Assembly (NCBI GenBank): GCA_045651525.1
Contig: JAZRSO010000031.1
Span: 3,219-67,218, forward strand
From: Candidatus Enterousia sp.
GTDB lineage: Bacteria; Pseudomonadota; Alphaproteobacteria; Rs-D84
Length of the DNA stretch: 64,000 nucleotides
Direction of reading: 5' to 3'
Shown here: positions 1 to 64,000 of the stretch, in pieces
Position numbering within the stretch: the first letter of the stretch is position 1
Layout of the letters: the number at the start of each line of letters is the position of its first letter
Position numbers and translations under genes: made by a program
The notes under the pieces: model-generated
The model's input: the letters and a program-made list of their open reading frames with translations, nothing else
What the model was told of the DNA's origin: nothing
Databases searched by the model: none

Positions 1-548
1 CCGTATCCTGGTCTGTCGACAAAGGCATCTTTACTGCGTTTTGCCCAGCGCGTAACCATATCAACGTTTTTTTCAACACGCTTTCTGTCGGCTGGCAATT
101 TCAGACATTCGTCCAAAACCATTGTGATATTAGAATCCAGCTGATGCTGAATATGCACAGAATCTTCGGGGCGCAAGAAATGCTTTTTCCCACCGTCAAA
201 GTGTGATGTAAATTGAACACCTTCTTCGCTCATTTTAGTCAGGGTTGACAGACTCATAACCTGAAAACCGCCACTATCTGTCAAAATCGGCCCATGCCAG
301 CCGCCAAACTGATGCAGTCCGCCCATTTTTTCAACCAAATCACCGCCTGGGCGCATCATCAGATGATATGTGTTACCTAAAATAACCTGGGTACCAGTTG
401 CGGCAACTTGTTCCATGGTTAACGCCTTGACAGTGGCCGCAGTACCAACCGCCATAAATGCAGGTGTTTGAAATGTCCCGTGTGCTGTTTCAACCGAACC
501 GCGACGCGCGTTACCATCTGTTTTAATTAAATTAAACTTTAATGACAT
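1..548 (-). CDS. tgt: queuine tRNA-ribosyltransferase, N-terminal part (gene runs off the left edge)
   Basis: Own minus-strand translation from ATG 548..546 gives MSLKFNLIKTDGNARRGSVETAHGTFQTPAFMAVGTAATVKAL..GNTYHLMMRPG..GWHGPILTDSGGFQVMSL, a canonical Tgt N-terminus. SD GGGGA lies upstream. It is absent from the ORF track because there is no stop inside the window. Confidence 0.9.
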   Translation of the reverse strand, partial: MSLKFNLIKTDGNARRGSVETAHGTFQTPAFMAVGTAATVKALTMEQVAATGTQVILGNTYHLMMRPGGDLVEKMGGLHQFGGWHGPILTDSGGFQVMSLSTLTKMSEEGVQFTSHFDGGKKHFLRPEDSVHIQHQLDSNITMVLDECLKLPADRKRVEKNVDMVTRWAKRSKDAFVDRPGY

Positions 549-565
549 ATATCTATCCCCCTGAT

Positions 566-1840
566 TTATTTGAAATTATCGTGCCATATTTTTCCCAAAT
601 CTGCATTGAAATCTGCCCCTTGGGTAACAACAGATATTGGGCCGGCAAAATATCCACGCGAATATTTTTTTACATCATCAACTGTTACATCGCGATTTAA
701 TTTAGATATATCATAGAAATCATAGATACGTTTATAGTTGCGATAATAATCAATCAGTTTATCACAACGACTGGTCGCAGATTCCAACCAATCTGCATCA
801 TGTAACATATCTTTGCGACAATATCTGTCTAAATCGTCCGCCGTTATGGTTAAATTGTTATATACCTTGGACGCTGTTTGCGAAATCAGACGAACAACCT
901 GGGCGACATTTTCATTGGACGTCTGGGTCGCAAAACCGTTCCAATAATGTTGAAAATTACCAACACCATACCCAGAAAAGCCATAAACCAATCCATTATC
1001 TTGGCGCAGGACATTAGAAATCTCTTTAATCATAAAACGTTCAAAACGACCAATACACATGGATTCATATCGTTTATCATACGCAACATCACAAATATCA
1101 GGAAACACGATACGCAATTTAACGTTCTTATTTTCGGGTTTGGAATTATGTGCAACTGTTGGCGTATAACCAATAAATGTATTTTCAGACACATCGTGCG
1201 TTGGCAAAAACGCAAACGAATCTTCCAAACACTGTAATATAGATGCGCTGTCAATAATACGTCCAGAAATACCAATTATACAGTTCTTGGCGGACAATCT
1301 ACGTGATAAAAATTCCAACATCTGTTCACGACTGAATGACATAATATTTTCAACACTGCCCAAAGTACGCGTAGATGGCGTTGCGCCACCAAACAGTATA
1401 TTTGATGTAAAGTCACTGAATTGACGGTCTGGGTTGTCAAGCGCACGACGCAATTCATCGCATACGACACTACGCTCAATCGCAATCTTATCAGAATCAA
1501 ACAATGAATTTTGTATCTGATCGCCAATATAATCAATCAAAACATTTACATTCTGTGCCAAAATGCGCCCATAAAATGTTAAAACAGCAGTACCTGTTGA
1601 TGCATTGCGTGTGCCACCATGGTAATCAAAATAATCGTCAATTTCGCGCTTTGACAGGAATCGCCGTGTCCCCTTGCACAGCATATGTTCGCAAAAGTGC
1701 GTCAGGCCATATTCATTTGGCGCCTCGTCACGCGAGCCTGTACTAAAAAAAACCTTTACCGCGGTCGTTTCTAAATCCATCGGATCCAGAATAACAGTTA
1801 CGCCATTTGACAATTTGTGCAGGGTTGGTTCGTATTTCAT
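566..1840 (-). CDS. M16 (pitrilysin) family zinc peptidase
   Basis: 424-aa ORF with the inverted zinc motif HFCEH (HxxEH) near the N-terminus. It is packed between queA and tgt on the same strand. Confidence 0.8.
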   Translation of the reverse strand: MKYEPTLHKLSNGVTVILDPMDLETTAVKVFFSTGSRDEAPNEYGLTHFCEHMLCKGTRRFLSKREIDDYFDYHGGTRNASTGTAVLTFYGRILAQNVNVLIDYIGDQIQNSLFDSDKIAIERSVVCDELRRALDNPDRQFSDFTSNILFGGATPSTRTLGSVENIMSFSREQMLEFLSRRLSAKNCIIGISGRIIDSASILQCLEDSFAFLPTHDVSENTFIGYTPTVAHNSKPENKNVKLRIVFPDICDVAYDKRYESMCIGRFERFMIKEISNVLRQDNGLVYGFSGYGVGNFQHYWNGFATQTSNENVAQVVRLISQTASKVYNNLTITADDLDRYCRKDMLHDADWLESATSRCDKLIDYYRNYKRIYDFYDISKLNRDVTVDDVKKYSRGYFAGPISVVTQGADFNADLGKIWHDNFK

Positions 1841-2853
1841 TGCCCATCCTTTTTAAATAACAAACAGCAATCGCCATAGCTAAAAAATCTGTATTTTTCA
1901 TCCACAGCGTGTTTATAGGCGGCCTTCATCTCGTCCAGACCTGCAAAAGCCGACACTAACATAAACAATGTGGATTTAGGCAAATGAAAGTTCGTCAACA
2001 ATACGTCAACCGCACGAAACGTATAGCCTGGGGTAATAAATATAGATGTATTCGCGCAAATTGGCGCAACACGTTGACCCACAGGCGCATTTTGTGCCGC
2101 GCTTTCCAGTGTACGCATTGATGTTGTACCAACTGCAATTATACGTTTTGCGTTATTGATAATATCTGCCTGTTCGTCTGTTATACAGCACCATTCGCTG
2201 TGCATTTTATGTTCTGATAAATTTTCTGTTTTAACTGGCATCCATGTACCGGCGCCAACGTGCAACGTGACATTTACAATTTTCGCACCACGCTGTTTTA
2301 TTTCATCCAGTAATTCATTTGTAAAATGTAATCCAGCCGTCGGCGCCGCCATCGACCCTAAGGGTGACGAATATACAGTCTGATAACGTTCGCGGTCATC
2401 TGATTGTTCTTCGCGTTTCATATATGGTGGCAACGGCATTTTGCCAACGCGTTCCAAGACATCAAAAACATTGTCGCACAAGAATTTGATTTTCAAGCCA
2501 CTGTCTGTATTTTCAACAATCTGTATTTTTGTTCCGTCGTCCAGCGATAAAATCGTACCAATCTTGATTTTACCGAAACGCTTGCACAGTCCCAGCCAGC
2601 AACCATCATCTGTGGCAGTATGCAGTGTTATTTCATATTTACCATCTGCGATAAAGCGCGCCGGTATCACACGCGAATTATTAAATACAACAACGTCGCC
2701 CGGCTGCAAGTAATCCAAGAAATCACGAATATGTTTATCTGATGTTTTTTCTTCTTTAACCACTAACATACGCGACGCATCACGCTGGGGCAGCGGATGC
2801 GACGCAATTAAATCAGTTGGTAAATCAAAATCAAAATCAGATGTTGTTAACAT
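1837..2853 (-). CDS. queA: S-adenosylmethionine:tRNA ribosyltransferase-isomerase
   Basis: 338 aa. The N-terminus MLTTSDFDFDLPTDLIASHPLPQRDASRMLVV and GTTSMRTLES are typical QueA. There is a 4-nt overlap with the downstream gene. Confidence 0.9.
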   Translation of the reverse strand: MLTTSDFDFDLPTDLIASHPLPQRDASRMLVVKEEKTSDKHIRDFLDYLQPGDVVVFNNSRVIPARFIADGKYEITLHTATDDGCWLGLCKRFGKIKIGTILSLDDGTKIQIVENTDSGLKIKFLCDNVFDVLERVGKMPLPPYMKREEQSDDRERYQTVYSSPLGSMAAPTAGLHFTNELLDEIKQRGAKIVNVTLHVGAGTWMPVKTENLSEHKMHSEWCCITDEQADIINNAKRIIAVGTTSMRTLESAAQNAPVGQRVAPICANTSIFITPGYTFRAVDVLLTNFHLPKSTLFMLVSAFAGLDEMKAAYKHAVDEKYRFFSYGDCCLLFKKDGQ

Positions 2854-2859
2854 ATTCCT

Positions 2860-3255
2860 TTATCTAGTTTTTTCTTGACCAATCGAGTTACGCACTGCAT
2901 TGATTTGATAGATACGTATTAAATCTTCTGCAGAACGACCGTTGACAGAATCTAAGACGGCGTTATAATAATCAGCACTCAAAATAACAGGCTTGTCTTG
3001 TGTAGTGCGATATTTCAAAGTGTCGCCAATCACAATATAATCATTGAAGTAACATTGATTATTCCTTAATTTTGAACCATTCATATACATTTTTGCATCA
3101 GCCAAACCGTCGTTGTCTGAATCTAAAAAGACATTATATTCATCTTTTTCAACAACTGTACCCTGCGCAGGCTGTGTCAGTGTTGATAATGGTGCGCAAG
3201 ACGCCATAACGCCAGCACTTGATAATGTTAATAAAACTTTTTTATAAAATTGCAT
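2860..3255 (-). CDS. small lipoprotein, paralog family member A1 (unknown function)
   Basis: Signal peptide plus lipobox (GVMASC). DSDNDGLAD is a Ca-binding-like loop. The C-terminal IGDTLKY..SVNG block is shared with 3326, 3840 and 4249. Confidence 0.7.
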   Translation of the reverse strand: MQFYKKVLLTLSSAGVMASCAPLSTLTQPAQGTVVEKDEYNVFLDSDNDGLADAKMYMNGSKLRNNQCYFNDYIVIGDTLKYRTTQDKPVILSADYYNAVLDSVNGRSAEDLIRIYQINAVRNSIGQEKTR

Positions 3256-3325
3256 TTTTTATCCTTTTGTTTTGCATTACACATATAAATATAATACAAA
3301 ACAACAAATTGTCAAGTCTTATATC

Positions 3326-3826
3326 TTATTTTGTTTTCTGATTTAAACCGTTTCTGATTTTGGCAGACTCCATAATACGCTGACGTTGTTTTGCAAATTC
3401 AGCCATAGACATTCCGTTGACTTTGCGTGCTGCAGAAAATATCACTGTATTTGAGCTTTTGGGCAAAACGTATTCCAATGTATCGCCAGGTGCAACATGT
3501 GAAAATGCACGTTTTGTATCCAGTGTCATTTTATCATCGTGTTTAAATACATTGTATAATGTCGTGTCCTTTAAATTTTGAACAACAATTGAATTAGCCT
3601 TACGATCCTTAACAATACCTTGTGTACGTTTGGTTTCTGGTTCTATGACAGTATAACATACAAACAAAAACAACAACACACCAAACACAGCAGGGATTGA
3701 CGAGACTTCATATTTAGTAGGTGTACCTGAACTTTGAGAATCTTTTTGTTGTTTGATTTCTTCTAATTTTTTCCCATTATTATCCATAAATTCTTTTAGG
3801 TTTCCGCCTTCTTGTAACTCTGCCAT
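3326..3826 (-). CDS. single-pass membrane protein, paralog family member B1 (unknown function)
   Basis: 166 aa with a charged N-terminus and one TM (IPAVFGVLLFLFVCYTVI). The C-terminal PGDTLEYV..KVNGMS block is homologous to the neighbours. Confidence 0.65.
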   Translation of the reverse strand: MAELQEGGNLKEFMDNNGKKLEEIKQQKDSQSSGTPTKYEVSSIPAVFGVLLFLFVCYTVIEPETKRTQGIVKDRKANSIVVQNLKDTTLYNVFKHDDKMTLDTKRAFSHVAPGDTLEYVLPKSSNTVIFSAARKVNGMSMAEFAKQRQRIMESAKIRNGLNQKTK

Positions 3827-3839
3827 TTTTGACTCCTTT

Positions 3840-4220
3840 TTATTTTGTTTTACAAATCCGTTTTTCTGTATAAATACGCTTCAAATCTTCTACCGATTTA
3901 TTATTAACAGAATCTAATATCACATTTCGTGTTGCGACATCTGCACTTAGATTGACTAAACGTTTATTTGCCGCACGAAATTTTAATGTATCACCAATTT
4001 GAATATAATCATGAAAATAACACTGATTATTATCCTGCTTGTTCCCGTTAATATACAGACAATTATCAACCGCACCATCACCATTTTGATCTAAATAGTG
4101 ATATTTTGTTATATAAACAACACGTGCAGCAACCGGTTTTGTAATATTAGAAACAGGTGCACAAGATGTAATCAATCCTGCACCAGACAACATTAACAAT
4201 ACTTCTTTATACGACAACAT
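3840..4220 (-). CDS. small lipoprotein, paralog family member A2
   Basis: Lipobox GLITSC, DQNGDGAVD loop, NNQCYFHDYIQIGDTLKF. Clear paralog of 2860..3255. Confidence 0.7.
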   Translation of the reverse strand: MLSYKEVLLMLSGAGLITSCAPVSNITKPVAARVVYITKYHYLDQNGDGAVDNCLYINGNKQDNNQCYFHDYIQIGDTLKFRAANKRLVNLSADVATRNVILDSVNNKSVEDLKRIYTEKRICKTK

Positions 4221-4248
4221 ATATATCCTATTGTGATTATTTTATATT

Positions 4249-4662
4249 TTACTTTGTTCTGGGCTGTAATGCATTACGTTGTAATTTTTCACGTTCTTTG
4301 GCAAAATGCGCAAATTTCTTGGAATTTATACGCTTCACAGCACCAAACGGCACAGTTGGTGTTCCGTGATCTACATACGTCAGTGTATCACCGGGCACAA
4401 CATATGGAAACGCACGTATTTCAGATGGCCAGAAATTCATCTGGCTTGTAACGATAAAATATTGTGATGTATCTTTCAGATTCCGAACATATAACAGATT
4501 TTTATCACGCTTTTCAACAACACCCTGCGTCTTTTCAGGCTCAGTACTTGCAAGCCCAAATACCATAAGCACAACAAAGACACCAACAATCCCTGTCAGT
4601 CCTTTGACAGATTCTTTTGGCAACTCGTTCTTCTTTTTTACACTTTCTTCATCGAAATTCAT
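4249..4662 (-). CDS. single-pass membrane protein, paralog family member B2
   Basis: One TM (GIVGVFVVLMVFGLA), QGVVEKRDKNLLYVRNLKDTSQY and PGDTLTYV. Paralog of 3326..3826. Confidence 0.65.
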   Translation of the reverse strand: MNFDEESVKKKNELPKESVKGLTGIVGVFVVLMVFGLASTEPEKTQGVVEKRDKNLLYVRNLKDTSQYFIVTSQMNFWPSEIRAFPYVVPGDTLTYVDHGTPTVPFGAVKRINSKKFAHFAKEREKLQRNALQPRTK

Positions 4663-4682
4663 TTTCTGCTCCTTTGTGTTAC

Positions 4683-5579
4683 TTATTTACCGAAATCCAA
4701 TCCTTGGTCCGTATAGTTTTCTGCTTTTTCTTCCCAATCCGGTTCAACACGCACAAACAAGTGCAAGCGTGCATTTACCCCCCACTGATCCTGAATATCA
4801 TGACGCGCGGCAGTTCCGATTTGTTTTAGTTGCGCCCCACCACGACCAACAACAATCTTTTTATGACCGTCATTTCGTACGGCGATTTTTTGATAGATTT
4901 CTAAAACACCATCATCGGCAACCTGTACCCGTTCTGTTACAACATTTATATGATACGGTAATTCTTGGTGGATGTACTTATAAATCTTTTCACGGGTCAA
5001 TTCTGATAAATACAATTCATCTGGAACGTCTGGTGCATCCACAGTATCAAACAAATATGGGCTTTCTGGCATAACGTTTGCCAATGCGTTCAGCATTTTT
5101 TCAATTCCGTCATTCTTTAACGCAGAAATCATAAATATTTCAGACCATGGTGCCATTTGATTCAATTCTGCAACCATTGGCAACAAATCCAGTTTCGCAA
5201 TTGCGTCAACCTTGTTCAATGCAACAAAGATATTTGGGCGGTCTTTGATTTTTTCTGCCAATGTGCGGATTGTTTCGGTTACACCCTTTTGTGCGTCAAC
5301 CAACAGCAACACTGCATCTGCGTCACTTACCGCATCCATCGCAGCCGCAACCATCGCCCTGTCCAGTCTGCGTGATGGCTTGAACACCCCAGGGGTATCA
5401 ACGAATATCAGCTGTTTATCACCCACCATTTTTACCGCACGCAGACGGGTTCGCGTGGTCTGAACCTTGTGCGAAACGATGGAAACCTTTTGTCCCATTA
5501 TTTGATTTAATAATGTACTTTTACCGGCGTTTGTTGGGCCAATTATCGCCACAAAGCCCGAATATGTTTTTTCTGTCAT
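4683..5579 (-). CDS. era: GTPase Era
   Basis: G1 GPTNAGKST, G3 DTPG, G4 NKVD and a C-terminal KH region. Start moved to the internal ATG at 5579 (MTEKTYSGFVAIIG). Confidence 0.9.
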   Translation of the reverse strand: MTEKTYSGFVAIIGPTNAGKSTLLNQIMGQKVSIVSHKVQTTRTRLRAVKMVGDKQLIFVDTPGVFKPSRRLDRAMVAAAMDAVSDADAVLLLVDAQKGVTETIRTLAEKIKDRPNIFVALNKVDAIAKLDLLPMVAELNQMAPWSEIFMISALKNDGIEKMLNALANVMPESPYLFDTVDAPDVPDELYLSELTREKIYKYIHQELPYHINVVTERVQVADDGVLEIYQKIAVRNDGHKKIVVGRGGAQLKQIGTAARHDIQDQWGVNARLHLFVRVEPDWEEKAENYTDQGLDFGK

Positions 5580-5627
5580 GATACAACAATAGCACACCAA
5601 TTTCAAAAGTGAACAAAAATCTTAAAA

Positions 5628-6278
5628 TTATGCGCGAAAATAAGGATTATTTTTTATCAGCCATTCAACCGTTGTCGCCATACCGTGACCATGAATCACT
5701 TCGGTTTCATCAGGTAATTGCAGGTTATATAAATTTGCGATTGACTTCATCAGCATATTTTTATCGCCACCGGGCAAGTCATATCGGCCAACACTGTCCT
5801 GAAATAACGTATCACCGATTATTATAACCTGTTCATCTGGGATATAATACGCCACGCTCCCTGGGGTATGCCCAGGCGTTTCAATAATTTCCATAAACAT
5901 ATTTGGTAAAATTTCCGTTCTGGTCAATTCCAATGCGGTTGGACGAACATCGCCAATGGTAATTGGTGGCAATCCAAAGTATTCCAACAAGTCATTTCCC
6001 CAACCAACCAGCCGAAAATCTGCATTGTGTAAATACCACGGAACGCCAAACATTTGTGCCAATTTTGGTGCCGCAGATATATGATCTGGATGTCCATGCG
6101 TTACATAAATCGCGCGCAATGTCAATCCGCGTTCATTTAACACATTCGCCCAGTCATCTGCCCTGCCCCACGGGTCAAAAATAACGCAATCCGCCCCCAC
6201 AGACACAATCACAGATTGTGTATTATGGGGTGGCATTTGAATCAGTTCAAATTTATTATTTCTTAGTTTTTGTTGCAT
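5628..6278 (-). CDS. MBL-fold metallo-hydrolase (glyoxalase II-like)
   Basis: HxHxDH motif VTHGHPDHI plus a later GHTPG. The start is uncertain (ATGs at 6326, 6278, 6236). 6278 keeps the first beta strand and overlaps the ftsH stop by 23 nt. Confidence 0.75.
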   Translation of the reverse strand: MQQKLRNNKFELIQMPPHNTQSVIVSVGADCVIFDPWGRADDWANVLNERGLTLRAIYVTHGHPDHISAAPKLAQMFGVPWYLHNADFRLVGWGNDLLEYFGLPPITIGDVRPTALELTRTEILPNMFMEIIETPGHTPGSVAYYIPDEQVIIIGDTLFQDSVGRYDLPGGDKNMLMKSIANLYNLQLPDETEVIHGHGMATTVEWLIKNNPYFRA

Positions 6279-8163
6279 TTTTCTTGACCGTTTTTTTGAC
6301 TGTTTTTTGTTTTTTTCCAAAAACAATTTCGCGAATTTCTTCGCCAGTTAATGTTTCACGTTCCAGCAACGCATTTGCCAGTTTTTCAACGGTCTTTTTG
6401 TTTTTCATCAGGTGCTTTGTCGCGTCACTGTGCGCTGCATCCAACCACGCCTTGATTTCATTATCGACCAGTTCAGCGGTCTTTTCAGACGCGTTTTCCA
6501 GCGCCCCGCGCACACCAAATGTTCCAACCTGATTTATTGCCGCCAAACCAACTTTTTTAGACAGACCCGCCGTTGTGATTGAATAGCGTGCCATACGTGT
6601 CGCAGTCGCAATATCACTTTCTGCACCAGTTGTAACCTTATCAGGTCCAAAGAACAATTCTTCGGCACTGCGACCTGCCAAGTAAATAGACAGATTTGCA
6701 CGCACTTCGTCCAAAGTCATTGAAACTTTGTCATCAATTGGCAAATGCTGAACCATACCCAGCGCACGGCCACGTGGTATAATTGTCGCCTTGTGAATTG
6801 GGTCTGTTATATCAGCATACATCAGACTTACAAACGCGTGACCCGCTTCGTGATATGCGGTCAGTTTGATATCTTCGGGGCGCATTTTGCGGATTTTACG
6901 TGGTCCCATAATGATTTTATCGCGCGCTTCTTCCATATCGTCCGGGGTAATTTCACTGCGTCCATTACGAACAGCGTGCAAAGCAGCCTCGTTCAACAGA
7001 TTTTCAAGGTCTGCCCCAGAAAAACCAGTTGTACCACGGGCAATATCTTGCAGGTTTACATTATCGCCAATTTTTACCTTTTTCGCATACAAATCCAAGA
7101 TTTCACGACGACCCGCCATATCTGGCAATTCGATATAAACCTGACGGTCAAAGCGACCAGGACGCAACAATGCCGCATCCAGCATATCAACACGGTTTGT
7201 TGCACCAATTACAATAATACCTGTATCATTTGCAAAACCATCCATTTCAATCAGCAACTGATTTAATGTCTGTTCGCGGTCTTGGTCATTATATGAATGA
7301 GTTGAACGCTTTTGACCAATTGCGTCAATTTCATCAATAAACAATATGCATGGGGCGTTACGCTTTGCCATTTCAAAGATTTCTTTTATCTTGGCAACAC
7401 CAAGCCCTACGATAATACCAGAAAAATCAGAACCAGACGCAGCAAAGAACGGAACATCTGCTTCGCCTGCGATTGCACGTGCCAACAATGTTTTACCAGT
7501 ACCCGGCTGACCCGACAGCAATACACCACGAGGAACACGCGCGCCAAGACTTTTGTATTTATCTTTGTTCTTTAAGAAATCAACAATTTCTGACAACTCT
7601 TGCTTTTCAGAATCAATCCCTGCAACATCTTTGAATGTTGTCTTTGGCTTGCCTGTGGCAATCTTGGTTGGGTTTTGTGCAACCAGACTGCGACCAATAC
7701 CACCTGGACCACCACGACGAAAACCACGCAAAATCCAAAAGATAAACAGTAATGTCAGCAACAATGGCGCAAATGTCATTACGCCTTCCATAAATGTTTT
7801 TGATGTATCAATTGTTATTGCAGTACCACTTTCTGCTAATTTTGCCAGCATTTCTGGATCATATGTGATTGTGGCGTTATACTTTGTGCCGTCTTTTAAT
7901 GTACCAGACGCATTATCACCACGAATTTCCATCGTTTTAATTTCATCAGAACGTCTGATAACATCAGAAAAAGACAATTCAATCGGACGTGAAATCGTTA
8001 CTGTTTCGCCAGCAACCGGATTTGTCAGCATATTGTCTGACATATAAACACGCACCGCAACCGCAGCCATCAATACAAAGAACATCGCCAAAAACATTGA
8101 TGAACGATCACGCTTTTGTTTATTTACTGGATTTGATTTTTTTAAGTCTTTTAAGTTTTTCAT
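6256..8163 (-). CDS. ftsH: ATP-dependent zinc metalloprotease FtsH
   Basis: Walker A GQPGTGKTLLA, second region of homology, zinc site HEAGHA. The start at 8163 (MKNLKDLKK) is uncertain and overlaps the tilS 3' end. Confidence 0.93.
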   Translation of the reverse strand: MKNLKDLKKSNPVNKQKRDRSSMFLAMFFVLMAAVAVRVYMSDNMLTNPVAGETVTISRPIELSFSDVIRRSDEIKTMEIRGDNASGTLKDGTKYNATITYDPEMLAKLAESGTAITIDTSKTFMEGVMTFAPLLLTLLFIFWILRGFRRGGPGGIGRSLVAQNPTKIATGKPKTTFKDVAGIDSEKQELSEIVDFLKNKDKYKSLGARVPRGVLLSGQPGTGKTLLARAIAGEADVPFFAASGSDFSGIIVGLGVAKIKEIFEMAKRNAPCILFIDEIDAIGQKRSTHSYNDQDREQTLNQLLIEMDGFANDTGIIVIGATNRVDMLDAALLRPGRFDRQVYIELPDMAGRREILDLYAKKVKIGDNVNLQDIARGTTGFSGADLENLLNEAALHAVRNGRSEITPDDMEEARDKIIMGPRKIRKMRPEDIKLTAYHEAGHAFVSLMYADITDPIHKATIIPRGRALGMVQHLPIDDKVSMTLDEVRANLSIYLAGRSAEELFFGPDKVTTGAESDIATATRMARYSITTAGLSKKVGLAAINQVGTFGVRGALENASEKTAELVDNEIKAWLDAAHSDATKHLMKNKKTVEKLANALLERETLTGEEIREIVFGKKQKTVKKTVKKNATKTKK

Positions 8164-9115
8164 TTTTCTTCCTGATACTTGTTTTTGCACCTTCGGGAAC
8201 AATCAGAATCTGATTCTTGAAACGTCGCACTGTACAATGCCCCAAGGTAAATTTACAATCTGACTTTAATTTACCTAGTGCAAATTGCAACGAATTCAAG
8301 CGTGGTTGATAATCATCCCCCCCAATCGTTTGAATCAAAACGCCCAATGATTTTAAACTAATATCGGTCGGTACGTCAAATAGAAAAGAATCAGAAAATA
8401 ACGCATAGTTATCATATAATACTGATTTTACACGCGCAGACACATCCCCGTCCAATGCACGACGGGCGCGCGACAGATTTTCCACCGCTAATAAAATACG
8501 TTCATCGCTGATCCCCAGCTTTTCTGCTAACAGGTGGCGATTTTTGCGAATTTTTACACGGGTATAGTTTTCATCGTCGTTCATTTCGTCACAGAAATAT
8601 TTAATGCCGTTGTCGTCGCAATATTTAATCAGTTCACTGCGAAACACGCCCAATAACGGCCTTACTATCTTAACCCCATCACGATATGATTCTGGTTGTA
8701 TTGCAGACAGACCGTTTACCCCACTGCCCCGTGACAGATTCATTAAAAATGTTTCAATTTGGTCGTCTGCCTGATGTGCAACCATCAGCGCATCAATATT
8801 ATTTTCCAAACACCAATCTGTCATAAATTTATATCGCGCATCACGGGCGGCCGCTTCCAGTCCAGAAGACGGCTTTTCCCCTGTCCAATAAAAAATCTGA
8901 TATGGAACGTTCAGTTTTTGGCACAAATCTGCGACATATTTTGTTTCTGTATCCGCCGCGTCACGCAGTCCATGATTTACATGCAACGCTGTGATATTCA
9001 TGCCTGCACCCGCCAACCAATGCAACAGACATACAGAATCAACACCACCACTGACCGCAACTGCCAGACGCTGGTCTTTATATTTACGTACAAAATCTAA
9101 AAACTTTTCATTCAT
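8120..9115 (-). CDS. tilS: tRNA(Ile)-lysidine synthetase
   Basis: PP-loop AVAVSGGVDSVCLLH. Its position immediately upstream of ftsH is a common arrangement. Confidence 0.85.
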   Translation of the reverse strand: MNEKFLDFVRKYKDQRLAVAVSGGVDSVCLLHWLAGAGMNITALHVNHGLRDAADTETKYVADLCQKLNVPYQIFYWTGEKPSSGLEAAARDARYKFMTDWCLENNIDALMVAHQADDQIETFLMNLSRGSGVNGLSAIQPESYRDGVKIVRPLLGVFRSELIKYCDDNGIKYFCDEMNDDENYTRVKIRKNRHLLAEKLGISDERILLAVENLSRARRALDGDVSARVKSVLYDNYALFSDSFLFDVPTDISLKSLGVLIQTIGGDDYQPRLNSLQFALGKLKSDCKFTLGHCTVRRFKNQILIVPEGAKTSIRKKNEKLKRLKKIKSSK

Positions 9116-9161
9116 TGTTGGGTTATTTTATGATATAATTTGCAAAAATAAAGGAAAAATA

Positions 9162-9713
9162 ATGACAAAAAGACTAAAATCAATCGCGGTATATTGTGGA
9201 CATCAGTTTGGTAACAATCCACAATTTGAAAAAGACGCATGGGCTGTTGGACAAATGCTGGCAAAAAACGGTATTCGCATGGTATTTGGTGGCGGTAATG
9301 TTGGTCTGATGGGAACGGTGGCAAATGGCGCGCTGGAAAATGGCGGCGATGTCAGGGGTGTTTCCACAGATGATGTTATCGCATTACAAGAACCTGCACA
9401 CACAGGCGTTGAAATGCAGGTCGTAGATGGTGTTAATGAACGCAAACAGATTATGTTTGAAATGTCTGACGCGTTTATCATTCTGCCGGGCGGAATTGGC
9501 ACACTGAACGAATTATCAGATATTATGACAATGCAACAAATTGGTGAAACAAATAAACCGCTGTTTTTTCTGAATACAGGTAACTTTTGGGCGCCATTAT
9601 CTGAATTAATTGAGCATATGATAGAAAATGGTTTTGTTGGGACAATGGATAACTATCACATGTTCAATGCAAACACAGTCGCAGAATTAACCGAACAAAT
9701 TTTAGGTTATTAA
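9162..9713 (+). CDS. LOG family (TIGR00730-type) nucleotide phosphoribohydrolase
   Basis: GGGNVGLMG and PGGIGTLNEL motifs. Start set to ATG 9162, preceded by AAAGGA. The upstream part of the track ORF overlaps tilS antisense. Confidence 0.8.
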   Translation: MTKRLKSIAVYCGHQFGNNPQFEKDAWAVGQMLAKNGIRMVFGGGNVGLMGTVANGALENGGDVRGVSTDDVIALQEPAHTGVEMQVVDGVNERKQIMFEMSDAFIILPGGIGTLNELSDIMTMQQIGETNKPLFFLNTGNFWAPLSELIEHMIENGFVGTMDNYHMFNANTVAELTEQILGY

Positions 9714-9925
9714 AGTTCAAAAACCTTGTCACGGGATGTGGCACCACGTATCAATTTAATGCTGGTCTTTGGAACGTTATAATATTCCGCCAGCATTTTT
9801 ATTACGTCATTTGTTGCCTTGCCATCAGTTGGCGCGGTCGTTGTATGTACGCGCACAACACCATCAGGTTGGACTTCGACCCGATTTATTTTGGCACGTG
9901 GAATAACGCGGACATTTATTCTCAT
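9710..9925 (-). CDS. DUF167 (YggU-like) small protein
   Basis: 71 aa, MRINVRVIPRAKINRVE..GKATNDVIKMLAEYYNVPKTSIKLIRGATSRDKVFEL, matching the YggU family pattern. Confidence 0.7.
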   Translation of the reverse strand: MRINVRVIPRAKINRVEVQPDGVVRVHTTTAPTDGKATNDVIKMLAEYYNVPKTSIKLIRGATSRDKVFEL

Positions 9926-10287
9926 TTTGCGATATCTGAAAAATCCTGTTTCTTGTCGCCTGCGATTAAATGTATATGGAAATGCGGAACACTTTGATAA
10001 AAGAACGTTCCATCGCCAACATTTGCCCAGATATTACAGCCATCAATACAGTTTTCCATACGGGCTGTTTCTGTCATACATGCCCAAAACGCGTTTTGTT
10101 CTGCGACAGGCGCATTATTTACAAAATCGAACATATTTCTGTATTCGCCCTTTGGAATAACCAGAATATGCGTTTGTGCAACCGGATTCAAATCGCGAAA
10201 AGACATCGCAAATTCGTTTTCATAAACGCGATTACATGGGATTTCACCACGGACTATCTTGGCAAAAACGTTATTTTTATCGTACAT
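9922..10287 (-). CDS. HIT family nucleotide hydrolase
   Basis: Histidine triad HFHIHLI. Start set to ATG 10287 with SD AAGGGGA. Confidence 0.8.
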   Translation of the reverse strand: MYDKNNVFAKIVRGEIPCNRVYENEFAMSFRDLNPVAQTHILVIPKGEYRNMFDFVNNAPVAEQNAFWACMTETARMENCIDGCNIWANVGDGTFFYQSVPHFHIHLIAGDKKQDFSDIAK

Positions 10288-10333
10288 ATTTTTATTCCCC
10301 TTGTGTTTCGGTTTTATCTTATTAAAATACAGA

Positions 10334-10362
10334 CTTGAAATCAATCATTTTTAGACTATATC
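10334..10362 (+). promoter_or_regulatory. candidate RpoH (sigma32)-type heat-shock promoter of groESL
   Basis: CTTGAAA (10334..10340), then CTATATC (10356..10362), 18 nt after CTTG. This is close to the alphaproteobacterial CTTG-N17-CYTATNT consensus and lies about 36 nt upstream of groES. Confidence 0.35.
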
Positions 10363-10397
10363 AATAGCACAGGTTTCACAGTTAAAGGAGATTATAT

Positions 10398-10685
10398 ATG
10401 TTCAAACCTTTACATAATTATGTTCTGCTGGAAAGAATCGAAGAAGAAAATATTACTGCTGGCGGAATTATTATCCCAGATAATGCCAAGGAAAAGCCAT
10501 CACGTGGTCGTGTTATTGCGACTGGCAACGGCACATATAATGGTGATGATTTAATCCCATTATCTGTCAAGGCAGGCGATGTCGTTTTATTTGCAAAATG
10601 GGCGGCGACTGCGAACGAAGTTAAAATTGATGGTCGTGACTATGTTTTAATCAAAGAAACAGATATCTTGGGTATCTTGGAATAA
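10398..10685 (+). CDS. groES: co-chaperonin GroES
   Basis: 95 aa, [42 protein letters not shown] upstream. Confidence 0.97.
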
Positions 10686-10701
10686 CAGACGGAGATAAAT
10701 T

Positions 10702-12321
10702 ATGGCAAAAGATATTATTTTTGATACTGAAAAAATGGCGGCCGGTGTTGATAAACTGGCGAACGCGGTAAAAATCACTATGGGCCCCAAGGGACGCACA
10801 GTCGTTATTGAAAAATCATATGGTGCACCTGTTGCAACCAAAGACGGTGTTACCGTGGCCAAGGCCGTGTCATTAAAAGACCCCCAAGAAAACATCGGCG
10901 CACGCATGGTTCAAGAAGTCGCAAAAAAAGCAGGCGATGACGCAGGTGACGGCACAACAACCGCAACTGTATTGGCGCAAAAACTTATCCGCGAAGGTCG
11001 TCGTGTTATCGCCGCAGGTATGAATCCAATGGATGTTAAACGCGGTATAGATATGGCAACTGCGGCCGTTATCGCAGACATTGATGCGCACGCACGCCCT
11101 GTCAAAGACAGCAGCGAAATTGCACAAGTTGCAACTATTTCTGCGAATTCTGATTCAGACATCGGCGAAAAAATCGCAAACGCAATGGAACGCGTCGGCA
11201 AAGAAGGCGTTATTACAGTTGAAGAAGCCAAGGGTCTGGACACAGAAATCGACGTTGTCGAAGGTATGCAATTTGACCAAGGGTTTATGTCGCCCTATTT
11301 TGTTACAAACAGTGAAAAAATGTTGGCAGAACTGGACGGCGCACAAATCTTGGTTTCTGAAAAGAAAATCACGGGTCTGCAGGCATTGTTGCCAATTTTG
11401 GAACCAATTGCCCAGTCTGGCAAACCACTGTTGATTATTGCCGAAGATGTTGAATCCGAAGCATTGGCAACATTGGTACTGAACCGCCTGCGTGGTGGGT
11501 TAAAGGTTTGCGCGGTCAAGGCACCTGGATTTGGTGACAGACGCAAAGAAATGCTGAAAGATATTGCGATTGTTACAGGCGCAACTGTTATTTCTGATGA
11601 TATGGGTATGACATTTGAAAACATCAGCCCAATGGTACTGGGCAGTGCAAAAAAAGTCGTTGTTTCCAAAGACTCTACCCTGTTGGCGCACGGTGGCGGT
11701 GATAAATCCGCGATTGACGCACGTGCAGACGAAATCCGTGTTGCTATTGCCGCATCAACCAGTGATTACGACCGTGAAAAACTGTCTGAAAGATTGGCAA
11801 AACTGGTCGGTGGTGTTGCTGTTATCAAGGTTGGTGGCATGACCGAAGTCGAAGTAAAAGAAAAGAAAGACCGTGTTGATGACGCACTGGCTGCGACACG
11901 TGCCGCTGTGGCCGAAGGTATCGTTGCCGGTGGCGGTATTGCACTGGTACGCGCAGTGGCTGCACTGGAAAATTTAACAGGCGCAAACACAGACCAAAAT
12001 GTTGGTATTGATATTGTACGCCGTGCAATTATTGCGCCATGCGCCCAGATTGCTGAAAACGCTGGCACATCTGGCGAAATTGTTGTGGGCAAGGTTATGG
12101 AATCATCTGATTACAACTTTGGTTACAACGCACAATCTGGCGAATATGTTGACATGATGGCGGCGGGCATTATTGACCCGGCCAAGGTTGTCAAGACAGC
12201 AATCGCAGCGGCGGCCAGCACAGCTGGTGTAATGCTGACCACGGGCGCAGTTATGACAGAAATCCCCGAAGAAAAACCATCCACCCCACCAATGGCGGGT
12301 GGCATGCCAGGAATGATGTAA
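10702..12321 (+). CDS. groEL: chaperonin GroEL
   Basis: 539 aa with [10 protein letters not shown] and a C-terminal GGMPGMM tail. Confidence 0.98.
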
Positions 12322-12347
12322 AAAATCCCCCAAACGGGGGATTTTTT
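12322..12347 (+). terminator. intrinsic terminator after groEL (palindromic, A-tract/T-tract flanked)
   Basis: aaaaaTCCCCCaaacGGGGGAtttttt directly after the groEL stop. Confidence 0.8.
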
Positions 12348-12367
12348 ATTGTTTTTACAAAATAAAG

Positions 12368-12396
12368 TTGAAAATCCAAATAAAATACAATAGAAT
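12368..12396 (+). promoter_or_regulatory. sigma70-type promoter of cassette 1
   Basis: TTGAAA (12368..12373), 17-nt spacer, TAGAAT (12391..12396). An identical sequence lies at 21716..21744. Confidence 0.55.
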
Positions 12397-12637
12397 CCGC
12401 CTTGAACGAACAGGGATGTCCGTTCGGGGCCTTCATAAGCCCACCAGAAAGCGGTGTCAAAAAAAACGACACTGTATCCGTCAGACACAAGGCGCGGATG
12501 CGTCTTTTATATTCCCCAACCGCGTTGTCGGGGAGCCGTCAGTGTATACAACAGGGTTTCCCCGAAGACTGACGGGATCAGACTTTTTGGTGATTTATGA
12601 ACTCCCCGACCATCATTCCTGTGATGGTCTTTTTTTA
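12397..12637 (+). promoter_or_regulatory. structured 5' leader RNA ending in an intrinsic terminator (riboswitch/attenuator candidate, class unknown), copy A
   Basis: Several local hairpins plus the long-range helix 12442..12451/12583..12592. Terminator gaccatca-ttcctg-tgatggtc + T7 at 12608..12636, 26 nt before the ATG. A second copy at 21745..21985 carries compensatory changes. Confidence 0.65.
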
Positions 12638-12662
12638 ACAAAAAAATACGGGGATGTATATC

Positions 12663-15600
12663 ATGGCGAAAAAAATTGCACGTTTACCAGCAAAGTCAAA
12701 AACGGCATTAAAAAAAATTATTACAGTAAAAAACGCAGACGGTGACCCAGATACCACCGCAGAAATTCTAATCCAAAATAAAATCAAATACACACCAAAG
12801 GTATCTGTGATTATACCTGTGTATAATGTCGAGCAATATTTGCGTGAATGTTTGGATTCTGTTGTAAATCAGACCTTGCGTGAAATTGAAATCATCTGTG
12901 TTGATGACGGTTCAACTGACAATTCGCTGGACATCTTGAAAGAATACGCCAGCAAAGACAACCGTATTACAGTTATAAAACAACAGAATCTGCATGCAGG
13001 CGTCGCCCGCAACGCAGGCCTGTCAGTTGCCCGCGGGGAATACTTATCGTTCCTGGACAGCGACGATTTCTTTGAATTGAATATGTTGGAAGTGGCGCTG
13101 AATGCCTGCATAGTAGATAATGTAGATATGGCTATTTGGGGCGGAAAAGCTTTCGAAAATGGTAACTATAAAATTTTGAACTGGGTATTTGACACAAAAC
13201 AAATACAAAATTTAAAGCTTTTTTCAAGCGCCGACAAAGAAATTGCTGCGCGAGTATTTCAAATTATATGCGGCTGGCCAACAAATAAGCTTTACAGCTC
13301 AAAATTATTAAAAAAATCTAAATTTCGCTTTTCTTCCGCACATCATCATAACGACACATCTTTTGTGATGTCTAATGTTGTTTTTGCCACAAAAATGACG
13401 TACATACAAGACTTATATTACATTTACAGAAGAAATAGCAATAGTATTAGCGCGAACAAAGACAAACAAGTTGCTGCTTTTGCACAAAGTCTGATAGATA
13501 CATATAATAATATAAAAAAACTTAAAGTATATCCACAAATTGAGCGTAGTTTTATAAACTATGTTGTAGATTTTTCAGTTCATTATTACGACTCTCTTCG
13601 ATTTAAAGAATCTAAAGAAGAAGCAATAAAATTATGCACAGAGTTATATAATAAATTTGTTCAAGATAAGGAAGTTAGTTATTTTTATAACAAAGAAAAA
13701 TATTACAAGTTTAAAAACTCCATTTGTAACATAGACAATGAAATTCCTGTGATATTATCCTCAGACGACAATTACGCACCTTATATGTATGTAACTATGT
13801 TATCGATATTAAAAAATGCATCCAAATCTAGTTTTTATGACTTTTATTTGCTTATTCCTGGCGATTTTTCAAAAAAAAATAAAAAAAATATTTTACAATT
13901 AAAAAACAAATATAATTGTGACGTACATTTTATAAACTTGAACGATACTTTTAAAAACACTAAAATGTCTATAAAACATATTAGTTATGTGACTTATTTT
14001 AGACTTCTTGCTGCTAATTTATTACCCGCCAAATATTCGAAATGTATATATTTGGATACAGATATTTGCGTTTGCTCTGATTTGAATAAATTATACGAAT
14101 TTGATATTGAAGACAATTATGTTGCTGGCGTACCAGCAGCCGCATACATTTTTAATAAAGATATGCACATAAAAAGATTAAAACTCCAATCTGTTGATAC
14201 TTATATAAATGCCGGTGTTTTGATTATGAACTTGAAAGAAATAAGAAAAGATAATCTTACAGAAAAATTCTTGTCTTTAATGAACAATAATTACGAATCA
14301 CAAGATCAGGACATTGTAAATGTTGCTTGTTATAAACGAATAAAAATATTGCCGTTAAGATTTAATTTGATGACCAAATACGCAGGGCTATTTAATCAAA
14401 AACTGCAATCTTACACTGCGTTAAAAGAAATATACGAAGAATCAAACATAAAAGAAGCTCTAGAAAAACCTGTGATAATACATTTTGCAAATCCTGAAAA
14501 ACCATGGCAAAATAAAAAATTACCACTGTCCGATATATGGTGGTCATATGCATATGCAACTCCGTATTTTCATAAAAAACGTAATATAAAACCATACCTG
14601 CTGTTTCCGTATTATCTGATTGCGATGGTGTTTATGAAGTATATTAAAATGCCTGTGTTAAAGTTTGTTAAACATACTAAACAAATATGGTATTCGCACA
14701 GCCATCGTGGAAAAATGGATATGCTGAACAAAAATTTCACAAATATTATGCAATCAGTAACATCTGTTAAAAACGATATGACAAATCAAATAACACAGAT
14801 AAAAAATCAGCAAAGCAATCTGGAAAAACAAATTGCAGATTTAAGACACACAACTGGTGTAAAATCAAATGACTTGTCACAACAGATTGCTGATTTTCAA
14901 TCAAACGCGTCACAAAACAGCGATGATTTGGTGCAAAAAATCATCGATTTAAATACTGTAACAGAAAACAAATCAAACGACCTGTCACAGCAGATTGCTG
15001 ATTTTCAATCAAGCGCATCGCAAGGTAACGATGCCTTAGCGCAAAAAATCATCGATTTAAATACCGTGACAGAAAGTAAATCAAACGACCTGTCACAGCA
15101 GATTGCTGATTTTCAATCAAACGCGTCACAAAATAACGATGCCTTGGCGCAAAAAATCATTGATTTAATAAATACAACAAAAGACATCCCTGATACAATT
15201 GCGCAACATGCGTCAGAACAGATAAAGGCGATACAACATAATGTTGAAACATTAAATCAACAAAACAAGGACACTCAATCCAATATTATCAATACTGTTG
15301 ATCAGATTAAAAAACACGCTGATGAATTGACAGTAATGAATTCCGAACCGTATTGGGCGCATGTTTATCATGACACAACAGCTAATACAACATGGCTGAA
15401 AAACAAAAGTGTTTCACCTGGACGCTGGGCGATTTCATACATCGTGTTGTATGTGTTGTACAGAATTTTGGATGAAGTAAAGCCAAAATCTATACTGGAA
15501 TGTGGATTGGGGCAATCGTCCAAACTGACGATACAATATGCAGATTCACATAACGCAGATTTAACAATTTGCGAGAATAATCCAGAATGGTTGTCTTTCT

Positions 15601-15986
15601 TTCAACGTCAATTCCCGACCGCGGACAAATACACAACTATTCTTGATACAGAAATGGTTAATATTGTTCCAGAACATGAATCTAGAACCTATGCCAATTT
15701 TAAACCGACAATTGGAGATAAAAAATTCAATTTGGTCTTAATTGATGGGCCACTGGGAAGTCCACATTATTCACGTCCTGAAATTTTGGATATTGTGGAT
15801 AATCTGGATAAATCGTTCGTAATATTGCTGGATGACATGAACAGAATTGGCGAACAGGAAACGTGGCAATTATTAAAACAAAAATTACACAGCAAAGGCA
15901 TTGAATTCAAAGAACGCAAATATTCATCCGACAAAACAGTTGGTTTGATATGCTCGATGGATTTGGCTTATCTAACATCGTTATAA
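12663..15986 (+). CDS. giant multidomain glycosyltransferase: GT2 + GT8 + hydrophobic anchor + 3x36-aa coiled-coil repeats + SAM-methyltransferase-like C-terminal domain
   Basis: GT2: VSVIIPVYNVEQYL..VDDGSTDNS..LDSDD. GT8: IPVILSSDDNYAPY..YLDTDICV..NAGVLIMN..QDQDI. Anchor: KPYLLFPYYLIAMVFMKYI. C-terminus: ILECGLGQSS..LVLIDGP..LLDDMNR. The track ORF starts at 12654, but ATG 12663 has better SD spacing. Confidence 0.85.
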   Translation: MAKKIARLPAKSKTALKKIITVKNADGDPDTTAEILIQNKIKYTPKVSVIIPVYNVEQYLRECLDSVVNQTLREIEIICVDDGSTDNSLDILKEYASKDNRITVIKQQNLHAGVARNAGLSVARGEYLSFLDSDDFFELNMLEVALNACIVDNVDMAIWGGKAFENGNYKILNWVFDTKQIQNLKLFSSADKEIAARVFQIICGWPTNKLYSSKLLKKSKFRFSSAHHHNDTSFVMSNVVFATKMTYIQDLYYIYRRNSNSISANKDKQVAAFAQSLIDTYNNIKKLKVYPQIERSFINYVVDFSVHYYDSLRFKESKEEAIKLCTELYNKFVQDKEVSYFYNKEKYYKFKNSICNIDNEIPVILSSDDNYAPYMYVTMLSILKNASKSSFYDFYLLIPGDFSKKNKKNILQLKNKYNCDVHFINLNDTFKNTKMSIKHISYVTYFRLLAANLLPAKYSKCIYLDTDICVCSDLNKLYEFDIEDNYVAGVPAAAYIFNKDMHIKRLKLQSVDTYINAGVLIMNLKEIRKDNLTEKFLSLMNNNYESQDQDIVNVACYKRIKILPLRFNLMTKYAGLFNQKLQSYTALKEIYEESNIKEALEKPVIIHFANPEKPWQNKKLPLSDIWWSYAYATPYFHKKRNIKPYLLFPYYLIAMVFMKYIKMPVLKFVKHTKQIWYSHSHRGKMDMLNKNFTNIMQSVTSVKNDMTNQITQIKNQQSNLEKQIADLRHTTGVKSNDLSQQIADFQSNASQNSDDLVQKIIDLNTVTENKSNDLSQQIADFQSSASQGNDALAQKIIDLNTVTESKSNDLSQQIADFQSNASQNNDALAQKIIDLINTTKDIPDTIAQHASEQIKAIQHNVETLNQQNKDTQSNIINTVDQIKKHADELTVMNSEPYWAHVYHDTTANTTWLKNKSVSPGRWAISYIVLYVLYRILDEVKPKSILECGLGQSSKLTIQYADSHNADLTICENNPEWLSFFQRQFPTADKYTTILDTEMVNIVPEHESRTYANFKPTIGDKKFNLVLIDGPLGSPHYSRPEILDIVDNLDKSFVILLDDMNRIGEQETWQLLKQKLHSKGIEFKERKYSSDKTVGLICSMDLAYLTSL
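14862..15185 (+). repeat. 3 tandem 108-bp (36-aa) in-frame repeats inside the giant glycosyltransferase gene
   Basis: KSNDLSQQIADFQSNASQNSDDLVQKIIDLNTVTEN occurs three times. Unit starts are about 14862, 14970 and 15078. Confidence 0.9.
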
Positions 15987-16013
15987 AAAATCCCCCGTTT
16001 GGGGGATTTTTTT
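15987..16013 (+). terminator. intrinsic terminator, inverted copy of the groEL terminator hairpin
   Basis: aaaaTCCCCCgtttGGGGGAttttttt. It is shared by the convergent fabZ. Confidence 0.8.
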
Positions 16014-16024
16014 ATGAAATGGTT

Positions 16025-16468
16025 TTAATCTGAAACCTTTTGCAGGACGGCGGTAAAGGTGGATTCTGCAACCTTTTTGCCCGCAACCATCGCAATACCG
16101 TGGAATTTATAAAGACTCATCTTTGTGACCAATAATTCAACGTGTAATTCCAGTTTGTCGCCCGGACGAACCATATGTGAAAACTTTATCTTTTCCATCG
16201 TGGTAAAGTAACCCAACATATTTTTGCGTTCTTCGTCTGACAGGCGACTGAACGCAACAAAACACGCCGTTTGCGCCAATGCTTCGACCTGTAATACGCC
16301 TGGCATAATTGGATTGCCTGGGAAATGACCCGCACACCAGAATTCATCATCGCGTACATACTTTACACCAACCGCACTGGTGTCTGAATATTCGCGGATT
16401 TCGTCAACCATGCGCATATCGCCACGATGTGGAATAATTTTTTCTATTTCTTTTGCACCTGCAATCAT
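16025..16468 (-). CDS. fabZ: 3-hydroxyacyl-ACP dehydratase FabZ
   Basis: IIPHRGDMRMVDEI and CAGHFPGNPIMPGVLQVEALAQ. Confidence 0.93.
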   Translation of the reverse strand: MIAGAKEIEKIIPHRGDMRMVDEIREYSDTSAVGVKYVRDDEFWCAGHFPGNPIMPGVLQVEALAQTACFVAFSRLSDEERKNMLGYFTTMEKIKFSHMVRPGDKLELHVELLVTKMSLYKFHGIAMVAGKKVAESTFTAVLQKVSD

Positions 16469-16482
16469 TTCTGTACCCCGTA

Positions 16483-17499
16483 TTATTTCTTGGAATTTTT
16501 ACGCAGCCAGGCATAGTGGCGCATAAATTCTGTACCCGGCCCTGCTGGATAACCCATATGGCTTTCCCCGTCTGGAATATTGCGGAAAACGCCACTGTTT
16601 GCTCCGACAGACGCATCGTTTCCAATCTTGACCCCGTTGGCAACGCCAACATGACCGCCCAATAATGCACGATCGCCAATTACAACACCGCCAGCCAATC
16701 CAACACCACTGGCCAAGAAACATTCAGCCCCCACAACAACACCATGTGCAATTTGGCACAAATTATCAATTTTAGTTCCATTTCCAATCGTTGTGTCTGT
16801 CATCGCACCACGGTCGATACAAGTGTTCGCACCAACAGATACACGTTCGCCAATTACAACACGACCAACATGTGGAATAAATACATTTTTGCCCTGTTGA
16901 CGAGTGTACCCAAACCCATCTTTACCAATTACTGCATTCGCATTTATAACACTGTCTGCACCGATTGTTGCATTTTCAATGTGCGCACCACTGTGCACAA
17001 TCGTATTACGTCCCAGCACAACGCCACGACCAATAAAGGCACCCGGATAAATCTTGACCCCTGGTTCAATAGACGCACCACGTTCAATCGTTACAAACTG
17101 ACCAACATAGTTTGAACGCTTTTTACGAAAGAACACACCACGTTCAATAAATGCGTGTTTGCTGATACCAAAACGTGGCTTTTCACGGTAAATTTCGCCC
17201 AAAATCTTTACAATATTTCCACGTGGACTGTCTGTTATCAACAGGGTTGTACCAGCAGGCGCGTGTTTTGCCATTTCTGGTTGCACCAAGATAACAGTCG
17301 CACGTGTATTTTCCAATACAGATATTGGTAAAATCTTGAACGCGTTACTGTTTTGTTCCGTGGAATAAAATGCCAACTGGCCAGATTTTGCATCTGCAAT
17401 TGGCGCAACACCGCGAACAGGCGCGTTTGCATCGCCACGTAATTCCAGACCAAATTTGGCCGCCAATGCGCCAGCTGTGGTTTTGCTTGCCGCTGGCAT
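16483..17499 (-). CDS. lpxD: UDP-3-O-acylglucosamine N-acyltransferase LpxD
   Basis: Hexapeptide-repeat left-handed helix region. N-terminus [12 protein letters not shown]. Start set to ATG 17499 with SD AAGGAA. Confidence 0.88.
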
Positions 17500-17700
17500 A
17501 AACAAGTTCCTTAGTATTTTCATCATAGCAGCCGAATTATAAATCAAAAAAAAACACAATGCTAGACTTTTATTTTTTACTTGTATTTTTACGATTCGTA
17601 TATATAATAGTACTTGTTCTTAAATAATTTTTTAAGGGCGGGGTTGAAAAAACCCCGCTCTTTCAATAAGACATCTAAACAAACGCAAAGGAGTGAATAA

Positions 17701-19248
17701 ATGTCTTTTGTATCTATGCCTCGTCAGGATTTACTGTTGGCAATTGATTCTTTGGCCCAGGAAAAACAAATTGAACGCGATATCGTTATTGAATCGCTGG
17801 AAATTGCAATTGCAAAAATTGCTAAACACAAATATGGCGAAGAATTTAACATTATCGCAAATATCGATCGTAAAAACGGTGCTATCTATGTTAAGCGCTT
17901 GTTCGATGTTATTGAATCACCAGAATCTGTTGGCGAAGAATATAATCCAAACACTATGTTGACTGTGGCACAGGCAAAAAAATACGCAAAAGACCCATCT
18001 GTTGGCGATGTTGTTGAAGATGCACTGCCAGAACCAGAATTTGGTCGTATGGCATTCCAAACTGCAAAACAAATTATGACAACACGCGTTCGTGATGCTG
18101 AAAAAGGTCGCCAATTCGAAGAATTCAAAGATGATATCGGCGATATCGTCAGCGGTGTTGTTAAACGTATCGAATTCGGCAGTGTTTTCGTCGATATCAA
18201 CGGCAAAGCCGAAGGTTATATCAAGGGAACAGAACTTATCCCTGGGGAAAAGTTGGCTGTGGGCGACCGTGTTCGCGCACTGATTATGGACGTTGTTCGC
18301 TCAAATACAGGCCCACAGATTTTCTTGACACGTACACACCCAATGTTTATGGAAAAGTTGTTCGTTCAAGAAGTTCCTGAAATCTATGAAGGCGTTATCA
18401 AAATTAAATCTGTGGCACGTGCGCCTGGTTCACACGCAAAAATCGCTGTAGAAACACAAGATCCATCAATCGACGCAGTTGGTATGACTGTTGGTATCAA
18501 GGGTACACGTATCCAACCTGTTATCAACGAATGTCATGGTGAAAAAATTGACGTTATCTTGTATTCCGAAGACCCTGCTGTATTTATCGTAAATGCAATG
18601 CAACCTGCCAAGGTCGCAAAAATCATCGTTGACGAAGATACACGCAGCGCAGCAGTCGTTGTGAACGAAGATCAACAGTCTTTGGCAATTGGCCGTCGTG
18701 GTCAAAACGTTCGCTTGGCGTCACAATTGACAGGTTGGAACATTGACGTTATGAACGAAACCGAAGAACAAGAAAAACGCGCAAAAGAATTCAAAGAAAA
18801 GACAGAACTGTTTATCGGTGGATTGGATGTTGATGAAATGATTGCACAGCTGCTGATTACCGAAGGTTTCCGCACAATCGAAGAAGTTGCTTTCGTTGAC
18901 ATCGCAGAACTGGAAGAAATCGAAGGATTTAACCCAGAATTGGCAGCAGAATTACAAAAACGCGCAAAAGACTATCTGGAAAAACTGGAAAAAGACTATA
19001 TCGAAAATGGTCATAAACTGGGTATGTCTGATGACTTGTTGAACTTTACATTTATCAAACGCCCAATCATTATGCAATTGGGTAACGCAGGTATCAAATC
19101 ACTGGAAGATTTGGCAGACCTGTCAACAGATGAATTGATTGAAATCTTGGGCGAAGATTCTATGTCAAATCGCTTGGCTGGGCGTATAATTATGAAGGCA
19201 CGTGAAATCGCGTACAATATCAATCAAGAAGAAACAATAGAAGAATAA
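17701..19248 (+). CDS. nusA: transcription termination/antitermination factor NusA
   Basis: 515 aa with S1, KH (GRRGQNVRLASQLTGW) and C-terminal acidic repeats. SD AAGGAG upstream. Confidence 0.95.
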   Translation: MSFVSMPRQDLLLAIDSLAQEKQIERDIVIESLEIAIAKIAKHKYGEEFNIIANIDRKNGAIYVKRLFDVIESPESVGEEYNPNTMLTVAQAKKYAKDPSVGDVVEDALPEPEFGRMAFQTAKQIMTTRVRDAEKGRQFEEFKDDIGDIVSGVVKRIEFGSVFVDINGKAEGYIKGTELIPGEKLAVGDRVRALIMDVVRSNTGPQIFLTRTHPMFMEKLFVQEVPEIYEGVIKIKSVARAPGSHAKIAVETQDPSIDAVGMTVGIKGTRIQPVINECHGEKIDVILYSEDPAVFIVNAMQPAKVAKIIVDEDTRSAAVVVNEDQQSLAIGRRGQNVRLASQLTGWNIDVMNETEEQEKRAKEFKEKTELFIGGLDVDEMIAQLLITEGFRTIEEVAFVDIAELEEIEGFNPELAAELQKRAKDYLEKLEKDYIENGHKLGMSDDLLNFTFIKRPIIMQLGNAGIKSLEDLADLSTDELIEILGEDSMSNRLAGRIIMKAREIAYNINQEETIEE

Positions 19249-19261
19249 TAAAATAAACGGG

Positions 19262-21670
19262 GTGGCATATATGGCAACACTGACACTTGGAAAATCTGTA
19301 ACAACTGACGCTGTTCGCAGCAAAAAGGGAGATTCCGTTTTTGTTGAACGACGTCGTCGTGTTATCGCACCTGACAGCAAGGAATTGCGTGACGAACCAA
19401 AGGCGCCTGTGGCACAAAAAAATGCCGCAGATGAAAAACTGCGTGCAGTGTTGGCCGCCGCCAAGGCACGTGAAGAAGAACGTAAAAAGCGCGAGGCCGA
19501 AGAAGAAGCCGCACGTGCTGCACGCGCTGCTGAAATCGAACGCGAAAACCGCGAATACGAAAAAGTAAAATCGCAATTAGCGGCACGCGAAACAACACCA
19601 CAGGCATCAGAACCTGCCGAAGAAGCGCCACAAACACGTTCTAAACCTGCACCACAGCAAAAAGTATTTACAAATAACGCTGTTGCTGGGGGCGCGCGTA
19701 AAAATCGTGATAATGACGATGAAGAACGCGGGAATAAGTTTAATAACTCTAAAAAAGACTTTAAGAAGTCTGGCAAAATTCATCTGCGCGACATTGTTAT
19801 CGGTGATGGCGATGACGAGGATGAAATCGGTTTGCGTGGCACAAATCGCCGCCGCTCCGAAGCGTCATTAAAACGTTTCCGCGAAAAAGCACGCGCGGTA
19901 TTTTCTGCCCCACAAAAAGTAGAACGCGTTGTCACATTGGGCGATACAATTACTGTCAAAGATCTGGCTGCTGCAATGGCAGAAAAAGCAGGTAATGTTA
20001 TCAAAAAACTGATGGAAATGGGTATGATGGTATCTGTAAATCAGTCTATTGATGCAGATACAGCAGAACTTATCGCTGGGGAATTTGGTGCAACTGTTAA
20101 ACGCGTTGATGTAAAACCATATGCAGAAATCTTGGAACGTGAACCAAACCCAGAAAACATGACGCCACGCGCGCCTGTTGTTACGGTTGTGGGACACGTT
20201 GACCATGGTAAGACATCACTGTTGGACGCATTCCGTAACGCAAATGTTGCCGCAGGCGAAGCTGGCGGTATTACCCAGCACGTTTCTTCGTACGAAGTTA
20301 AAACACAAACAGGTCCAATGATTACTTTCTTGGACACACCTGGTCACGAAACATTTACTGCTATGCGCGCACGTGGTGCCCAGATGGCAGATATCGTTGT
20401 GTTGGTTGTGGCTGCAAACGATTCAATTATGCCACAGACAATCGAAGCAATAAATCATATTCGCGCGGCCAAGGTTCCATTTATCGTTGCAATCAATAAA
20501 ATTGACCTGCCCGAAGCGAATCCAATGCGCGTAAAAACAGACTTGTTACAACAAGAAGTTCAGGTCGAAGAAATGGGTGGCGATGTTCAATGCGTTGAAA
20601 TTTCTGCAACCAAGAAAATCGGACTGGACAAACTGGAAGAAGCAATCTTGTTACAGGCAGAAATGATGGAATTAAAGGCAGACGCAGAAATGCCAGCTGT
20701 TGCATACGTGGTCGAAGCAAAACAAGAAAAAGGTTTGGGTTCTGTCGCAACTGTCTTGATGCGTCAAGGAACATTGAAAATTGGCGACGTGTTCGTTGTT
20801 GGCGAAACATTTGGTCGTGTTCGTGGCTTGATAAATTCAAACGGCGAACGCGTAAAATCTGTACGTCCTGGTCAGCCTGCAATTGTACTGGGGTTGGACT
20901 CGGTTCCGGGCGCAGGCGATGAACTGCGCGTTATGGAAACAGACGCACAGGCACGCGAAGTTGCTGCATACCGCGCACAAAAGTCCAAAGACAAGGCAAA
21001 CGCAGTTAAACGTTCCAGTTTGGAAGAACTGTTCGCCAAACGTGATGATAACAAAAAACTGATATTGCCAATTATATTGCGTGCAGACGTACAGGGTTCT
21101 GTTGAGGCAATTTCTGACATGGTCAAAGAAATCAATACTGACAAGGTTGGTGTTGAAATACTGTCGTCTGGCGTGGGACAAATCACCGAAGGCGACATCC
21201 GTCTGGCGACTGCATCTGGTGCGATTATTATCGCGTTTAATGTTCGTGCAGATTCTGTGGTTCGCGATATGGCACGTGCAGGTGGCGTTGATATCAGATA
21301 TCACAATGTTGTATATCGTATCACAGACGAAATCAAAGAAATCTTGTCTGGTAAATTGGCACCAGAAAAACGCGAAACATTTATCGGATACGCAGATGTC
21401 ATTGCCCTGTTCACAGTTGGCAAGGGTATCCGCGTTGCAGGTTGCCGTATGACCGAAGGCACCATCAAGAAAGACGCATTTGTGCGACTGTTGCGTAACA
21501 ATGTTGTTATATACGATGGTAAAATCGGACAACTGCGCCGCGAAAAGAACGAAGTCAAAGAAGTTTCTGGTGGTGTTGAATTCGGTATGTCTTTTGATAA
21601 GTATAACGACCTAAAAGAAGGCGACCGGGTCGAATGTTACGAAGTTGAAGAAGTTCGTGCAGAAATCTAA
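19262..21670 (+). CDS. infB: translation initiation factor IF-2
   Basis: G domain [24 protein letters not shown]. Start is either GTG 19262 or ATG 19271. Confidence 0.95.
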
Positions 21671-21672
21671 AC

Positions 21673-21696
21673 ATCCCCCAAACGGGGGATTTTTTT
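21673..21696 (+). terminator. intrinsic terminator after infB, same hairpin as after groEL
   Basis: aTCCCCCaaacGGGGGAttttttt. Confidence 0.8.
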
Positions 21697-21715
21697 ATGT
21701 TTTTACAAAATAAAG

Positions 21716-21744
21716 TTGAAAATCCAAATAAAATACAATAGAAT
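21716..21744 (+). promoter_or_regulatory. sigma70-type promoter of cassette 2
   Basis: TTGAAA-17-TAGAAT, identical to 12368..12396. Confidence 0.55.
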
Positions 21745-21985
21745 CCGCCTTGAACGAACAGGGATGTCCGTTCGGGGCCTTCATAAGCCCAGCTAAAATC
21801 AGTGTCAAAAAAAACGACACTGCATCCGTCAGGTACAAGGCGCGGATGCGTCTTTTATATTCCCCAACCGCGTGGTCGGGGAGCCGTCAGTGTATACAAC
21901 AGGGTTTCCCGAAGACTGACGGGATCAATATTTTAGCTGATTTATGAACTCCCCGACCATCATTCCTGTGATGGTCTTTTTTTTA
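21745..21985 (+). promoter_or_regulatory. structured 5' leader RNA with terminator, copy B
   Basis: Near-identical to 12397..12637 apart from a few substitutions. Four of these preserve pairing in helix 21790..21799/21930..21939. Terminator hairpin 21955..21976 + T8. Confidence 0.65.
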
Positions 21986-22007
21986 CAAAAAAATGGAGTT
22001 GATAAAA

Positions 22008-25000
22008 ATGTTTAAAAAGCATAGTTGGGAATATAAATTATTATCAAAATCAAAGGAATTCAATAAAAAATGGTATTTACAAACATACCCTGATGTGGCC
22101 AAGGCAAAAGTTGACCCAATTGAACATTATATCAACCACGGCTGGAAAGAAGGAAGAAATCCTGGCCCAACTTTCAATACAGTCTCTTATCTTACATTAA
22201 ATCCGGACGTTCGTAATGCAAATATAAACCCATTGATTCATTGGGAACGTTTTGGCAGGCAAGAAGGACGTAACACAGGTACCAATTATGGACAAGTGCC
22301 AAAACAACAAAATAAAACCGTAAAAATTGTTGATGCCGTAATATTTCCAAAGGATGCAAAAAAATATACCTATGACACCAAAAATATTAAAACAAATAAA
22401 AAATATAAAAGAATTGCTGTTTTTGCGTCTTATTCGGGTGATGGCACAATTGCAGACTATGTTGTTTACTATTTAAAAGAATTGAAAAAGGTTTGCGACG
22501 CTATTGTTTTTGTTGCAGACAATCCAATAATCCCAGCGGAGGCCGAAAAAATAAAAGATATTGTCATATATGCCCAATTTGAACGTCATAACGAATATGA
22601 CTTTGGTTCATATAAACGCGGTTATATATGGTTAAAAAAACAAGGATTATTGAAACGTTGTGATGAATTGTTGTTGTGTAATGATTCTTGCTATGGCCCT
22701 GTGTATCCATTCAAGGATGTCTTTGATAAAATGTCTAAAAAAGATTGTGATTTTTGGGGGATGATACAAAACGATGATGTAAAATATCATTTGCAATCTT
22801 GGTTTTATCTCTTTAAACATAATGTTTTAACGTCCAGATTGTTGGATAAATTTTTTGAAAAAGTACAACATCAAAATAGTTTTTGGGATTATGTTTTTAA
22901 ATATGAATTTGAACTAACAAGATTCTTAATAGACAACGGGTTTGTCGCAGACGCTTTTCTAGATTTAAAATTAAAAGATTTAGAATGGCTCTATACAAAA
23001 AGTGGATACGGCAATATAACTGTCGCTCCCCTGACATTGATTCAAAATTACAACTTCCCATTTATTAAGATAAAATGCTTTACCAATGGTTTTACATATG
23101 CTTTAGAAGAACAGCCTAGACAAGTTTTAGATTTCTTAAAAACAGCAAATCGAATATTGTATGATTTGATTATAAAAGATCTAAAACGCAGAAAGGTTTA
23201 TTCAAATATTCTGAATACAGATATAGATTTTCAGATAAAAAATCACGACATAATATCGTTTGATATATTTGATACATTATTAATACGTCCGTATGTTCAG
23301 CCAACTGATTTGTTTTATCATATGGAAAAGATTTATAATATTCCTGGATTCGCTGACGCTCGTATAAAAGCCGAATTATACGCCAGAGAAAAATCAAATA
23401 AAAAAGATATAACATTCGATGAAATATATGAAAATCTATTGCCAAAATATCAAAAATTAAAAGCAACAGAATTGCAAATGGAACAAAATTGTTTACAAGC
23501 AAATCCGTTGGTTTTTGATATTTATCAAAAAGCACTCAAACAAAACAAAACGATCATTATTGTATCTGATATGTACTTGTCTTCAAAATTTTTAAAACAA
23601 GTGTTACAACAAAAAGGATATGAAAAAATTGATGACATTTATGTTTCGGGGGAATATGGAAAAACAAAGGGCGACGGCAGCCTGTTTGAACATATATTGA
23701 AAAAACTTGCTATAAAACCCGAAAAAATGTTGCATATTGGCGACAATCACTACAGCGACATAAAAAAACCAAGAGAATACGGTATAAGTGCATATCAAGT
23801 ACCAAAATATATTGACTTATTCTTTATGCATGGTGGCAATTTAAAATACAAGCAATTTTATGAAACTCAGCCAGATTTTATGCGCAGTTATATTGTGGCT
23901 TTGATTGCACAAAATCAAATGACCAACAAAATGTCTTATTGGCAACAAATTGGTTATAGTTTGGCAGGCCCCTTATGTTTGGGTTATACGCAAATGATAG
24001 CCAAAGAAACAAAACTAAATGATATTGATACATTATTATTCGTTTCACGCGATGGTTATTTATTACAAAAAGCATACAATAAAATTTGCAATAAACCCGT
24101 CGAAAATCGATACATATATGCACCTAGAATATTAAATCTGAAATTATTTGGGGATCATGGAAATCAACCTCATTATATTCAATCGTATATGGATATATTA
24201 TTAAAAAACATTCCGGATTTAAATATTAACACAAACAAACAAACAATAGACTTCAAACAACGTAAGATTGTTGATTGGCATACAAAAAACAAAACTGAAT
24301 ACGAAGCTTATATTAAAACGTTAAAAATTTACGGAACAAATATCGCATCAGTAGATATGACAACTGGCGCATATACATCGCAAAAAATATTAGAGCGAGT
24401 ATTCAAAGATAGATATAAAATGTCTTTTTATAGTGCTTGTTTCGTTAAACGTCCAGAATATAAACATGTTTCTTATTTGCCGGATTTAATATTTCCTGCT
24501 GCACAAGAAAATATTATCAATTTAACAGAATTGTTAATAACAGCACCAGAACTGCCTGTGGTTGATATAAAAGATAAAAAACCTGTATACAAAAAATCAA
24601 ATGCACATGATGAATATCGTATAAAAATTATACAATCCATAGAACAAGGCGTGATGAAATTTATAGATGATTTCTGTATAAAATGCGGCACTATAATAAA
24701 AGACGATATGTGCGAAATTCCTGTACATGATGTCTGGTTTTTACTGGAGTCCTATTGTAGGTTTTTATCAAATACTGATAAATCATATCTTAAACATGTG
24801 TATCACAGTGCAGATATTGAGAATAAAGAATTTGTTTCAATGTTAGATAAGATAATACAACAGTACGAGCCAGAACAATCTGTACATATGCAACACACAC
24901 AAGAGCATGTACAAAAACAAAAAAATAAGAGACACAAATTAAAGCCATATTTATTATTTCCATACTATTTACTGGCTACTCTGGTTATGAAATATATTTT

Positions 25001-25025
25001 ATTACCAATAAAAAAACGAAAATAA
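22008..25025 (+). CDS. giant polysaccharide-modification protein: N-terminal NPDV/EGR repeats + rhamnan-synthesis-F (RgpF)-like domain + HAD-like domain + C-terminal anchor
   Basis: YPDVAKAKVDPIEHYINHGWKEGRNP and NPDVRNANINPLIHWERFGRQEGRN. RgpF-like: IAVFASYSGDG..LLCNDSCYGPVYPF..DFWGM. HAD: ISFDIFDTLLIRPY..IGDNHYSDI. Ends with KPYLLFPYYLLATLVMKYILLPIKKRK. The track ORF starts at 21993, but ATG 22008 has SD GGAG. Confidence 0.8.
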   Translation: MFKKHSWEYKLLSKSKEFNKKWYLQTYPDVAKAKVDPIEHYINHGWKEGRNPGPTFNTVSYLTLNPDVRNANINPLIHWERFGRQEGRNTGTNYGQVPKQQNKTVKIVDAVIFPKDAKKYTYDTKNIKTNKKYKRIAVFASYSGDGTIADYVVYYLKELKKVCDAIVFVADNPIIPAEAEKIKDIVIYAQFERHNEYDFGSYKRGYIWLKKQGLLKRCDELLLCNDSCYGPVYPFKDVFDKMSKKDCDFWGMIQNDDVKYHLQSWFYLFKHNVLTSRLLDKFFEKVQHQNSFWDYVFKYEFELTRFLIDNGFVADAFLDLKLKDLEWLYTKSGYGNITVAPLTLIQNYNFPFIKIKCFTNGFTYALEEQPRQVLDFLKTANRILYDLIIKDLKRRKVYSNILNTDIDFQIKNHDIISFDIFDTLLIRPYVQPTDLFYHMEKIYNIPGFADARIKAELYAREKSNKKDITFDEIYENLLPKYQKLKATELQMEQNCLQANPLVFDIYQKALKQNKTIIIVSDMYLSSKFLKQVLQQKGYEKIDDIYVSGEYGKTKGDGSLFEHILKKLAIKPEKMLHIGDNHYSDIKKPREYGISAYQVPKYIDLFFMHGGNLKYKQFYETQPDFMRSYIVALIAQNQMTNKMSYWQQIGYSLAGPLCLGYTQMIAKETKLNDIDTLLFVSRDGYLLQKAYNKICNKPVENRYIYAPRILNLKLFGDHGNQPHYIQSYMDILLKNIPDLNINTNKQTIDFKQRKIVDWHTKNKTEYEAYIKTLKIYGTNIASVDMTTGAYTSQKILERVFKDRYKMSFYSACFVKRPEYKHVSYLPDLIFPAAQENIINLTELLITAPELPVVDIKDKKPVYKKSNAHDEYRIKIIQSIEQGVMKFIDDFCIKCGTIIKDDMCEIPVHDVWFLLESYCRFLSNTDKSYLKHVYHSADIENKEFVSMLDKIIQQYEPEQSVHMQHTQEHVQKQKNKRHKLKPYLLFPYYLLATLVMKYILLPIKKRK

Positions 25026-25048
25026 AATCCCCCGTTTGGGGGATTTTT
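25026..25048 (+). terminator. intrinsic terminator, inverted copy of the infB terminator hairpin
   Basis: aaaTCCCCCgtttGGGGGAttttt. Confidence 0.8.
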
Positions 25049-25223
25049 ATTGATTTTGTAAATATTATGTTTTATAATTTGCATATGTTTAACAGCAAAT
25101 TTATCTTTTCTGTAAATAAATGTTGGCGCGTTGCCGCCTGATATTTTTTATACCCTGCTCTATTTTGGGCTTTCATTTTTAGCAAAAATTCATTAAAATT
25201 AAACACAAGAAAAGGTAATTATT

Positions 25224-26222
25224 ATGTCAAGTACAGAAAAAATCGTTTTAACTGGTATTAAACCAACTGGAATGCCACATATCGGTAATTATATCGGCGC
25301 ATTAAAGGCACTGATTGAACAGTCACAAACGCAAAAAACATTCGTTTTTATTGCTGATTTACATGCGCTAAATTTGGTTCATGATGCAAAAGTAATACGC
25401 GAACATACGTACCAGGCGGCAGCCCTGCTGATTTCATTGGGGCTAAATCTGGAAAACGCAATCCTGTTCCGTCAGTCTGATATTGATGAAATATATCAAT
25501 TAAATACGTTGTTGATGAATGTCACACCAAAGGGGCTGATGAACCGTGCCCATTCGTACAAGGCCGCAATGGATAAAAACACCGCAAATGGCGAAGATAT
25601 TGATGCAGGTGTCAATATGGGGCTGTACACATACCCGATTTTGATGACTGCGGATATATTGTTGTATAATTCTGATATCGTGCCGGTTGGCGCAGATCAA
25701 AAACAGCACGTTGAATTTGCACGTGATATCGCAGGTTATTTCAATAAAACATACGGTGAAATATTCAAAATGCCAACACCTGTAATTGGTCGTGATACCG
25801 GTTTAATCCCTGGTCTGGATGGCAGAAAGATGAGCAAGTCTTATGACAACACAATTCCACTGATGGCGCCTGAAAAGGAACTGAGAAAAAAGATTATGCG
25901 AATTATCACAGATTCTAAAACACCAGAAGAAGCAAAAAATCCTGATGAATCTACGATTTATCAATTGTATAAGCATTTTGCGTCTGAATCTGAAATCGCA
26001 GAATTCGCAGATATGTTCCGTCGTGGTGGCATGGGATACGGCACCGCAAAAACAATCTTGTTTGACAAGGTAAATTCTGTATTGGCCGAACCACGCGCAG
26101 AATACGAAAGGCTGATGGCAAATACAGACGAAATTGAAAAAATATTGGCCGATGGCGCCGCGCGCGCAAAACCTGTTGCAACAAAAACACTGCAACGCGT
26201 CAAAAAGGCTATGTTGGGATAA
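25224..26222 (+). CDS. trpS: tryptophan--tRNA ligase
   Basis: Class I motifs: TGMPHIGNY (HIGH-like) and KMSKS. Confidence 0.95.
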   Translation: MSSTEKIVLTGIKPTGMPHIGNYIGALKALIEQSQTQKTFVFIADLHALNLVHDAKVIREHTYQAAALLISLGLNLENAILFRQSDIDEIYQLNTLLMNVTPKGLMNRAHSYKAAMDKNTANGEDIDAGVNMGLYTYPILMTADILLYNSDIVPVGADQKQHVEFARDIAGYFNKTYGEIFKMPTPVIGRDTGLIPGLDGRKMSKSYDNTIPLMAPEKELRKKIMRIITDSKTPEEAKNPDESTIYQLYKHFASESEIAEFADMFRRGGMGYGTAKTILFDKVNSVLAEPRAEYERLMANTDEIEKILADGAARAKPVATKTLQRVKKAMLG

Positions 26223-26246
26223 AATATAATATAGGAGAGAGAATAT

Positions 26247-26963
26247 ATGAAACGCATACTAACTTTTGTCGGAATATTCTTGGTTGTTTTGATATCTGTT
26301 ATACTGCTAAATCGTGATGATATTACACGCACAATTACTGTTAGTGGCGAATGCCTGACATCTGCACCACGTGATAAAACCGCAATTACACTGCGCGTGA
26401 CAACACTGGCGGACAGTGCTGCACAATCAATGCGCGATGCAACCGCACAAATGGCAGAAATTACAGAATATCTGAAATCACAGCCGGTGGAAATGCAGAC
26501 AACGCAATTTAATTCTTATGAAAAAACAGAATGGAATCGTGATGAACAAAAATCTGTGGTTCTGGGGATTGAAACAACCGTCGCAGTCGAAGTTTCTGCC
26601 AACAATGTTACAGAAATTGAAAATGTCTTGAATGCATTTGCCGACAAACCAAATGTGTTTTCTGAAAACCTGCGTATGTACACCAGCCCAGAAGTATTAA
26701 AACCCATAATGGAAAAATGTCTGTCGGTGGCGGTTGAAAACGCACGTGTACGCGCAAACGCATTGGCGTCTGGCGACAACAGACGTGCAGGACGTTTGTT
26801 ATCTGTATCATACGGCAACGCAAACCAATCAACCCCAGAAAATGGACTGTTACGAACAAAAATGGTTACAGCATCCGCAATGGCGGATACCGCCACAGGC
26901 ACAATCATCAGCAAAGACACGGATGTTTCTGTGTCTGTGTCCGCAACATTTGAAATTAAATAA
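26247..26963 (+). CDS. SIMPL (DUF541) domain periplasmic protein
   Basis: N-terminal TM/signal, then ITVSGE..APRDKTAITLRV and C-terminal VSVSVSATFEIK, typical of the SIMPL family. Confidence 0.7.
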   Translation: MKRILTFVGIFLVVLISVILLNRDDITRTITVSGECLTSAPRDKTAITLRVTTLADSAAQSMRDATAQMAEITEYLKSQPVEMQTTQFNSYEKTEWNRDEQKSVVLGIETTVAVEVSANNVTEIENVLNAFADKPNVFSENLRMYTSPEVLKPIMEKCLSVAVENARVRANALASGDNRRAGRLLSVSYGNANQSTPENGLLRTKMVTASAMADTATGTIISKDTDVSVSVSATFEIK

Positions 26964-26972
26964 GGATACACC

Positions 26973-27884
26973 TTGAACGATGCGGTTACAGAATTTATAG
27001 AATATTTAATTCATACGAAAAACTATTCGTCGCATACTGCAACCGCATACGAAGGTGATATTTCTGATTTTCTGAAATTCTATCAAGATTTCTTGGGCAC
27101 ACCACCCTTTCCGCGTGATTTATCACGGGCAGATACATTGTGTTTTCGTTCGTATCTGGCAAATCGACAACGGCGTGGTCTGTCGCACAAATCGACGGCA
27201 CGTGCATTGTCGTCACTGCGTGGGTTTTATAAATTCTTGGCACGAAAATACGATGTAAAAAATAATGCAATCGGGCTGATTTCTTCGCCAAAGGTTCCGC
27301 GAAAACTGTCCAAGGCAATTGACCCCATTGATATTGAACATATGCACGGGGCAATTCGCGATATTGACGCCGCAGAACCATGGCTGGCGGCACGTGATTG
27401 GGCATTGGTTTTGCTGTTATTTGGGTGTGGCCTGCGTATTTCCGAGGTATTATCACTGACCAACAGTGATGTTCGTGGCCACCCAGACGTGTTGCGAATA
27501 ACAGGTAAAGGGAACAAAGAACGACTGGTGCCTGTGTTGCCGGCCGTGTGGGTTGCGATTGATAAATATATCAATGTACGCCCATTTGGCAATATGCCCA
27601 ATGACGAACTGTTTCGCAGTGTTCGCGGCCTGCCAATGACACCACGTATGGCGCAAAAGGTTGTGGAAAACCTGCGTCATTATCTGCAATTACCAGATTA
27701 TGTAACACCACACGCATTACGTCATACGTTTGCAACCGCCCTGTTGGCAGGTGGCGCAGATTTGCGCAGTCTGCAAGAATTGTTGGGACATTCATCCCTG
27801 TCCACAACACAATTATACACCAAGGTAAACATGGCGGAAATCACAAATATTTATGCCAACGCACATCCGCGCGCACACGATTAA
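26973..27884 (+). CDS. tyrosine recombinase, XerC/XerD type
   Basis: N-terminal core-binding pattern YL..TKNYSSHTATAYEGDISDFLKF. Catalytic HALRHTFAT..LLGHSSLSTTQLYT. TTG start. Confidence 0.85.
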   Translation: MNDAVTEFIEYLIHTKNYSSHTATAYEGDISDFLKFYQDFLGTPPFPRDLSRADTLCFRSYLANRQRRGLSHKSTARALSSLRGFYKFLARKYDVKNNAIGLISSPKVPRKLSKAIDPIDIEHMHGAIRDIDAAEPWLAARDWALVLLLFGCGLRISEVLSLTNSDVRGHPDVLRITGKGNKERLVPVLPAVWVAIDKYINVRPFGNMPNDELFRSVRGLPMTPRMAQKVVENLRHYLQLPDYVTPHALRHTFATALLAGGADLRSLQELLGHSSLSTTQLYTKVNMAEITNIYANAHPRAHD

Positions 27885-28720
27885 AGCACTTTGTTCAAAC
27901 CAACCAGTTTTACACCAAAACTATCCGCATACGCCTTGGCTTCAGTGAAATATTTACAGACATGGCTGATATGATGTGCGTCATCTGATAAAAACATTGG
28001 TATTTGCTTGTCCGCACACATTTTCATGATACGTGGTGACGGATGTGGATGGGTGCCATATTTATATAATGCGGTATTTATTTCCACAGGAATTTTTGCC
28101 TGGGCAATAATATCTGTTGTTTTTTGTTCCGCATCAATCCATTTTTCATCACCGCCCAAGCCCAAACGACTGGGCAAATCAATGTGCGCTAAAAAAGTAC
28201 ATAATCCAGATTTCGCAATCCATTGAACCTTGCGCCAATATGCGGCCAGCATTTTATCTTGGTCATCCGCAGGTGCATTTTTTATGTCATGTATATTACA
28301 CAGACGACCACCATATTCAATCAAATGACATGCCCCAATAATATAATCTGGATTTAATACACGGCGCATATTTTTATACCCGTTGCGCCAGTCCCGGTTG
28401 TCAAACAAATCTAATTCCATACCACGTAATACAGTTATGTTTTTCTGGCTGTAATTCCATGCTATCATATCCAACACATCATAATGTCGTCGAAATTCAG
28501 ACAACGCATCGTTAAACGTTTTATTGTAAATTCTGGAATACCCACCAGATATAGCACGCGGATAAAACGCAGATTGCGTCACATATGGATGAACAATTAA
28601 ATGATTGGATATGCCAACTGTGCGCATACCACATTCTGTGGCACGTTCAATCATTTCGGTGATATTGTTTTTACCGTCAAAGCCAATAGTATGTGTATGT
28701 AAAGTAAAATCTTGAACCAT
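27881..28720 (-). CDS. PHP-domain phosphoesterase (HisJ-like histidinol-phosphatase family)
   Basis: N-terminal HTHTIGFDG metal motif. Later H/D residues (ISNHL, LAHIDL, LSDDAHH). Confidence 0.7.
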   Translation of the reverse strand: MVQDFTLHTHTIGFDGKNNITEMIERATECGMRTVGISNHLIVHPYVTQSAFYPRAISGGYSRIYNKTFNDALSEFRRHYDVLDMIAWNYSQKNITVLRGMELDLFDNRDWRNGYKNMRRVLNPDYIIGACHLIEYGGRLCNIHDIKNAPADDQDKMLAAYWRKVQWIAKSGLCTFLAHIDLPSRLGLGGDEKWIDAEQKTTDIIAQAKIPVEINTALYKYGTHPHPSPRIMKMCADKQIPMFLSDDAHHISHVCKYFTEAKAYADSFGVKLVGLNKVL

Positions 28721-28722
28721 AT

Positions 28723-29262
28723 TTAGAATTTAACCTGTGGTGCAACTTTTTCAGTTTCATCGATTTCAAACATTTTTTCTGGCTGAATATTAAACATATT
28801 TGCAACCAGGTTTGATGGGAATTGTTCAATTTGGGTATTTAGCCCCATAACCACAGAATTATAAAACTGACGTGTGGCTTGGATTTTTGTTTCTGTATCT
28901 GCTAATTCGCGCTGTAATTCCAAGAAATTCTGATTAGCTTTTAATTCTGGATAATTTTCAGCAACCGCAAACAGACTTTTCAATGTCTGTGAAATTTTAT
29001 TCTGGGTATCTGCACTGGCCACGCCACCCTGTTCCATCGCCAAGTTACGCGCACGGGTCAATTCTGCCAATGTTTCTTTTTCGTGTTTTGCAGCGCCACG
29101 TACTGTTTCAATTAAATTAGGAATCAAATCATATCTGCGCTTTAATTGTGTATCTACGGTCGCCCATGCTTCGCGTACCTGATTGCGACGTGCGACAAGA
29201 GTGTTATAAATAGAAATGAAATACAATACAAAAATAACAACAACAGCAACAGCAGTCCACAT
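28723..29262 (-). CDS. lemA: LemA family membrane protein
   Basis: TM followed by YNTLVARRNQVREAWATVDTQLKRRYDLIPNL. Start set to ATG 29262 with SD AAAGGAG. Confidence 0.85.
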   Translation of the reverse strand: MWTAVAVVVIFVLYFISIYNTLVARRNQVREAWATVDTQLKRRYDLIPNLIETVRGAAKHEKETLAELTRARNLAMEQGGVASADTQNKISQTLKSLFAVAENYPELKANQNFLELQRELADTETKIQATRQFYNSVVMGLNTQIEQFPSNLVANMFNIQPEKMFEIDETEKVAPQVKF

Positions 29263-29374
29263 ATTAAAACTCCTTTGGTTTATGACTTTCATTATATAAC
29301 CACGGATTCCATTTTCAATAAAAAAACGCCCCAATGCACGGGGCGCAGACATGAAACTTTATTGTTATACGCAA

Positions 29375-29587
29375 TTAACGTTCGCGTGATACAGGGCGGT
29401 CAATGAACATCCATATCAGCCATATCAACGCAGCAATACCGATAAGTGCATATACGATGTTACTGGCCAGTGTTGCTGGGCCAAATAAAAATGCAACCAA
29501 GTCAAAACCAAAGATACCAACCAATCCCCAGTTCAGGGCACCGATAAATGTCAATGGTATAAGAACATAGTTCGTTAGTCCTCTCAT
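29375..29587 (-). CDS. DUF378 small membrane protein
   Basis: IGALNWGLVGIFGFDLVAFLFG. Start ATG 29587 with SD AAGGAG. Confidence 0.75.
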   Translation of the reverse strand: MRGLTNYVLIPLTFIGALNWGLVGIFGFDLVAFLFGPATLASNIVYALIGIAALIWLIWMFIDRPVSRER

Positions 29588-29778
29588 CTCTTTTTTCTCC
29601 TTTTCAAGGTTTGTTTTGTCTTTGTATAAGACATGCATATTATAAAACTTTTATTTAGATCTTGCAATCGCAATACATCATTTAGGAAAAGGTACCTATA
29701 CCGCGTAAAACATACAACATACAGAAACATATTGCCGCAGAAAATCAAAACAAAATCAAACGCCCAAATGGGCGTTTT

Positions 29779-31032
29779 CTATAATTGAATAAACATTGAT
29801 GGGTGACGTTGTAAGTGCTCTATCCCCTGATCCAATGTCTTGCGATATTCCAAGAATTTCTTTTTATCTGCCTTGCCCAGATTACTTATCGCAGGCAATT
29901 TTACTGTCATTGGATTTACATGAACGCCATCTTTGATAATTTCATAATGTAAATGTGGGCCCGTTGAATAACCAGTTGAACCCGCATAGCCAATTATCTG
30001 ACCCTGACGAACATTTGTACCAACATTTACACCCTTGGCAAATCGGGACATATGGGCATACAGCGTTTCAAAAGAACCATTATGACGAATTTTTACAAAG
30101 TTACCATGTCCACGATTATAACTGCGTGCAATCACACGCCCCGCGCCAGCCGCCGGAATCGGTGTACCTGTTGCTGCGCGGAAATCAACACCCTTGTGCG
30201 CACGTGTAAAGCCCAATACCGGATGTTTACGTTTCTTGGAAAAATTACTAGTTATTTTTGCATTATTAATTGGCGTGCGCTTTAAAGATTTAATTGCACC
30301 ATTACCTTCGGCATCGTAATATCCGATTGTGCCATCAGACTTTTTAAAACGATACATTTCAACATTTCCGCGCAATGCCTGGAAAGACACAGCCAGAACA
30401 TTACCATTATCAATCTTTTCGCCATCAGAAAAGTTTTCTTCGTACAAAACCCAGAACTTTTGTCCAGCACGAACATCGCGTTCAAAGTCCATTTCAAATG
30501 CCAACAAATCATATACTTCTATCAATACACCAGCAGGAATCCCAGCACGTTGACCAGCCAAATAAAAACTGTCCCCGTCCAATATTTCACCACTGCGCCA
30601 TACCGCACGTGTATCACGCGCAACATCAATCGTCTTGCAATCCCAACCACCATTTTCATTGCATGTCAGCTCAACCTGACGCCATGGTGACGGAACAACT
30701 GTAATTTGTGACACAGGCGAATTTGTATCAGGACGTTTAAATTCCAACTTGTCACGCTGGGCGCGCAATCCTGTGATATCTGCGTCTTTTTTCAAGACGC
30801 GCGCAATTTCATTTACATCGTTGTGCGACAATCCCTGCGCCAATAACAGACCAGATAATGTATCGCCACTGGACACAACAACAACTGTTTTACATTCGTT
30901 ATTTGCACGGCCCTGAACCGGCGCACGACGGGTGACGACCAAGAATATTGCAATCAAACTAAGCAGTATGGCCAACGCCATAACAAGACGCGTCAGATTT
31001 GCGGTTGTAATAATATCTTTTGCTTTTTTCAT
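29779..31032 (-). CDS. M23 family peptidoglycan metalloendopeptidase (membrane anchored)
   Basis: HKGVDFRA..GTPIPAAGAG and GSTGYSTGPHLHYEI. N-terminal TM. The start is uncertain (31032, 31050 or 31068). Confidence 0.85.
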   Translation of the reverse strand: MKKAKDIITTANLTRLVMALAILLSLIAIFLVVTRRAPVQGRANNECKTVVVVSSGDTLSGLLLAQGLSHNDVNEIARVLKKDADITGLRAQRDKLEFKRPDTNSPVSQITVVPSPWRQVELTCNENGGWDCKTIDVARDTRAVWRSGEILDGDSFYLAGQRAGIPAGVLIEVYDLLAFEMDFERDVRAGQKFWVLYEENFSDGEKIDNGNVLAVSFQALRGNVEMYRFKKSDGTIGYYDAEGNGAIKSLKRTPINNAKITSNFSKKRKHPVLGFTRAHKGVDFRAATGTPIPAAGAGRVIARSYNRGHGNFVKIRHNGSFETLYAHMSRFAKGVNVGTNVRQGQIIGYAGSTGYSTGPHLHYEIIKDGVHVNPMTVKLPAISNLGKADKKKFLEYRKTLDQGIEHLQRHPSMFIQL

Positions 31033-31053
31033 GACACCGATTATAATCATTTT

Positions 31054-31830
31054 ATGAAAATAAATCAAGCGTTCGCAATTTTACAAAAATCTGGAGGCAT
31101 TCGCGCCGCCCGTGTTATCACTGAAAATACCAAGAGATTATCTTGGGTGCGTGTTCGGTTTATGGCGCATCAGTTGCGTCGTGGCGTGCCTGTGGCAAAA
31201 ATAATTCATCAAAAGTGGTTCTATGGGTTAAAGTTTTATACAAATAAACACACTCTGGACCCACGCCCAGACACAGAAACACTGGTTTGTGCGGTAATAT
31301 CAGACTGTAATAAAAACAAAAAAACTGCCATTTTAGATTTAGGCACTGGTACCGGTTGCATAATATGTGCACTGGTCAAAAATATTCCAAACACGTATGG
31401 GGTGGCGGTTGATAAATCCAGACGTGCGTTACGCGTTGCAAAACGTAATATAAAAACACTGGGGCTGGGGGACAAAATACAAACAATCCGAACCAGTTTT
31501 GATAAACAGTACGACTTTGGCGCACAGTTCGATATAATCGTATCTAATCCGCCATATATTGCATATGACGACAACCGTGTTGACGATGGCGCAAAACACG
31601 ACCCAAAAATCGCACTGTACGCAGATAAAAATGGGCTGGCGGCATACGAATCAATCGCAAGAAATGCAAAACAATGGATTAAAAACGACGGCAAATTGTA
31701 CTTGGAAATCGGCATTGGGCAAGGCAACGATATAAAAAATATCTTTTCCGCATATGGTTGGGATTTTATATCATCGCACAATGATTTATCTGGCACGGAA
31801 CGCGTTCTGGTGTTCAAGTGGGGCAAATAA
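31054..31830 (+). CDS. prmC: release-factor glutamine methyltransferase PrmC (HemK)
   Basis: LDLGTGTGCI SAM motif and VSNPPYI (NPPY). Confidence 0.85.
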   Translation: MKINQAFAILQKSGGIRAARVITENTKRLSWVRVRFMAHQLRRGVPVAKIIHQKWFYGLKFYTNKHTLDPRPDTETLVCAVISDCNKNKKTAILDLGTGTGCIICALVKNIPNTYGVAVDKSRRALRVAKRNIKTLGLGDKIQTIRTSFDKQYDFGAQFDIIVSNPPYIAYDDNRVDDGAKHDPKIALYADKNGLAAYESIARNAKQWIKNDGKLYLEIGIGQGNDIKNIFSAYGWDFISSHNDLSGTERVLVFKWGK

Positions 31831-32195
31831 TGAAACAACTGACAGATATTGATATTGAACAGATGGCAAATCAAGTGTTTGTACCAGACGCAGACACGCA
31901 CAGTCGTGTGCGTAAACAATTACACCTGTCAACGCGTATTACGCCACCTGCCCCACCTGTTCCAAAACATACCGTTTTAGATTTACATAATCTTACCGAA
32001 GAACAGGCATGGAACGCAATTATGAACGTCACAAAATCAGGCACACGCAGTGCAACAATTATCACAGGCGCCAGCGGAATACTAAAAATCAAATTCCAAC
32101 AATGGGCGCGCGACAGCCTGTTGGCGCCATATATAACATCTGTAAAACCTGTAAACAACGGCAGCTTTGATGTAAAATTCAAGAAAATAAAATAA
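31830..32195 (+). CDS. Smr domain protein
   Basis: VLDLHNLTEEQAW..ATIITGASG Smr pattern. ATG 31830 overlaps the prmC stop by 1 nt. Confidence 0.7.
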   Translation: MKQLTDIDIEQMANQVFVPDADTHSRVRKQLHLSTRITPPAPPVPKHTVLDLHNLTEEQAWNAIMNVTKSGTRSATIITGASGILKIKFQQWARDSLLAPYITSVKPVNNGSFDVKFKKIK

Positions 32196-32966
32196 TTATC
32201 GCCCTGTCAGACCAGATGGATTTATATAATTGCCATCTTTTTTTATCCCATAATGCAGGTGCGCACCCGTTGAACGACCGGTATTACCGCTGTGTGCGAC
32301 AATTGTGCCAACTGTAACTGTTGCGCCCTGTTGCGCAATGATATCGTTCAAGTGGCAATATACCGTTTCATAACCCATATCGTGCTTGATTTTCAGGCCG
32401 TTTCCGCATGTCTTGTCTTGCCAGACACTGGTCACCGTGCCATTGGCGGGCGCAAACACATTTGTACCACTGGGAACGGCATAATCAATCCCCCTGTGAA
32501 CATGGCGTTTGCCAGTCACAGGATGAACACGTTCACCAAATGGGGACGAAATACGTGGCTGGTTTGCCACAGGTTCAATAACCGGGACGTTTGAAACGCT
32601 GACCACAGACGGCGCTATTTTATTCAACGATGTCTGTGGAGTACCATAATTAAATACAGTTGATTGCAATTCTTGACGTGCCGCATCTGTATTGCTTTGC
32701 GCCGCCGATAATTCATCTTCGATTGTTATGCCATCATATGCACAATTTTTTATACAGCGACCATTATCATCATATTCACTTTCCCAAGGTTCGTATCCTG
32801 CAGCCTCGTTCGCCATTCTGTCAACAAATGATAAATCCTGATAAACTGTGGGAAATTTTTGGGCGCTTAGAAAACTTTTTTGCGCACTGCGTGTTAAAAC
32901 ACCTGGCTCCAAGCCATATGTAACAGTTGAAAATCCAAACATCAAAAATAAAACTACTTTCCGCAT
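32196..32966 (-). CDS. secreted M23 family peptidase
   Basis: Signal peptide MRKVVLFLMFGFSTVTYG. HRGIDYAV..GTNVFAPANG and GNTGRSTGAHLHYGI. Confidence 0.85.
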   Translation of the reverse strand: MRKVVLFLMFGFSTVTYGLEPGVLTRSAQKSFLSAQKFPTVYQDLSFVDRMANEAAGYEPWESEYDDNGRCIKNCAYDGITIEDELSAAQSNTDAARQELQSTVFNYGTPQTSLNKIAPSVVSVSNVPVIEPVANQPRISSPFGERVHPVTGKRHVHRGIDYAVPSGTNVFAPANGTVTSVWQDKTCGNGLKIKHDMGYETVYCHLNDIIAQQGATVTVGTIVAHSGNTGRSTGAHLHYGIKKDGNYINPSGLTGR

Positions 32967-33051
32967 AAGAATATTATACCATATTCGCAAATATTTTTCA
33001 TGACTAAATTCTTTTTTTATGCTATTAGTGAATTTAACAGGAAGATTTAAT

Positions 33052-33990
33052 ATGAAAAAAACACAAACCGTTTACAGTCACATTCGGTCAAACAACCTGA
33101 AAACCATGGGCTTGGTTGTATTGTTCCCGCTGATTTTTATTGCGCTGATATTCTTGTTCGTGTGGGCGGTTGCACCAATAAATCAGGCAATTGAAACAAC
33201 CGTTTCTGTGGCAATACCAACATTTGTCGCATGTATGATATGGATGTTAATTTCATGGGCGTTTGGCGATTCAATGATTTTAAATGTCGCAGGCGCACAT
33301 GAAATAAAATCAAACAACCCCGAACACCGCGAAATATACCGCCGTGTAGAAAATGTCGCATTGGCCGCAGGTCTGCCAACACCACGCGTGTATATTATTG
33401 ACGATAATTCGCTGAACGCATTCGCCACAGGTCGCACGCCACGTGACGCGTCTGTTGCACTGACACGCGGAATTATAAAAAAATTAGACGGCCCAGAACT
33501 GGATGGAGTAATCGCACACGAAATGGCGCATATTGGAAATCGTGATATCAGACTGGATATGTTTTTAATCACTGGAATTGGTGTAACTGTATTTATCGCA
33601 GATGTTTTATCACGCAGTATTATGTATGGCAATCATAACACGTCAAATGATGATAATCGTGGAAATAGCACTGCGATTTTAATGATGGTTTGGCTGGCAT
33701 TTACGGTGTTTAATTTTATCATTACACCACTATTACGAATGGCAGTGTCACGCAATCGTGAATATGCTGCAGATGCAACTGGCGCACTGATAACACGCGC
33801 CCCAAAATCACTGGCAAACGCGTTACAAAAAATCAGTTCTGATGCGCGCGTTGAATCAGTCGACAATATGAAATCCATGGCGGCAATTTTTATTGAAAAT
33901 CCGGCAAAACCAAATCAGTTTTTTTCTGATTTAATGGCCACACACCCATCAGTCAAAAACAGAATTAAACGACTGAACTCAATGATTTAA
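33052..33990 (+). CDS. htpX: M48 family membrane protease HtpX
   Basis: HEMAH zinc motif and multiple TMs. Start ATG 33052 with SD. Confidence 0.88.
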   Translation: MKKTQTVYSHIRSNNLKTMGLVVLFPLIFIALIFLFVWAVAPINQAIETTVSVAIPTFVACMIWMLISWAFGDSMILNVAGAHEIKSNNPEHREIYRRVENVALAAGLPTPRVYIIDDNSLNAFATGRTPRDASVALTRGIIKKLDGPELDGVIAHEMAHIGNRDIRLDMFLITGIGVTVFIADVLSRSIMYGNHNTSNDDNRGNSTAILMMVWLAFTVFNFIITPLLRMAVSRNREYAADATGALITRAPKSLANALQKISSDARVESVDNMKSMAAIFIENPAKPNQFFSDLMATHPSVKNRIKRLNSMI

Positions 33991-34017
33991 CAACACAATT
34001 TAAAGGAAGGTATCAAT

Positions 34018-34596
34018 ATGGCAAATTTGCATTTCCACTATGGCGTGATGAGCAGTTCAAAATCCGCAGCCCTGATAATAACAGCATATAATTTTACACT
34101 AAATAAAAACCAGGTAGAGGTTATAAAACCATCATTCGACACGCGCAGTGCTGATGATAAAATTGAATCACGAATTGGCTTGAAATGGGATGCAATCGCA
34201 ATGCCAAATTTACAAAATTACACACCAAAACCAGACACAAAAATTATACTGGTTGACGAGGTACAATTCTTTACACCATCCGACATTGATAAACTGGTAC
34301 ACATTGCCGATACGCACAACAAAATCATAATGTGTTATGGTCTGATGGTGGACAGTAATGAAAAAATATTTCCTGCATCGCAACGATTGATAGAAGTCGG
34401 TGCAAAATTACACCACAAAGAATCGCCATGCCAAATACACGGATGCACGAAACTGGCAACGCATCATTTACGATTTGACGCATCTGGCAATGTAATTCGC
34501 GCAGGCGATCAATTTGCCGTCGGCGACAGTAATTATAAATCCGTATGTCGTCATCATTACAACATGCTGTACCACAGAAAAAATAAGGCACGATAA
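34018..34596 (+). CDS. tdk: thymidine kinase
   Basis: P-loop-like GVMSSSKSAAL, VDEVQFF, C-terminal Cys cluster C..C....C..H. Confidence 0.88.
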   Translation: MANLHFHYGVMSSSKSAALIITAYNFTLNKNQVEVIKPSFDTRSADDKIESRIGLKWDAIAMPNLQNYTPKPDTKIILVDEVQFFTPSDIDKLVHIADTHNKIIMCYGLMVDSNEKIFPASQRLIEVGAKLHHKESPCQIHGCTKLATHHLRFDASGNVIRAGDQFAVGDSNYKSVCRHHYNMLYHRKNKAR

Positions 34597-34652
34597 AAAA
34601 ATATTATTTTTGCTTGCAATTTAAATAAAATGATATAAAATACATAACCGTT

Positions 34653-34729
34653 GCATCCATAGCTTAACTGGATAAAGCATCTGACTACGGATCAGAAGAC
34701 TGAGGGTTCGAATCCTTCTGGATGCGCCA
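34653..34729 (+). tRNA. tRNA-Arg (anticodon ACG), CCA encoded
   Basis: Hand-folded cloverleaf. Acceptor GCATCCA/TGGATGC, D arm GCTT..AAGC, anticodon arm TCTGA-CTACGGA-TCAGA, T arm GAGGG-TTCGAAT-CCTTC, 77 nt. Followed by hairpin + T7. Confidence 0.92.
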
Positions 34730-34856
34730 GATTTAATAAAAAGTGTCGCCTTGTGCGGCATTTTTTTATTAAACCGTGTATCACACGGGAATTCGAACCC
34801 TGGTTCGAGCCGTAGGCGAAAGGGGCCCATAAAGCGACAGCGAATATGGGAATTAC

Positions 34857-34875
34857 AATCCTTCTGGATGCGCCA
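34857..34875 (+). repeat. exact 19-nt copy of the tRNA-Arg 3' end (att-like scar)
   Basis: aatccttctggatgcgcca is identical to 34711..34729. There is no upstream cloverleaf. Confidence 0.85.
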
Positions 34876-35022
34876 CGAATTCAAACACCGCCGTTTGGCG
34901 GTGTTTTAATTTGTCTTGCGTATCCAAGGATTTGAACCCGAACAGAGGGTTCGACAATGAGTAAGCGAGAACAAACATCGTGCAGTTCGAGTGCTAACGA
35001 ATGCCCCGCAGGCATTTATGCC

Positions 35023-35070
35023 GAGGGAATCCTTGCTGCGTGCGCCAGATTTAATAAAAAGTGTCGCCTT
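35023..35070 (+). repeat. degenerate copy of the tRNA-Arg 3' end plus 23 nt of its downstream flank
   Basis: gcgccagatttaataaaaagtgtcgcctt (35042..35070) is identical to 34724..34752. The T-arm part is decayed. Confidence 0.8.
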
Positions 35071-35084
35071 ATGCAACTTTGTAC

Positions 35085-35113
35085 TTGCCTTTTTGTGTCA
35101 AAATCCATACAAT
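35085..35113 (+). promoter_or_regulatory. candidate sigma70 promoter of the Cys-rich protein locus
   Basis: TTGCCT-17-TACAAT, about 30 nt upstream of SD AGGGG and ATG 35144. Confidence 0.45.
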
Positions 35114-35183
35114 TTTTTATTATTAAATACGTAGGGGCGAATTATGAAAGTTTTCTTGTCTATTTTTGATATATTGACCGGCG

Positions 35184-35288
35184 CAACAAACAAACAAACA
35201 AACAAACAAACAAACAAACAAACAAACAAACAAACAAACAAACAAACAAACAAACAAACAAACAAACAAACAAACAAACAAACAAACA
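35184..35288 (+). repeat. tetranucleotide microsatellite (CAAA)25
   Basis: 25 perfect CAAA units at 35187..35286 plus partial units. They lie between ATG 35144 and ATG 35289. Confidence 0.98.
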
Positions 35289-36581
35289 ATGAAAATGTTT
35301 TTGTCTGTTTTTACGGCTTTGTTAATTACATCTGTAACACCAGTGTTTAATGCCATGGCCGCCACACCCCGAAGGAACGGCACCACAACAACAACCGCAC
35401 GCAGTAAATCAAACACCCCAACAACCGCATTTACCGACGCAGAAAAGAAATTAAAAGATTTAGAAAACGCATTGAAAGCCAAATTGGCAGAAATAAAAAA
35501 AGCAGAAGAAGACAAAGAAGCAAAAACGCCAGATAACACAATTGACACAAGCCAAACAATAGACAAAAAAGAAGATTGCGAAAAAATAACAGAACTCAGG
35601 TCTGGCACAGAATGTTATAAAGACGCCCAAACCGGTAAATGGAAAATTCGCTGGACATTTAAGGTTGGCGACGATTGCCCGGTAAAGGACTGCAGTGTTG
35701 ACAAGGCTGTGACAAAATGCGTATATGAAAAGGTAACAGAATCTTCGTTTAGTTGCAAGATTACAGAATGCATTGACACCCATGAAGTTATCGGGGGCGT
35801 TTGCAAGAAAAAAGAATCCGACTCAGCAAATGAAGAAAACAATCAGCCAGACGAACATGCAAAATGCTGGGAAAATGTAGATTTTGCAACTGCTGGTAAC
35901 TGGACTGGTACCTATTGCGATATTTCAGAGTGCGAAGACGGCTATAAAGTAGACCGCAGCAGAACAGCATGTGAAGAAGACGAACAGCCAGACGAACATG
36001 CAGAATGCTGGAAAGAGGTAGATTACGCAACCGCCGGAACATGGTCAGGTACCTATTGCAAAATTACCCAATGTCAAAATGGGTATCATGTGTCGGAAAA
36101 CGATTTGTCAAAATGTGAAGAAAACTGTTGGGAAAAACAAGACAGAAACGCGAAGTATGGACGCGTGTTAAATAATACTTGCACCATTACAGAATGTAAA
36201 AGGGGTTATTATATCTATAATAATAAATGCGAGGAAGAAATAAGAACATCCGGCTGTCACTACGATTTTGATGAACAAAAATATGGTGTCGGATACAAAT
36301 GGATACAAGAATCCGAAAAAGATACAGAATCAGACGGAAAACAATACTGTAAAATCACAAAATGTCACCCGTGCACGACCTTGAAAGAGAACAAATGCGT
36401 TTTAACTAACAAATGCATGCTAGTAGAAGATACTGTTGTCGCTTGTTGGGATTTAGGCGGCCAACCTGAAAAAGCAAATTATGAAAAAAGATATTGGTGT
36501 TATTGTTCTGATGGCTACAAAAGAGATTATTTTCAATTTACAACCCAACGGTGCGTTAATAACGAGCTTATAGATATGTAA
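35289..36581 (+). CDS. secreted Cys-rich repeat protein (unknown family); an alternative SD-equipped start at 35144 is out of frame in this sequence
   Basis: Signal peptide MKMFLSVFTALLITSVTPVFNAMA, a charged linker, then repeated C..I(T/S)(E/Q)C..GY......C modules, including a 141-bp tandem duplication (35844/35985). Confidence 0.8.
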   Translation: MKMFLSVFTALLITSVTPVFNAMAATPRRNGTTTTTARSKSNTPTTAFTDAEKKLKDLENALKAKLAEIKKAEEDKEAKTPDNTIDTSQTIDKKEDCEKITELRSGTECYKDAQTGKWKIRWTFKVGDDCPVKDCSVDKAVTKCVYEKVTESSFSCKITECIDTHEVIGGVCKKKESDSANEENNQPDEHAKCWENVDFATAGNWTGTYCDISECEDGYKVDRSRTACEEDEQPDEHAECWKEVDYATAGTWSGTYCKITQCQNGYHVSENDLSKCEENCWEKQDRNAKYGRVLNNTCTITECKRGYYIYNNKCEEEIRTSGCHYDFDEQKYGVGYKWIQESEKDTESDGKQYCKITKCHPCTTLKENKCVLTNKCMLVEDTVVACWDLGGQPEKANYEKRYWCYCSDGYKRDYFQFTTQRCVNNELIDM

Positions 36582-36608
36582 AACACATTTATTTTCATAT
36601 TGTGTTAG

Positions 36609-38627
<2,019 letters not shown>

Positions 38628-38653
38628 AAAAACCGCCGATTGGCGGTTTTTTA
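38628..38653. terminator. bidirectional intrinsic terminator between ligA and the convergent small gene
   Basis: aaaaaACCGCCgattGGCGGTtttttt. Confidence 0.75.
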
Positions 38654-38667
38654 TTATTTCGTTTTCT

Positions 38668-38892
38668 TTAACGACGGCGAAAGCCATTGTGTTGTGCATT
38701 GTTGCTGGAACGCTTTGACAGATAGCGTGCCGCAATCAAAACCAACCATTCTAATGACAGTGCAGCCAAGTAAAGCAATTTGTTTTCAATCCCAGATACA
38801 AAACCCAAGACATAAACCAACTGGGCAATAAATGATACATATAAAATGCCAAATACGCCTGTAAAGAATACTTTCTTAACTTTTCCAAACAT
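38668..38892 (-). CDS. small two-TM membrane protein (hypothetical)
   Basis: 74 aa with two hydrophobic helices. SD AGGAAGG 8 nt upstream of the ATG. Confidence 0.55.
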   Translation of the reverse strand: MFGKVKKVFFTGVFGILYVSFIAQLVYVLGFVSGIENKLLYLAALSLEWLVLIAARYLSKRSSNNAQHNGFRRR

Positions 38893-38933
38893 TTTTTTGC
38901 CTTCCTATATTTTTTATAATGTTTTATTAAAAC

Positions 38934-39271
38934 GTCGGGTTTCTGGTGCCAGGTACCCGACAGACCCCGCAATAACTTAAACGAATGTGGTCAACAATCG
39001 CCAACCATATTCAAGCCATTATTAGGCAGCCATTGCAATGCGAACATTGTCGTTCGCAGCGATTCTATCGCCATTCAGTTTTTAGTCGGCTTTTAACGAC
39101 GCCATGTCGGATTCAACCAATTTGTCTTTCATCATCTGTCGAATCTATGTCAGCCCCATAACCAAATATGACACAAATCATATCAAGTAATGGTGGAGCT
39201 GTGGGGTACCGCCCCCCAGTCCAAAATGACTATTGCACAACGGCTTCAGAATCATCATCACTTGCGTGACG
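38934..39271 (-). ncRNA. ssrA: tmRNA (ssrA), circularly permuted two-piece type
   Basis: Minus strand. The acceptor piece ends ..GGACUGGGGGGCGGUACCCCACAGCUCCACCA at 39191. The coding piece starts GGGGCUGACAUAGAUUCGAC at 39157. Tag frame GCUGCGAACGACAAUGUUCGCAUUGCAAUGGCUGCC UAA UAA = AANDNVRIAMAA** (39060..39019). The G3:U pair is present in the acceptor stem. Confidence 0.88.
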
Positions 39272-39276
39272 GGGTA

Positions 39277-40347
<1,071 letters not shown>

Positions 40348-40416
40348 TTTTGATTTTTAGTGTTTTCTCTGCTATGATTTGGTCAGAAACACAAACCATA
40401 AAGGAGAAAACAAACC

Positions 40417-41040
40417 ATGGTATCATTAAAAGGTACACAAACAGAAAAAAATCTGTTGATTGCGTTTGCAGGTGAATCACAGGCACGTAATCGTTACACA
40501 ATGTATGCATCCCAGGCCAAGAAAGACGGTTTTCAGGCAATTTCTAAAATCTTTTTAGAAACAGCAGACCAAGAAAAAGAACATGCATCACGTTTGTTCA
40601 AATTCTTAGAAGGTGGTGATATTGAAATCACTGCTTCTTTCCCAGCAGGCAAAATCGGCACAACACTGGAAAACTTGCAGGCTGCTGCATATGGCGAACA
40701 CGAAGAAAATACAGAAATGTATCCAAAGTTCGCACAGATTGCTGCCCAAGAAGGTTTCCCAGCAATTGCAGAAATCTTGAAAAACATTGGTTTGGCAGAA
40801 CGTTATCACGAATCGCGTTTTCGCGCCTTGGCCGAAGCAATCGAAGACGGCACATTGTTCAAACAAGATAAAATCGTTATGTGGCGTTGCACAAACTGTG
40901 GCATGTGGCACATTGGGATCGAAGCGCCATCAGTATGCCCAGCATGCCTGCATGAACAAGGCTATTTCATCAGCGAAGGCACAACATCACGTTGTGACAC
41001 GAACGAAGGTTTCTGTGAATATTCAGTTATCGATGATTAA
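40417..41040 (+). CDS. rbr: rubrerythrin
   Basis: GESQARNRY..EKEHA diiron four-helix motifs and a C-terminal rubredoxin-like CTNCG..CPAC. Confidence 0.88.
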   Translation: MVSLKGTQTEKNLLIAFAGESQARNRYTMYASQAKKDGFQAISKIFLETADQEKEHASRLFKFLEGGDIEITASFPAGKIGTTLENLQAAAYGEHEENTEMYPKFAQIAAQEGFPAIAEILKNIGLAERYHESRFRALAEAIEDGTLFKQDKIVMWRCTNCGMWHIGIEAPSVCPACLHEQGYFISEGTTSRCDTNEGFCEYSVIDD

Positions 41041-41066
41041 AAAAACCGCCAATTGGCGGTTTTTTA

Positions 41067-41528
41067 TTATTCTGCAACAGCTGGCTGTTGTGGTGCAGGA
41101 CGATGCATAGGCTTTTTTGGCTGATGCATATTTTGTGGTTTACGCATATTTTTTGGTTGACGCATATGCTTTTTTGATGCTTTGAATTCATCAACCGAAA
41201 CACAACCGTCATGATTTGCGTCCATTTTTTCAACCATTTGTGCCATCTTTGGGCATTTTACAACCAAGCAACCATTATCAAATTCTGGACGTGGCATTTT
41301 TTTATACATTTTATGAGTATTGCACATTTTCGCAGTTGCAAAACCCAACGCAAAAACGATAATAATAGCGATTATTTTTTTAAATGCGTGACCATGATGA
41401 CATTTGCAACCGCATTTGTGTTCACAACAGCAATGAGCATGTTCAACAACAGGCGCAACTTTTTTTGCGGTCGTTTTCTTGGCAACTGTTTTTTTAGTTA
41501 CAGTCTTTTTTGTTGTTTGTTTTGGCAT
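41067..41528 (-). CDS. membrane protein with Cys/His cluster and EF-hand-like loop (unknown function)
   Basis: Lys-rich N-terminus, HAHCCCEHKCGCKCHHGH, TM IIAIIIVFALGFA, DANHDGCVSVDEF (DxNxDGxxxxxE), C-terminal MRQPKN-type repeats. Start ATG 41528 with SD AAGGAAGG. Confidence 0.65.
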   Translation of the reverse strand: MPKQTTKKTVTKKTVAKKTTAKKVAPVVEHAHCCCEHKCGCKCHHGHAFKKIIAIIIVFALGFATAKMCNTHKMYKKMPRPEFDNGCLVVKCPKMAQMVEKMDANHDGCVSVDEFKASKKHMRQPKNMRKPQNMHQPKKPMHRPAPQQPAVAE

Positions 41529-41650
41529 ATGTTCCTTCCTTTGTTTTGTATGCAATGTAATTTTATTTTATCAAAAAACAGTTGTAAAGAAAAAAATTAA
41601 AAAGTCCCCCGGTTGGGGAACTTTTTTTCAATTTACACAAATCAAACGAT

Positions 41651-41923
41651 TTAGTTCAAAGCGTCTTTCAATGCTTTACCTGGTTTGAATTTAGGCTGTG
41701 TGGATGCTGGGATTTTAATTGCAGCACCTGTTTGTGGGTTACGACCTGTTGTTGCTTTGCGTTTTGCAGTTGTGAATGTACCAAAGCCAACCAAGCGAAC
41801 TTCGCCTTTCTTTTTCAGAACTTTTGTAACTGTGTTGATAAATTCATTCAAGCAGCCAGCTACTGTTGCTTTTGTAACGTTTACTTCGTTTGCGATTGCT
41901 TCAATCAATTGTTGTTTGTTCAT
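41651..41923 (-). CDS. hup: DNA-binding protein HU
   Basis: MNKQQLIEAIA..GFGTFTTAKRKATTGRNPQTGAAIKIPAS. Confidence 0.93.
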   Translation of the reverse strand: MNKQQLIEAIANEVNVTKATVAGCLNEFINTVTKVLKKKGEVRLVGFGTFTTAKRKATTGRNPQTGAAIKIPASTQPKFKPGKALKDALN

Positions 41924-42104
41924 ATGTTTCTCCTTTCATTTATTTCTAAAGGTGTTCGCAGTTTTTGCACATCCACATAATCTGTATTGCAAGTATTCTG
42001 TGAACATTTCCTGTACTGCTTGTCCGAATCGTAGAGAATTCTGCCCTTTAAGTCAAGCACATAATTAAAAAACCGCAAAAAACCGCATTGTTGACAAAAA
42101 TCTA

Positions 42105-42587
42105 TTACTTCATATCGTGTATTTTGTTGATGTTTTCCATACGTGCATTCTTAGACGTCGCATCGCACAAAACCCAATCGCCAGTCAGACCGTCAACATG
42201 AACAAAACGAAAGGAATCCGGGGTTTTCATCAGCATAAACACAACAACACATGCCCAAAATAGTAACTTGGTATACCCCCATGGATTTTTATATACACCA
42301 CGATCAAATTTATCTTTTAACAAGTTTTGATACAATGCCCATGCCCATACCGCAATCAACACCAATGTCGCAAAAACCAAACCAATATGAATCGGCTTTT
42401 TTATATTCATCAGCATATGCGCCGCAGACGTCCACGCCGATTCACCCACAGGACATACAAATAATGCGTTTGGCGGAATATCGCCAACAGATACAGGTAC
42501 AGCATTCGGATTTAGCCTTACATCAAATGCAACCATTAAAATAATTGCGACAGTTGCCATAATCGCAAACATCATTGTCTGTTTCAT
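42105..42587 (-). CDS. integral membrane protein (hypothetical, about 4 TM)
   Basis: 160 aa with four hydrophobic segments and no recognisable motif. Confidence 0.55.
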   Translation of the reverse strand: MKQTMMFAIMATVAIILMVAFDVRLNPNAVPVSVGDIPPNALFVCPVGESAWTSAAHMLMNIKKPIHIGLVFATLVLIAVWAWALYQNLLKDKFDRGVYKNPWGYTKLLFWACVVVFMLMKTPDSFRFVHVDGLTGDWVLCDATSKNARMENINKIHDMK

Positions 42588-42678
42588 GGTTATATTCCTT
42601 TGTATATTTTACAAATGTTATTATATCACAAACAACTATGTGATTGCAATTTTAGAAAGTTTTTTTTAAACTTTTTTT

Positions 42679-43491
42679 ATGTGGCGCAAAAAAGTAAATC
42701 TTGTCGTTGGGTTAACAACCTGTAATATTGAGTGCTTGAGTATATCAATTCCTGCACTGGGGCGACTGTGTAAAAACTTTACATTAATTATACATAACGA
42801 TAACCCTGACATAAAATTAAAACACAAGTATATAAGAAAACTGGGCTATCGTGGCAATCTGCATATTATCAATTCAGACTTTAATATTGGATTGTTGGCG
42901 TCTAGATGCACAATCCTAAAATATATAAAAGATAAAAAGCTTATAAATACTTGGACTGTATTTATAGATGATGATGACGTATTACTGGATACAACCATCC
43001 CAAGTGTTAATGATAACACTTTTGCAATCGTGCAGAATGCCGCAATCATACGAACACAGTTGGTTGATGTTTTGCGCGCATCAAAGTATGGCAAATACAA
43101 CATTGATAATGAAAATACTTTTCTGGCACAGCCACATATTGGCATAACTGGCACAATTATCAAAACACGGTATCTGATACAATGGTATGACATTACCAAA
43201 GAACATGCAGACACAATATCTGATATAAACGAAAGTATTTCTTTCCGTATTCCTGTTGATTTAATAATGTGGTCTGGGGTAAATACAATCGCAACAAATG
43301 CAGGTATGTCATCAATCTATATGGACAGGGTTAATTATATCGTATCAGACATTGATACAGCAAAAACAAAATATGGCAAGCCGATTGCACCAACATCAAA
43401 TGCAAAAAAGCAAATTAAAAGCGTTATTTCAAAATATGATGCCATTATCAAAGGTGCCTTGAACGCAGCCGCCCCAGCGGGGCAAGATTAA
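42679..43491 (+). CDS. hypothetical protein, possibly a GT-A fold glycosyltransferase
   Basis: 270 aa. An early beta-strand LVVGLTT and an acidic FIDDDDVLL (DxD-like) are the only hints. Confidence 0.4.
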   Translation: MWRKKVNLVVGLTTCNIECLSISIPALGRLCKNFTLIIHNDNPDIKLKHKYIRKLGYRGNLHIINSDFNIGLLASRCTILKYIKDKKLINTWTVFIDDDDVLLDTTIPSVNDNTFAIVQNAAIIRTQLVDVLRASKYGKYNIDNENTFLAQPHIGITGTIIKTRYLIQWYDITKEHADTISDINESISFRIPVDLIMWSGVNTIATNAGMSSIYMDRVNYIVSDIDTAKTKYGKPIAPTSNAKKQIKSVISKYDAIIKGALNAAAPAGQD

Positions 43492-43581
43492 ACGTACACT
43501 TTTTTTCACAAAAATAAATTATCTGATTGAAACACACGGGGAATATTTATACAATACCCCCGACAATAAAGGAATAACATT

Positions 43582-45660
43582 ATGACATACGATGAAATAA
43601 GAAAAGTATTTTTAAATTATTTTGAATCGCGCGGGCATAAAATTGTGCCATCTGCGTCCTTGATTCCAAACGACCCAACACTGTTATTTACTGTGGCGGG
43701 CATGGTTCCATGGAAGGGTATTTTACAAGGCACAGAACCTGCGTTCGCACCACGTGTTGCAGACGTTCAAAAATGTATTCGCGCAGGCGGTAAACATAAC
43801 GACTTGGAAGACGTCGGCTTTGACGGCCGCCATCACACGTTCTTTGAAATGCTGGGCAACTGGTCTTTTGGCGATTACTTTAAAGAAGGCGCAATTGAAA
43901 TGTCCTGGGAAGTTTTGACCAAGGTCATCGGTCTGGACCCAAATCGCATTGTTGTTACAACGCATTACAGCGACGAAGAAGCAATTAAAATCTGGAAGAA
44001 AGTTGCTGGCAAAGATGCTATTTTACTGGGCGACAAAGATAACTGGTGGTCTGCGGGCGATACAGGTCCATGTGGCCCATGTACAGAAATGCACTATGAC
44101 CTGGGCGAAGATATGCCAGGCGGTCTGCCAGGCACACCAGACGAAGACGGCGGACGCTTTGTTGAAATCTGGAACGATGTATTTATGCAGTACGACAGGG
44201 ACGCAAACGGTAATTTAACACCACTGCCAAAACAAAATGTCGATACAGGCGCGGGCTTGGAACGCTGGGCATCAATTTTACAAGGCAAGACAGATAACTA
44301 TGACACTGATTTGTTCCAAAGCATTATGAGTGCAACAGAAAGCATTGTCGGCACACAACGCAATGCTGATAACATTTCCAGCTTTAAGGTTATTGCCGAC
44401 CATCTGCGCTGTGTTGGTTTTGCAATCGCAGACGGTGTTATTCCATCAAACACAGACCGTGGCTATGTAATTCGCAGAATATTACGTCGCGCAATGCGTC
44501 ATGGGCAAATCTTGGGTCATCGTGGGGCGCTGTTATCAAAACTGTACCCTGCCCTGATTACTGAAATGGGTGCGGCATATCCAGAACTGGAACGCGAAGA
44601 AAAACGTGTTGTTGAAATCATTCAAAACGAAGAAAACGCATTCGCAGATATGTTGCAAAACGGTATGAAATTGTTGGAAAGCGAATTACCAAAACTGAAC
44701 AACAATGTTCTGCCAGGCGATGTTGCGTTTAAACTGTTTGATACATATGGCTTCCCATTGGATTTAACACAAATGATTTTGCGCGACAAAAACATTGATG
44801 TTGATGTTGCTGGATTTGAAAAATCAATGGCAGAACAAAAAGAACGTTCCCGTGCAAATACCAAGGGAACACGCATATTCTGGGAATCACAAACAGATTT
44901 GCAAAATACGGACGATGTGGCGAAATACGCACCAGTTGATATGGAATCGCGCGTATTGTCAATTCTGCGTAACGGCGAATTCGTAGAATCCGCAGATTCT
45001 GGGGACGAAGTCGAAGTTGCACTGGATAAAACAAACTTTTACGGCACCCAGGGCGGTCAGACTGGCGACAGCGGCGAATTAAAGATTGATGGCAAAACCG
45101 TCATGACCGTGGCCGAGGCTGGACGTGTTGACAATGTCGTTATTCACAAGGGCGTATTAAATGAAAAACTGTCTGTGGGCGACGTGGTTACCCCTGTCAT
45201 AAACACAAATGTACGTCAGCAAACTGCACGCGCGCATACGGCGACACACTTGTTACAGGCGGCGTTACGTGCGGTACTGAACGAAGACGTGCAACAACGC
45301 GGATCCAAGGTTGCACCTGATTCCGTTCGATTTGACTTTTCATTTGGTCGTGCGATGACCACAGATGAAAAACAGGCTGTTGAAGACTTGATAAACCAAT
45401 GGATTGCGGCAGATATGACCGTTACACACGAAGAAATGTCCATGGATGACGCGGTTAAACGTGGCGCGATGGCACTGTTTGGCGAAAAATACGGCGATAT
45501 GGTTCGTGTTATTACTGCGGGCGATGTTTCATGCGAATTGTGTGGCGGAACACATATACACCACACAGGCGAGATATTAAAGGCACGCATAAACAAAGAA
45601 AAATCTATCAGCAGTGGTATCAGACGAATAACAATGTCTGTTGGAACACTGGCCGAATAA
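43582..45660 (+). CDS. alaS: alanine--tRNA ligase, short form lacking the C-Ala domain
   Basis: Class II catalytic core and editing-domain motifs HTATHLL and CGGTHI. Ends at ..SSGIRRITMSVGTLAE (692 aa). Confidence 0.92.
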   Translation: MTYDEIRKVFLNYFESRGHKIVPSASLIPNDPTLLFTVAGMVPWKGILQGTEPAFAPRVADVQKCIRAGGKHNDLEDVGFDGRHHTFFEMLGNWSFGDYFKEGAIEMSWEVLTKVIGLDPNRIVVTTHYSDEEAIKIWKKVAGKDAILLGDKDNWWSAGDTGPCGPCTEMHYDLGEDMPGGLPGTPDEDGGRFVEIWNDVFMQYDRDANGNLTPLPKQNVDTGAGLERWASILQGKTDNYDTDLFQSIMSATESIVGTQRNADNISSFKVIADHLRCVGFAIADGVIPSNTDRGYVIRRILRRAMRHGQILGHRGALLSKLYPALITEMGAAYPELEREEKRVVEIIQNEENAFADMLQNGMKLLESELPKLNNNVLPGDVAFKLFDTYGFPLDLTQMILRDKNIDVDVAGFEKSMAEQKERSRANTKGTRIFWESQTDLQNTDDVAKYAPVDMESRVLSILRNGEFVESADSGDEVEVALDKTNFYGTQGGQTGDSGELKIDGKTVMTVAEAGRVDNVVIHKGVLNEKLSVGDVVTPVINTNVRQQTARAHTATHLLQAALRAVLNEDVQQRGSKVAPDSVRFDFSFGRAMTTDEKQAVEDLINQWIAADMTVTHEEMSMDDAVKRGAMALFGEKYGDMVRVITAGDVSCELCGGTHIHHTGEILKARINKEKSISSGIRRITMSVGTLAE

Positions 45661-45740
45661 ACCAAAACCGCCGTTTGGCGGTTTTATTTTACCTGGGTCC
45701 TGGGGTCATCCGCCCAAGGCGGGAATCCAATGCGCCGCAA

Positions 45741-46085
45741 ACAGTTAAACCCACCCCGTCACTGCGTGACACCCCTCCCCGCGGGGTGCGGAACGCACCG
45801 GCGTCGGAGGGGAACTTGTCACCGGTTTTAAGTTCTCCTCCCTGGGAGGAGTACGGCGTAGCCGGGAGGTGGGTATGACAATGTTTTTTATTTTCCTTGT
45901 CACGCCTATCGAAGACAGTTAAACCCACCCCGTCACTGCGTGACACCCCTCCCCGCGGGGTGCGGAACGCACCAGCGTCGGAGGGGAACATGTCACCGGT
46001 TTTAAGTTCTCCTCCCTGGGAGGAGTACGGCGCAGCCGGGAGGTGGGTATGACAATGTTTTTTGTTTTCCTTGTCACGCCTATCG
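45741..46085 (+). repeat. two tandem copies of a 174-bp GC-rich palindromic element (R1)
   Basis: Unit starts at 45741 and 45915. There are nested hairpins (gtcac/gtgac, cccctcc/ggagggg, ggtgcg/cgcacc, ctcctcc/ggaggag) enclosed by cccacc../..ggtggg. Confidence 0.9.
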
Positions 46086-46091
46086 CTCATC

Positions 46092-46197
46092 TTTGTCACT
46101 CCTGCGTAGGCAGGAGTGGGACCGTGCAGTGTGAGCGTAGCGAGCCAAAATAACACATATTACACATGTTTGAATATTGTAAATTTCATAGACCCTA
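46092..46197 (+). repeat. about 106-bp repeat R2, copy 1
   Basis: gtcactcctgcgtaggcaggagtggga..gtgagcgtagcgagccaaaataa..tttgaatattgtaaatttcatagaccctat. Second copy at 48674..48780. Confidence 0.9.
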
Positions 46198-46286
46198 TCC
46201 CTGCCTTCGCAGGGATGACAAAAAACTATGCTAGGCGTGACAAAATACACATTCGCTAGGCGTGACAATTGTGTTTCTTCGGTATT

Positions 46287-46850
46287 TTATTCCGCAACCT
46301 GTACCGTATCGTCATATACAGAATAGACAGTTCCCTTGTAACGTATTTTCAGCTTTTTATCTGTATCTTTGTTCATTGGCACATCGGCTGTGGTTATATT
46401 ACCAAACAAATCAGCCACACCGTCATGATTGGTATCAAAATGCAATGCAGGACTGGTGCGTTTCACAGGACTTAGATACATAATATCTTTGTCCACGTGC
46501 AGTTTTGCACCACTGCATTGTGAAACTTCCCACATACCGGTTGGGGCAGACGCACCATCTGGGCATGCGTTTATACCAACATCATCTGTTTCAGAATATG
46601 TATATTCGCCACCAGGGCAGAAATGATTTGCCGGACATATTACACATGTTTCAGATGTCCGTGGCAAATAATACCCACGTTCACAGGTGTAATTGGACGC
46701 CTCGAACACTGCGACAAATTGCATTGTGCCACTGGGGATAATATTGCACATTTTCGGCACAGTTTGTGTACCAATTGGCACAACAACATCAGCCAAGGCG
46801 ACGCTTGGCATAAAAATCATCAGCAATAACGCAATTTTCGATATAAACAT
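46287..46850 (-). CDS. secreted Cys-rich protein (shares its N-terminal module with the upstream gene)
   Basis: Signal peptide MFISKIALLLMIFMPSVALA. YTCERGYYLPRTSETCVICPANHFCPGGEY..ACPDG. Confidence 0.75.
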   Translation of the reverse strand: MFISKIALLLMIFMPSVALADVVVPIGTQTVPKMCNIIPSGTMQFVAVFEASNYTCERGYYLPRTSETCVICPANHFCPGGEYTYSETDDVGINACPDGASAPTGMWEVSQCSGAKLHVDKDIMYLSPVKRTSPALHFDTNHDGVADLFGNITTADVPMNKDTDKKLKIRYKGTVYSVYDDTVQVAE

Positions 46851-46900
46851 TTAATGTATCACGTATTCTGTGGGGAAAATCCCCACAGAATCACGATTTA

Positions 46901-48373
46901 TTATTGTGTTATCAGTTTCCAACCCTTGAATGTATAACCCGGTTTTGTTGGGATGTAATCAGGTACATTTACATCGCTACCATACAAACACATTCCAGAG
47001 ATATTTTCAGAACCATCATCAGGATTCCAATCAATACCTATCTTGTTCGCATCGCACATATATGTGATATAGGCGCTATGTGAATTAATATATGTTCCAA
47101 TAAGAATCGCTGCGTTCTTGAGCTCTAATACAAAATTTGTCAAATCATTCTTAGCAGCAACATACATCAAAAAAACATTTAAGCTAGAGATTGCTGAATC
47201 GTGTGCACAGCCTGTGTTACAGGCTTCCATATCTCCATCAAAATTTATATCACTGCCTTCATGTCGTATATCAAGATCTGACATAGGTGTATCATTAACA
47301 TTTGTGTACGTGGTATAGCACATATGTGCCTCGTCCGATGCGTCACATTCGGATTTACCGGATATACTGATTTCCCACCGTGGACTAAATATGAACCAAT
47401 CTCCATTTTGTGCTGATTCACGAAACGCCGCCAATTCAGGACTTTGCTGTGCAGCAATATCGCAATCTATCTTTTCTCCTGCTAAGCTCGATAAAAGAAA
47501 ATTAGCAGTGCGTATATATTCTGCCTGTTGACAAGTTTCTTTCCCGAAACCATCCTTGCTATATAAATAGCCATCGCTTGGCAATTGATTAACATTTTCA
47601 TCAACAAAAGCCTGAGCAAGTGTTTCGAATGGTTGCCAAAAGCCATTCATTCGTTCTGGATGCTGTACATTGTCAATAGCAACTTTAACTTGTAATTGTA
47701 CTTCATTTGAAAACGAATTATAAATCGATTCCCAATTATTATACAGCTCTGACTTTGCTTCTTCCAGCATTTCTGGGGTATAGTCTTCTGCGCTTCCGCC
47801 ATTTACATTAACCAATACTTGTACCAGTTGTTCATCTGTTAAATCTGGGCGTTTGTGATAGCCCGTATCGCATTGAAAGCTTAATGAACATATTGGTGAC
47901 GTGGCATCGCACGAACCGCCATAAAAATGTTTACCAGACGCTGTTTCATTACCGTGGGTAACGTTTATTGCGTGTAACGGTACAGGCTGTTGTGTACATG
48001 TCGCAGAACATCCCTGGTAACAATCGTTTTGACTGTCAGAACCACCAACTGATGATGCATAATCAGTGGGGCATTGGTATGTGCCTTTTTCTTCGCTTTC
48101 AACTGTAAAAATACCACCTGGACAGTATGAGCCACTGGCACATGGGGTACATGCAATGTTTTCACCGTCAACCATTAAATATTGACCCGCCGGACAGTCA
48201 TATTCATTCAATGACCATGTCGCAATAGTGTTCGCAGTTGCACCATTTTCTGCTGTACCCAAAACATCTGCGTTACAAGTGCCGGCGCCACCTGTAATGA
48301 TTTCATCGTCTGCATACGCAGTGCCGATAACACCAATTGCAAACATTGTGTATAAAATATTCTGTAATCGCAT
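46901..48373 (-). CDS. secreted Cys-rich protein with a C-terminal Listeria-Bacteroides-type repeat
   Basis: Start ATG 48373 (SD AAAGGAA) gives signal peptide MRLQNILYTMFAIGVIGTAYA. YDCPAGQYLMVDGENIACTPCASGSYCPGG. C-terminus CLYGSDVNVPDYIPTKPGYTFKGWKL. Confidence 0.8.
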   Translation of the reverse strand: MRLQNILYTMFAIGVIGTAYADDEIITGGAGTCNADVLGTAENGATANTIATWSLNEYDCPAGQYLMVDGENIACTPCASGSYCPGGIFTVESEEKGTYQCPTDYASSVGGSDSQNDCYQGCSATCTQQPVPLHAINVTHGNETASGKHFYGGSCDATSPICSLSFQCDTGYHKRPDLTDEQLVQVLVNVNGGSAEDYTPEMLEEAKSELYNNWESIYNSFSNEVQLQVKVAIDNVQHPERMNGFWQPFETLAQAFVDENVNQLPSDGYLYSKDGFGKETCQQAEYIRTANFLLSSLAGEKIDCDIAAQQSPELAAFRESAQNGDWFIFSPRWEISISGKSECDASDEAHMCYTTYTNVNDTPMSDLDIRHEGSDINFDGDMEACNTGCAHDSAISSLNVFLMYVAAKNDLTNFVLELKNAAILIGTYINSHSAYITYMCDANKIGIDWNPDDGSENISGMCLYGSDVNVPDYIPTKPGYTFKGWKLITQ

Positions 48374-48397
48374 ATTCCTTTCCTTTCGTTTTTTTGT

Positions 48398-48440
48398 AAA
48401 AAAAACAGACCAATGACGCCATTTATGCGTCATTGGTCTG
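48398..48440 (-). terminator. intrinsic terminator hairpin inside the 5' leader of the 46901..48373 gene
   Basis: Minus strand: cagaccaatgacgc-ataaatg-gcgtcattggtctg (14-bp perfect stem) + T8, ending 24 nt before the ATG. Confidence 0.65.
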
Positions 48441-48493
48441 TTACCAAACGCGAACATACGTTCGCGTAAATTTTACCCGGCAGGGTTATTCCC

Positions 48494-48513
48494 CTCTCTC
48501 TCTCTCTCTCTCT
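48494..48513. repeat. dinucleotide microsatellite (CT)10, which is (AG)10 on the gene strand
   Basis: ctctctctctctctctctct, about 120 nt upstream of ATG 48373. Confidence 0.97.
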
Positions 48514-48673
48514 AGATTTCTGCACTTTTTGAACATTGTGTCAGCCCCACCGTTGTTTTATTTATTTCCTGTATAAAAATTGTACTATTTTATGGGAATT
48601 TAAATCAACTGTTTTTTGTTACCGGTAAGAAAATATTGTCATTCCTGCGTCCCCTTTGTCATTCCTGCCCCCT

Positions 48674-48780
48674 TTTGCCACTCCTGCGAAGGCAGGAGTG
48701 GGACTATACAGTGTGAGCGTAGCGAGCCAAAATAATACATATTACACACGTTTGAATATTGTAAATTTCATAGACCCTAT
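48674..48780 (+). repeat. repeat R2, copy 2
   Basis: Same orientation as 46092..46197, with a few substitutions. Confidence 0.9.
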
Positions 48781-48853
48781 TCGCTTCGCGGCACTTCGTA
48801 GTCCTGCCTGCGCAGCAATGACAAAGAAGAAAGTAGGAATGACAAGAAAAAAC

Positions 48854-49122
48854 AAACCCACCCCGTCACTGCGTGACACCCCTCCCCGCGGGGTGCGAAA
48901 CGCACCGGCGTCAGAGGGGAACTTGTACACAGGTTTTAAGTTCTCCTCCCTGGGAGGAGTACGGCGCAGCCGGGAGGTGGGTATGACAGAGTTTTTTTGT
49001 TTTCCTTGTCACGCCTATCGAAGACAGTTAAACCCACCCCGTCACTGCGTGGCACCCCTCCCCGCGGGGTGAGGGACGCACCGGCGTCGGAGGGGGACTT
49101 GTCACCCGGTTTAAGTTCTCCT
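48854..49122 (+). repeat. R1 copies 3 (full) and 4 (truncated)
   Basis: aaacccaccccgtcactgcgtgacacccctccccgcgggg.. recurs at 48854 and 49030. Copy 4 stops after ..ggtttaagttctcct. Confidence 0.9.
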
Positions 49123-49258
49123 GCCTGCGCTAGGCGTTACAAAACGTGCCTACGAAATGTCGTAAAAAAAATCCCCATTTCGGTTTTTTTACACAGAATA
49201 AACCGTTGACAATCTGTGTATTTGTGCTACAACAATATCAGAAAAAAAGGATACCATT

Positions 49259-49873
49259 ATGCCACGATATACCGAAGCGTATAAAATTTCTGTATTAAAA
49301 CGCACAAAAGTCGTAGGGGTAAGCGCTGCGTCCAAGGAAAAAAACCTGCCGATGAAGACTATTCTGCGTTGGAACTATATTTATCACATTTATCACAAAA
49401 TGGAATTGCGCACCTTTACAGATGAAGAAAAAATCAAAATTTTAAAGTATGCTAATAAATACGGTATGACATCCGCAATGCGTAAGTATAACGTTGATGT
49501 GGCAACCCAACGCGTGTGGAATAAAAAATTTAATATCTATAAAAAAACTGGCAGACGTACAAAAGCAACCTACAAGAAAAAATATAAACATTACAACACT
49601 GAATACAAAATGGAAGTGTTGTTGTTTACAAAACAATATGGTATCAGCAAGGCTGGTCGTAAATATAATCTGCCGGCATCTACGATAAAGTCGTGGAATG
49701 CCGAATTAAAAGTTTACACACCACGCAAACACCGCACTTTTACCGACAGCAAAAAAGCAGAAATCATCCAATTCGCCACAGAAAATTCTGTGGCACAGGC
49801 TGCAAAAAAATACAACCTGGGCAGCGGGTACATCAATAATTGGATAAAAGATTTAACACAAAATAAAAAATAA
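49259..49873 (+). CDS. protein made of four tandem transposase-OrfA/Psq-type HTH modules, with no catalytic domain
   Basis: Four repeats of about 45-50 aa: (Y/F)T.E.K..(I/V)L......G.S.A.RKYN(L/V)...T...WN. Examples are FTDEEKIKILKYANKYGMTSAMRKYNVDVATQRVWN and YNTEYKMEVLLFTKQYGISKAGRKYNLPASTIKSWN. Confidence 0.7.
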   Translation: MPRYTEAYKISVLKRTKVVGVSAASKEKNLPMKTILRWNYIYHIYHKMELRTFTDEEKIKILKYANKYGMTSAMRKYNVDVATQRVWNKKFNIYKKTGRRTKATYKKKYKHYNTEYKMEVLLFTKQYGISKAGRKYNLPASTIKSWNAELKVYTPRKHRTFTDSKKAEIIQFATENSVAQAAKKYNLGSGYINNWIKDLTQNKK

Positions 49874-49894
49874 AAATCCCCGTTTGGGGATTTT

Positions 49895-50641
49895 TTATTT
49901 CAAATAAAATGTTATCGTGGCGACAACACGAACCTTTTTATTTATCGCCTGACGTTCATTGGATGACCAGCTGTCGGTTGGGTCACGCGATTCGATACTG
50001 AACACACCCTGATTCGCACTTTTAATTTTGCCCAGTTTGGCATCTGCGTCTTTGGCAAATTGCTGACCCGCGGCGGTGGCGTTTTTGGTTGCCTGCTCTA
50101 TCATCGATATTTTGATATCGTTCAGGCCGTTAAAGATATAAATTGGGCCGGAATAATCTTCGGTAATGGTAATGCCACGACGAACCAATTCGCCCATACG
50201 ACGGGAAACACTGTCCACCAATTCAACATTATGCGAACGAACCATTACACCTGTTTCAATCACATAGCGACCGTCATTTTGCTGATTCTTTAATTCTGCA
50301 TCGGAATAGCCTGCATATTTATCGCGAACCTGAACACGTAAATTCTGAATATCTGATGGCGCAAAACCAGAATCTGTTAAGAATTTATGAATTTCTGCCA
50401 AATCGTTATCAATTTCTTGTTGCAAGACAGTTAAATCACCACCAACACCATTGATTTTTATGTTCCATACGGCCGTATCTGCGACAACGTCGCGTTCGGC
50501 CAAACCCTTGACCGTGACAGTGCGCCCAGACATCGCGCGATAAATGCCGTCGCCAATAAAAAATCCACCCAGTGCAACACCAACCGCCAGCACAGACAGC
50601 CACAATCCAGAAACCGATTTTAATTTATTTGTAATCTTCAT
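49895..50641 (-). CDS. SIMPL (DUF541) domain protein
   Basis: TM anchor, TVTVKGLAERDVVADTAVWNI, C-terminal VRVVATITFYLK. Start ATG 50641 with SD GGGGGG. Confidence 0.7.
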   Translation of the reverse strand: MKITNKLKSVSGLWLSVLAVGVALGGFFIGDGIYRAMSGRTVTVKGLAERDVVADTAVWNIKINGVGGDLTVLQQEIDNDLAEIHKFLTDSGFAPSDIQNLRVQVRDKYAGYSDAELKNQQNDGRYVIETGVMVRSHNVELVDSVSRRMGELVRRGITITEDYSGPIYIFNGLNDIKISMIEQATKNATAAGQQFAKDADAKLGKIKSANQGVFSIESRDPTDSWSSNERQAINKKVRVVATITFYLK

Positions 50642-50699
50642 AAATCCCCCCAATGTTTTATATAGCTAAATTTACATTAATCGTGCGACGATATCAAGA

Positions 50700-51380
50700 C
50701 TAAATATCTTGGATTATTTTGCCAATCACATAATTCGCCAAATTCAGACCAAAACAACCCGTTACTGTTATCACAGACCCCAGATTCTTGGCGTGTCCGG
50801 TTACAGGTTGCGGAACCTGTGTTGAATAAACAACCGGAATGTCTGGCAAATCTAAATCACGCACCATACGACGAACACGCGCAGCCAATGGGCATACACT
50901 TGTCTTGGACAATGGCGCGATTTTTATTTGCGATATATCTGTTTTTGACGCTGCCCCCATACTGGAAATAATCGGCACATTGTGCGCGTGCGCCCATTTG
51001 TATAACGCAACCTTGGATTCCACAGTATCAATCGCATCAATTATAAAGTCTGGCATAACATCAATTTGGGACGCATCGTCAAAAAACATATTTAACGCAG
51101 TCACATGAATTTCTGGATTTATGTCATAAATACGATTTTTCGCGACAGATACCTTGGGCTGACCAACTGTACTGTCCAGTGCAAACAGCTGGCGATTTAT
51201 GTTTGATTCTTCAACCGTATCAAAATCAACAACAATCAAATGACCAATGCCGGAACGGGCCAGTGCCTCTATTGCAAAGGAACCAACAGCACCGCACCCC
51301 ACAACCATAACTGTTGCGGTTTGTAATTTCTGGGTGCCGTCGTCGCCAAATAATAACCTTGTTCTGTGTAATCGTGTCAT
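50700..51380 (-). CDS. tcdA: tRNA threonylcarbamoyladenosine dehydratase (ThiF/HesA family, TcdA-like)
   Basis: VMVVGCGAVGSFAIEALARSGIGHLIVVDFDTVEESNINRQ. Confidence 0.75.
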   Translation of the reverse strand: MTRLHRTRLLFGDDGTQKLQTATVMVVGCGAVGSFAIEALARSGIGHLIVVDFDTVEESNINRQLFALDSTVGQPKVSVAKNRIYDINPEIHVTALNMFFDDASQIDVMPDFIIDAIDTVESKVALYKWAHAHNVPIISSMGAASKTDISQIKIAPLSKTSVCPLAARVRRMVRDLDLPDIPVVYSTQVPQPVTGHAKNLGSVITVTGCFGLNLANYVIGKIIQDI

Positions 51381-52057
51381 TTCTTTAACATCCGAATTGT
51401 ATTTGCATATATTATATCTGCCATTTTTTCAGGCGCAACATCCAAAATTTCTGCAATATGATTCACAACCATTATGACATCATTGGGATTTTTGCTGTCT
51501 GTTTCTGCAATAATTCTGGTCAGTGGCGTCGCATGCAGGCGTGCAACATTCTGCAAATTGCGCGGTCCATAAGAAAAATACATATTATACCGTTCTGCCA
51601 TTTCTGGAATATCAAGCGCACTGCCCGTATGCCCATGCGACAAAATAAATTGCGGCAACTTGTTCTGGTTTGTCTTTAAAATATGTAACACTTTATCCCA
51701 TGCGCCAACACAATGCAGCGACACACCACGTTCCAGTTCACACGCCATACGAATTTGCGTTTCAAATACAGATATTTGGGTATTTAAGTCTGGTTTAAAT
51801 TTATCAAGTCCGATTTCCCCGATATGTAAACATGGATTATTTATCAGAATGTCGCGCAAGGTTTCCGCCCAACCAGCAGGCAAATCCGATACAAACCACG
51901 GATGTACGCCAACCGCGCCATAAATGTCATCATCCACATCCACCGCCCCCATAATTTCAAACCAATCGGATGGGCGTGTGGCATTATACACCGCCCCAAC
52001 ATTTAATAGTATTGGGTTATCTGATGTGTGACAATGTGCATCAATATATTTTGTCAT
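51377..52057 (-). CDS. TatD family metal-dependent hydrolase
   Basis: IDAHCH N-terminal motif, EIGLD, LHC, SHGHTGS, ETDS. Confidence 0.8.
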   Translation of the reverse strand: MTKYIDAHCHTSDNPILLNVGAVYNATRPSDWFEIMGAVDVDDDIYGAVGVHPWFVSDLPAGWAETLRDILINNPCLHIGEIGLDKFKPDLNTQISVFETQIRMACELERGVSLHCVGAWDKVLHILKTNQNKLPQFILSHGHTGSALDIPEMAERYNMYFSYGPRNLQNVARLHATPLTRIIAETDSKNPNDVIMVVNHIAEILDVAPEKMADIIYANTIRMLKK

Positions 52058-52098
52058 TTGTTATCAAAAAACCTGCAACCGCAGGTTTTATTGTGTTT

Positions 52099-52905
52099 TT
52101 AATCTAAACCCTTTAACAAAATTTCTTTCATTTCGTTTGGCATCATACCTGTTGAAGAATAACCACAGTCAACATGGTGAACTTCGCCTGTAACGCCGCT
52201 GGACAATTCACTGAACAGATACATTGCGGCACCACTGACATCATCCAAAGTCATATTGCGACGCAATGGTGTTGTTTCTGCATTTAAGCGCAACATCGCC
52301 TTGAAGCCACCGACACCACTGGATGCCAATGTCATAATTGGGCCCGCACTGATTGCGTTTACGCGAATATTATCACGCCCCAGGTCAGATGCCAGATAAC
52401 GAACACTGCTGTCCAGGGCAGATTTCGCAACACCCATTACGTTGTAATTTGGAACAGACTTTTCCCCGCCGAAATATGTCAGGGTAACAACGCTGCCCCC
52501 GTTATGCATCAATTTAGACGCGCGTCTGGTTATATCAACCAGTGAATACACAGATATATCCATTGTGTTCTTGAAATTATCACGTGTTGTATCGGCATAA
52601 CGACCCGTCAATTCGTTTTTATCTGAAAATGCAATCGCATGCAGAACACCGTCCAAGTGTCCCCATTCCGCTTCTATCTTGGCAAACAAGTCGTCCATCT
52701 GTTCATCATTTTGGACATTACATTCTTGGACAAATTTGGCACCAATTGATTCTGCCAATGGGCGAACGCGTTTTTCCAACGCAGGCATCGCATATGGCAT
52801 CGCAATTTCAGCCCCCATTTCATGCGCACGTTTGGCAATTGCCCATGCCATTGACCAGTCGTTCGCAACGCCAGTAATTAAAATCTTTTTTCCCTGTAAC
52901 AACAT
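52099..52905 (-). CDS. fabI: enoyl-ACP reductase FabI
   Basis: GKKILITGVANDWSMAWAIAK, Y..MGVAKSAL catalytic Tyr/Lys region. Confidence 0.92.
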   Translation of the reverse strand: MLLQGKKILITGVANDWSMAWAIAKRAHEMGAEIAMPYAMPALEKRVRPLAESIGAKFVQECNVQNDEQMDDLFAKIEAEWGHLDGVLHAIAFSDKNELTGRYADTTRDNFKNTMDISVYSLVDITRRASKLMHNGGSVVTLTYFGGEKSVPNYNVMGVAKSALDSSVRYLASDLGRDNIRVNAISAGPIMTLASSGVGGFKAMLRLNAETTPLRRNMTLDDVSGAAMYLFSELSSGVTGEVHHVDCGYSSTGMMPNEMKEILLKGLD

Positions 52906-52992
52906 ATATAAATCCTTTGGTAATATGTATAAAATATATCATTAAAAACATACAATCGCAATAAGTAAAAACGCCCGAGTGGGAGTTTATAT

Positions 52993-54786
52993 CTATTCTG
53001 TGATTTCGCCTTTGAACTGCATATCATACAGTGTTTTATATGCACCACATTCCAGTTTTAACAATTCATCATGCGTACCGCTTTCAACGATTTCACCATG
53101 ATTTATCACGACAATCTTGGACGCGTTTCTGATGGTTGATAATCTGTGTGCAATAACAAACACAGTTTTATCCTGCATCAGGTTTTCAATTGCTTTTTGT
53201 ACGACTGCCTCGGACTTGTTATCAAGGGCGGATGTCGCTTCGTCTAGAATCAAGATTGGGGCGTTTTTCAGAAATGCGCGCGCAATCGCAATACGCTGTT
53301 TTTGACCACCAGACAGCAACACACCGCGTTCACCAATCTGGGTATCAAGGCCATTATTTAAGCCCGCAATAAATTCATCCAAGCACGCCATTTTAATCGC
53401 TTTGTTTAATTGCTCTTCTGTTGCGCTTTGGTCGCCCAACAAGATATTTTCACGAATTGTGCCGGCGAACAAGAAATTATCTTGGAACACAACAGCGATA
53501 TTTTCACGTAATGAATGTAATGTAAAATCACGAATATCTGTGCCATCAACACATAACTTGCCCCCTGTTACGTCATAAAAACGTGGCAACAAACTGACCA
53601 ACGTGGATTTTCCACCACCAGAATTACCGACAAGGGCAATAACCTCGCCCTGGTTGACGGTTAAGTTGATATTTTTTAACACAGGAACATCTTTAATGTA
53701 CTGGAATGAAACATTTTGGAATTCAATTTGTTTATGCATCGCAGGCATCTGAATCGCATCAGGTTTATCCTTGATTGCAGGAACAGAATCCAAGATGCCA
53801 AACACACGTTCAATCGCCATAAACGACATCAATACAGAATTATAGGTTGAACCCATACTCTTCATCGGTGTGTACAACATAATCAATGCCGCCAAGAAAG
53901 ATACAAATGCACCACTGGTAATAACGTCATTTAATATCAAAAATGACCCAAACCAAATCGCCAAACCAATACCAAAAGACAACACAATATGCATAACAGG
54001 TGTAACCCATCTGGTACGCTTTATCAATTTTAAGCGCAAATTAAAAACAGAATCTAAAACAGTTGCGAACTTCTGTTGCTGATAATCTGTCAAATTATAT
54101 GCAGTAATCGTCTTGTTGCCCGCATAAGATTCATTATACGCAGTAATCAATGCAGAATCCGCCAATATAGATTTATCAAACACAGACTTTATTTTCTTTT
54201 TCAATGTCATCATAGGTATCATCGCACCAAACAATACCGCGACACAGATAATAGCCAACTGCCACGAATTAAAAAATAACACAAATATCAAAGACACAGC
54301 AGTTACAACCTTTTGAACCAGATTTTTCAAGTTCGTTAGCAACCCCGAACATGCCATATCAGCATTGTTATTAAAGGTAAATATAACATCGCCAGAATTT
54401 CTTTTGTTAAAAAACTCTGTTTCAAAAAACAGCATTTTCTTGTACAAATCCAGTTTCAGCGCATTCGTAATTTTATTACCAGACCATGCGTTCAAATAAT
54501 TCGACAAATAAGTTAAAACACCTTGAACAGATGTAAATAAAATTATCGCCAAGGGAATATACCATGCAGTTTGGACAGATTTTTCAACCATAACCAAATC
54601 CATATATGGTTTTAAAGACAATGCAATTACCGCATCCAATGACCCCACAGGTATTGCCAAGACCAACGACATAACACCACGAAACCAATATGGTTTTACA
54701 TACGGCCACATACGTTTGTAATTCACAACAAACATATTGCGCAACAGCTTGTTTTTTAATTCTTTTGATAACTTTTCTTTTGCCAT
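52993..54786 (-). CDS. ABC exporter, fused permease/ATPase (MsbA-like)
   Basis: Six-TM domain plus Walker A GNSGGGKST, signature LSGGQKQR, Walker B ILILDEATS. Start ATG 54786. Confidence 0.85.
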   Translation of the reverse strand: MAKEKLSKELKNKLLRNMFVVNYKRMWPYVKPYWFRGVMSLVLAIPVGSLDAVIALSLKPYMDLVMVEKSVQTAWYIPLAIILFTSVQGVLTYLSNYLNAWSGNKITNALKLDLYKKMLFFETEFFNKRNSGDVIFTFNNNADMACSGLLTNLKNLVQKVVTAVSLIFVLFFNSWQLAIICVAVLFGAMIPMMTLKKKIKSVFDKSILADSALITAYNESYAGNKTITAYNLTDYQQQKFATVLDSVFNLRLKLIKRTRWVTPVMHIVLSFGIGLAIWFGSFLILNDVITSGAFVSFLAALIMLYTPMKSMGSTYNSVLMSFMAIERVFGILDSVPAIKDKPDAIQMPAMHKQIEFQNVSFQYIKDVPVLKNINLTVNQGEVIALVGNSGGGKSTLVSLLPRFYDVTGGKLCVDGTDIRDFTLHSLRENIAVVFQDNFLFAGTIRENILLGDQSATEEQLNKAIKMACLDEFIAGLNNGLDTQIGERGVLLSGGQKQRIAIARAFLKNAPILILDEATSALDNKSEAVVQKAIENLMQDKTVFVIAHRLSTIRNASKIVVINHGEIVESGTHDELLKLECGAYKTLYDMQFKGEITE

Positions 54787-54901
54787 AACTATATCTACTT
54801 TATATTTTCCGAACGAATTATGACCCAATGCATACAGAAAGTCAACCACGCTTATTTATACGACCTTGCAAATATTCCCAAGACTTGGTATAATTTCACA
54901 G

Positions 54902-56122
54902 ATGGCAAAAAAATTCAGTGACATTTCTGTAAAGCGTGCTTTAAACTGGTTAAAACTGGGGTGGTTTTTGCACCATTTTATGCTAATCGTTCCTGTTATA
55001 ATTCTTGTTTACACACAAAAAGGTATAACTGTCGGCGATTTCTTTTTGATTCAAGGAATGTTTCGTCTGGCGGCGTTTTTATTTGAAATTCCATCTGGGT
55101 ATATGTCAGACAGGTTCAGCCGCAAACGTGTTATGATTGCAGGCGCATTGTTTTCATTTCTGGGTTTTGCCATTGTCGCAGTCGCATACGGTTTTTGGGC
55201 GTTGGTACTGGGCGAAGCATTGTTGGGGATTTCAAGCGCCCTATTCTCGGGCACACTGGAGGCATACACATACGACCTTATGAAACGCAACAAAAGCCAA
55301 AAAGAATTCTTGCGCGAATTCGGCAACATCACCACTTTTGCAAGTCTTGCAACATTTTTATCTGCCATACTGGGCGGAATATTATACGGAATTGTCGGTG
55401 CAAATGGTATTTTGTGGCTGGAAACAGTATTTGCAGCCGCATCTGTTATTGTGTTGCTGTTTATCCCCGAATTGTCCGAGGTTAAACGCACCGTCAAAAA
55501 CAAGACTGCCATTGCAGATGCAATATCTGTTACAACAACAACATTAAAAAACCCAAGACTGCGGAATTTGATTTTATTCCCGTCACTGTTCGGTGCATTT
55601 ACAATTGTAATGCTGTGGATTATGCAACCAATTATGGAAACATCACGCGTTCCTGTCAGTTTGTTTGGCGTTTATTTTGGTATTACACAGGTGGCATCTA
55701 TATTCTTTTCAAAATATGCTTATAAAATCTGTGGCAAACTGGGCGAGATTTCAGTATCTGTCATCACAATCGCAACCGTTATTACCGGTGCAATAATGGG
55801 ACTGATTGCCATGCATACAGCCAATATGCCAATTATTTATACCGCGTGTGCAATAATGGCAATTGTACCAGCAATTCGTATGCTGAACAACCTGCAATAT
55901 AATACACTGATTCATCACAGTATTAAATCAACCGAACGCGGTACTGTTTTATCAACACGCGCAATGATGTCAACTTTGCTGGGGGCAGTGTTCTTGATTT
56001 CTGCAAAATTCTTGATGGATGGTTTCGGCATAAACACAACGTTGATTTTTGTTTTAATTATGACAATATTATTGGTATTTTCTTTGAAATGCACCGCAAA
56101 ATATATAAACCAAGGAAAATAA
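54902..56122 (+). CDS. MFS transporter
   Basis: About 12 hydrophobic segments. GYMSDRFSRKRVM loop (MFS motif A-like). Confidence 0.75.
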   Translation: MAKKFSDISVKRALNWLKLGWFLHHFMLIVPVIILVYTQKGITVGDFFLIQGMFRLAAFLFEIPSGYMSDRFSRKRVMIAGALFSFLGFAIVAVAYGFWALVLGEALLGISSALFSGTLEAYTYDLMKRNKSQKEFLREFGNITTFASLATFLSAILGGILYGIVGANGILWLETVFAAASVIVLLFIPELSEVKRTVKNKTAIADAISVTTTTLKNPRLRNLILFPSLFGAFTIVMLWIMQPIMETSRVPVSLFGVYFGITQVASIFFSKYAYKICGKLGEISVSVITIATVITGAIMGLIAMHTANMPIIYTACAIMAIVPAIRMLNNLQYNTLIHHSIKSTERGTVLSTRAMMSTLLGAVFLISAKFLMDGFGINTTLIFVLIMTILLVFSLKCTAKYINQGK

Positions 56123-56123
56123 T

Positions 56124-56894
56124 ATGTCTAAAATAATCAAACTATTTGAACAGCATACAAACTGTGATGACGTTTTGCATATGGTATACGGCATATCCAG
56201 TAATGAATACTTTGACTGTGTTTTTGTTGTGCCCCACTGGGATATATATAAAATATTTACAGACAACGACGTAACTATTGAATTATTTGCAAAAACAGAC
56301 GATACAACCGCATACGAAATCAAACACAATAACAAAAGATATTTATATATAACATTGTCTATGGGCGCGCCAAACATCATCGATTTTTGTTTGGCGTGCT
56401 ATAAACTGAATTGCGATAAATATGTATTCTTGGGTTCGGTCGGGTCTTTGGTTCCAGAAATACGAATTGGAGATTTTATTATACCGGAATATTCAATATC
56501 TGGCGATGGCGCGTCACTGTATCTGAACGACACACTGGACACATCAAATATGTTCAAACCTGCATATTCTGACGCAACATTATCAAAAACAATCAAAGAT
56601 ATTTGCGCGTCTCAAAATATCACAGTCGCAGATGGCACGCCAATTTCTGTTGACAGTATATTTTGCGAATATGCGCACCTGGATGAATTTATAAAGATGG
56701 GTGCGAATGCAATTGAAATGGAAAGCGCCGCGTTTTTTGCAGCAATGAAATACATTAAAAAATCTGCGGCTGCTGTTTTGGTTGTGTCTGACAATACGTC
56801 GGCAAATCAGCCGCTGATGGACAAAGATGATTCCACACGCACAAAATACCGCACCGCCCGTCAAAATGTACAACAGATATTAAAACAGATATAA
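56124..56894 (+). CDS. nucleoside phosphorylase family protein (PNP_UDP_1 fold)
   Basis: FLGSVGSL, GDFIIPEYSISGDGAS, ANAIEMESAAFF. Starts 1 nt after the MFS stop. Confidence 0.75.
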   Translation: MSKIIKLFEQHTNCDDVLHMVYGISSNEYFDCVFVVPHWDIYKIFTDNDVTIELFAKTDDTTAYEIKHNNKRYLYITLSMGAPNIIDFCLACYKLNCDKYVFLGSVGSLVPEIRIGDFIIPEYSISGDGASLYLNDTLDTSNMFKPAYSDATLSKTIKDICASQNITVADGTPISVDSIFCEYAHLDEFIKMGANAIEMESAAFFAAMKYIKKSAAAVLVVSDNTSANQPLMDKDDSTRTKYRTARQNVQQILKQI

Positions 56895-56956
56895 AAAATG
56901 TTTGTTTTTATTTATCTGTATTATTATAATCAAAAAAAACAATAAAAGGAAAGGCC

Positions 56957-58105
56957 ATGAAAAAAATCTTGTTATTGACGGGTATTTGTATTTTATCTGC
57001 ATGTGGTGGTGGCGGTGGTTCAACACCAATCAGCGGTGGTGCAACAGCCGGCAAACCTGCCGAAGGGCGACCAAATGTAAAAGAAGACGGCTTTCCACGC
57101 GAAACATGGATCAACAACAGTAAAGTTACATCTATGATGTCACAGATATTCATTCCAAAAGGCAATGTCGGCGATGGATATAACATGTACACATTGCAAG
57201 ATGTAAAGTTTATATCCAGTGACGATACACCAACAGATGAAGACTATATAACGTTTGATATAAATGATAAAACTGGTGTAATTGAAAAATTAATAATACA
57301 TGATGATACAGATACAATAACTATGGAACGCGATAGAGATAATATATTTAATATCCCTGGGTACAAGTATCAAATTCCATATATGTCAGATGGTGAACCC
57401 AAAGTGTGGACATCTAAAATTTTCTTGACCAAGATTACAGACGAAAGCGCAATTATTGCCCAAATTACAGATGAAAATATACCCGCAGATAAAAAAGATG
57501 CTATTCTGGCGAATTTTGATAAAGGCGAATGGGGCAGTTACTTATTAACCAGCACATTCCAAATGTTCGGTAAAGATATTGGCAGCAAAAACGGTCTGCA
57601 ATATTCTGACTTTGGGTATAATACCACAAAAGTATCTGATGGTCGGCTGTTTGATTACGATGTTGTTGCCGGTGGGTATACAATATACCAAATTCCAGCA
57701 GATAAGATAGCCAGTCAATCGCTTACTTTTACAGGAAAAGCGGTTGGAACTATCAGCTATACCGATACAGAAGGTAAGCAAATAAGTGAAATTTCAACAG
57801 ATAACAATGCGACAAAGTTAGTATTTAATAACGGCAAAGAAACGCTAACCATGCCATTTAACGAATATTATACAGTTATTGTTGAAAAAGAAGGCGATAA
57901 TTCAAATATCAAGTTTACTGATTGGGAAGGCAAAGATTCAAAATTCAAATTTACAAATGAAACAGCGACACCTGACAATGCATGGATTATGTATTACGGC
58001 AAAGACAATAATCCATCTGAAGCAGTTGGAACCATTGAACACAGCGAAGATTCTGAAAACAGACCTACATTTAATGCAGGATTTGGTGCGCAAGTTACAC
58101 AATAA
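56957..58105 (+). CDS. surface/periplasmic lipoprotein, C-terminal TbpB-like beta-barrel suspected
   Basis: Lipobox LSACGGGGGS. C-terminal LQYSDFGY..VVAGGY..LTFTGKAVGTISY pattern is reminiscent of TbpB/fHbp-type lipoprotein barrels. Confidence 0.6.
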   Translation: MKKILLLTGICILSACGGGGGSTPISGGATAGKPAEGRPNVKEDGFPRETWINNSKVTSMMSQIFIPKGNVGDGYNMYTLQDVKFISSDDTPTDEDYITFDINDKTGVIEKLIIHDDTDTITMERDRDNIFNIPGYKYQIPYMSDGEPKVWTSKIFLTKITDESAIIAQITDENIPADKKDAILANFDKGEWGSYLLTSTFQMFGKDIGSKNGLQYSDFGYNTTKVSDGRLFDYDVVAGGYTIYQIPADKIASQSLTFTGKAVGTISYTDTEGKQISEISTDNNATKLVFNNGKETLTMPFNEYYTVIVEKEGDNSNIKFTDWEGKDSKFKFTNETATPDNAWIMYYGKDNNPSEAVGTIEHSEDSENRPTFNAGFGAQVTQ

Positions 58106-58137
58106 AAAAGACCGCCGAAACGGCGGTTTTTTATATC

Positions 58138-58731
58138 TTATCGAACACAGCCCGAATTGCACACACCTGTTTCCTTTAATGCACGACGCAGACAATTATA
58201 GTGCTGAACCCTGTCACGCAGATAATGATTATACAATGTTTTGTTATTACTTATCATTGTAACTGGGACACCCCTGTCCAGACAGCCAGACACAACCAAT
58301 GGACCGTCATCATAATGCATATCTGGTTTGATAATGTCTTTTAATATATCGGACTTTTTGCCATGCTGATCATAAACCTGATTAAACGAACATTTGATAC
58401 CTGCACGACGTAATTGATTAAATGTCTTTTCTGGCTGCTTGTATTTACGTTCTGTGACAAATAAAACCTCTAAATCCGGACGCGCCAATAAATCATTTAA
58501 AAGATAATGTATCTTTTTATCTAATACCGGCATCGAATACAGTAAATCATCGCCAAATAATTCAGACAAATTTTCAATTACAGTAATATTATCATACGAT
58601 TTATATATATCCCAATCTGTTGGTTTTACATACGGCGCATTGGCACGACGAAAAGCCTCTTGATACAAAGGGGTCATATCGAATATTACGTTATCTAAAT
58701 CCAGTGTTATTATTTTCTTGCTCATTTTCAA
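58138..58731 (-). CDS. HAD-superfamily nucleotidase (5'(3')-deoxyribonucleotidase-like)
   Basis: N-terminal DxDxV motif ITLDLDNVIF. Confidence 0.6.
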   Translation of the reverse strand: MKMSKKIITLDLDNVIFDMTPLYQEAFRRANAPYVKPTDWDIYKSYDNITVIENLSELFGDDLLYSMPVLDKKIHYLLNDLLARPDLEVLFVTERKYKQPEKTFNQLRRAGIKCSFNQVYDQHGKKSDILKDIIKPDMHYDDGPLVVSGCLDRGVPVTMISNNKTLYNHYLRDRVQHYNCLRRALKETGVCNSGCVR

Positions 58732-58790
58732 CCCTTATCATTTTGTGGGCTGATTATAACAACAAAATTTAGAATTCCAACTGTTATTTA

Positions 58791-59573
58791 TCAAACTATT
58801 TCAAGTTCAATTCCAACAATACCATATTTAGATTCCATGTCAGAATCATAAAACTTTGAAATCGCGGACATCAGTTTATCAAGGCTTAGGAACCCCGTTC
58901 TGGGAAAACTGATTTTAGTGGATAAATCTGCAAAACTTTTGGCAATATGCAACCGAACAATCTTGCATTTCATATAATCCGACGGATTTTGTGCATTATA
59001 AAATAAAATAATATCATTATTGCGCATCTTGCGACGCTTTTCATCATACAGACGCAGTTCTATATCTTTATCACCAGACTTTATCATATCGTAATAGGTG
59101 CTTTGCAAACTCATAGAAAATCGGCACGACAAATTTGGCACAATGTGCGTGGCACAAAATTCACGCATATCAGCCATCGGTGTAATTTCTGGTTTTAACA
59201 AATCGTTTGCGTCCAACCAAACAACAGAAATATCTTCACTACGTTTTTCAACAAATTGCAAATCCATATCAGATGGCACATGTACAACAAAGAAATGATG
59301 TTCTTCGGCATACGCGCCACGCTTTTCTGCACGCGCAATATCTGTATGACGAAACGAATACGGCACTGGAATTTCAACCAAGTTATCCATCAAGGCTGTT
59401 GCGCCTGTACCTAATTCTTCGGTCAGTTCGCGTCGCAAGGCAGTTTTAAAATCTTCGCCATCGTCCAAACGACCGCCAATAAAACCATAACCATTTTCGC
59501 CATAACGCAACATTGCAATACGCCCGTCACGCACAGGTATTATATACGCAGAAAAAGACATTTCTTTTATCAT
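58791..59573 (-). CDS. Nudix hydrolase fused to a C-terminal ASCH (PUA-like) domain
   Basis: Nudix box GGRLDDGEDFKTALRRELTEELG. C-terminal YYDMIKSGDKDIELRLYDEKRRKMRNNDIILF..IVRLHIAKSFADL fits the ASCH pattern. Confidence 0.7.
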   Translation of the reverse strand: MIKEMSFSAYIIPVRDGRIAMLRYGENGYGFIGGRLDDGEDFKTALRRELTEELGTGATALMDNLVEIPVPYSFRHTDIARAEKRGAYAEEHHFFVVHVPSDMDLQFVEKRSEDISVVWLDANDLLKPEITPMADMREFCATHIVPNLSCRFSMSLQSTYYDMIKSGDKDIELRLYDEKRRKMRNNDIILFYNAQNPSDYMKCKIVRLHIAKSFADLSTKISFPRTGFLSLDKLMSAISKFYDSDMESKYGIVGIELEIV

Positions 59574-60076
59574 TTGTCACCCCTTGGGTTAAATGGTTTG
59601 ATTGACAGTACGGTTATTTCCAATTCGCCAGACGGCATAACAACATTCGCCTGACCACCAACAGACAGCCCAATCAACGGCAATACAATCGGCATATTAT
59701 ATGCGTATATTTTATTTGAAATATCTTCGCCACCAAGTGGTACAATACTGAAAGTATTTTGCGTTATCGCACCAGAGTCTTGATTTTCTTGGGAAACAGT
59801 TACCGTACAATACAACCCAACACAATCTGTGTTCAAATTTGCGGACAATGGCGCAATTTGCATATTGTGAAATTCTGTAATCAAGTCCGCCAAATGACGT
59901 TCTGTCTGTTTTTCTTCACGCGTTAAATGTTCATATGCAAAGTTGTCATGCCATGAATTTGTATCTTGTGTATATGCCGCAGTTTTATCAGCACGAATTT
60001 TATCAAGCGTTACATTCAGTTCACGAATTCGCTTTTCTGCATCTGAAAAATATTCACGCGTTACAAACAGTTTCAT
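59570..60076 (-). CDS. GreA/GreB-family (Gre-factor-like) protein
   Basis: N-terminal coiled coil with WHDNFAYEH (compare GreA DLKENAEYH). C-terminal IYAYNMPIVLPLIGLSVGGQANVVMPSGELEITVLSI matches the GreA C-terminal domain. 4-nt overlaps at both ends. Confidence 0.7.
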   Translation of the reverse strand: MKLFVTREYFSDAEKRIRELNVTLDKIRADKTAAYTQDTNSWHDNFAYEHLTREEKQTERHLADLITEFHNMQIAPLSANLNTDCVGLYCTVTVSQENQDSGAITQNTFSIVPLGGEDISNKIYAYNMPIVLPLIGLSVGGQANVVMPSGELEITVLSIKPFNPRGDK

Positions 60077-60543
60077 TTTTGTTTCTGTTCACTTTGATAT
60101 GATGTTAATTCAGAATACATCTCGCCATGTTTTAGGCACGACAAAGATATACGCGTTGGCGTTATCACGTTTTTAAGTTTTGCAACTTCATCCAATGTAA
60201 AATACCGCATTTCAACGCACTTGCCAGATTCACAGTTACGAATTACGCCTGTGTAACGTGATACCTCAAAATAAAAATCAAAACTTTCTGTGCGACTGGC
60301 CAGATTACTGGTCACATGAACCAGTTTAATATCATTTGGCGCAATATTAATATCCAGTTCTTCTTTTGCCTCGCGTATGGCGGCGGCACGCGCGGTTTCG
60401 CCCTGCTCTATATGTCCGGCTGGCAAAACCCACCAACCGCCATCATAATTAAAAAAGCCATCATTACGAAAGAACAATAATACTTTGTCATCTTGCTTGA
60501 TAATCAGGTTTATTACACCTTTGAACATTGCGCGTTGTGACAT
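60073..60543 (-). CDS. Nudix hydrolase
   Basis: Nudix box GHIEQGETARAAAIREAKEELDI. Confidence 0.8.
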   Translation of the reverse strand: MSQRAMFKGVINLIIKQDDKVLLFFRNDGFFNYDGGWWVLPAGHIEQGETARAAAIREAKEELDINIAPNDIKLVHVTSNLASRTESFDFYFEVSRYTGVIRNCESGKCVEMRYFTLDEVAKLKNVITPTRISLSCLKHGEMYSELTSYQSEQKQK

Positions 60544-60566
60544 TTTATACCCCCGTTTTACATGTG

Positions 60567-60836
60567 TTACCGGCCACTGATGCCATATACTATTTTAAAG
60601 TTCCAACGCTTTTTTCTGCGGACAGAAAAATGTGGTCTGTCGGAATCAATTACAAAAACTATTTTGCCAACCCAGATACGAATATATCGTGCATGAATTT
60701 TCTTAATCTTGGTGCGAACATGAGTGCGCATTTCAGTACCGTCGGTGTATTCAACCTCGACACTGCGACCAAAACCGTATTTGTTATTATCAAAATCCAA
60801 ACCGTATTCAACGAATATTTTTTTAACAGCTGGCAT
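60567..60836 (-). CDS. hypothetical 89-aa protein, first gene of the Nudix operon
   Basis: ORF only. Basic C-terminus and no recognisable motif. Confidence 0.4.
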   Translation of the reverse strand: MPAVKKIFVEYGLDFDNNKYGFGRSVEVEYTDGTEMRTHVRTKIKKIHARYIRIWVGKIVFVIDSDRPHFSVRRKKRWNFKIVYGISGR

Positions 60837-60949
60837 TTGCGCTCTCTTTTTTAAGATTGTATTTCACAAACATTTAAAAGTCTAGTTTTTTAAATTCCTT
60901 GCGACATATTTTTTTATGTGTTATTTTTTAGACCAAAGGCAACAAGACA

Positions 60950-62566
60950 ATGTTAATTGTAAAGAATCTTGATAAATCTTTTGATGGAAATGAAATATTT
61001 AAAAACCTGAACTTTTCTGTTCAAGACGGGGAAAAAGTTGCCGTTGTAGGTTTAAATGGCGCGGGGAAATCTACGTTATTCAGAATATTACTGAATCAAA
61101 TCGATTGCGATAACGGTGAATTTTATATGGGCAAAAATCCGCGTATTGGTTGGATGCCCCAGACAGTTGATGAACTGGATTTACCTGATGATGTTGTTGT
61201 GTATGACTTTCTGCGTTCTGGTCGTCCATTGGCAGACATTGAACAAAGAATGGCAGAAATTTATAACGAAATGGCCAATGGTAATGAATCCGAAGAGTTA
61301 TTGCAAAAATTAGGCGCATGTCAGTCTGAATACGAATACTGGGATGGATATTCTGCGGAATCTGAGCTTGACGCCATGATTGATAAAATGGGTATTGATC
61401 GTCAAAATCTGAACAAAAAACTGGGCGAACTGTCGGGCGGTCAGAAATCAAAAATATCTTTTATCAGAACCCTGTATACACGCCCAAGCATTTTATTCTT
61501 GGACGAACCGACAAACCACTTGGACGCAAGCAGTCGTGATTGGATGACAGAATATCTGATTGCAACAGACGCGTCTGTTGTCTTTATTTCGCACGACGAA
61601 GAATTTATATCCAAGGTCGCCGATAAAACACTGTATCTTGATACAATGACCCATACCGGCACACTGTATGGTTTTGGTTATCAACGCTTTTTGCGGACTT
61701 TGGCAGAAACAAACGAAAGTTTGGAAAAGCAGCTGCAAAAACAGATGCATGAGATAAATCGTATTCAGTCTTTTATCGATAAACAACGTGGCAAATCTGG
61801 AAAATTAGCAAAACAGGCACAAAGTCGCGAAAAATTACTGGAAAAGAAATTAAAAAATCTGGTCGCTGCACCACAAGAAAAAAAAGATATTGATTTAGAA
61901 CTGACACCTAATCGCGAAGAAGATGTTTTGCCAATCACTGTTGAAAAGTTAAACTTTGCATACACGCCAAATAAAAAAATTATCAAGAATCTGACTTTTT
62001 CTTTGAATCGCGGTGAAAAGTTTTTAATCGTTGGTGAAAATGGCGCAGGAAAATCAACATTATTAAAACTGATATATAATATTCTGACACCGTGTGACGG
62101 CGTTATTCGTATCGGCAAAAAGACTGATTTGGGTTACTATGCCCAGGAATACGAAACATTGAAGTCTGATATGAGCATCTTGGAAAACGCATCAAGTGCA
62201 ACGAATATCAGCACATCAAAGTTGCGTTCTGTATTAAATCATTTTAATTTCGTCGGTGACAAGGTAAACCAAACAGTAAAAACCATGTCGCCTGGGGAAC
62301 GCAGTCGTCTTGAACTGGCAAAACTGTGTTTAAGTGGTGCAAATGTTTTGTTACTGGACGAACCAACAAATCACTTGGACGTTGCGACCAAGAAAACAAT
62401 CGCAAAAAGTTTTTCAGAATATGGCGGCACATTGGTAATCGTCAGCCATGATTTAGAATTCTTGGAACATTTGGGCATAGACAGAATGCTGATGTTGCCC
62501 AGCGGTCGTTTACAGTTTTTTGATGAAAATATTGTCCGCAGATACATGGACCAAGAAAACAATTAA
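60950..62566 (+). CDS. ABC-F family ATPase (two NBDs, no TM)
   Basis: GLNGAGKST/LSGGQKSK/LFLDEPTNHLD and GENGAGKST/MSPGERSR/LLLDEPTNHLD, separated by a charged linker. Confidence 0.9.
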   Translation: MLIVKNLDKSFDGNEIFKNLNFSVQDGEKVAVVGLNGAGKSTLFRILLNQIDCDNGEFYMGKNPRIGWMPQTVDELDLPDDVVVYDFLRSGRPLADIEQRMAEIYNEMANGNESEELLQKLGACQSEYEYWDGYSAESELDAMIDKMGIDRQNLNKKLGELSGGQKSKISFIRTLYTRPSILFLDEPTNHLDASSRDWMTEYLIATDASVVFISHDEEFISKVADKTLYLDTMTHTGTLYGFGYQRFLRTLAETNESLEKQLQKQMHEINRIQSFIDKQRGKSGKLAKQAQSREKLLEKKLKNLVAAPQEKKDIDLELTPNREEDVLPITVEKLNFAYTPNKKIIKNLTFSLNRGEKFLIVGENGAGKSTLLKLIYNILTPCDGVIRIGKKTDLGYYAQEYETLKSDMSILENASSATNISTSKLRSVLNHFNFVGDKVNQTVKTMSPGERSRLELAKLCLSGANVLLLDEPTNHLDVATKKTIAKSFSEYGGTLVIVSHDLEFLEHLGIDRMLMLPSGRLQFFDENIVRRYMDQENN

Positions 62567-62610
62567 AAACCGCCCAAATGGGCGGTTTGTTTCGGACCAA
62601 AAGTTTTTCT

Positions 62611-63402
62611 TTAACGGCGACGGCCAGTTTGTGTCAACTTGTGTTCTACAACACGGGCAATATCAACAACTGTGCATTCACCACCACAAAAGTATGAAAA
62701 ACGTTCGTTGTAACCAGATGCAATAACTGGTTTACCGGCTGCGTCTGGGACGAATGTTTTTCCTGTACCGTCCACAAAGCCAATGCCAATGAACATTTTT
62801 GTGTGACCGGGAAAACGGACAACAGCACCCGCACCAATACGTTTAAAATCTTCAACCGTTGGGTTTTTAAAGATTGTGTTTGGCACACTGTCACTGGCGA
62901 AATAATTCAGCAAACAATCACCATTGTACAAGGCTTCACGACGACCTTTGTCTTTCGCAAATGGGCGTGCGGCAAAATTATTTTCACGGAACTTTAAACG
63001 ACGGGTCGCATCGACAATCGCTTCGGTAACACTTTTGTTACAATAGTTATAGTCCAAGCCAAACATTTTGCCAGGCGTCGCCAACCCACGATTAATAGAA
63101 TCAATGTCTAACGCAAGTTCTTTGGCGGCTGTTTCACCAAACAGTATTGCAATTTCTTTGTTGCTCATATTAGCCCAATCAACAGGTTTAAAGCTTGATG
63201 GGTTAAAATAGTCGCGCTTCAACGTACGGTTTGGACCCGTGTTACCAGCAACATACACAGCAGAATCTTGTTGTTCTGCAAATGTTTCGGACTTGTCACG
63301 ACTGCCGATTGCGAATGTCAACAAAAATGCAGCCAGACCAACGGTCGTATGTGTAAATGCTTTGGAAGACAGAATTTTTTTCCAATCAATTTTTTTTACC
63401 AT
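62611..63402 (-). CDS. membrane-anchored protein with a conserved Cys/His pair, possible papain-like (NlpC/P60- or amidase-type) hydrolase
   Basis: Start ATG 63402 (SD AAAAGGA). TM HTTVGLAAFLLTFAIG. Conserved with its neighbour: DYNYCNKSVTEAIVDATRRLKFR and PGHTKMFIGIGFVDGTGKTFVPDAAGKPVIAS. Confidence 0.6.
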   Translation of the reverse strand: MVKKIDWKKILSSKAFTHTTVGLAAFLLTFAIGSRDKSETFAEQQDSAVYVAGNTGPNRTLKRDYFNPSSFKPVDWANMSNKEIAILFGETAAKELALDIDSINRGLATPGKMFGLDYNYCNKSVTEAIVDATRRLKFRENNFAARPFAKDKGRREALYNGDCLLNYFASDSVPNTIFKNPTVEDFKRIGAGAVVRFPGHTKMFIGIGFVDGTGKTFVPDAAGKPVIASGYNERFSYFCGGECTVVDIARVVEHKLTQTGRRR

Positions 63403-63427
63403 TTTATTATCCTTTTCTTTATCTGGT

Positions 63428-64000
63428 TTAGCGTACATGACGTTGAACATCATTCTGCAGTTTATATTCTACGATTTTTGGAACATCGATAATTGTGCAG
63501 TTTGTCCAATCAAAATATCTAAACAACTGATCCGTATCATCAGACGCGATAACAGGACGCCCGCGTGAATCAGCTACAAATGTACGACCATCTTTATCGA
63601 TATAGCCAATACCCATGTACATATAGCAATGACGGCCACGACGGATAATGGATCCTGCACTGGCACTGGCAATTGATAAGGCGTTCGGTTTTCTGATAAT
63701 TGTATTCGGAACACTGTCCGCCTCAAAGAACCGTACCATGTGTTTTGCATTATGCATTGCGCGTTGGAAAGATTCTCTGGCATTACAGCGTTCAACAGAA
63801 AACGGCGCGACACTGGTGTTATCACGACGGAAACGCAGGCGTGATACCGCATCAGTGTATGCATTAACGACTGCTTCGGCGCAATAATCACGTTCTGCGC
63901 CAAACATCTGATCGGCTGTTGCGGAACCAGAATTCAATGAATCCATATCCATCGCATATTCTTTGGCGGCTGTTTTACCTAAGACCTCGCCAACACGCTG
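63428..64000 (-). CDS. paralog of 62611..63402, 5' end beyond the right edge
   Basis: ERDYCAEAVVNAYTDAVSRLRFR and GRHCYMYMGIGYIDKDGRTFVADSRGRPVIAS. The frame stays open to position 64000 (..VGEVLGKTAAKEYAMDMD aligns with ..ILFGETAAKELALDID of the paralog). Confidence 0.6.
   Translation of the reverse strand, partial: QRVGEVLGKTAAKEYAMDMDSLNSGSATADQMFGAERDYCAEAVVNAYTDAVSRLRFRRDNTSVAPFSVERCNARESFQRAMHNAKHMVRFFEADSVPNTIIRKPNALSIASASAGSIIRRGRHCYMYMGIGYIDKDGRTFVADSRGRPVIASDDTDQLFRYFDWTNCTIIDVPKIVEYKLQNDVQRHVR

Follow-up and report, generated by a model that had tools for sequence, protein, structure and literature searches.

A doubly pseudoknotted leader RNA of Candidatus Enterousia with a 3' domain distantly related to sRNA-Xcc1

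The locus and its transcription signals

The window considered in the current analysis is a stretch of 64,000 nucleotides from Candidatus Enterousia, a gut alphaproteobacterium known from MAGs only. A structured RNA of about 235 bases (235-240 nt), with its own promoter and with an intrinsic terminator at its 3' end, is encoded at positions 12403-12636 of the forward strand. Its predicted fold has an energy of -94 kcal/mol (z = -6.1 relative to dinucleotide shuffles). Upstream, 3' of groEL, lies a bidirectional terminator palindrome (12320-12349, assigned to neither strand) that forms the left edge of a duplicated module and is repeated at 15983-16012, 21668-21704 and 25013-25049.

The sigma-70-type promoter TTGAAA-17-TAGAAT (12368-12396, forward strand) agrees with the consensus at 10 of 12 positions and has a predicted start site near 12402-12404. 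It had been pointed out in a preliminary description of this DNA, and its position is conserved in 59 low-GC relatives of the RNA, where TTG of the -35 box and the -10 box TAtAaT stand at a constant distance from the first RNA helix; the first -35 position is T in 49 of the 59. The terminator, recognised in the same description and likewise conserved in the relatives, occupies 12608-12636 of the forward strand. It is composed of GACCAUCA-UUCCUG-UGAUGGUC followed by U7 (GACCATCA-TTCCTG-TGATGGTC and T7 at the DNA level), a GC-rich hairpin of nine pairs (-13.7 kcal/mol) directly 5' of a U-tract. A T-rich tract, with at least six T in the 10 nt 3' of the stem, has been identified in 57 of the 59 low-GC relatives. 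Since the high-GC relatives and the bona fide sRNA-Xcc1 loci described below mostly lack the U-tract, the terminator platform is confined to a single subfamily.

The terminator is followed by a gene (12650-15986, forward strand, 20-38% GC) for a 1107-aa protein with GT2 and GT8 glycosyltransferase domains, with a Shine-Dalgarno (SD) sequence GGGGA at 12650-12654 and a probable start codon, ATG, at 12663. The start codon lies about 26 nt from the end of the terminator, as had been counted earlier, and no credible promoter is seen in the sequence between the terminator at 12636 and this gene. In 54 of the 59 low-GC relatives the terminator stem is followed within 200 nt by a same-strand SD sequence and start codon, and in 46 of them within 45 nt (median 29 nt). 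The short spacing in the 54 leaves no room for a second promoter, and the gene would therefore be reached by read-through.

Architecture and covariation

The homologue search and alignment proposed in the preliminary description have been carried out and yielded more than 100 homologues, in which most of the helices it had drawn are conserved. Covariation has been analysed in two sets, namely the 59 low-GC relatives and 97 distinct sequences of the superfamily. In the low-GC set the 59 pairs are 88.6% paired; shuffles give 79.0% and slid pairs 37-45%, and the double-change cells number 370 against 120 in shuffles. The corresponding values for the superfamily are 91.6% against 72.8%, and 953 against 274. 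This covariation supports a three-way junction formed by helices P1, P2 and P3, a long-range helix (LR), a pseudoknot (PK1) and a hairpin that competes with P1. On the sense strand there are about five G-U cells for each A-C cell (536 to 106), and the folded strand is therefore the sense one. A test based on the longest complementary run over wide upstream windows was uninformative owing to the high background that AU-rich sequence and shared motifs produce, and was replaced by anchored tests.

The 5' domain begins with the hairpin P0 (12404-12425; all the RNA elements described here are on the forward strand), in which GAACG..ACA pairs with UGU..CGUUC around a GGGA loop of the GNRA type, with 8-9 covarying pairs. 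The hairpin Pa (GGGC/GCCC, 12427-12442) carries in its loop the 5' strand of PK1, UUCAUAA (12432-12438), whose partner is the junction J, UUAUGAA (12595-12601); five of these seven pairs covary though they lie outside the covariance model. The 5' strand of LR, CACCAGAAAG (12442-12451), pairs with 12583-12592. LR is hypervariable in sequence and always complementary, the mean complementary run being 9.1 bp for cognate partners and 4.3 bp for non-cognate ones. The hairpin Pv1 (CGGUGUC-A8C-GACACUG, 12452-12474) is supported by conservation or covariation. It is followed by Pt (AAGGCGC-GGAU-GCGUCUU and then UUUUAU, 12489-12510), which resembles an internal terminator and whose U-run, weak in most of the low-GC relatives, is strong in the bona fide Xcc1 loci.

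The 3' domain is preceded by the 5' strand of the anti-P1 hairpin, UCCCCAAC (12513-12520), which pairs with 12527-12534 in the 5' strand of P1 and has one A-C mismatch in the copies of the window. P1, made up of GUCGGGGAG (12527-12535) and CUCCCCGAC (12602-12610), closes the three-way junction. The P2 arm (12536-12575) consists of CCGUCAG/CUGACGG, an inner GGG/CCC helix and an asymmetric internal loop that is near-invariant, with A12546 U A. A A. A on the 5' side and A12565 and A12566 on the 3' side. The unpaired bases of this loop are invariant in the manner of a binding pocket, and the RNA has, as would be expected of a riboswitch, a covariation-supported structured domain with invariant unpaired nucleotides. 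The hairpin P3 (AUCA/UGAU, 12577-12594), all five pairs of which covary across the superfamily, presents the 3' strand of LR, CUUUUUGGUG, in its loop (12583-12592). LR and P1 cross and hence form a pseudoknot, which together with PK1 makes two pseudoknots in the RNA.

In the copies of the window P1 ends in GAC (12608-12610), three nucleotides that also form the foot of the terminator stem, and the shared stretch is four nucleotides long (GACC) in most of the relatives; in the family alignment three bases of the P1 3' strand belong to both helices, and a fourth may be added to them. Alignment positions 180 and 181, in the 5' strand of P1, covary both with the anti-P1 strand and with the 3' strand of P1. 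Both alternative helices are therefore under selection.

Several of these helices had been proposed before. The stems that correspond to P0, Pv1 and P2 (gaacg/cgttc, cggtgtc/gacactg and ccgtcag/ctgacgg) are conserved or covary across the 59-97 homologues, which also support the 10-bp long-range helix. The pairing corresponding to P1, which had been described as overlapping the terminator base and crossing the long-range helix as a possible pseudoknot, covaries and does both. A pairing tatccg/cggatg is not conserved, the conserved hairpin at this place being AAGGCGC/GCGTCTT (12489-12506), and an antiterminator role proposed for gatgcgtc has no counterpart in the relatives. The attenuation layout then suggested, in which a promoter and a structured leader of some 240 nt with mutually exclusive pairings are followed by a terminator just 5' of the gene, is well supported, with one of its two antiterminator pairings conserved. 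PK1, the anti-P1 hairpin, the second copy of the module and the weak sRNA-Xcc1 match are additional features recognised in the current analysis.

Two likenesses to other RNA motifs have also been observed. The P0 loop ACAGGGAUGU is similar to a CsrA site, and the loop of the high-GC relatives is not GGA; GGGGAGCCUGUGG (GAUCACC in the high-GC members) resembles the 3' end of 16S rRNA, by eye only.

Relation to sRNA-Xcc1 and genomic distribution

Comparison with Rfam 15 over 12300-12700 has given no match at E<=10 to TPP, FMN, cobalamin, SAM, glycine, c-di-GMP, ykkC or ydaO, in agreement with the earlier judgement by eye, nor to the other known riboswitch or leader classes. No T-box match was found in the covariance-model scan, leaving the suggested tRNA sensing unsupported. 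There is a weak match to sRNA-Xcc1 (RF02221) at 12527-12618, with 34.8 bits (E 1.7e-4) against a gathering score of 53, and this family is not listed in a gathering-mode scan of the element. Gathering scans of the loci of 26 relatives returned tRNAs only, with none reaching the Xcc1 threshold, and scanning the 5' domain of about 130 nt gave no family. An isrK match at 12454-12510 (12.6 bits, E 2.8) is regarded as noise, as is a Phe_leader match on the minus strand at the groEL terminator.

In the model alignment the 3' domain has the three-way junction of Xcc1, with a 9-bp closing stem, AUACAA/GAA in arm 1 and a short hairpin as arm 2, and all the three junction helices covary in the 97 sequences. 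A reciprocal structure-aware model built only from the 59 low-GC relatives detects two of three bona fide Xcc1 loci, with E of about 1e-8 and at the coordinates that Rfam gives for Xcc1 (L205 with 43.7 bits, E 2e-8, and L204 with 41.1 bits over the full length) and misses the third, L203. The bona fide loci are undetected by a sequence-only HMM of the 3' domain and are detected only by structure-aware models. These loci, which score 69-72 bits, share the upstream domain and both pseudoknots that are absent from the Rfam model. Common to Xcc1 and the present RNA are a GC-rich closing stem, the AUACAA/GAA loop of arm 1 followed by a short hairpin and a U-rich junction, and, further upstream, a hairpin and a strand whose partners are the junction and the hairpin loop. 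The Rfam model, in contrast, is 87 nt long and does not include the 5' domain, the pseudoknots, the anti-P1 hairpin or the terminator. On these model comparisons the RNA is a member of a large and barely studied family whose 3' third has been catalogued as sRNA-Xcc1, to which it is distantly related. The term "unclassified" used in the preliminary description is hence half right: it does not hold for the 3' domain, with its sub-threshold match, and holds for the rest.

Xcc1, known from integrons, transposons and plasmids of Xanthomonas campestris, has been described as a trans-acting sRNA, whereas the RNA of the window is a leader that runs from a promoter to a terminator ahead of surface genes on the chromosome of a gut alphaproteobacterium. 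An 88-nt form of the 3' domain accumulates in Xanthomonas (PMC2996969), and its 5' end (PMC2996969 Table 2) is the first base of P1 in the model alignment. Xylella has five tandem copies of Xcc1 with no genes between them, adjoined by isrK and C4 RNAs (PMC12189769). Xcc1 has also been found co-oriented upstream of the mobile-element genes symE and ORF6N (bioRxiv 10.1101/2025.06.18.660453; 10.1101/2020.03.17.996009).

A second copy of the whole module, copy B, is found 3' of infB (21668-21994, forward strand) and includes the terminator palindrome. It comprises a promoter (21716-21744), the RNA (21751-21984), P1 (21875-21883 with 21949-21957) and a terminator (21955-21984), and precedes an unrelated gene for a 1010-aa RgpF/HAD protein that starts at 21993. 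The RNA is 91-95% identical to that upstream of the GT2 and GT8 gene (copy A). Seven of the 16 differences between the copies fall inside the 20 nt of LR, and all four altered LR pairs remain paired. The downstream genes in the window are about 3 kb long, with 20-38% GC, are mutually unrelated and belong to polysaccharide synthesis. Both leader-gene units are missing from the closest relative and have the same terminator palindrome at their borders, and the site 3' of infB is occupied by family members in other species too. The family has been identified in 191 plasmid records, of which 146 are conjugative; homologues from cultured hosts are located on p42d of R. etli CFN42 (193,101-193,301), upstream of RHE_RS30285, and on pAt of A. 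tumefaciens near parB/ardC. A scan of viral contigs with the family pattern gave no match.

Most of the homologues precede genes for secreted proteins, lipoproteins or glycosyltransferases in gut Alphaproteobacteria, where GT2 enzymes and one autotransporter are also represented. Others precede regulators and nucleases (HTH, DUF2285, ECF-sigma, GIY-YIG) on plasmids of Rhizobiaceae. Downstream proteins have signal-peptide-like N-termini in about half of the low-GC cases, and in many relatives the gene after the element is short (55-300 aa). The literature offered nothing relevant on DUF2285 with ncRNA, or on symE and integrons with riboswitches. The diverse genes downstream of the relatives have no coherent link to one pathway or transport function, which disfavours a metabolite-specific riboswitch.

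Possible modes of action

The best explanation, to which we give about an even chance of being correct, is that the element is a cis-acting, riboswitch-like transcription-attenuation leader that is ON when folded. Transcription would start from its own promoter at about 12403, and the nascent RNA would first make the anti-P1 hairpin (12513-12520 with 12527-12534), occupying the 5' strand of P1. Should this hairpin persist, GAC at 12608-12610 would be free to complete the full terminator of 8-9 bp, and the polymerase would halt at the U-tract near 12636, giving an RNA of about 235 nt (OFF). Alternatively, the three-way junction would fold, braced to the 5' domain by PK1 and the LR pseudoknot; P1 (12527-12535 with 12602-12610) would oust the anti-P1 hairpin and capture the bottom base pairs of the terminator, and the leftover hairpin of 5-6 bp would be too weak to prevent read-through into the glycosyltransferase gene (ON). 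The balance might be tipped by a protein, by the kinetics of folding, or by an ion or small molecule that binds to the junction and the invariant internal loop of P2.

The computed states are nearly isoenergetic, with -24.9 kcal/mol for P1 and a truncated terminator (-19.2 and -5.7) and -23.1 kcal/mol for anti-P1 and the full terminator (-9.4 and -13.7). In these predicted folds, helices that exclude each other are coupled to an intrinsic terminator, as in a riboswitch expression platform. As P1 shares three nucleotides, and four in most relatives, with the terminator base, the folded P1 should be the antiterminator. From this arrangement we infer the regulatory use of the alternative folds, the direction in which P1 is ON and the existence of a signal. 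With only 3-4 shared nucleotides, on the other hand, P1 and the terminator might coexist by stacking, and the heterogeneity of the downstream genes is unlike that of most metabolite riboswitches.

The 88-nt RNA of Xanthomonas and the tandem copies of Xylella fit an sRNA better than a leader. The element may be primarily an sRNA gene, possibly of dual function, whose efficient terminator yields a stable RNA of about 235 nt or from which a tRNA-like junction of 85-100 nt is excised, for example by RNase P; it would act in trans, or feed back on nascent transcripts of its own locus through a hypervariable "barcode" composed of the P3 loop and J. We consider this possible, though rather improbable. 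The start of the Xanthomonas RNA at the first base of P1, the Xylella arrays with their isrK and C4 neighbours, and the clustering of paralog differences in LR, as expected if copies must avoid cross-pairing, are in its favour. Most members also have RYCA after P1, resembling a tRNA acceptor end (ACCA in 26 of 31 high-GC members; GCCA, GUCA or ACCA in low-GC members), whereas the copies of the window have AUCA and not RCCA. No target of the P3 loop or J is found within 170 nt downstream, where cognate duplexes (-15.9 kcal/mol) compare with non-cognate ones (-15.6 kcal/mol), and a co-oriented promoterless gene close by in 54 of 59 relatives is unexpected for a free-standing sRNA. The absence of both leader-gene units from the closest relative with the same palindrome at their borders, the unrelated low-GC genes, the reuse of the site after infB and the commonness on conjugative plasmids would be in keeping with a constitutive, non-sensing 5'-UTR module that travels with gene cassettes and provides a promoter, protection of the 5' end, insulation or a processing site. 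This is unlikely, for a stabiliser or insulator needs neither covarying pseudoknots nor invariant unpaired bases nor a conserved pair of exclusive helices of equal energy beside a terminator, and it is costly, unless read-through is regulated, to separate a promoter from its sole gene by a strong terminator.

The position of the terminator immediately 3' of the element, and the long, AT-rich, polysaccharide-related genes of the window, as in EAR and JUMPstart/RfaH operons, also recall a processive antitermination RNA, such as HK022 put or the Bacillus EAR, that makes the polymerase ignore adjacent and intragenic terminators or Rho sites. The genes that follow the element in many relatives are short, Rfam reveals no similarity to put or EAR, and the overlap of P1 with the terminator and the anti-P1 hairpin are better explained by local attenuation; this mode of action is very improbable. 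Still more remote is a DNA-level element, that is a recombination site, an attC-like site or a single-strand promoter. Both strands fold well, and the association with integron cassettes, plasmids and cassette-like insertions (bioRxiv 10.1101/2025.06.18.660453) is in its favour, but the predominance of G-U over A-C cells on the sense strand, a promoter at a fixed upstream distance, a branched and pseudoknotted fold in place of a long hairpin, and insertion borders formed by the flanking terminator palindromes rather than by the element itself argue against it.

Beyond the preferred attenuation leader, a wider reading is offered tentatively and with rather low confidence. sRNA-Xcc1 would be the 3' third of a widespread, doubly pseudoknotted regulatory class of about 230 nt, an orphan riboswitch or a self-specific regulator, with representatives in Alpha-, Beta- and Gammaproteobacteria and Desulfovibrionia that are carried by plasmids, ICEs, integrons and phages. 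Enterousia, a genome-reduced gut bacterium, would have recruited this class as a switch for an estimated 10-20 variable surface-protein or glycan genes. In the riboswitch form the signal would be a general physiological one; in the self-specific form the LR and PK1 barcodes would let a 3' domain cut by RNase P (P1 and RCCA) feed back on its own locus only. If correct, this would be a phylogenetically broad orphan class of cis-regulatory RNA with well over 100 distinct representatives in addition to the 191 plasmid records. The literature on Xcc1 as a "virulence sRNA" would then be read differently, as concerning a piece of a larger leader. In this uncultured gut lineage the RNA hints at a shared point of control over variable surface proteins and glycans, and an unstudied regulatory layer 5' of DUF2285, HTH and ECF regulators near transfer genes is suggested for Rhizobium and Agrobacterium plasmids.

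Several known systems share features with this RNA. In the c4 antisense RNA of phages P1 and P7 (a1/b1 repeats) and IsrK of Gifsy-1, as here, upstream segments of the transcript can pair with two elements exposed on a compact RNA further downstream, which has an acceptor-like stem followed by NCCA. The c4 RNA is matured by RNase P. Unlike in c4, no further set of sites (a2/b2) lies around the ribosome-binding site of the downstream gene, and no similarity to C4, c4-a1b1 or c4-2 is found in Rfam. An antisense model of the c4/immI type was rejected, the duplex energies over 170 nt downstream being those of non-cognate controls. The JUMPstart/ops-RfaH, Bacteroides UpxY and Bacillus EAR leaders of polysaccharide operons, which work by antitermination, are similar in being long 5' leaders of AT-rich, probably horizontally acquired glycosyltransferase or surface genes; the present RNA differs from them in having no ops or EAR motif, in having its own local terminator and in also preceding short unrelated genes. 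It differs from the pbuE/ydhL adenine riboswitches in its heterogeneous genes, its much larger size, its two long-range pseudoknots and its extra anti-P1 hairpin. As in these ON-type transcriptional riboswitches, the expression platform varies between lineages and the 3' strand of P1 overlaps the 5' arm of the terminator, and a stabilised P1 would therefore block termination.

Genetic setting and duplication of the leader RNA

The leader RNA (12403-12636, plus strand) is situated between groES-groEL (10398-12321) and an ORF of 1110 residues (12654-15986) with GT2 and GT8 domains, the probable start of which is the ATG at 12663 preceded by a GGGGA Shine-Dalgarno sequence. The G+C content of this glycosyltransferase gene (20-38%) is well below that of the neighbouring genes. 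Its C-terminal half contains a 108-nt tandem repeat (14862-15168; 2.8 copies, 87% matches) encoding 36-aa protein repeats. The window comes from an alphaproteobacterium, as indicated by a two-piece (permuted) tmRNA of the alphaproteobacterial type on the minus strand (38932-39309; 154 bits). By IF-2 similarity, its nearest neighbours among public genomes are MAGs from the guts of ruminants, humans and rodents that are named Candidatus Enterousia or uncultured Alphaproteobacteria.

All the sequence features listed in the preliminary description are present at their coordinates in the window sequence, and both transcription signals proposed there are recovered by a consensus scan: TTGAAA-17-TAGAAT at 12368-12396 as promoter, and nine pairs followed by T7 at 12608-12636 as terminator. 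The 244-nt segment has a fold of -94 kcal/mol (z = -6.1), its opposite strand being of comparable folding strength. The Rfam scan suggested in the same description assigned no family to the element at its gathering score; at permissive settings a single match stands out, sRNA-Xcc1 (RF02221), over 12527-12618 with 34.8 bits (threshold 53) and an E-value of 1.7e-4. The pairing gtcggggag/ctccccgac pointed out earlier (12527-12535/12602-12610) is the closing helix, P1, of this match.

The whole module, comprising the upstream gene's terminator palindrome, promoter, RNA and terminator in that order, is duplicated at 21668-21994 with 91-95% identity. This copy B (RNA at 21751-21984) follows infB and precedes an unrelated RgpF/HAD gene (1010 aa), and its similarity to the first copy, A, ends about 10 nt ahead of each Shine-Dalgarno sequence. 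The RNAs are about 95% identical, and 7 of their 16 differences fall in the 20 nt that make up a long-range helix (12442-12451/12583-12592 in copy A, 21790-21799/21930-21939 in copy B). All four changed pairs of this helix still pair (C-G to G-C, A-U to U-A, G-U to A-U and G-C to U-A). Pairing is also kept in the cggtgtc hairpin (G-U to A-U), and a U to G change lengthens P1.

The closest relative, locus L001 (98% IF-2 identity, 86-90% DNA identity), has neither leader-plus-gene unit (window 12320-16023 and 21668-25049; L001:6100-6790 and 12400-12440). Where one unit would stand, L001 has a small, unrelated gene for a secreted protein; the second unit is just missing. Both units, each with its giant glycosyltransferase gene, are bracketed by one common terminator palindrome, AAAAATCCCCCAAACGGGGGATTTTTT. 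Family members immediately following infB are also found in L077 and L032, which suggests that this position is a recurrent cassette site.

Other repeats have been identified in the window. A perfect (AACA)26 tetranucleotide repeat (35185-35289), close to a tRNA gene (34653-34726), adjoins the start of a 430-aa ORF (35289-36581) and looks like a slipped-strand phase-variation locus. A 174-nt GC-rich repeat (45736-46083 and 48843-49192), with two tandem copies that are 97% identical and two diverged ones (62-65%), flanks minus-strand ORFs at 46287-48457. The fold of one unit has an energy of -77 kcal/mol (z = -4.1), and Rfam gives no match to it; the repeat may represent a second structured repeat family.

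Distribution and subfamilies

Homologous elements have been detected by nhmmer at other places in further Enterousia loci, and a degenerate pattern scan of metagenomes revealed at least 120 additional loci. A blastn search with a high-GC member matched 191 plasmids, mainly conjugative ones of Agrobacterium and Rhizobium, including R. etli CFN42 p42d, where the element lies directly upstream of an HTH regulator gene. The class is present in multiple copies in the lineage, with 2 in the window and 25 matches in 1.57 Mb of related loci.

Two subfamilies are recognised. The low-GC gut members are 215-260 nt long, resemble the window copies in having a promoter and a terminator, and are followed by a variety of genes; about half of these encode signal-peptide-like N-termini, and the set includes lipoproteins, GT2 enzymes and an autotransporter. 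The high-GC members, which come from plasmid or ICE contexts and mostly lack the U-tract, lie upstream of genes of the DUF2285/RovC, HTH, ECF-sigma and GIY-YIG types, among others.

Several Enterousia species carry a family member ahead of an orthologous GT2 gene (MKISVIIPAYNC...); the pairings of these leaders are kept across species and the paired sequences differ. A tRNA gene is found upstream of the element in L029 (78 nt; L029:439-512) and L035 (about 250 nt; L035:1014-1087). High-GC loci such as L169, L093, L140, L101 and L152 have ACCA immediately 3' of P1 and a conserved hairpin, GCGG-GGGCGCA-CCGC, some 30-60 nt after P1 and just ahead of the Shine-Dalgarno sequence. The gene that follows often encodes a 95-aa DUF2285/RovC_DNA-bd protein. 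This hairpin would constitute a different, uncharacterised expression platform.

Conserved structure and covariation

The proposed structure was evaluated on 59 non-redundant low-GC members aligned with MAFFT. It is paired to 88.6%, compared with 79.0% for column shuffles and 37-45% with the partners slid; double-change cells number 370, the shuffles giving 120. This structure served to build a covariance model, R1, which aligned 102 matches, among them high-GC members and two bona fide sRNA-Xcc1 loci. In this alignment, which is fitted to R1, the 97 distinct rows are 91.6% paired against 72.8%, with 953 double-change cells against 274, and every helix contains covarying pairs. We regard the structure as shown. 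The excess of G-U cells (536) over A-C cells (106) indicates that the sense strand is the folded one.

The pairing of a hairpin loop with the junction, PK1 (12432-38/12595-601), lies outside R1, yet five of its seven pairs covary. MAFFT and Infernal both place the long-range helix, with its hypervariable sequence, out of register. In an anchored test this helix, put forward in the preliminary description, is complementary throughout the family, with a mean complementary run of 9.1 bp in cognate against 4.3 bp in non-cognate pairs, and at least 7 bp in 97% against 5%. The loop of hairpin P3 (12577-12594) supplies its 3' strand, which makes the helix a second pseudoknot; of the two options named earlier, a pseudoknot or mutually exclusive folds, this is the first. 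Across the family this helix is nearly copy-specific, like a barcode, a possible sign that pairing between different copies is selected against. Near-invariant unpaired bases are concentrated at the junction and in the internal loop of the P2 arm (12536-12575; AUA-AA-A opposite GAA).

Probable attenuator anatomy and relationship to sRNA-Xcc1

Just upstream of the junction, an anti-P1 hairpin (12513-20/12527-34) ties up the P1 5' strand; it is 88% paired in relatives, with frequent G-U wobbles. Variable positions of the P1 5' strand covary with the anti-P1 5' strand and also with the P1 3' strand. Three bases of the P1 3' strand (GAC, 12608-10, in the window copies) double as bottom pairs of the terminator stem in the family alignment, and a fourth can extend this demonstrated overlap. 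In the window copy, P1 (-19.2) with a truncated terminator (-5.7) totals -24.9 kcal/mol, and anti-P1 (-9.4) with the full terminator (-13.7) totals -23.1 kcal/mol; leaving aside tertiary and ligand contributions, the two states are predicted to be nearly isoenergetic.

The linkage to promoter, terminator and gene is likewise established: in the 59 low-GC relatives the spacing between a -35/-10 pair and the first helix downstream of it is constant, 57 have at least six T in the 10 nt 3' of the stem, and 54 have, within 200 nt of the stem (median 29 nt), a Shine-Dalgarno sequence and a start codon in the same orientation. The downstream gene thus lacks a promoter of its own and has to be reached by read-through. 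Cis-acting attenuation is the most likely function of the element. That it regulates, in which direction, and that it answers a signal are our inferences. When P1 is formed, the completely folded junction, braced by the pseudoknots, would act as antiterminator and the anti-P1 hairpin as anti-antiterminator, the invariant P2 internal loop being the obvious candidate binding site for the input.

Alternatively, the junction may be cut out, perhaps by RNase P, as a tRNA-like RNA acting in trans. sRNA-Xcc1 has been seen as an 88-nt RNA whose 5' end is the first base of P1 (PMC2996969). In integron cassettes of Xanthomonas it precedes symE (bioRxiv 10.1101/2025.06.18.660453), in APSE phage it precedes an ORF6N gene (10.1101/2020.03.17.996009), and in Xylella it forms tandem arrays and adjoins isrK and C4 RNAs (PMC12189769). 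Together with RYCA directly after P1 in most members (ACCA in 26 of 31 high-GC members), these findings keep the trans-acting alternative live. A strict analogy to phage-P1 c4 finds no support, since the 170 nt downstream contain no second set of target sites.

The finding is real and goes beyond a single hairpin-rich leader. The element belongs to a conserved RNA class that has two pseudoknots and a clear attenuator anatomy and is widespread on proteobacterial mobile elements. Two upstream parts of the window element recur in bona fide sRNA-Xcc1 loci of Aeromonas, Nitratidesulfovibrio and Neisseria (69-72 bits): a hairpin with a loop that pairs to the junction, and after it a strand that pairs to the loop of the second hairpin; in the Rfam scan no family covers this upstream domain. 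R1, although built from low-GC members only, detects two of these three loci (E about 1e-8). On both grounds the window element is a divergent member of a superfamily whose 3' domain is sRNA-Xcc1; it is not assigned to RF02221 because it scores below that family's own threshold. The full architecture, the cis-regulatory reading and the role ahead of surface genes are apparently undescribed in Rfam 15 and the literature searchable here; the class does not amount to a categorical novelty, since one part is already catalogued and its type of mechanism is classical.

Follow-up and report, generated by a model that had tools for sequence, protein, structure and literature searches.

The window, by which we mean the whole 64-kb stretch of DNA analyzed here, derives from Candidatus Enterousia, an alphaproteobacterium of the gut whose genome measures ~0.9 Mb. 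The order Rs-D84, to which it belongs, comprises uncultured gut alphaproteobacteria with genomes of ~0.75-1.0 Mb (PMC12306168), and a tmRNA of the permuted alpha-type in the window is consistent with that placement. Two glycosyltransferase genes in the window are each preceded by a copy of the same repeat. Copy A follows groES-groEL and precedes a gene at 12663..15986 (+ strand) that encodes a GT2 + GT8 protein of ~1100 aa; copy B follows nusA-infB and precedes a gene at 22008..25025 (+ strand) that encodes an RgpF + HAD-like protein of ~1000 aa (domains assigned with Pfam). The start of the first gene is probably 12663, as judged from the gene call in the related locus L001, with an in-frame ATG at 12654 as the alternative. 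The second gene has an SD, GGAG, at 21995-21998. The original prediction that one region is repeated at a second site was borne out by pairwise alignment (12321-12647 in copy A versus 21669-21994 in copy B, ~94% identity), and each copy consists of the terminator hairpin of the upstream gene, a promoter, and a leader of ~235-240 nt with an intrinsic terminator. The promoter, leader, and leader terminator were described correctly at the outset; the initial hairpin, however, is the terminator of the upstream gene (groEL or infB) and a cassette boundary, and lies outside the leader RNA.

Hairpins, to which no strand is assigned, bound both inserts. Cassette A begins at a palindromic terminator hairpin after groEL, AAAAATCCCCC-AAAC-GGGGGATTTTT (12321..12349, by terminator scan), and ends at an inverted identical copy of it at 15983..16011, with the loop GTTT. 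Cassette B lies between the terminator hairpin after infB (21669..21697) and a hairpin at 25012..25048. In L016 and L022, the groEL-fabZ interval is empty and holds a single hairpin, AAAAAATCCCCC-GTTT-GGGGGATTTTTT, to which the right boundary hairpin of cassette A is identical. At this interval, the window, L001, and L017 carry a forward-oriented insert, and L006, L015, L019, and L024 carry a reversed one. The inserted glycosyltransferase genes vary by strain, and the insert is always flanked by two hairpin copies. Read from these arrangements, the terminator hairpin is the site into which glycosyltransferase cassettes insert in either orientation. The leader itself lies directly upstream of a glycosyltransferase gene in 11 of 11 copies, whatever the type of gene, the locus (groEL-fabZ or infB-trpS), or the orientation.

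All parts of the two leaders lie on the + strand. Leader A has a sigma-70-like promoter, TTGAAA-17-TAGAAT, at 12368..12396 (promoter scan), from which transcription would start at ~12403. The leader B promoter (21716..21744) is identical to it in the pairwise alignment, and the nine copies with an aligned upstream flank have essentially the same promoter, with single-base variants only. The 5' end of the leader forms P0 (12399..12430), a hairpin of 10+3 bp identified by folding and pairing analysis, in which changes from C-G to U.G and from A.C to A-U in L001/L006 keep or lengthen the pairing. The 5' strand of a long-range helix, P1, occupies 12432..12451 and comprises an invariant outer segment (12432-12439) and a variable inner arm (12442-12451), the putative "target." P2 (12452..12474, CGGUGUC-A8C-GACACUG) shows two one-sided changes, both of them pair-preserving, and P3 (12475..12500, UAUCCG/CGGAUG) has U.G/C-G and A-U/G.U variants. 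P3 has two rivals, a weak terminator-like hairpin at 12489-12506 and the pairing of CCGUCAG (12478-12484) with CUGACGG (12569-12575); CCGUCAG recurs at 12536-12542, and both occurrences are complementary to CUGACGG. P4 (12513..12534, UCCCC...GGGGA) is an invariant hairpin in the predicted fold that would sequester the 5' strand of an antiterminator, and a T/G polymorphism at 12526 adds stability to P4 as well as to the antiterminator.

When folded in isolation, the 3' domain adopts another structure, a module like that of sRNA-Xcc1 and c4 RNAs, which we regard as the candidate antiterminator conformer. In copy A, this module spans 12527..12610, as indicated by a sub-threshold match to Rfam family RF02221 and by the fold of the isolated segment. 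Its predicted outer stem, GUCGGGGAG/CUCCCCGAC (12527-12535/12602-12610), encloses a predicted hairpin 1 (12536-12575, CCGUCAG...CUGACGG, with an AUACAA...GAA internal loop) and hairpin 2 (12576-12595, GAUCA-loop-UGAUU), the loop of which (12581-12590) overlaps the variable 3' arm of P1. The 3' strand of P1 (12583..12601) is made up of that variable arm, the putative "seed" (12583-12592), and an invariant segment (12594-12601). In copy B, the module lies at 21875..21957 (sub-threshold RF02221 match and constrained fold), where a G at 21874 lengthens the outer stem to 12 bp (21872-21883/21949-21960), and the P1 strands are at 21780..21799 and 21930..21948. Like attenuation leaders, both copies have a terminator between promoter and start codon, at 12608..12636 in leader A (a 9-bp stem followed by U7, found by terminator scan) and at 21955..21984 in leader B (a 9-bp stem followed by U8, from sequence and fold), each of which matches the consensus. 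The terminator sits 15-25 nt before the SD, and its stem is invariant in 11/11 copies.

The 11 leader copies are the two in the window and nine from close relatives (L001, L002, L005, L006, L010, L015, L017, L019, and L026, with L010 truncated at its 5' end). These nine were gathered by look-ups of downstream and flanking proteins and by a scan of GTDB species representatives, and nhmmer was used to locate the leaders. Near-exact patterns gave two leader copies in the GTDB scan, both in Ca. Enterousia, and none in two JGI metagenome scans and one IMG/VR viral scan; such patterns would let diverged relatives escape. At the glycosyltransferase-homologue loci of other organisms (L003, L004, L007-L009, and L011-L014), nhmmer found no match to the leader, and the upstream regions there appear unrelated to it. 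The genomes that carry the added copies are 93-96% identical to the window, so the sampling of leaders is shallow; with two main arm types, a third, and two wobble variants, all at this level of identity, the independent events in the arms are few. Short assemblies tend to end at cassettes, as do the contigs retrieved by FabZ look-up.

The original prediction held that the substitutions between copies A and B are concentrated in the two arms of one helix, and pairwise alignment agrees: they cluster in two 10-nt arms, caccagaaag (12442-12451) and ctttttggtg (12583-12592) in copy A, and cagctaaaat (21790-21799) and attttagctg (21930-21939) in copy B. Four of the ten arm pairs differ and, as had been claimed, all four are still paired. 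Three of the differences are double-sided (C-G to G-C, A-U to U-A, and G-C to U-A) and one is single-sided (G.U to A-U). The additional T-to-C change reported for the tatccg/cggatg hairpin (12475-12480/12495-12500), which turns U.G into C-G, is also present. The helix lies where it had been placed, although its description was incomplete, as eight invariant outer pairs (12432-12439/12594-12601) continue it past a small internal loop. The long helix is contained in the MFE folds of both copies, with z = -5.7 for A and -6.9 for B relative to dinucleotide shuffles.

Collecting further copies had been proposed as the test of this pairing, and the nine added copies contain zero uncompensated changes in the variable arms, so that the number of broken variable-arm pairs among all 11 copies is 0. 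Type A arms are found in window copy A, L001, L006, and L026, and type B arms in window copy B and L010; L005, L015, and L017 have type B arms in which A-U is changed to G.U, and L019 has type B arms in which C-G is changed to U.G. A third type, in L002 (caccaaagu/auuuuggug), is shortened, with an A-like outer half and a B-like inner half, and all nine of its nine remaining pairs form. In the 10-copy alignment, 637/637 pair cells are standard pairs, compared with 36-43% when partners are slid by 1-3 columns, and within P1 three pairs are changed on both sides and four on one side. The 11 copies vary in 28 of 239 columns, and 10 of these 28 fall inside the 20 arm columns (Fisher p = 8e-6). Across P0, P1, P2, and P3, 9 of 10 one-sided changes preserve the pair (11 copies), the single exception being in L026, where A becomes C facing a U in the outer, invariant segment of P1. 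As a random substitution keeps a pair with a chance of roughly one third (a rough estimate), this proportion would be improbable without selection. The numerous G.U pairs would read as A.C mismatches on the opposite strand or if the DNA formed a cruciform, which indicates that the signal is at the RNA level and on the + strand only. On this comparative evidence, helices P0-P3 are under selection for pairing. The pair-preserving variants, the G.U pairs, and a frameshifting indel together uphold the earlier view that selection acts on the structure of the RNA and not on a peptide or a DNA site; the indel, a polymorphic single C at alignment column 163 (12560), shifts the frame of the open reading frames drawn through the leader, which are, as had been stated, not conserved.

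In L005 and L017, B-type arms precede an A-type gene; the reverse holds for L006 and L026, where A-type arms precede a B-type gene. None of the 11 copies joins the 5' arm of type A to the 3' arm of type B. Arm type is thus shuffled relative to downstream gene and locus, which implies that leaders recombine, and yet the arms stay matched. When the arms and the hairpin-2 loop are set aside, 6 of 218 columns (2.8%) differ between paralogues A and B, a divergence much like that of the orthologous pair of window copy A and L001 (6 of 240, 2.5%). In contrast, 9 of the 22 arm and loop columns (41%) differ between A and B, so that the arms diverge >10 times faster than the remaining leader. Relaxed constraint by itself would not lead one to expect this pattern, given that compensatory evolution is slow. 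The sequences would fit either of two histories, in which the arms are old alleles retained amid recombinational homogenization, or are under diversifying selection.

Our preferred reading is that the repeat is a promoter plus a structured, cis-acting leader of mobile glycosyltransferase cassettes, in which a switch between P1 and the module controls termination. We put its probability at about 0.5. The pairings on which such a switch would draw compete for the same nucleotides. The outer stem of the module (9-12 bp) would take 3-6 nt of the 5' strand of the terminator stem, for which reason we take the module fold to be the read-through form. Copies with a G at 12526/21874 would form the 12-bp outer stem and use 6 nt of the terminator, and the others would use 3 nt. 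The outer stem would also use the GGGGA that is otherwise paired in P4 (with UCCCC at 12513-12517). P1, with its 8 invariant and 10 variable bp, brings an upstream segment into pairing with the loop and the 3' strand of hairpin 2. P1 and P4 together would then dismantle the module and allow the terminator to form. The leader may therefore have two global folds: P1 + P4 + terminator (off) and the module with its outer-stem antiterminator (on).

Folding is consistent with this scheme. In nascent RNA that stops before the 3' strand of the terminator, the module fold is 1.9-8.5 kcal/mol less stable than the P1 state, and the positions concerned are invariant; in stepwise folding, P1 joins the MFE structure once its 3' strand is transcribed. 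Since equilibrium folding favors P1, the leader would terminate by default, i.e., be "off." A trigger presumably exists: any factor occupying one of the two P1 arms would allow the gene to be expressed. The variable 10 bp would be the counterpart of the seed-target pair in c4-like RNAs, and we would attribute the joint and faster change of the arms to this role. None of P4, hairpin 1, the antiterminator stem, or the terminator varies in the copies sampled, so that neither the switch nor the module fold gains support from covariation. The only crossing between P1 and the antiterminator stem is a pseudoknot with long loops, and their coexistence could thus be sterically possible, and strict exclusion would apply only to P1 versus hairpin 2 and to the antiterminator versus P4 and the terminator.

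Among the alternatives, a metabolite riboswitch survives best, although we consider it improbable. Here, P1 would close an aptamer formed by P2-P5, and a small molecule, e.g., a nucleotide sugar or second messenger with a part in glycan synthesis, would stabilize P1 and cause termination; the arms would vary because P1 merely needs to pair, and the resemblance to sRNA-Xcc1 would be a coincidence. The architecture is suggestive of this, with a closing helix, a multi-branch junction, a terminator/antiterminator platform, two states close in energy, and a highly conserved interior with variation confined to a helix. That conservation loses much of its force when set beside the divergence figures above: paralogues outside the arms (~2.8%) are about as similar as orthologues from different strains (~2.5%), promoter spacer included, which argues that the identity of the interior reflects recency or homogenization rather than a ligand pocket. 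The more than tenfold faster change of the arms is likewise at odds with relaxed constraint alone. No Rfam riboswitch family matches the leader. Riboswitch classes are usually widespread, and this element was found in one clade only, the near-exact scans (GTDB, two JGI, one viral) having given two further copies.

We give somewhat less credence to a free-standing sRNA, according to which the ~235-nt transcript, or a processed product of ~90 nt resembling sRNA-Xcc1, acts in trans, and transcription of the glycosyltransferase gene is either independent or due to leaky read-through. The leader does have a promoter of its own and a strong terminator, termination is the default outcome of equilibrium folding, and sRNA-Xcc1 was detected in Xanthomonas as an sRNA of ~88 nt (PMC2996969). 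Against this, copy B has no separate promoter between terminator and gene, and copy A has a weak overlapping match only; moreover, the glycosyltransferase gene is 15-25 nt downstream in 11/11 copies, and the unit moves and inverts together with the cassette. A trans role of the leader RNA is compatible with attenuation in cis and does not exclude it.

An extension of the preferred reading, the terminator switch, brings such a trans role back in. Each leader would carry a seed + target specificity code of the c4/phage-immunity type, the leader RNAs would act in trans to open or close P1 solely in leaders of their own class, and the arm classes (A, B, and L002) would be old alleles maintained by diversifying selection amid homogenization of the remaining leader by recombination. 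We regard this as a speculative addition with rather long odds. Were it true, a cell with several cassettes would switch each glycosyltransferase independently or in a mutually exclusive way.

We think it very unlikely that the compensated differences arose as by-products of mutation or recombination instead of through selection on each pair, whether by way of quasi-palindrome template switching, patchy gene conversion of old alleles, or recombinase inverted repeats. Double changes can arise in one event, and templated quasi-palindrome mutation could yield them without pair-by-pair selection; the arms exist in just two main haplotypes and a chimera-like third (L002), and their shuffling relative to flanking markers and downstream genes points to frequent recombination of the leader. 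Nine independent one-sided changes in four helices that give G.U or restore pairs, against the one in L026 that breaks a pair, nevertheless contradict templated mutation as the sole explanation on the sequences available. A G.U pair has no meaning for DNA repeats and is valid on one strand only, and among the 11 copies there are no mismatched A 5'/B 3' arms and the segment between the arms is never inverted. An inversion origin of the arms, named in the original prediction as a possible refutation, is excluded, because inverting the inter-arm segment regenerates the same arm sequences and cannot account for the A/B differences. We rejected an invertible segment with recombinase repeats (orientation is the same in 11/11 copies, and the G.U pairs favor RNA) and a leader peptide (the open reading frames are broken by the 1-nt indel, and a short one that runs across the terminator from the ATG at 12597 ends differently in A and B).

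If the terminator switch is correct, it would be the first case in which the seed/target logic of phage immunity (c4, sRNA-Xcc1) is tied to an intrinsic terminator for cellular surface-glycan genes, and the leader would be a candidate RNA regulator in Candidatus Enterousia (Rs-D84), an uncultured gut lineage with a reduced genome. We found no description of a regulatory RNA for Candidatus Enterousia (order Rs-D84) and identified no protein regulator within the 64-kb window; so small a genome can accommodate few dedicated protein regulators. Separately, insertion of cassettes in either orientation into a terminator hairpin points to a mechanism of strain-level surface variation.

As in terminator/antiterminator leaders (riboswitches, T-box, and protein-dependent attenuators), the gene is immediately preceded by an intrinsic terminator, and a long closing helix is present; an alternative helix that would use the terminator 5' strand, and a further one that would sequester the antiterminator, are predicted. 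The leader differs from that group in its confinement to one clade. No known aptamer class matched the leader in Rfam, and we recognized no ligand, tRNA-binding, or protein-binding motif in it. A resemblance to the leaders of polysaccharide loci (JUMPStart/ops with RfaH, the Bacteroides UpxY 5' UTRs, and Bacillus EAR) is that one leader is present on several differing loci per genome. The RfaH, UpxY, and EAR systems work by processive antitermination through a protein. The ops element, GGCGGTAG, is absent from 12398-12640 and 21746-21988, where the nearest sequence is GGCGCGGATG; EAR gave no Rfam match in the leader, and no NusG paralogue was seen adjoining the cassettes.

No family reached its cut-off in the Rfam search of the leader. 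The best sub-threshold match in the 64-kb window, for both copies, was sRNA-Xcc1 (RF02221), an RNA of integron cassettes, plasmids, and temperate phages. Copy A scored 34.8 bits (12527-12618; E = 0.027 for the whole window) and copy B 37.6 bits (21874-21966; E = 0.0057 for the whole window), both below the gathering cut-off of 53 bits. We compared the leader with four true members, one from a Pseudomonas plasmid and three from temperate phages (62.8-86.1 bits). Each of the four precedes an ant or BRO gene by 38-50 nt and has a hairpin 2 loop complementary to the SD region of that gene. The exact loop/SD complements are 7-11 nt long, the pairing in L028 being 8 bp with one G.U when assigned by eye, and the member from a Mannheimia phage has an additional identical copy of the target upstream. 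An RNAduplex search for upstream targets in the true members was not significant relative to shuffles, so the loop-target evidence in these members is that of counting exact complements. In the Stx2 phage locus L028, a C4/c4-a1b1/isrK set lies just upstream of sRNA-Xcc1, beside an antirepressor pseudogene. SD-complementary loops together with the ant/BRO context in four members suggest that sRNA-Xcc1 behaves like an antisense module of the c4 type. The family has so far been annotated as a trans-acting virulence sRNA, and its position upstream of ant/BRO with an SD-complementary loop suggests a role in cis or as an antisense RNA.

The likeness of the leader to these members extends beyond the score and may reflect homology. 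The outer stem GUCGGGAG/CUCCCGAC of L025/L028/L030 is nearly the same as that of the leader, one extra G-C pair apart, and encloses two hairpins in both. Members and leader also have in common the hairpin 1 internal loop (AUACAA-N-A/GAA), a hairpin 2 with a variable loop that would pair with a target within the same transcript, and a location in the 5' leader of a downstream gene that is encoded on the same strand. In Enterousia, the hairpin-2 loop corresponds to alignment columns 184-193, overlaps the variable 3' arm, and varies at 5 of 10 positions. There are differences as well. The inner CCC-GAAA-GGG of the members, with its GNRA loop, is replaced by GGG-UUU(C)-CCC at 12554-12563, and the RCCAC tail is missing. 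The members' target is the SD of the next gene, whereas the leader's would be ~130 nt upstream (12442-12451), and the leader's outer stem overlaps an intrinsic terminator. Finally, the family lies on mobile elements and precedes ant, BRO, or symE, and the leader precedes glycosyltransferases in a reduced-genome alphaproteobacterium, where the units do act as cassettes capable of insertion. Since the leader departs from the family in four of the five respects by which we judged membership (cut-off, GNRA hairpin, SD target, and ant-type context), we do not file it as an sRNA-Xcc1 member.

Neither C4 (RF01695) nor c4-a1b1 (RF03163) gave a match at E <= 0.5 within the window, although both models match the Stx2 phage locus L028. 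The C4 RNA of phages P1 and P7 is described as an antisense RNA with a1b1 targets (Citron & Schuster 1990, as cited in PMC8201110). The logic of the two systems is the same insofar as a structured RNA lies inside the leader of the operon that it controls and, as with the C4 loops, which match upstream (a1, b1) and downstream sites, a loop is complementary to an upstream site in the same leader. Here, this pairing is between 12581-12592 and 12442-12451 and is supported by covariation; the correspondence is an analogy of layout and not homology of sequence. The upstream target alone is present in the Enterousia leader. In copy A, the coding region does offer the seed a site of 9 bp interrupted by a single bulge (12686-12695, -14.2 kcal/mol), which is probably due to chance, as no match exists where B-type arms stand before that gene; across the copies, the seed has no consistent target downstream, and arm type is not linked to gene type. 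A second difference lies in the readout, as C4 blocks translation of icd and hence, indirectly, transcription of ant, whereas the readout here would be an intrinsic terminator. The C4 systems of P1 and P7 differ from each other by compensating seed/target changes that set the specificity of immunity, a pattern that resembles that of the Enterousia arms, which co-vary against a constant remainder. By analogy, the element may function as a c4/sRNA-Xcc1-type module does, but with its target upstream, joined to an intrinsic terminator and placed before cellular glycosyltransferase genes.

The same palindromic terminator hairpin stands on both sides of each glycosyltransferase gene with its promoter and leader. 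Four copies of this boundary hairpin lie in the window, at 12321-12349, 15983-16011, 21669-21697, and 25012-25048, and each is composed of AAAAAATCCCCC, a 4-nt loop, and GGGGGATTTTTT, with the loop switching between AAAC and GTTT. In two Candidatus Enterousia relatives (loci L016 and L022), the groEL-fabZ site is empty and carries one hairpin only; in other strains, L015, L019, and L024 among them, it is occupied, in either orientation, by differing glycosyltransferase genes. The units of glycosyltransferase gene, promoter, and leader behave as cassettes. A gene for a XerC/D-like recombinase is located at 26973-27884.

Several other repeats were observed in the window. Glycosyltransferase gene A contains an in-frame 108-nt unit present 2.8 times (14862-15168), encoding 36-aa repeats, the copy number of which appears to vary among strains, based upon the blast pattern of three related loci (L001, L002, and L005). 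A perfect (AACA)x26 microsatellite spans 35185-35289, and its end coincides exactly with the start codon of an ORF of 430 aa (35289-36581), for which a Pfam search returned no match; the tract is a possible slipped-strand phase-variation tract. Further downstream lies a tandem repeat of a G+C-rich 174-nt unit (97% identity), with diverged copies ~3 kb away (45741-46085 and 48843-49192), accompanied by a pair of 107-nt repeats (46092-46198 and 48674-48780). The ORFs enclosed by these repeats are without family matches, save for a weak Listeria-Bacteroides repeat in one, and are adjoined by an HTH/transposase-like ORF (49259-49873). The region may represent a mobile element or, alternatively, an array of structured RNAs. 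The two-piece (permuted) alphaproteobacterial tmRNA gene (38932-39309, reverse strand) and the single tRNA gene (34653-34726, forward strand) are unremarkable and fit the assigned taxonomy.

Additional segments could pair with the leader. Within the early codons of glycosyltransferase gene A, ACCAGCAAAG (12686-12695) is predicted to pair with the A-type 3′ arm of the long-range helix through 9 bp interrupted by one bulge, at -14.2 kcal/mol, roughly equal in strength to pairing with the 5′ arm. This match is probably due to chance, since copies with B-type arms that precede the same gene contain no such match. The leader itself carries two copies of CCGUCAG (12478-12484 and 12536-12542), each complementary to CUGACGG (12569-12575). 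The upstream copy, a competitor of both hairpin 1 of the sRNA-Xcc1/c4-like module and the separate hairpin P3, may be a second "target" element that, by analogy, resembles a1 of c4.

The sRNA-Xcc1 family is annotated as a trans-acting virulence sRNA. The four true members (RF02221) examined, on a Pseudomonas plasmid (L025, 1498-1580) and in three temperate phages (L028, 901-984; L029, 901-985; L030, 901-987), are each followed 38-50 nt downstream by an ant/BRO gene. The Shine-Dalgarno region of the downstream gene is complementary to the second-hairpin loop over 7-11 nt exactly (by eye, 8 bp with one G.U in L028), and in L030 an identical copy of the target is also present upstream. Taken together, the gene order, the loop complementarity, and the upstream target copy suggest a c4-like cis/antisense role for the family.

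Follow-up and report, generated by a model that had tools for sequence, protein, structure and literature searches.

Downstream of alaS, in the genome of a Candidatus Enterousia species, a GC-rich palindromic unit, here called R1, is repeated within a few kilobases. What kind of repeat is it, and which enzyme, if any, could have multiplied it? For several groups of palindromic repeats, among them the RPEs of Rickettsia, the NIMEs of Neisseria and many REP-like families, the lack of a known mobilising enzyme has long been a loose end. In this work, we are describing R1 in the window (the whole 64,000-nt stretch of DNA that was analysed), its family in the genome and in the genus, and the relation of its arms to genes of the DUF559 nuclease family in many bacterial phyla. 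Window positions correspond to C31:3219-67218 of the source genome, G000, an assembly of 1.05 Mb in 39 contigs with 39.8% GC.

Copies of R1 in the window and their architecture

Tandem Repeats Finder reported 45741-46085 as 2.0 copies of a period of 174, with 97% matches. A covariance model built from the copies of the genome scored 159.5 bits at 45747-45876, 154.4 at 45921-46050, 153.5 at 48854-48984 and 65.6 at 49030-49137, where the copy is truncated. All four matches are on the + strand, which agrees with the earlier note, where copies had been placed at 45741, 45915, 48854 and 49030 (truncated) in one orientation. The 174-bp unit given there holds as the tandem period; the unit of the family is shorter, a core of about 128 nt (45747-45874 in the first copy) that runs in all copies from AAACCCACCCCG to CGGGAGGTGGGT. 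The remaining 46-nt tail, ending in TTGTCACGCCTA, is a separate module present only in part of the copies. Coordinates of the features are collected in Table 1.

Table 1. Features of the R1 locus and related positions (window numbering)
Feature	Position	Strand	Description
queA of G000	1843-2853 (C31:5061-6071)	-	both insert sites empty
Intrinsic terminator of alaS	45664-45685	+	5' of the R1 array
Degenerate dRS3-like palindrome TCATCCGCCCAAGGCGGGAATCCAAT	45708-45733	.	just 5' of copy a
R1 copy a, conserved core	45747-45874	+	arm A, spacer, arm B
Arm A of copy a	45749-45817	+	ACCCACCCCG, hairpin GTCAC-TGC-GTGAC, CCCCTCC[nested hairpin]GGAGGGG, AACTT
Spacer of copy a	45818-45829	+	12 nt
Arm B of copy a	45830-45874	+	AAGTT, CTCCTCC-CTG-GGAGGAG, hairpin CGGCGTAGCCG, GGAGGTGGGT
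Tail module of copy a	45875-45914	+	ATGACA..T-run..TTGTCACGCCTA..; in some genome copies only
R1 copy b, core	45921-46050	+	in tandem with copy a, 97% identity
R2 repeat, first copy	46092-46198	+	between 44-nt inverted arms including TTGTCACGCCTA half-sites
Two TAGGCGTGACAA half-sites	46232-46268	-	TTGTCA(C/T)(G/T)CC palindrome family
R2 repeat, second copy	48674-48780	+	93% identical to the first
R1 copy c, core	48854-48984	+	covariance-model match
R1 copy d	49030-49126	+	arm A and start of arm B, then truncated

R1 has the build of a two-fold quasi-palindrome, an inverted doublet made of arm A, a 12-nt spacer and arm B, and each arm consists of two hairpins. Arm A reads ACCCACCCCG, a small hairpin, CCCCTCC..GGAGGGG and AACTT, and arm B reads AAGTT, CTCCTCC..GGAGGAG, a small hairpin and CGGGAGGTGGGT. 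Arm B approximates the reverse complement of arm A, which is why the covariance model gives about 60 bits on the opposite strand as well. The hairpins described earlier are all present, with one correction: ggtgcg-gaa-cgcacc is nested within cccctcc..ggagggg and does not stand alongside it.

The RNA fold of the core has -72.1 kcal/mol (z = -4.55), and folds of the opposite strand or with DNA parameters give nearly equal z. All 18 full copies retain the outer stem ACCCACC-CCG / CGG-GA-GGTGGGT. Small hairpins in this genome vary by replacement of the whole stem and by compensated changes, e.g. GTCACTGCGTGAC vs GTCCGCTTCGCGGCC, and GG..CC turned into CC..GG in the copy on contig C9. Among relatives in the genus the outer stems are changed on both sides jointly, e.g. 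AACCCTCCCTCCC..GGGGGAGGGTT. When 55 elements of the genus, taken from about 17 genomes, are compared in an alignment fitted to the model and made of related sequences, 92% of cells are paired vs 74% in 500 shuffles (maximum 76%), and double changes, affecting both sides, occur in 42 of the 46 pairs.

Such a fold (z = -4.5) with covarying pairs, together with an excess of G-U (107) over A-C (38) cells in the model alignment, would suit a repeat acting as RNA, be it a small structured RNA, a stabiliser of 3'-UTRs, or a terminator or insulator. However, this excess of G-U is biased, because the model picks the strand, and the two strands of R1 fold equally well. No Rfam match was obtained at E <= 1 in window 44000-51000, no promoter-like or terminator-like sites were found in or at the R1 copies, and the own terminator of alaS (45664-45685) ends that gene before copy a. 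Both orientations of R1 are seen relative to the upstream gene, and its orientation varies relative to the DUF559 gene described below as well. Moreover, the sequence of the CCCCTCC/GGAGGGG stem is itself kept in different phyla, as one would expect if a protein recognises it, and not from a need for pairing alone. The proposal of a family of structured small RNAs is therefore unsupported, and a role of R1 as RNA seems to us very improbable.

The 12-mer TTGTCACGCCTA occurs as had been reported, at 45897, 46071 and 49006 (+), at 46232 and 46257 (-), and with one mismatch at 49131 (-), in total six matches vs 0.2 expected. Its reading as MITE-like 12-bp termini does not hold. R1 does not end at these sites, which belong, as half-sites, to another palindrome family, TTGTCA(C/T)(G/T)CC, with 67 members in the genome. 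They mark the borders of modules, enclosing R2 at the first locus and the truncated R1 at the second.

A dispersed family in mosaic intergenic arrays

BLASTN and iterated nhmmer searches of the 1.05-Mb assembly gave 32 non-overlapping R1 copies on 18 contigs, a number to be taken as at least, many copies lying at contig ends. The earlier description of four copies at two loci is thus right for the window and not for the family. In about six places the left half stands alone, and 31 of the 32 copies are intergenic. Their flanks hold the dRS3-like GTCATTCCCGCGaagGCGGGAATCC, TTGTCA(C/T)(G/T)CC half-sites, a GCCCCTGCCCCC..GGGGCGGGG hairpin and R2, so that the arrays are mosaics of repeats, NIME-like in build. 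Elsewhere in the genome, intact versions of the palindrome that is degenerate at the window locus stand before R1 copies. The strict dRS3 consensus ATTCCCN8GGGAAT was found 10 times in G000 vs 0 expected, and some of these sites adjoin R1 copies. Those sites include C1:23824, C18:12661, C29:774, C35:6861 and six more; the context is GTCATTCCCGCG(A/C)AGGCGGGAAT or its reverse complement, often with CCA after it.

No target-site duplication or common direct repeat was evident in the flanks of the 32 copies. Near-identical copies have long flanks in common, and this is easier to reconcile with segmental duplication or recombination than with transposition of single units. With respect to GC skew, 12 loci are oriented opposite and 6 the same, a difference that is not significant.

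A plain local segmental duplication, involving neither a family nor a mechanism, would account for the presence of R1 and R2 in one order at the window loci. It is refuted by the 32 copies on 18 contigs and by diverged relatives in 17 other genomes of the genus, and the same architecture recurs in other phyla; we give this explanation next to no credence.

In the window, the orders R1-R1-R2 and R2-R1-R1', in direct orientation, stand on either side of a 2.6-kb pair of Cys-rich genes. A (CT)10 tract at 48494-48513, a possible slippage site, lies in the upstream region of the gene for a 518-aa Cys-rich secreted protein. Another neighbour, 130 nt 3' of the truncated R1 (49259-49873, +), encodes a 204-aa protein with only transposase-type HTH repeats (HTH_28, HTH_Tnp_1, HTH_23, CENP-B_N, HTH_psq) and no catalytic domain; it was rejected as a partner of R1, being single in the genome and adjoining no other R1 copy. 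When 29 species of the genus are compared, nearly each has a different gene after alaS (window 45661 onward). In G063 that place is taken by a homologue of G000 C31:69405-70439, which in G000 is found about 20 kb further on. As to strain-level relatives, neither AlaS nor the HTH protein had a match in look-ups for identical proteins, and the best hit of a metagenome scan had 88% identity.

Diverged relatives of R1 were detected with the R1 model in 18 of the 61 genomes of the genus, G000 included. The model gave no match in the species nearest by AlaS identity, and outside the genus none in the 16 genomes that represented other genera of the order.

These data allow a reading after the NIME hypothesis set out in PMC1797815. 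The arrays would be recombination cassettes kept by the host, with R1 as the "RS" unit, used for exchange of the genes of Cys-rich surface proteins, and the link with a nuclease presented below would be a matter of history. The mosaic of R1, R2 and short palindromes, the direct order of units around the Cys-rich pair, the excess of dRS3 sites, some of them beside R1, and the variable gene order 3' of alaS all agree with it. A family missing in the nearest relatives and patchy in the genus (18/61 genomes) is not, however, what a maintained host function predicts, and the arms are common to a nuclease element across phyla. We consider this reading unlikely as the explanation of R1; an exchange role of the NIME type may nevertheless exist as a side effect, and as such is compatible with the nuclease reading.

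Arms of R1 around DUF559 nuclease genes

For REP-like repeats the partner to look for is RAYT (PF01797, Y1_Tnp). Neither G000 nor any R1-rich genome has a member of this family, G044 being the only positive of the 61 genomes of the genus, and control genomes gave matches in the same search. No RAYT partner for R1 was thus found.

A search of the genus with PF04480 (DUF559) gave two score classes, type I with at least 100 bits and type II with 86-98 bits. An R1-model match lay within 300 nt of 10 of the 16 type II genes vs none of the 21 type I genes. A type II gene is present in 11 of the 18 R1-positive vs 1 of the 43 R1-negative genomes (Fisher p = 8e-7), with G045 as the exception, which has 35 R1-model matches and no DUF559 gene. 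Read by eye, the type II genes are arranged as arm B, gene, arm A (B-gene-A) or as a variant of it; in some, one arm is missing (no downstream arm A in G000 C9, G065 and G014). The inner ends of the arms, ..GGGGTGGT vs ..GGGAGGGTT, change with the nuclease subtype. In subtype IIa the arms end with ..CGGGGTGGT / AACCACCCCG.. and in subtype IIb with ..GGGGAGGGTT / AACCCTCCCCG.., CCCCTCC-N3-GGAGGGG being kept in both. The arms of R1 and of the nuclease element are thus homologous, arms and nuclease gene travel together, and the arm ends co-vary with the nuclease subtype, in addition to the phyletic association.

Two type I genes of G000 (C20:500-1260 and C32:54505-55265) each lie between direct copies of R3, a GC-rich structured repeat of about 166 nt that is distinct from R1. 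The hairpin at the end of R3, CCCGCCCC..GGGGCAGG, is a module found after several R1 copies.

The partner protein scores 94 bits against DUF559 (PF04480; cut-off 20.6) and aligns to PDB 3hrl with E = 4e-16, keeping GNYIVDF..E.D..H of the D..ExD..H core, for which a catalytic role is presumed by analogy with Vsr. The nearest solved structure is this 3hrl, an uncharacterised DUF559 protein of Neisseria gonorrhoeae. With dRS3 present in G000, this is a hint at a possible link between DUF559 nucleases and NIME arrays in Neisseria also. A survey of PD-(D/E)XK enzymes grouped DUF559 with Vsr and the intron homing endonuclease I-Bth0305I.

Rickettsia palindromic elements can be inserted in frame in genes, and the earlier note had raised the same for R1. 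One copy, on G000 C9, is indeed in frame within a gene, and it comes with a nuclease domain. R1 (21118-21246) and the DUF559 domain (21282-21596) form a 474-nt insert in a gene of about 199 codons with an HhH motif, and this insert is open throughout in the host frame, which runs over 431 codons from stop to stop. R1 directly precedes the nuclease there, the sole intact cognate copy of it in G000, and belongs to the most divergent full-length copies of the genome (76.6% identity to copy a over 128 nt). The HhH-motif gene is uninterrupted in 43 of 46 relatives. This conserved gene of about 199 aa (with the insert, G000 C9:20943-22031) has the HhH-like motif LPHIGKITANHLARNLG and was seen in 45 of the 46 genomes of the genus, yet no Pfam family matched it at E <= 0.01. 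In G006 (C9:51300-52600) and G044, the codon of the G000 insert carries a short in-frame remnant, which suggests that in-frame deletion removes the nuclease; the G006 remnant, ..HPSVHSTAEIKSAKS.., is similar to the tail of the insert in G000.

In the genus, each of the nine subtype IIa copies is in frame within a host gene or abuts the host stop. One of them is the copy in the HhH-motif gene of G000. In queA two sites are used. The first, after SRMLVV, is filled in G021, G042 and G057 and empty in G000, G007 and G012; the second, after RTLESA(A/H), is filled in G057, G007 and G012 and empty in G000, G021 and G042. The empty alleles have no arms, hence the arms arrive with the gene. Directly 3' of the uvrB stop, IIa copies are present in G065 (ATGA overlap) and G014. 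In G065 (C13, locus position about 1477) the frame of R1-like sequence and DUF559 starts in the ATGA overlap with the uvrB stop, which makes translational coupling likely; both frames end with LLVE. Solo doublets sampled in the genus are intergenic, and within genes only nuclease-linked copies were seen.

An intein was rejected, as no Hint domain is present and the junctions read VV|QSSPP and GGEL|TLS; in Pfam searches of the QueA insert only Queuosine_synth and DUF559 passed the cut-off, with MTES_1575 and EABR weak and sub-threshold. An intron or a known RNA family was rejected too, because no Rfam intron match was returned for four insert-bearing loci. With neither Hint domain nor intron, the insert is most simply translated. 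The arms then read as ..SSPPLEGCPQGGVV.. and ..NHPGTSCHPSTGGEL.., and in-frame insertion would turn the GC-rich arms into Pro/Gly-rich stretches that look like linkers.

The same arrangement extends beyond the genus. A protein search with the B+D+A region (arm B, DUF559, arm A) of the QueA insert, in targets of 344-1095 aa, yielded 250 clusters, and QueA with DUF559 accounts for most of the best 120 of these 250. Other hosts of the insert are HsdS, DNA methyltransferases, HsdR, QueH, TsaD, KsgA, RecO and a protein with the AP-endonuclease-2 fold, and the flanking peptides are the same in all these host proteins (best 120 of 250 clusters). At the DNA level, hsdS of Desulfurispirillum indicum has the order B-D-A-spacer-B'-B, with arms of like sequence pattern.

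Species genomes were searched with the exact arm pattern CCACCCCG-N8-22-CCCCTCC-NNN-GGAGGGGAA, in which 24 bases are fixed, so that about 0.06 chance matches are expected. At least 120 stretches in many phyla match it. Among the matches listed are Cyanobacteria, Bacillota, Bacteroidota, Patescibacteria, Chloroflexota, Verrucomicrobiota, Planctomycetota, Fibrobacterota, Chlorobiota, Actinomycetota and all proteobacterial classes, including a Rickettsiales MAG. The 80 loci examined contain nine DUF559 genes, all within 100 nt of an arm, and of 111 arms, 24 are within long open frames. Doublets of the A-spacer-B type that have no gene and share the layout of R1 occur in a cyanobacterium (with a perfect 42-bp hairpin), in Tannerella, in Thiotrichales and in Nevskiaceae.

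What R1 may be and what may copy it

The best reading of these results is that R1 is a local gene-less doublet, the autonomous form of which, found across phyla, consists of arm B, a DUF559 gene and arm A. We lean towards regarding R1 as a non-coding, non-autonomous foldback repeat, a gene-less derivative of a DUF559 nuclease element which was amplified into intergenic arrays.

In the mechanism that we propose, R1 modules in the order B-gene-A would be the inverted ends of a small selfish element, the sole gene of which would encode a DUF559 (Vsr-like, PD-(D/E)XK) endonuclease. The nuclease might bind the CCCCTCC-N3-GGAGGGG palindrome, or extruded hairpins, and cut there, and repair of the break would copy the element in a homing-like manner. 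Gene-less doublets could be multiplied in trans, as REPINs are by RAYTs, only by a different enzyme. The four copies in the window would then be such gene-less derivatives, from which tandem duplication and recombination may have produced the mosaic intergenic array. The most plausible side effect is that the copies would act as recombination substrates flanking the variable pair of genes for Cys-rich secreted proteins.

Copying of R1 driven by the nuclease is what we infer from sequence comparison, and several observations count against it. Target-site duplications are missing from the flanks of the 32 copies, G045 combines 35 R1-model matches with the lack of a DUF559 gene, the nuclease-adjacent R1 on C9 is one of the most divergent full-length copies in G000, and the order A-B of R1 is the reverse of that in B-gene-A. 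Also, the copies that are most similar have long common flanks, and recent spread may be largely due to segmental duplication or recombination.

The earlier note was right in kind when it spoke of a REP/RPE/MITE-type repeat, as R1 is dispersed, mostly extragenic, palindromic and non-coding. It is of the REP/REPIN/RPE/NIME kind and probably a member of none of these families, with a new candidate partner enzyme. As in REPs and REPINs, the modules are short, GC-rich, palindromic, mostly extragenic and numerous, and as in REPINs the unit that looks mobile is an inverted doublet folding into one long hairpin. The gene of the associated enzyme is bracketed by inverted modules, as that of RAYT is, and the sequence of the module shifts with the enzyme subtype, as in REP-RAYT systems. 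Unlike in those, RAYT is lacking here and the bracketed gene encodes a DUF559 / Vsr-like PD-(D/E)XK nuclease. R1 modules are also longer than REPs, with two hairpins each, the nuclease-bearing form of the arms sits in frame within genes, and R1 does not have the strand bias expected for single-strand Y1 transposition.

With RPEs it shares the palindromic build, a size of about 100-150 nt, a reduced alphaproteobacterial genome as the host and the ability to sit in frame within protein-coding genes without breaking them. In contrast to RPEs, the only copies found within genes in the genus are those joined to the nuclease gene. We know of no transposase for RPEs, and a report of a nuclease partner for them was not found in the literature consulted.

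NIMEs resemble the R1 arrays in being intergenic mosaics of 50-150-nt units with short inverted-repeat borders, placed beside genes of variable surface proteins, and the dRS3 consensus ATTCCCN8GGGAAT itself occurs 10 times in G000. The half-site borders of R1 modules are comparable to the dRS3 borders of RS units in the NIMEs of Neisseria. Here, however, the host is not Neisseria (proteins of relatives are labelled as Alphaproteobacteria MAGs), and R1 in the window is bordered by TTGTCACGCCTA half-sites, with only one degenerate dRS3 (45708-45733). Unlike RS units, for which such an origin is not known, R1 probably has a cross-phylum, nuclease-linked origin. At the time of PMC1797815, NIMEs had not been seen outside Neisseria.

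Genes of Vsr-like (EDxHD) homing endonucleases, e.g. I-Bth0305I, likewise fill the same precise site of a conserved gene in some lineages and leave it empty in others, and depend on expression of the host gene. The present element differs from the I-Bth0305I type in having neither an intron (Rfam) nor an intein (Hint), the insert staying in frame, and in its palindromic arms and gene-less derivatives. MITEs such as the Correia elements are also small, numerous and non-coding, with terminal inverted repeats. For R1, the flanks showed no target-site duplication and a search among Y1 transposases gave no parent IS; its candidate parent carries a nuclease, not a transposase.

DUF559 is hardly treated in the literature that we found. 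A paper from 2007 left unexplained the "fusions" of DUF559 and GIY-YIG to a SPOUT methyltransferase. In the literature searched, we met with no earlier account that describes the arms or the in-frame inserts, or that connects DUF559 with palindromic repeats. Insertions of the kind described here would account for annotated DUF559 "fusions" to QueA, HsdS, TsaD, KsgA and RecO, which are probably insertions of a selfish element and not functional fusions. More tentatively, and with some doubt prevailing, we suggest that arm-DUF559-arm may be an unrecognised pan-bacterial selfish element, which spreads a nuclease domain in frame, with palindromic ends that double as Pro/Gly-rich linkers in any frame, and which sheds gene-less hairpin doublets such as R1 into intergenic DNA.

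A repeat of the R1 type can be tied to the almost unstudied nuclease family DUF559 by architecture, by filled and empty sites and by co-occurrence across phyla, and this tie makes the question of its mobilisation directly testable. If the proposal is true, those RPE-, REP- and NIME-like repeats in which RAYT is lacking would have an enzyme. The dRS3/NIME arrays of Neisseria may be among them, because the nearest solved structure is a DUF559 protein of Neisseria gonorrhoeae.

Follow-up and report, generated by a model that had tools for sequence, protein, structure and literature searches.

A Gre-family factor with a WHDN tip encoded beside Nudix hydrolases, and its possible role in the handling of non-canonical nucleotides

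The window analyzed here, a stretch of 64,000 nucleotides (64 kb) from a Candidatus Enterousia-like alphaproteobacterium of the order Rs-D84, contains a real operon whose conserved and translationally coupled core consists of GreL, a Gre-family factor with a W-H-D-N tip, a MutT-like Nudix hydrolase (Nudix1), and a Nudix-ASCH fusion. The best explanation, to which we assign a probability of about 45%, is that GreL is an RNA polymerase (RNAP) secondary-channel factor that works with hydrolases of non-canonical, possibly chain-terminating NTPs, and that the window carries a tolerance version of this arrangement without the producer. Within this explanation, we infer that GreL binds RNAP and stimulates cleavage, which nucleotide is concerned, and that the effect is to protect and not to poison. 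A search of the literature found no prior description of a Nudix1-GreL-Nudix-ASCH system and no paper that joins viperin and GreA in this sense.

Operon organization and the GreL protein

Translation of the open reading frames of 58138-60836 verified all five minus-strand genes that an earlier, sequence-only reading of this DNA had placed there. The first gene of the operon encodes a basic protein of 89 aa (60567..60836) and ends 23 nt before the gene for Nudix1 (60073..60543; 156 aa), which is followed by the genes for GreL (59570..60076; 168 aa), the Nudix-ASCH fusion (58791..59573; 260 aa), and, after a gap of 65 nt, a HAD-superfamily phosphatase (58138..58725, the ATG at 58725 being probably the true start). 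Both of the 4-nt ATGA overlaps that had been claimed for the three middle genes are present, one between the Nudix1 stop and the GreL start and the other between the GreL stop and the Nudix-ASCH start; such -4 overlaps occur at 4 of the 42 same-strand junctions of the window, and two of these four are the GreL junctions. The conserved unit is smaller than the five genes first proposed, as only the Nudix1, Gre-like, and Nudix-ASCH genes form the core; the HAD and 89-aa genes had been over-counted.

Upstream of the 89-aa gene lies a promoter-like site (60856..60884, minus strand; TAGACT-17-TACAAT), called from its consensus match alone (9/12), within a divergent intergenic region that is common to this gene and an ABC-F gene. 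An internal promoter-like site with an extended TG (58753..58780, minus strand; TTGGAA-16-TATAAT, 10/12 matches) precedes the HAD gene. A strong, bidirectional intrinsic terminator (58106..58132, both strands), which has T-runs on either strand and a 12-bp stem that includes 6 GC pairs, closes both the GreL operon and a convergent MFS-PNP-lipoprotein operon. (It may be added that tight packing of unrelated genes is usual in compact genomes, which counts against a functional reading of the operon.)

The Pfam model GreA_GreB (PF01272) recognizes the C-terminal domain of GreL (34.4 bits, cut-off 26.9), while the Pfam model for the Gre N-terminal domain gives no match. GreL also falls far under the cut-off of all the GreA/GreB equivalog models (TIGR01462, NF001261, and related models); with TIGR01462 it scores 35.6 bits where 139 are required. 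In the AF2 model (pLDDT 86.6), helices 7-36 and 42-70, joined by a tip loop at 37-41, form a full-length coiled coil, which is followed by a beta-rich C-domain; the best Foldseek matches to this model are GreA, RNAP-bound Gfh1, and GreB (E 2e-11 to 5e-9 over ~160 columns). GreL is predicted to have the full GreA fold with an enlarged tip.

The tip reads (G/Q)-D38-T-N-S-W-H-D44-N-F-A-Y, and D38 together with W42-H-D-N-F-A-Y-E49 is invariant in GreL across the Rs-D84 lineage. In an ungapped alignment with Escherichia coli GreA, S41 lies opposite D41 and D44 opposite E44, which agrees with the earlier statement that just one acidic tip residue is retained. However, D38 is invariant family-wide and pairs with the 'GD' of canonical GreA in the family alignment, and so GreL, contrary to that statement, keeps both acidic tip residues, D38 and D44, around a 3-residue insertion. 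Consequently the canonical G-D41-x-x-E44-N-A-E-Y spacing is not found, as the acidic residues of GreL have 5 residues between them, not 2.

Comparison with known Gre-fold proteins places GreL close to GreA and GreB (1grj, 2p4v) in size, in two-domain architecture, in the possession of two acidic tip residues, and, according to the model, in an antiparallel coiled coil that would be long enough for the active site. GreL is, however, only ~21-25% identical to these factors, has an invariant W-H-D-N-F-A-Y where they have L-K-E-N-A-E-Y, with a loop 3 residues longer, and, unlike them, is operonic with nucleotide-metabolizing enzymes. A Gre fold with a non-canonical tip is also seen in Thermus Gfh1 and in Rnk, which offer a precedent for a change of function that is driven by the tip. 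Among the structural matches of GreL, RNAP-bound Gfh1 (3aoi_X) ranks second, whereas Rnk (3bmb), with its short coiled coil, comes far lower; with 15-16% identity to GreL, the likeness of both is limited to the fold. Neither protein has a WHDN tip, and neither is known to have a Nudix, kinase, or viperin neighborhood.

Among the best 150 representatives at 50% identity, 129 have the WHDN tip and one has the canonical tip. Besides Rs-D84, the WHDN tip occurs in Myxococcota, Gammaproteobacteria, Bacilli, Patescibacteria, and MAGs labelled Rickettsiales, and its wording varies (GDTNTWHDN in the Rs-D84 sister clade B and GDSSVWHDN in Myxococcota). By these sequences, GreL is a member of a WHDN-tip Gre clade that is broad, spanning several phyla, and separate from canonical GreA.

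Partner enzymes of the operon

The Nudix, Gre-like, and Nudix-ASCH domain assignments of the sequence-only reading all hold, with Pfam scores above the cut-offs. Nudix1 scores 64.5 bits with the Pfam NUDIX model and has an intact box (G43-x5-E49-x7-R57-E-A-K-E-E-L-D-I, matching GX5EX7REUXEEXGU). It has the same box as the house-cleaning hydrolases MutT, NudB, and NudG, its nearest solved structures are MutT (3hhj) and NudB (2o1c), and the classic role of the MutT type, removal of aberrant NTPs, is the one proposed for it; among the curated models there is no equivalog-level match (best 43.9 bits, cut-off 245). Unlike the MutT/NudB/NudG enzymes, Nudix1 is coupled to a Gre-family protein and accompanied by a second Nudix that is fused to ASCH.

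The Nudix-ASCH fusion scores 44.3 bits with NUDIX (residues ~14-129) and 42.4 bits with ASCH (PF04266, cut-off 21.2), and its Nudix box is likewise intact (G34-x5-E40-x7-R48-E-L-T-E-E-L-G-T). With equivalog models of the RppH, NudC, and MutT type the best score is 30.7 bits (cut-off 118); the Nudix half has weak RppH-like and Nudt16-like matches. The ASCH half, the C-terminal 107 residues (154-260), resembles PH0355 (2z0t, 6.9e-16), one of the ASCH proteins together with PF0455. The N4-acylcytidine amidohydrolase activity of E. coli YqfB is unsupported for this half, as the YqfB structure is absent from its PDB matches at E <= 0.1; in the motif GDKDIELR there is a Glu at the position where the YqfB triad (Lys/Thr/Glu) presumably has Thr. 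The fusion was confined to this alphaproteobacterial lineage in the searches made: all of the 158 clusters of the family come from it. It is also found without GreL (L083-L085) and at defense-island-like sites beside R-M, GmrSD, Mrr, and integrase genes.

The HAD protein carries the DxDxV motif as DLDNV, as the sequence-only reading had noted; the name nucleotidase, given on the same occasion, is unsupported, since the protein is below the cut-off of every HAD/nucleotidase model (best 18.1 bits against 27; 17.6 against 216 for the e(P4) model). Its sole match among solved structures is to the N-terminal motif of the sugar phosphatase TM_1254. Outside the window the gene occurs in just two loci, L009 and L010, of the nearest relatives (97% identical); it is a peripheral, recently recruited member of the operon. 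The 89-aa protein is barely over the cut-off of DUF3977 (PF13122; 26.1 bits, cut-off 25), had no match in a PDB search, and gave an unusable AF2 model. It is 76-83% identical in L001, L015, L016, and L026-28, and in clade B its gene is located ~130 nt upstream of the viperin operon, the first gene of which is Tmk-like. A PNP_UDP_1-family nucleoside phosphorylase/nucleosidase (56124..56894, plus strand; 256 aa; PF01048, 87.3 bits, no match at the equivalog level) is encoded 1.2 kb from the cluster on the convergent strand. In sister species homologues of this protein (51% identical) are encoded between Nudix1 and GreL (L017, L020, L023, L025), and a homologue is found inside a Nudix1-PNP-NudixASCH unit (L024).

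Neighborhoods of GreL in Rs-D84 and in other phyla

Conserved co-occurrence, whose absence the earlier reading had named as grounds for giving up the proposed system, is seen within clade A of Rs-D84, the clade of the window. Of 17 species representatives, 15 have Nudix1, Nudix-ASCH, or both at most 4 kb from the GreL gene, and in 13 the genes form one tight operon. Nudix1 itself is 73-84% conserved over the clade. The three genes, at times with an inserted PNP gene, are arranged in at least six orders and joined at distances of -4 to +17 nt, and the linkage has therefore outlived repeated rearrangement. In several species (L004, L012, L022, L029-L037) GreL occurs without Nudix partners. At L010 the cluster is in a syntenic chromosomal context and not in a mobile island.

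In sister clade B, GreL is part of a viperin operon, in the order Tmk-like kinase, U32, MTase, viperin, (Nudix, MTase), CYTH, (MBL), GreL, APH. The viperin gene is present at loci L026-L038 and L086-L088, the last three being independent metagenome contigs that repeat the operon of kinase, viperin, and GreL. The clade-B viperin scores 142-155 bits with the PADLOC pVip model and 135-149 with NCBIfam viperin_w_prok, and its best PDB matches are viperins. The operon resembles pVip plus kinase systems in having a homologue of viperin and a kinase like VakA/PDC-M51B; the pVip system as described has none of the Gre-like, Nudix-MTase, CYTH, U32, or APH partners that the clade-B operon has. The flanks of this operon hold orthologues of the Nudix genes of the window: Nudix1 orthologues lie immediately upstream and divergent in L031, L038, and L088, and beside them is a full-length Nudix-ASCH orthologue in L038 and an ASCH-containing gene in L031 and L088. 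Nudix1 is 35% identical to the Nudix within the L038 viperin operon, of which it is, judged by this alignment, a paralogue. In the 64-kb window and the clade-A loci, tblastn with the clade-B viperin gave no match, and there is no Tmk-like kinase, CYTH, or other producer gene. Because clade A has no producer, the link to chain terminators rests on the homology of partners and not on local content.

Outside Rs-D84 the usual order is GreL, a kinase, a radical-SAM enzyme, and a second kinase, each joined to the next by a -4 overlap. At 26 loci, radical-SAM enzymes (MoaA/viperin-like) account for 15 of 103 same-strand neighboring ORFs and Tmk/dNK-like kinases for ~11 of the 103. One locus (L042) reads Maf-GreL-Tmk-Nudix/MTase-CYTH, and in another (L049) a Nudix-MTase-CYTH unit adjoins GreL. 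The protein P0242 is a natural fusion of a WHDN-Gre and a Tmk-like kinase, and the gene that follows it encodes a Nudix-like-MTase homologous to those of L042 and L049. (Such Gre-kinase fusions are equally compatible with a GreL that tethers enzymes to RNAP for another purpose.) Across phyla, then, WHDN-Gre genes are associated with enzymes that make and enzymes that break NTPs. The radical-SAM partners in Myxococcota are MoaA-like and not viperin proper, so the chemistry may differ from clade to clade.

Proposed function and alternative explanations

In the mechanism that we propose, the Nudix enzymes would hydrolyze an abnormal nucleoside triphosphate ahead of RNAP, and its breakdown would be continued by a PNP-family enzyme in the relatives or by the HAD phosphatase in the window. 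The coiled coil of GreL would then enter the RNAP secondary channel, where the enlarged and invariant tip with its acidic and aromatic residues (D38 ... W42-H43-D44-N45) would prompt the removal of an abnormal nucleotide at the RNA 3' end, allowing transcription to resume. By analogy, the most likely class of substrate would be chain-terminating or non-canonical NTPs such as those from viperin-like radical-SAM enzymes (ddhNTP-type). In several phyla, relatives of GreL are encoded next to enzymes producing or degrading abnormal nucleotides, antiviral viperins among them, which suggests a dedicated handling of poisoned RNA precursors. Rs-D84 genomes are ~0.75-1.0 Mb and lack nucleotide biosynthesis (PMC12306168), so these bacteria depend on imported nucleotides, and a tolerance version without the producer would suit an organism that imports all of them. 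Of the roles offered by the sequence-only reading, sanitation or transcription-coupled removal of non-canonical nucleotides fits this comparative context best; removal of caps and nucleotide depletion found no specific support, and PADLOC detected no known system.

A bolder version, which we regard as doubtful, is that the WHDN-tip Gre proteins would constitute an unrecognized class of RNAP factor for nucleotide-analogue warfare, cutting viperin-type terminators, such as ddhNMP and its relatives, off the 3' ends of host transcripts. If so, the multisubunit RNAP of the host would be self-immune while the single-subunit polymerases of phage would still be poisoned, and the Nudix1-GreL-Nudix/ASCH(-HAD, PNP) operon would be a stand-alone resistance cassette. 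Such a cassette would let a nucleotide-scavenging gut bacterium with a reduced genome survive terminators released by neighbors, phage-defending prey, or the animal host.

GreL could instead be the only, fast-evolving Gre factor of its genome, with the Nudix, PNP, and HAD enzymes doing ordinary salvage or house-cleaning and being co-expressed without mechanistic coupling. Two Gre factors are rarely kept in genomes of ~0.9 Mb (PMC12306168), and apart from L086 no second Gre-type gene was found in the window or in any locus retrieved. The window has a coding density of 92% with many short junctions, and some GreL members have housekeeping surroundings (ClpB/S1/adk at L004, BipA at L035, pheT at L063); the presumed adjacency of canonical greA to udk and U32/MTase genes in Bacillus would fit the same explanation. 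We nevertheless consider this explanation unlikely. The scores of GreL far below the GreA equivalog cut-offs, the persistence of the GreL-Nudix linkage through at least six rearrangements, and the independent recurrence across phyla of kinase, radical-SAM, and Nudix-MTase partners, fusions included, all argue against it. So does the WHDN clade itself, which is distinct from canonical GreA and common to phyla, such as Myxococcota, that presumably have canonical GreA too. Finally, there are two GreL paralogues at L086, and GreL, any member of which would share an invariant 12-residue word, is not recorded on a genome-sized contig of the same lineage (913,930 bp); from these two observations, GreL is probably not simply a housekeeping greA.

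Viperin together with a kinase makes up an established anti-phage system; the matches of the clade-B viperin and kinase to the PADLOC models pVip, VakA, and PDC-M51B raise the possibility that GreL serves a nucleotide-based defense as the subunit that docks to RNAP, tethering nucleotide enzymes at the secondary channel. Such a system could deliver a toxic nucleotide to phage-hijacked RNAP or starve that polymerase, or GreL could prevent intrinsic cleavage in the manner of Gfh1; the Nudix enzymes would then be regulators or off-switches, and the operon of the window either a decayed remnant or a variant of the depletion type. The Gre-kinase fusions (one of which adjoins a type III-B CRISPR locus), a PRTase-CE beside GreL at L056, and the defense-island-like positions of Nudix-ASCH are in keeping with this idea. 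There is also a precedent in the TPR-GreA/B-C-PIN systems, where Gre C-domains have been recruited to predicted RNAP-directed conflict as predicted RNAP sensors (Kaur et al. 2021, PMC8195603); those are large single proteins that combine the C-domain only with TPR, PIN, and variable effector domains, whereas GreL is a separate protein that has the complete Gre fold, a conserved tip, and nucleotide-enzyme partners. Weak matches of both Nudix proteins to PDC-S07, a single-gene candidate in PADLOC-DB v2, would favor the idea. PADLOC, a check suggested earlier, otherwise found no known defense system in the window and left GreL, the HAD protein, and the 89-aa protein unmatched. Since the window has neither a producer nor an effector gene, there would be nothing to deliver; the setting at L010 is, as noted, chromosomal; and the strict conservation of the acidic tip suggests active-site catalysis over tethering alone. 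A defense role of this kind is therefore quite improbable.

A very improbable alternative, finally, assigns the operon to the RNA 5' end, with the Nudix and ASCH domains stripping nascent RNA of non-canonical caps (NAD, Np4N) or of 5' pyrophosphate and GreL tuning initiation with non-canonical nucleotides. The RppH-like and Nudt16-like matches of the fusion would fit, although the RppH-type scores are far under their cut-offs; ASCH is a PUA-like RNA-binding fold, and the combination of CYTH, methyltransferase, and Nudix in the wider system recalls the enzymology of capping and decapping. However, the RNAP secondary channel lies far from the 5' end of the RNA, and the recurrent NMP-kinase-like and NTP-acting radical-SAM partners point to free nucleotides and not to the ends of RNA.

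The Gre-like operon and its products

All five minus-strand ORFs that the sequence-only reading had assigned to an operon are present in the window, and Pfam agrees with the domains called for the three middle genes. Nudix1 (60073-60543, minus strand) matches NUDIX at 64.5 bits; the Gre-like protein GreL (59570-60076, minus) matches the GreA_GreB C-terminal domain at 34.4 bits (cut-off 26.9); and Nudix-ASCH (58791-59573, minus) matches both NUDIX (44.3 bits) and ASCH (42.4 bits). The Nudix box is intact in both hydrolases. The 4-nt ATGA overlaps reported at the Nudix1/GreL and GreL/Nudix-ASCH junctions are also seen, and they represent two of the four -4 overlaps found among the 42 same-strand junctions of the window. 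A promoter-like site lies 5' of the first gene, which encodes an 89-aa protein (60567-60836, minus), and a strong bidirectional terminator (58106-58132) marks the end of the operon; an Rfam scan of the whole window found no riboswitch or leader close by. The last gene, HAD (58138-58725, minus), is preceded by a 65-nt gap and has its own promoter-like site. Its DLDNV motif is as described, but its designation as a nucleotidase is unsupported, since every HAD/nucleotidase model scores below its cut-off and the only structure matched by sequence is a sugar phosphatase, through its N-terminal motif. Assignment of the ASCH domain as a YqfB-type amidohydrolase is likewise unsupported.

By sequence, GreL is remote from canonical GreA: its TIGR01462 score is 35.6 bits (cut-off 139), and its alignment with E. 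coli GreA scores 24 bits. Its AlphaFold model (pLDDT 86.6) has the full GreA architecture, with helices 7-36 and 42-70 paired in a coiled coil and joined by a tip loop (residues 37-41), plus a C-domain rich in beta structure. Structurally, it is matched best by GreA, RNAP-bound Gfh1, and GreB (~160 columns); Rnk, which has a short coil, ranks far lower. The tip, D38-T-N-x-W42-H-D44-N-F-A-Y-E49, is invariant within the GreL family. An earlier view that only one acidic tip residue is kept can be traced to an ungapped GreA/GreL alignment, which places S41 opposite D41. No acidic residue has in fact been lost: the corresponding tips, G-D-T-N-T-W-H-D-N in relatives from a sister Rs-D84 group (clade B) and G-D-S-S-V-W-H-D-N in Myxococcota, indicate that D38 is the counterpart of the canonical 'GD', and D44 is also present. 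The loop differs by a 3-residue insertion, which holds the invariant Trp-His.

Conservation of the cluster and its partners

The conserved co-occurrence of Nudix, Gre-like, and ASCH genes, on which the operon proposal had been made to depend beforehand, is found in clade A, the window's own GreL group, as determined by tblastn mapping and junction analysis of 17 species representatives (L009-L025). The order (DUF3977)-Nudix1-GreL-NudixASCH is seen in L013 and L015, on the truncated contigs L014 and L019, and in the metagenomic loci L001-3. A PNP-family gene is inserted in five species (Nudix1-PNP-GreL-NudixASCH in L017, L020, L021, L023, and L025); in the window, this gene (56124-56894, plus) lies 1.2 kb off on the convergent strand. 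Other arrangements are Nudix1-NudixASCH-GreL (L011), the same with 3.7 kb separating GreL (L018), GreL convergent to NudixASCH-PNP-Nudix1 (L024), GreL-NudixASCH-HAD without Nudix1 (L009 and L010, the nearest relatives), DUF3977-Nudix1-GreL (L016), and GreL alone (L012 and L022). Cluster junctions range from -4 to +17 nt throughout. Persistence of the linkage through this many rearrangements is an argument for selection. The conserved unit, however, is not the five genes originally proposed but three, Nudix1, GreL, and Nudix-ASCH; the HAD gene is restricted to the window's immediate relatives.

In one species (L007:4638-6492 and L012), an NTP_transf_2 (Pol-beta-type) gene, another nucleotide-handling partner of GreL, and a gene for a 188-aa protein precede GreL and replace the Nudix genes. 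Nudix-ASCH is also present without GreL in other Rs-D84 genomes (L083:10001-10831, L084:9582-10786, and L085:10001-10798), where the surroundings are variable and defence-island-like: Type I R-M with GmrSD and DNA MTases; an integrase, Bro-N, and an SLFN-like helicase with another Nudix; or prophage-like genes with Mrr and an ADP-ribosylglycohydrolase.

An exhaustive GreL profile search over 1.84 billion representatives gave 875 matches at E <= 1e-3, of which 135 reach E <= 1e-10. Among the best 150 matches, 129 have the WHDN tip and one has the canonical GDLRENAEY, and a pattern scan of species-representative genomes located WHDN tips in Rickettsiales-labelled, Myxococcota, Gammaproteobacteria, Bacilli, and Patescibacteria MAGs. 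Judged from these sequences, GreL is thus a member of a distinct, broad Gre subfamily.

At 26 loci from other phyla, radical-SAM enzymes account for 15 of the 103 same-strand neighbour ORFs and Tmk/dNK-like kinases for ~11. The typical order is GreL, kinase, radical SAM, and second P-loop kinase, with a -4 overlap at each junction. These radical-SAM enzymes are MoaA-like, with weaker similarity to viperin, and are assigned to an NTP-acting branch that is neither MoaA nor the viperin family proper. A gammaproteobacterial MAG (L042) has the order Maf-GreL-Tmk-Nudix/MTase-CYTH, and in a Staskawiczbacteria MAG (L049), GreL is directly preceded by the gene for a Nudix-MTase-CYTH fusion. In the protein P0242 (L152:229-2449), a WHDN-Gre module is naturally fused to a thymidylate-kinase-like domain of the same kinase family; its gene is followed by one for a Nudix-like-MTase, a full-length homologue of those in L042 and L049, and by an N6/N4 DNA MTase gene, and the locus is convergent with an adjoining type III-B (Cmr) CRISPR locus. 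The partners that recur around WHDN-Gre genes (nucleotide kinase, NTP-acting radical SAM, Nudix(-MTase), CYTH, and Maf) all act on nucleoside phosphates, whether by synthesis, modification, or breakdown.

The Myxococcota operon GreL-kinase-MoaA-like radical SAM-P-loop kinase is conserved at L047:6485-9268, L040, L045, L048, L051, L059, and L064, and its first kinase scores 157 bits against the PADLOC candidate PDC-M51B. A further fusion of Gre with a P-loop domain is P0214 (374 aa), whose C-terminal half is unclassified. The ~550-700 aa genes lying 5' of GreL in distant loci are not uniformly ABC-F; they are heterogeneous, encoding BipA, UvrD-like, ABC exporter, PRTase-CE, and Nudix-MTase-CYTH proteins.

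Clade B (L026-28, L031, L033, L034, and L038; GreL 41-48% identical to that of the window) has a longer operon, in the order Tmk-like kinase, Peptidase_U32, methyltransferase, radical SAM, (Nudix, methyltransferase), CYTH, (MBL hydrolase), GreL, and APH-type kinase. It is found at L026:4199-11373 and L038:146-9219, and is reproduced on three independent metagenome contigs (L086:1-7963, L087, and L088). The radical-SAM enzyme matches the PADLOC model 'pVip associated with kinases' at 142-155 bits; NCBIfam viperin_w_prok is clearly its best match (135-149 bits), yet below the 180-bit cut-off, and all of its top PDB matches are viperins. These matches identify it as a viperin homologue. The kinase matches the viperin-associated VakA and PDC-M51B models. 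Described pVip systems lack the U32, CYTH, MBL, and APH members present here. A metagenome search from the viperin side yielded just three close relatives, each with GreL; the remaining 63 loci held generic radical-SAM genes, which are uninformative for this link.

The clade-A enzymes also reappear beside the clade-B operon. Directly upstream and divergent in L031, L038, and L088 are Nudix1 orthologues (74-75% identical to the window's), which in L038 are adjoined by a full-length Nudix-ASCH orthologue (56% identical); in L031 and L088, the window Nudix-ASCH is matched over its ASCH portion only (40%). The Nudix inside the operon is a paralogue of window Nudix1 (35% identity). Besides its clade-B GreL, L086 contains, 140 bp 5' of the kinase, the C-terminal end of another GreL, of clade-A type, so the two GreL types are paralogues able to coexist in one locus.

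With an optional DUF3977 gene at its head and the MBL/Apyc1-like gene, the clade-B operon comprises 8-10 genes in ~0.9 Mb genomes. Contig L027 (JAZURO010000129.1), labelled Eubacteriales bacterium, encodes proteins 99-100% identical to those of L026, an Alphaproteobacteria MAG, and is probably mis-binned. The 89-aa protein has a borderline match to DUF3977 (26.1 versus 25 bits), no match among PDB sequences, and a single-sequence AF2 model with a pLDDT of 52. In both types of operon, its gene lies at the head or just 5' of it (in the window and at L026:4199-4462), and this small basic protein is 76-83% identical between clades whose GreL is only 41-56% identical, which is unusually strong conservation for a protein of this kind.

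Roles considered for GreL

The partner enzymes of GreL point to abnormal nucleoside triphosphates as the target, and, given the viperin link, the leading candidate substrates are chain terminators of the ddhNTP type. For the window, the most economical explanation would be a two-line defence. In the first line, an aberrant NTP would be hydrolysed by Nudix1 and Nudix-ASCH, with downstream breakdown by PNP in relatives and by HAD in the window; in the second, GreL would promote 3'-end cleavage, rescuing polymerases that had incorporated the aberrant nucleotide. Since no producer gene is present within the window, its operon would be a tolerance-only cassette against such terminators. Rs-D84 genomes are ~0.75-1.0 Mb and lack nucleotide, amino acid, and lipid biosynthesis (PMC12306168), so the window's owner must import nucleotides, and a tolerance-only cassette is a sensible fit for an obligate importer.

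The opposite polarity is possible: by analogy with the RNAP-directed role proposed for the Gre C-domain of TPR-GreA/B-C-PIN systems (PMC8195603), GreL could dock nucleotide enzymes on RNAP, poisoning hijacked transcription. The strict conservation of its acidic/aromatic tip, borne by a coiled coil of full length, implies, though, that GreL acts at the active site of RNAP and does not merely tether, and a PADLOC check of the suggestion that the operon is a defence module matched the five window proteins to no known system. GreL may instead be purely the housekeeping greA in the window's own genome, but the evidence leans against this. Two Gre factors are rarely retained by such small genomes, and some family members are surrounded by housekeeping genes; yet the GreL clade is separate from canonical GreA, L086 has two GreL paralogues, and a GreL profile search, indexed on an invariant 12-residue word expected in any member, found none on Nudix-ASCH-bearing contigs of 913,930 bp (genome-sized), 325,993 bp, and 179 kb. 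When E. coli GreA and GreB were used in tblastn against the window and the flanks available for all loci, GreL was the sole match. The kinase-U32-MTase-Gre linkage itself has a possible housekeeping precedent in the Bacillus gene order yrrM-yrrN-yrrO-udk-greA.

Even conservatively read, neither the Gre clade with the WHDN tip nor its linkage to nucleotide kinases across phyla, natural fusions among them, appears to have been described. In full-text searches, no paper connected GreA with Nudix/ASCH, viperin, or kinase/radical-SAM modules, and there was nothing relevant on PDC-M51 or on CYTH, Nudix, rSAM, and Tmk together; the TPR-GreA/B-C-PIN work was the sole related item. If the two-line defence is correct, it would explain how a cell's own RNA polymerase keeps running when chain-terminating nucleotides (viperin products or nucleoside-analogue antibiotics) are made or encountered, and would establish, among secondary-channel factors, a new functional class marked by its distinctive and invariant tip. 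Viperin/kinase modules would also gain unrecognised accessory genes (Gre-like, Nudix-MTase, and CYTH), and nucleotide sanitation would be a key vulnerability of this little-known, nucleotide-importing gut lineage.

Host lineage and genomic surroundings

The nearest relatives of GreL are in gut MAGs of Candidatus Enterousia and uncultured Alphaproteobacteria; in L009, GreL is 94% and the adjoining ABC-F 97% identical to the window's. A permuted two-piece alphaproteobacterial tmRNA (38932-39309, minus, 154 bits), consistent with this placement, and a tRNA-Arg(ACG) (34653-34729, plus) are useful taxonomic markers. The lineage is the GTDB order Rs-D84; given the size of its genomes, the window represents ~7% of one.

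The ABC-F gene (60950-62566, plus), divergent from the operon, matches the NCBIfam 'ribosomal protection-like ABC-F' model (405.7 bits, cut-off 380); in L007/L012 and L009/L010, too, an ABC-F gene neighbours the GreL operon divergently. Beyond it are tandem paralogous genes (62611-63453 and 63428-63952, both minus) with 38% identity over 171 aa, whose ORFs share 26 nt; the longer has no Pfam match. On the other side, a lipoprotein-like gene (56957-58105, plus), encoding a signal peptide, a Cys, and then a Gly-rich linker, has no match in Pfam or NCBIfam, and its distant homologues (23-26% identity) lie directly 3' of GreL in L029, L030, and L032. Two very large ORFs (12654-15986, plus, 1110 aa; 21993-25025, plus, 1010 aa) coincide with the lowest-GC stretches of the window, at 31-34% versus ~41% overall.
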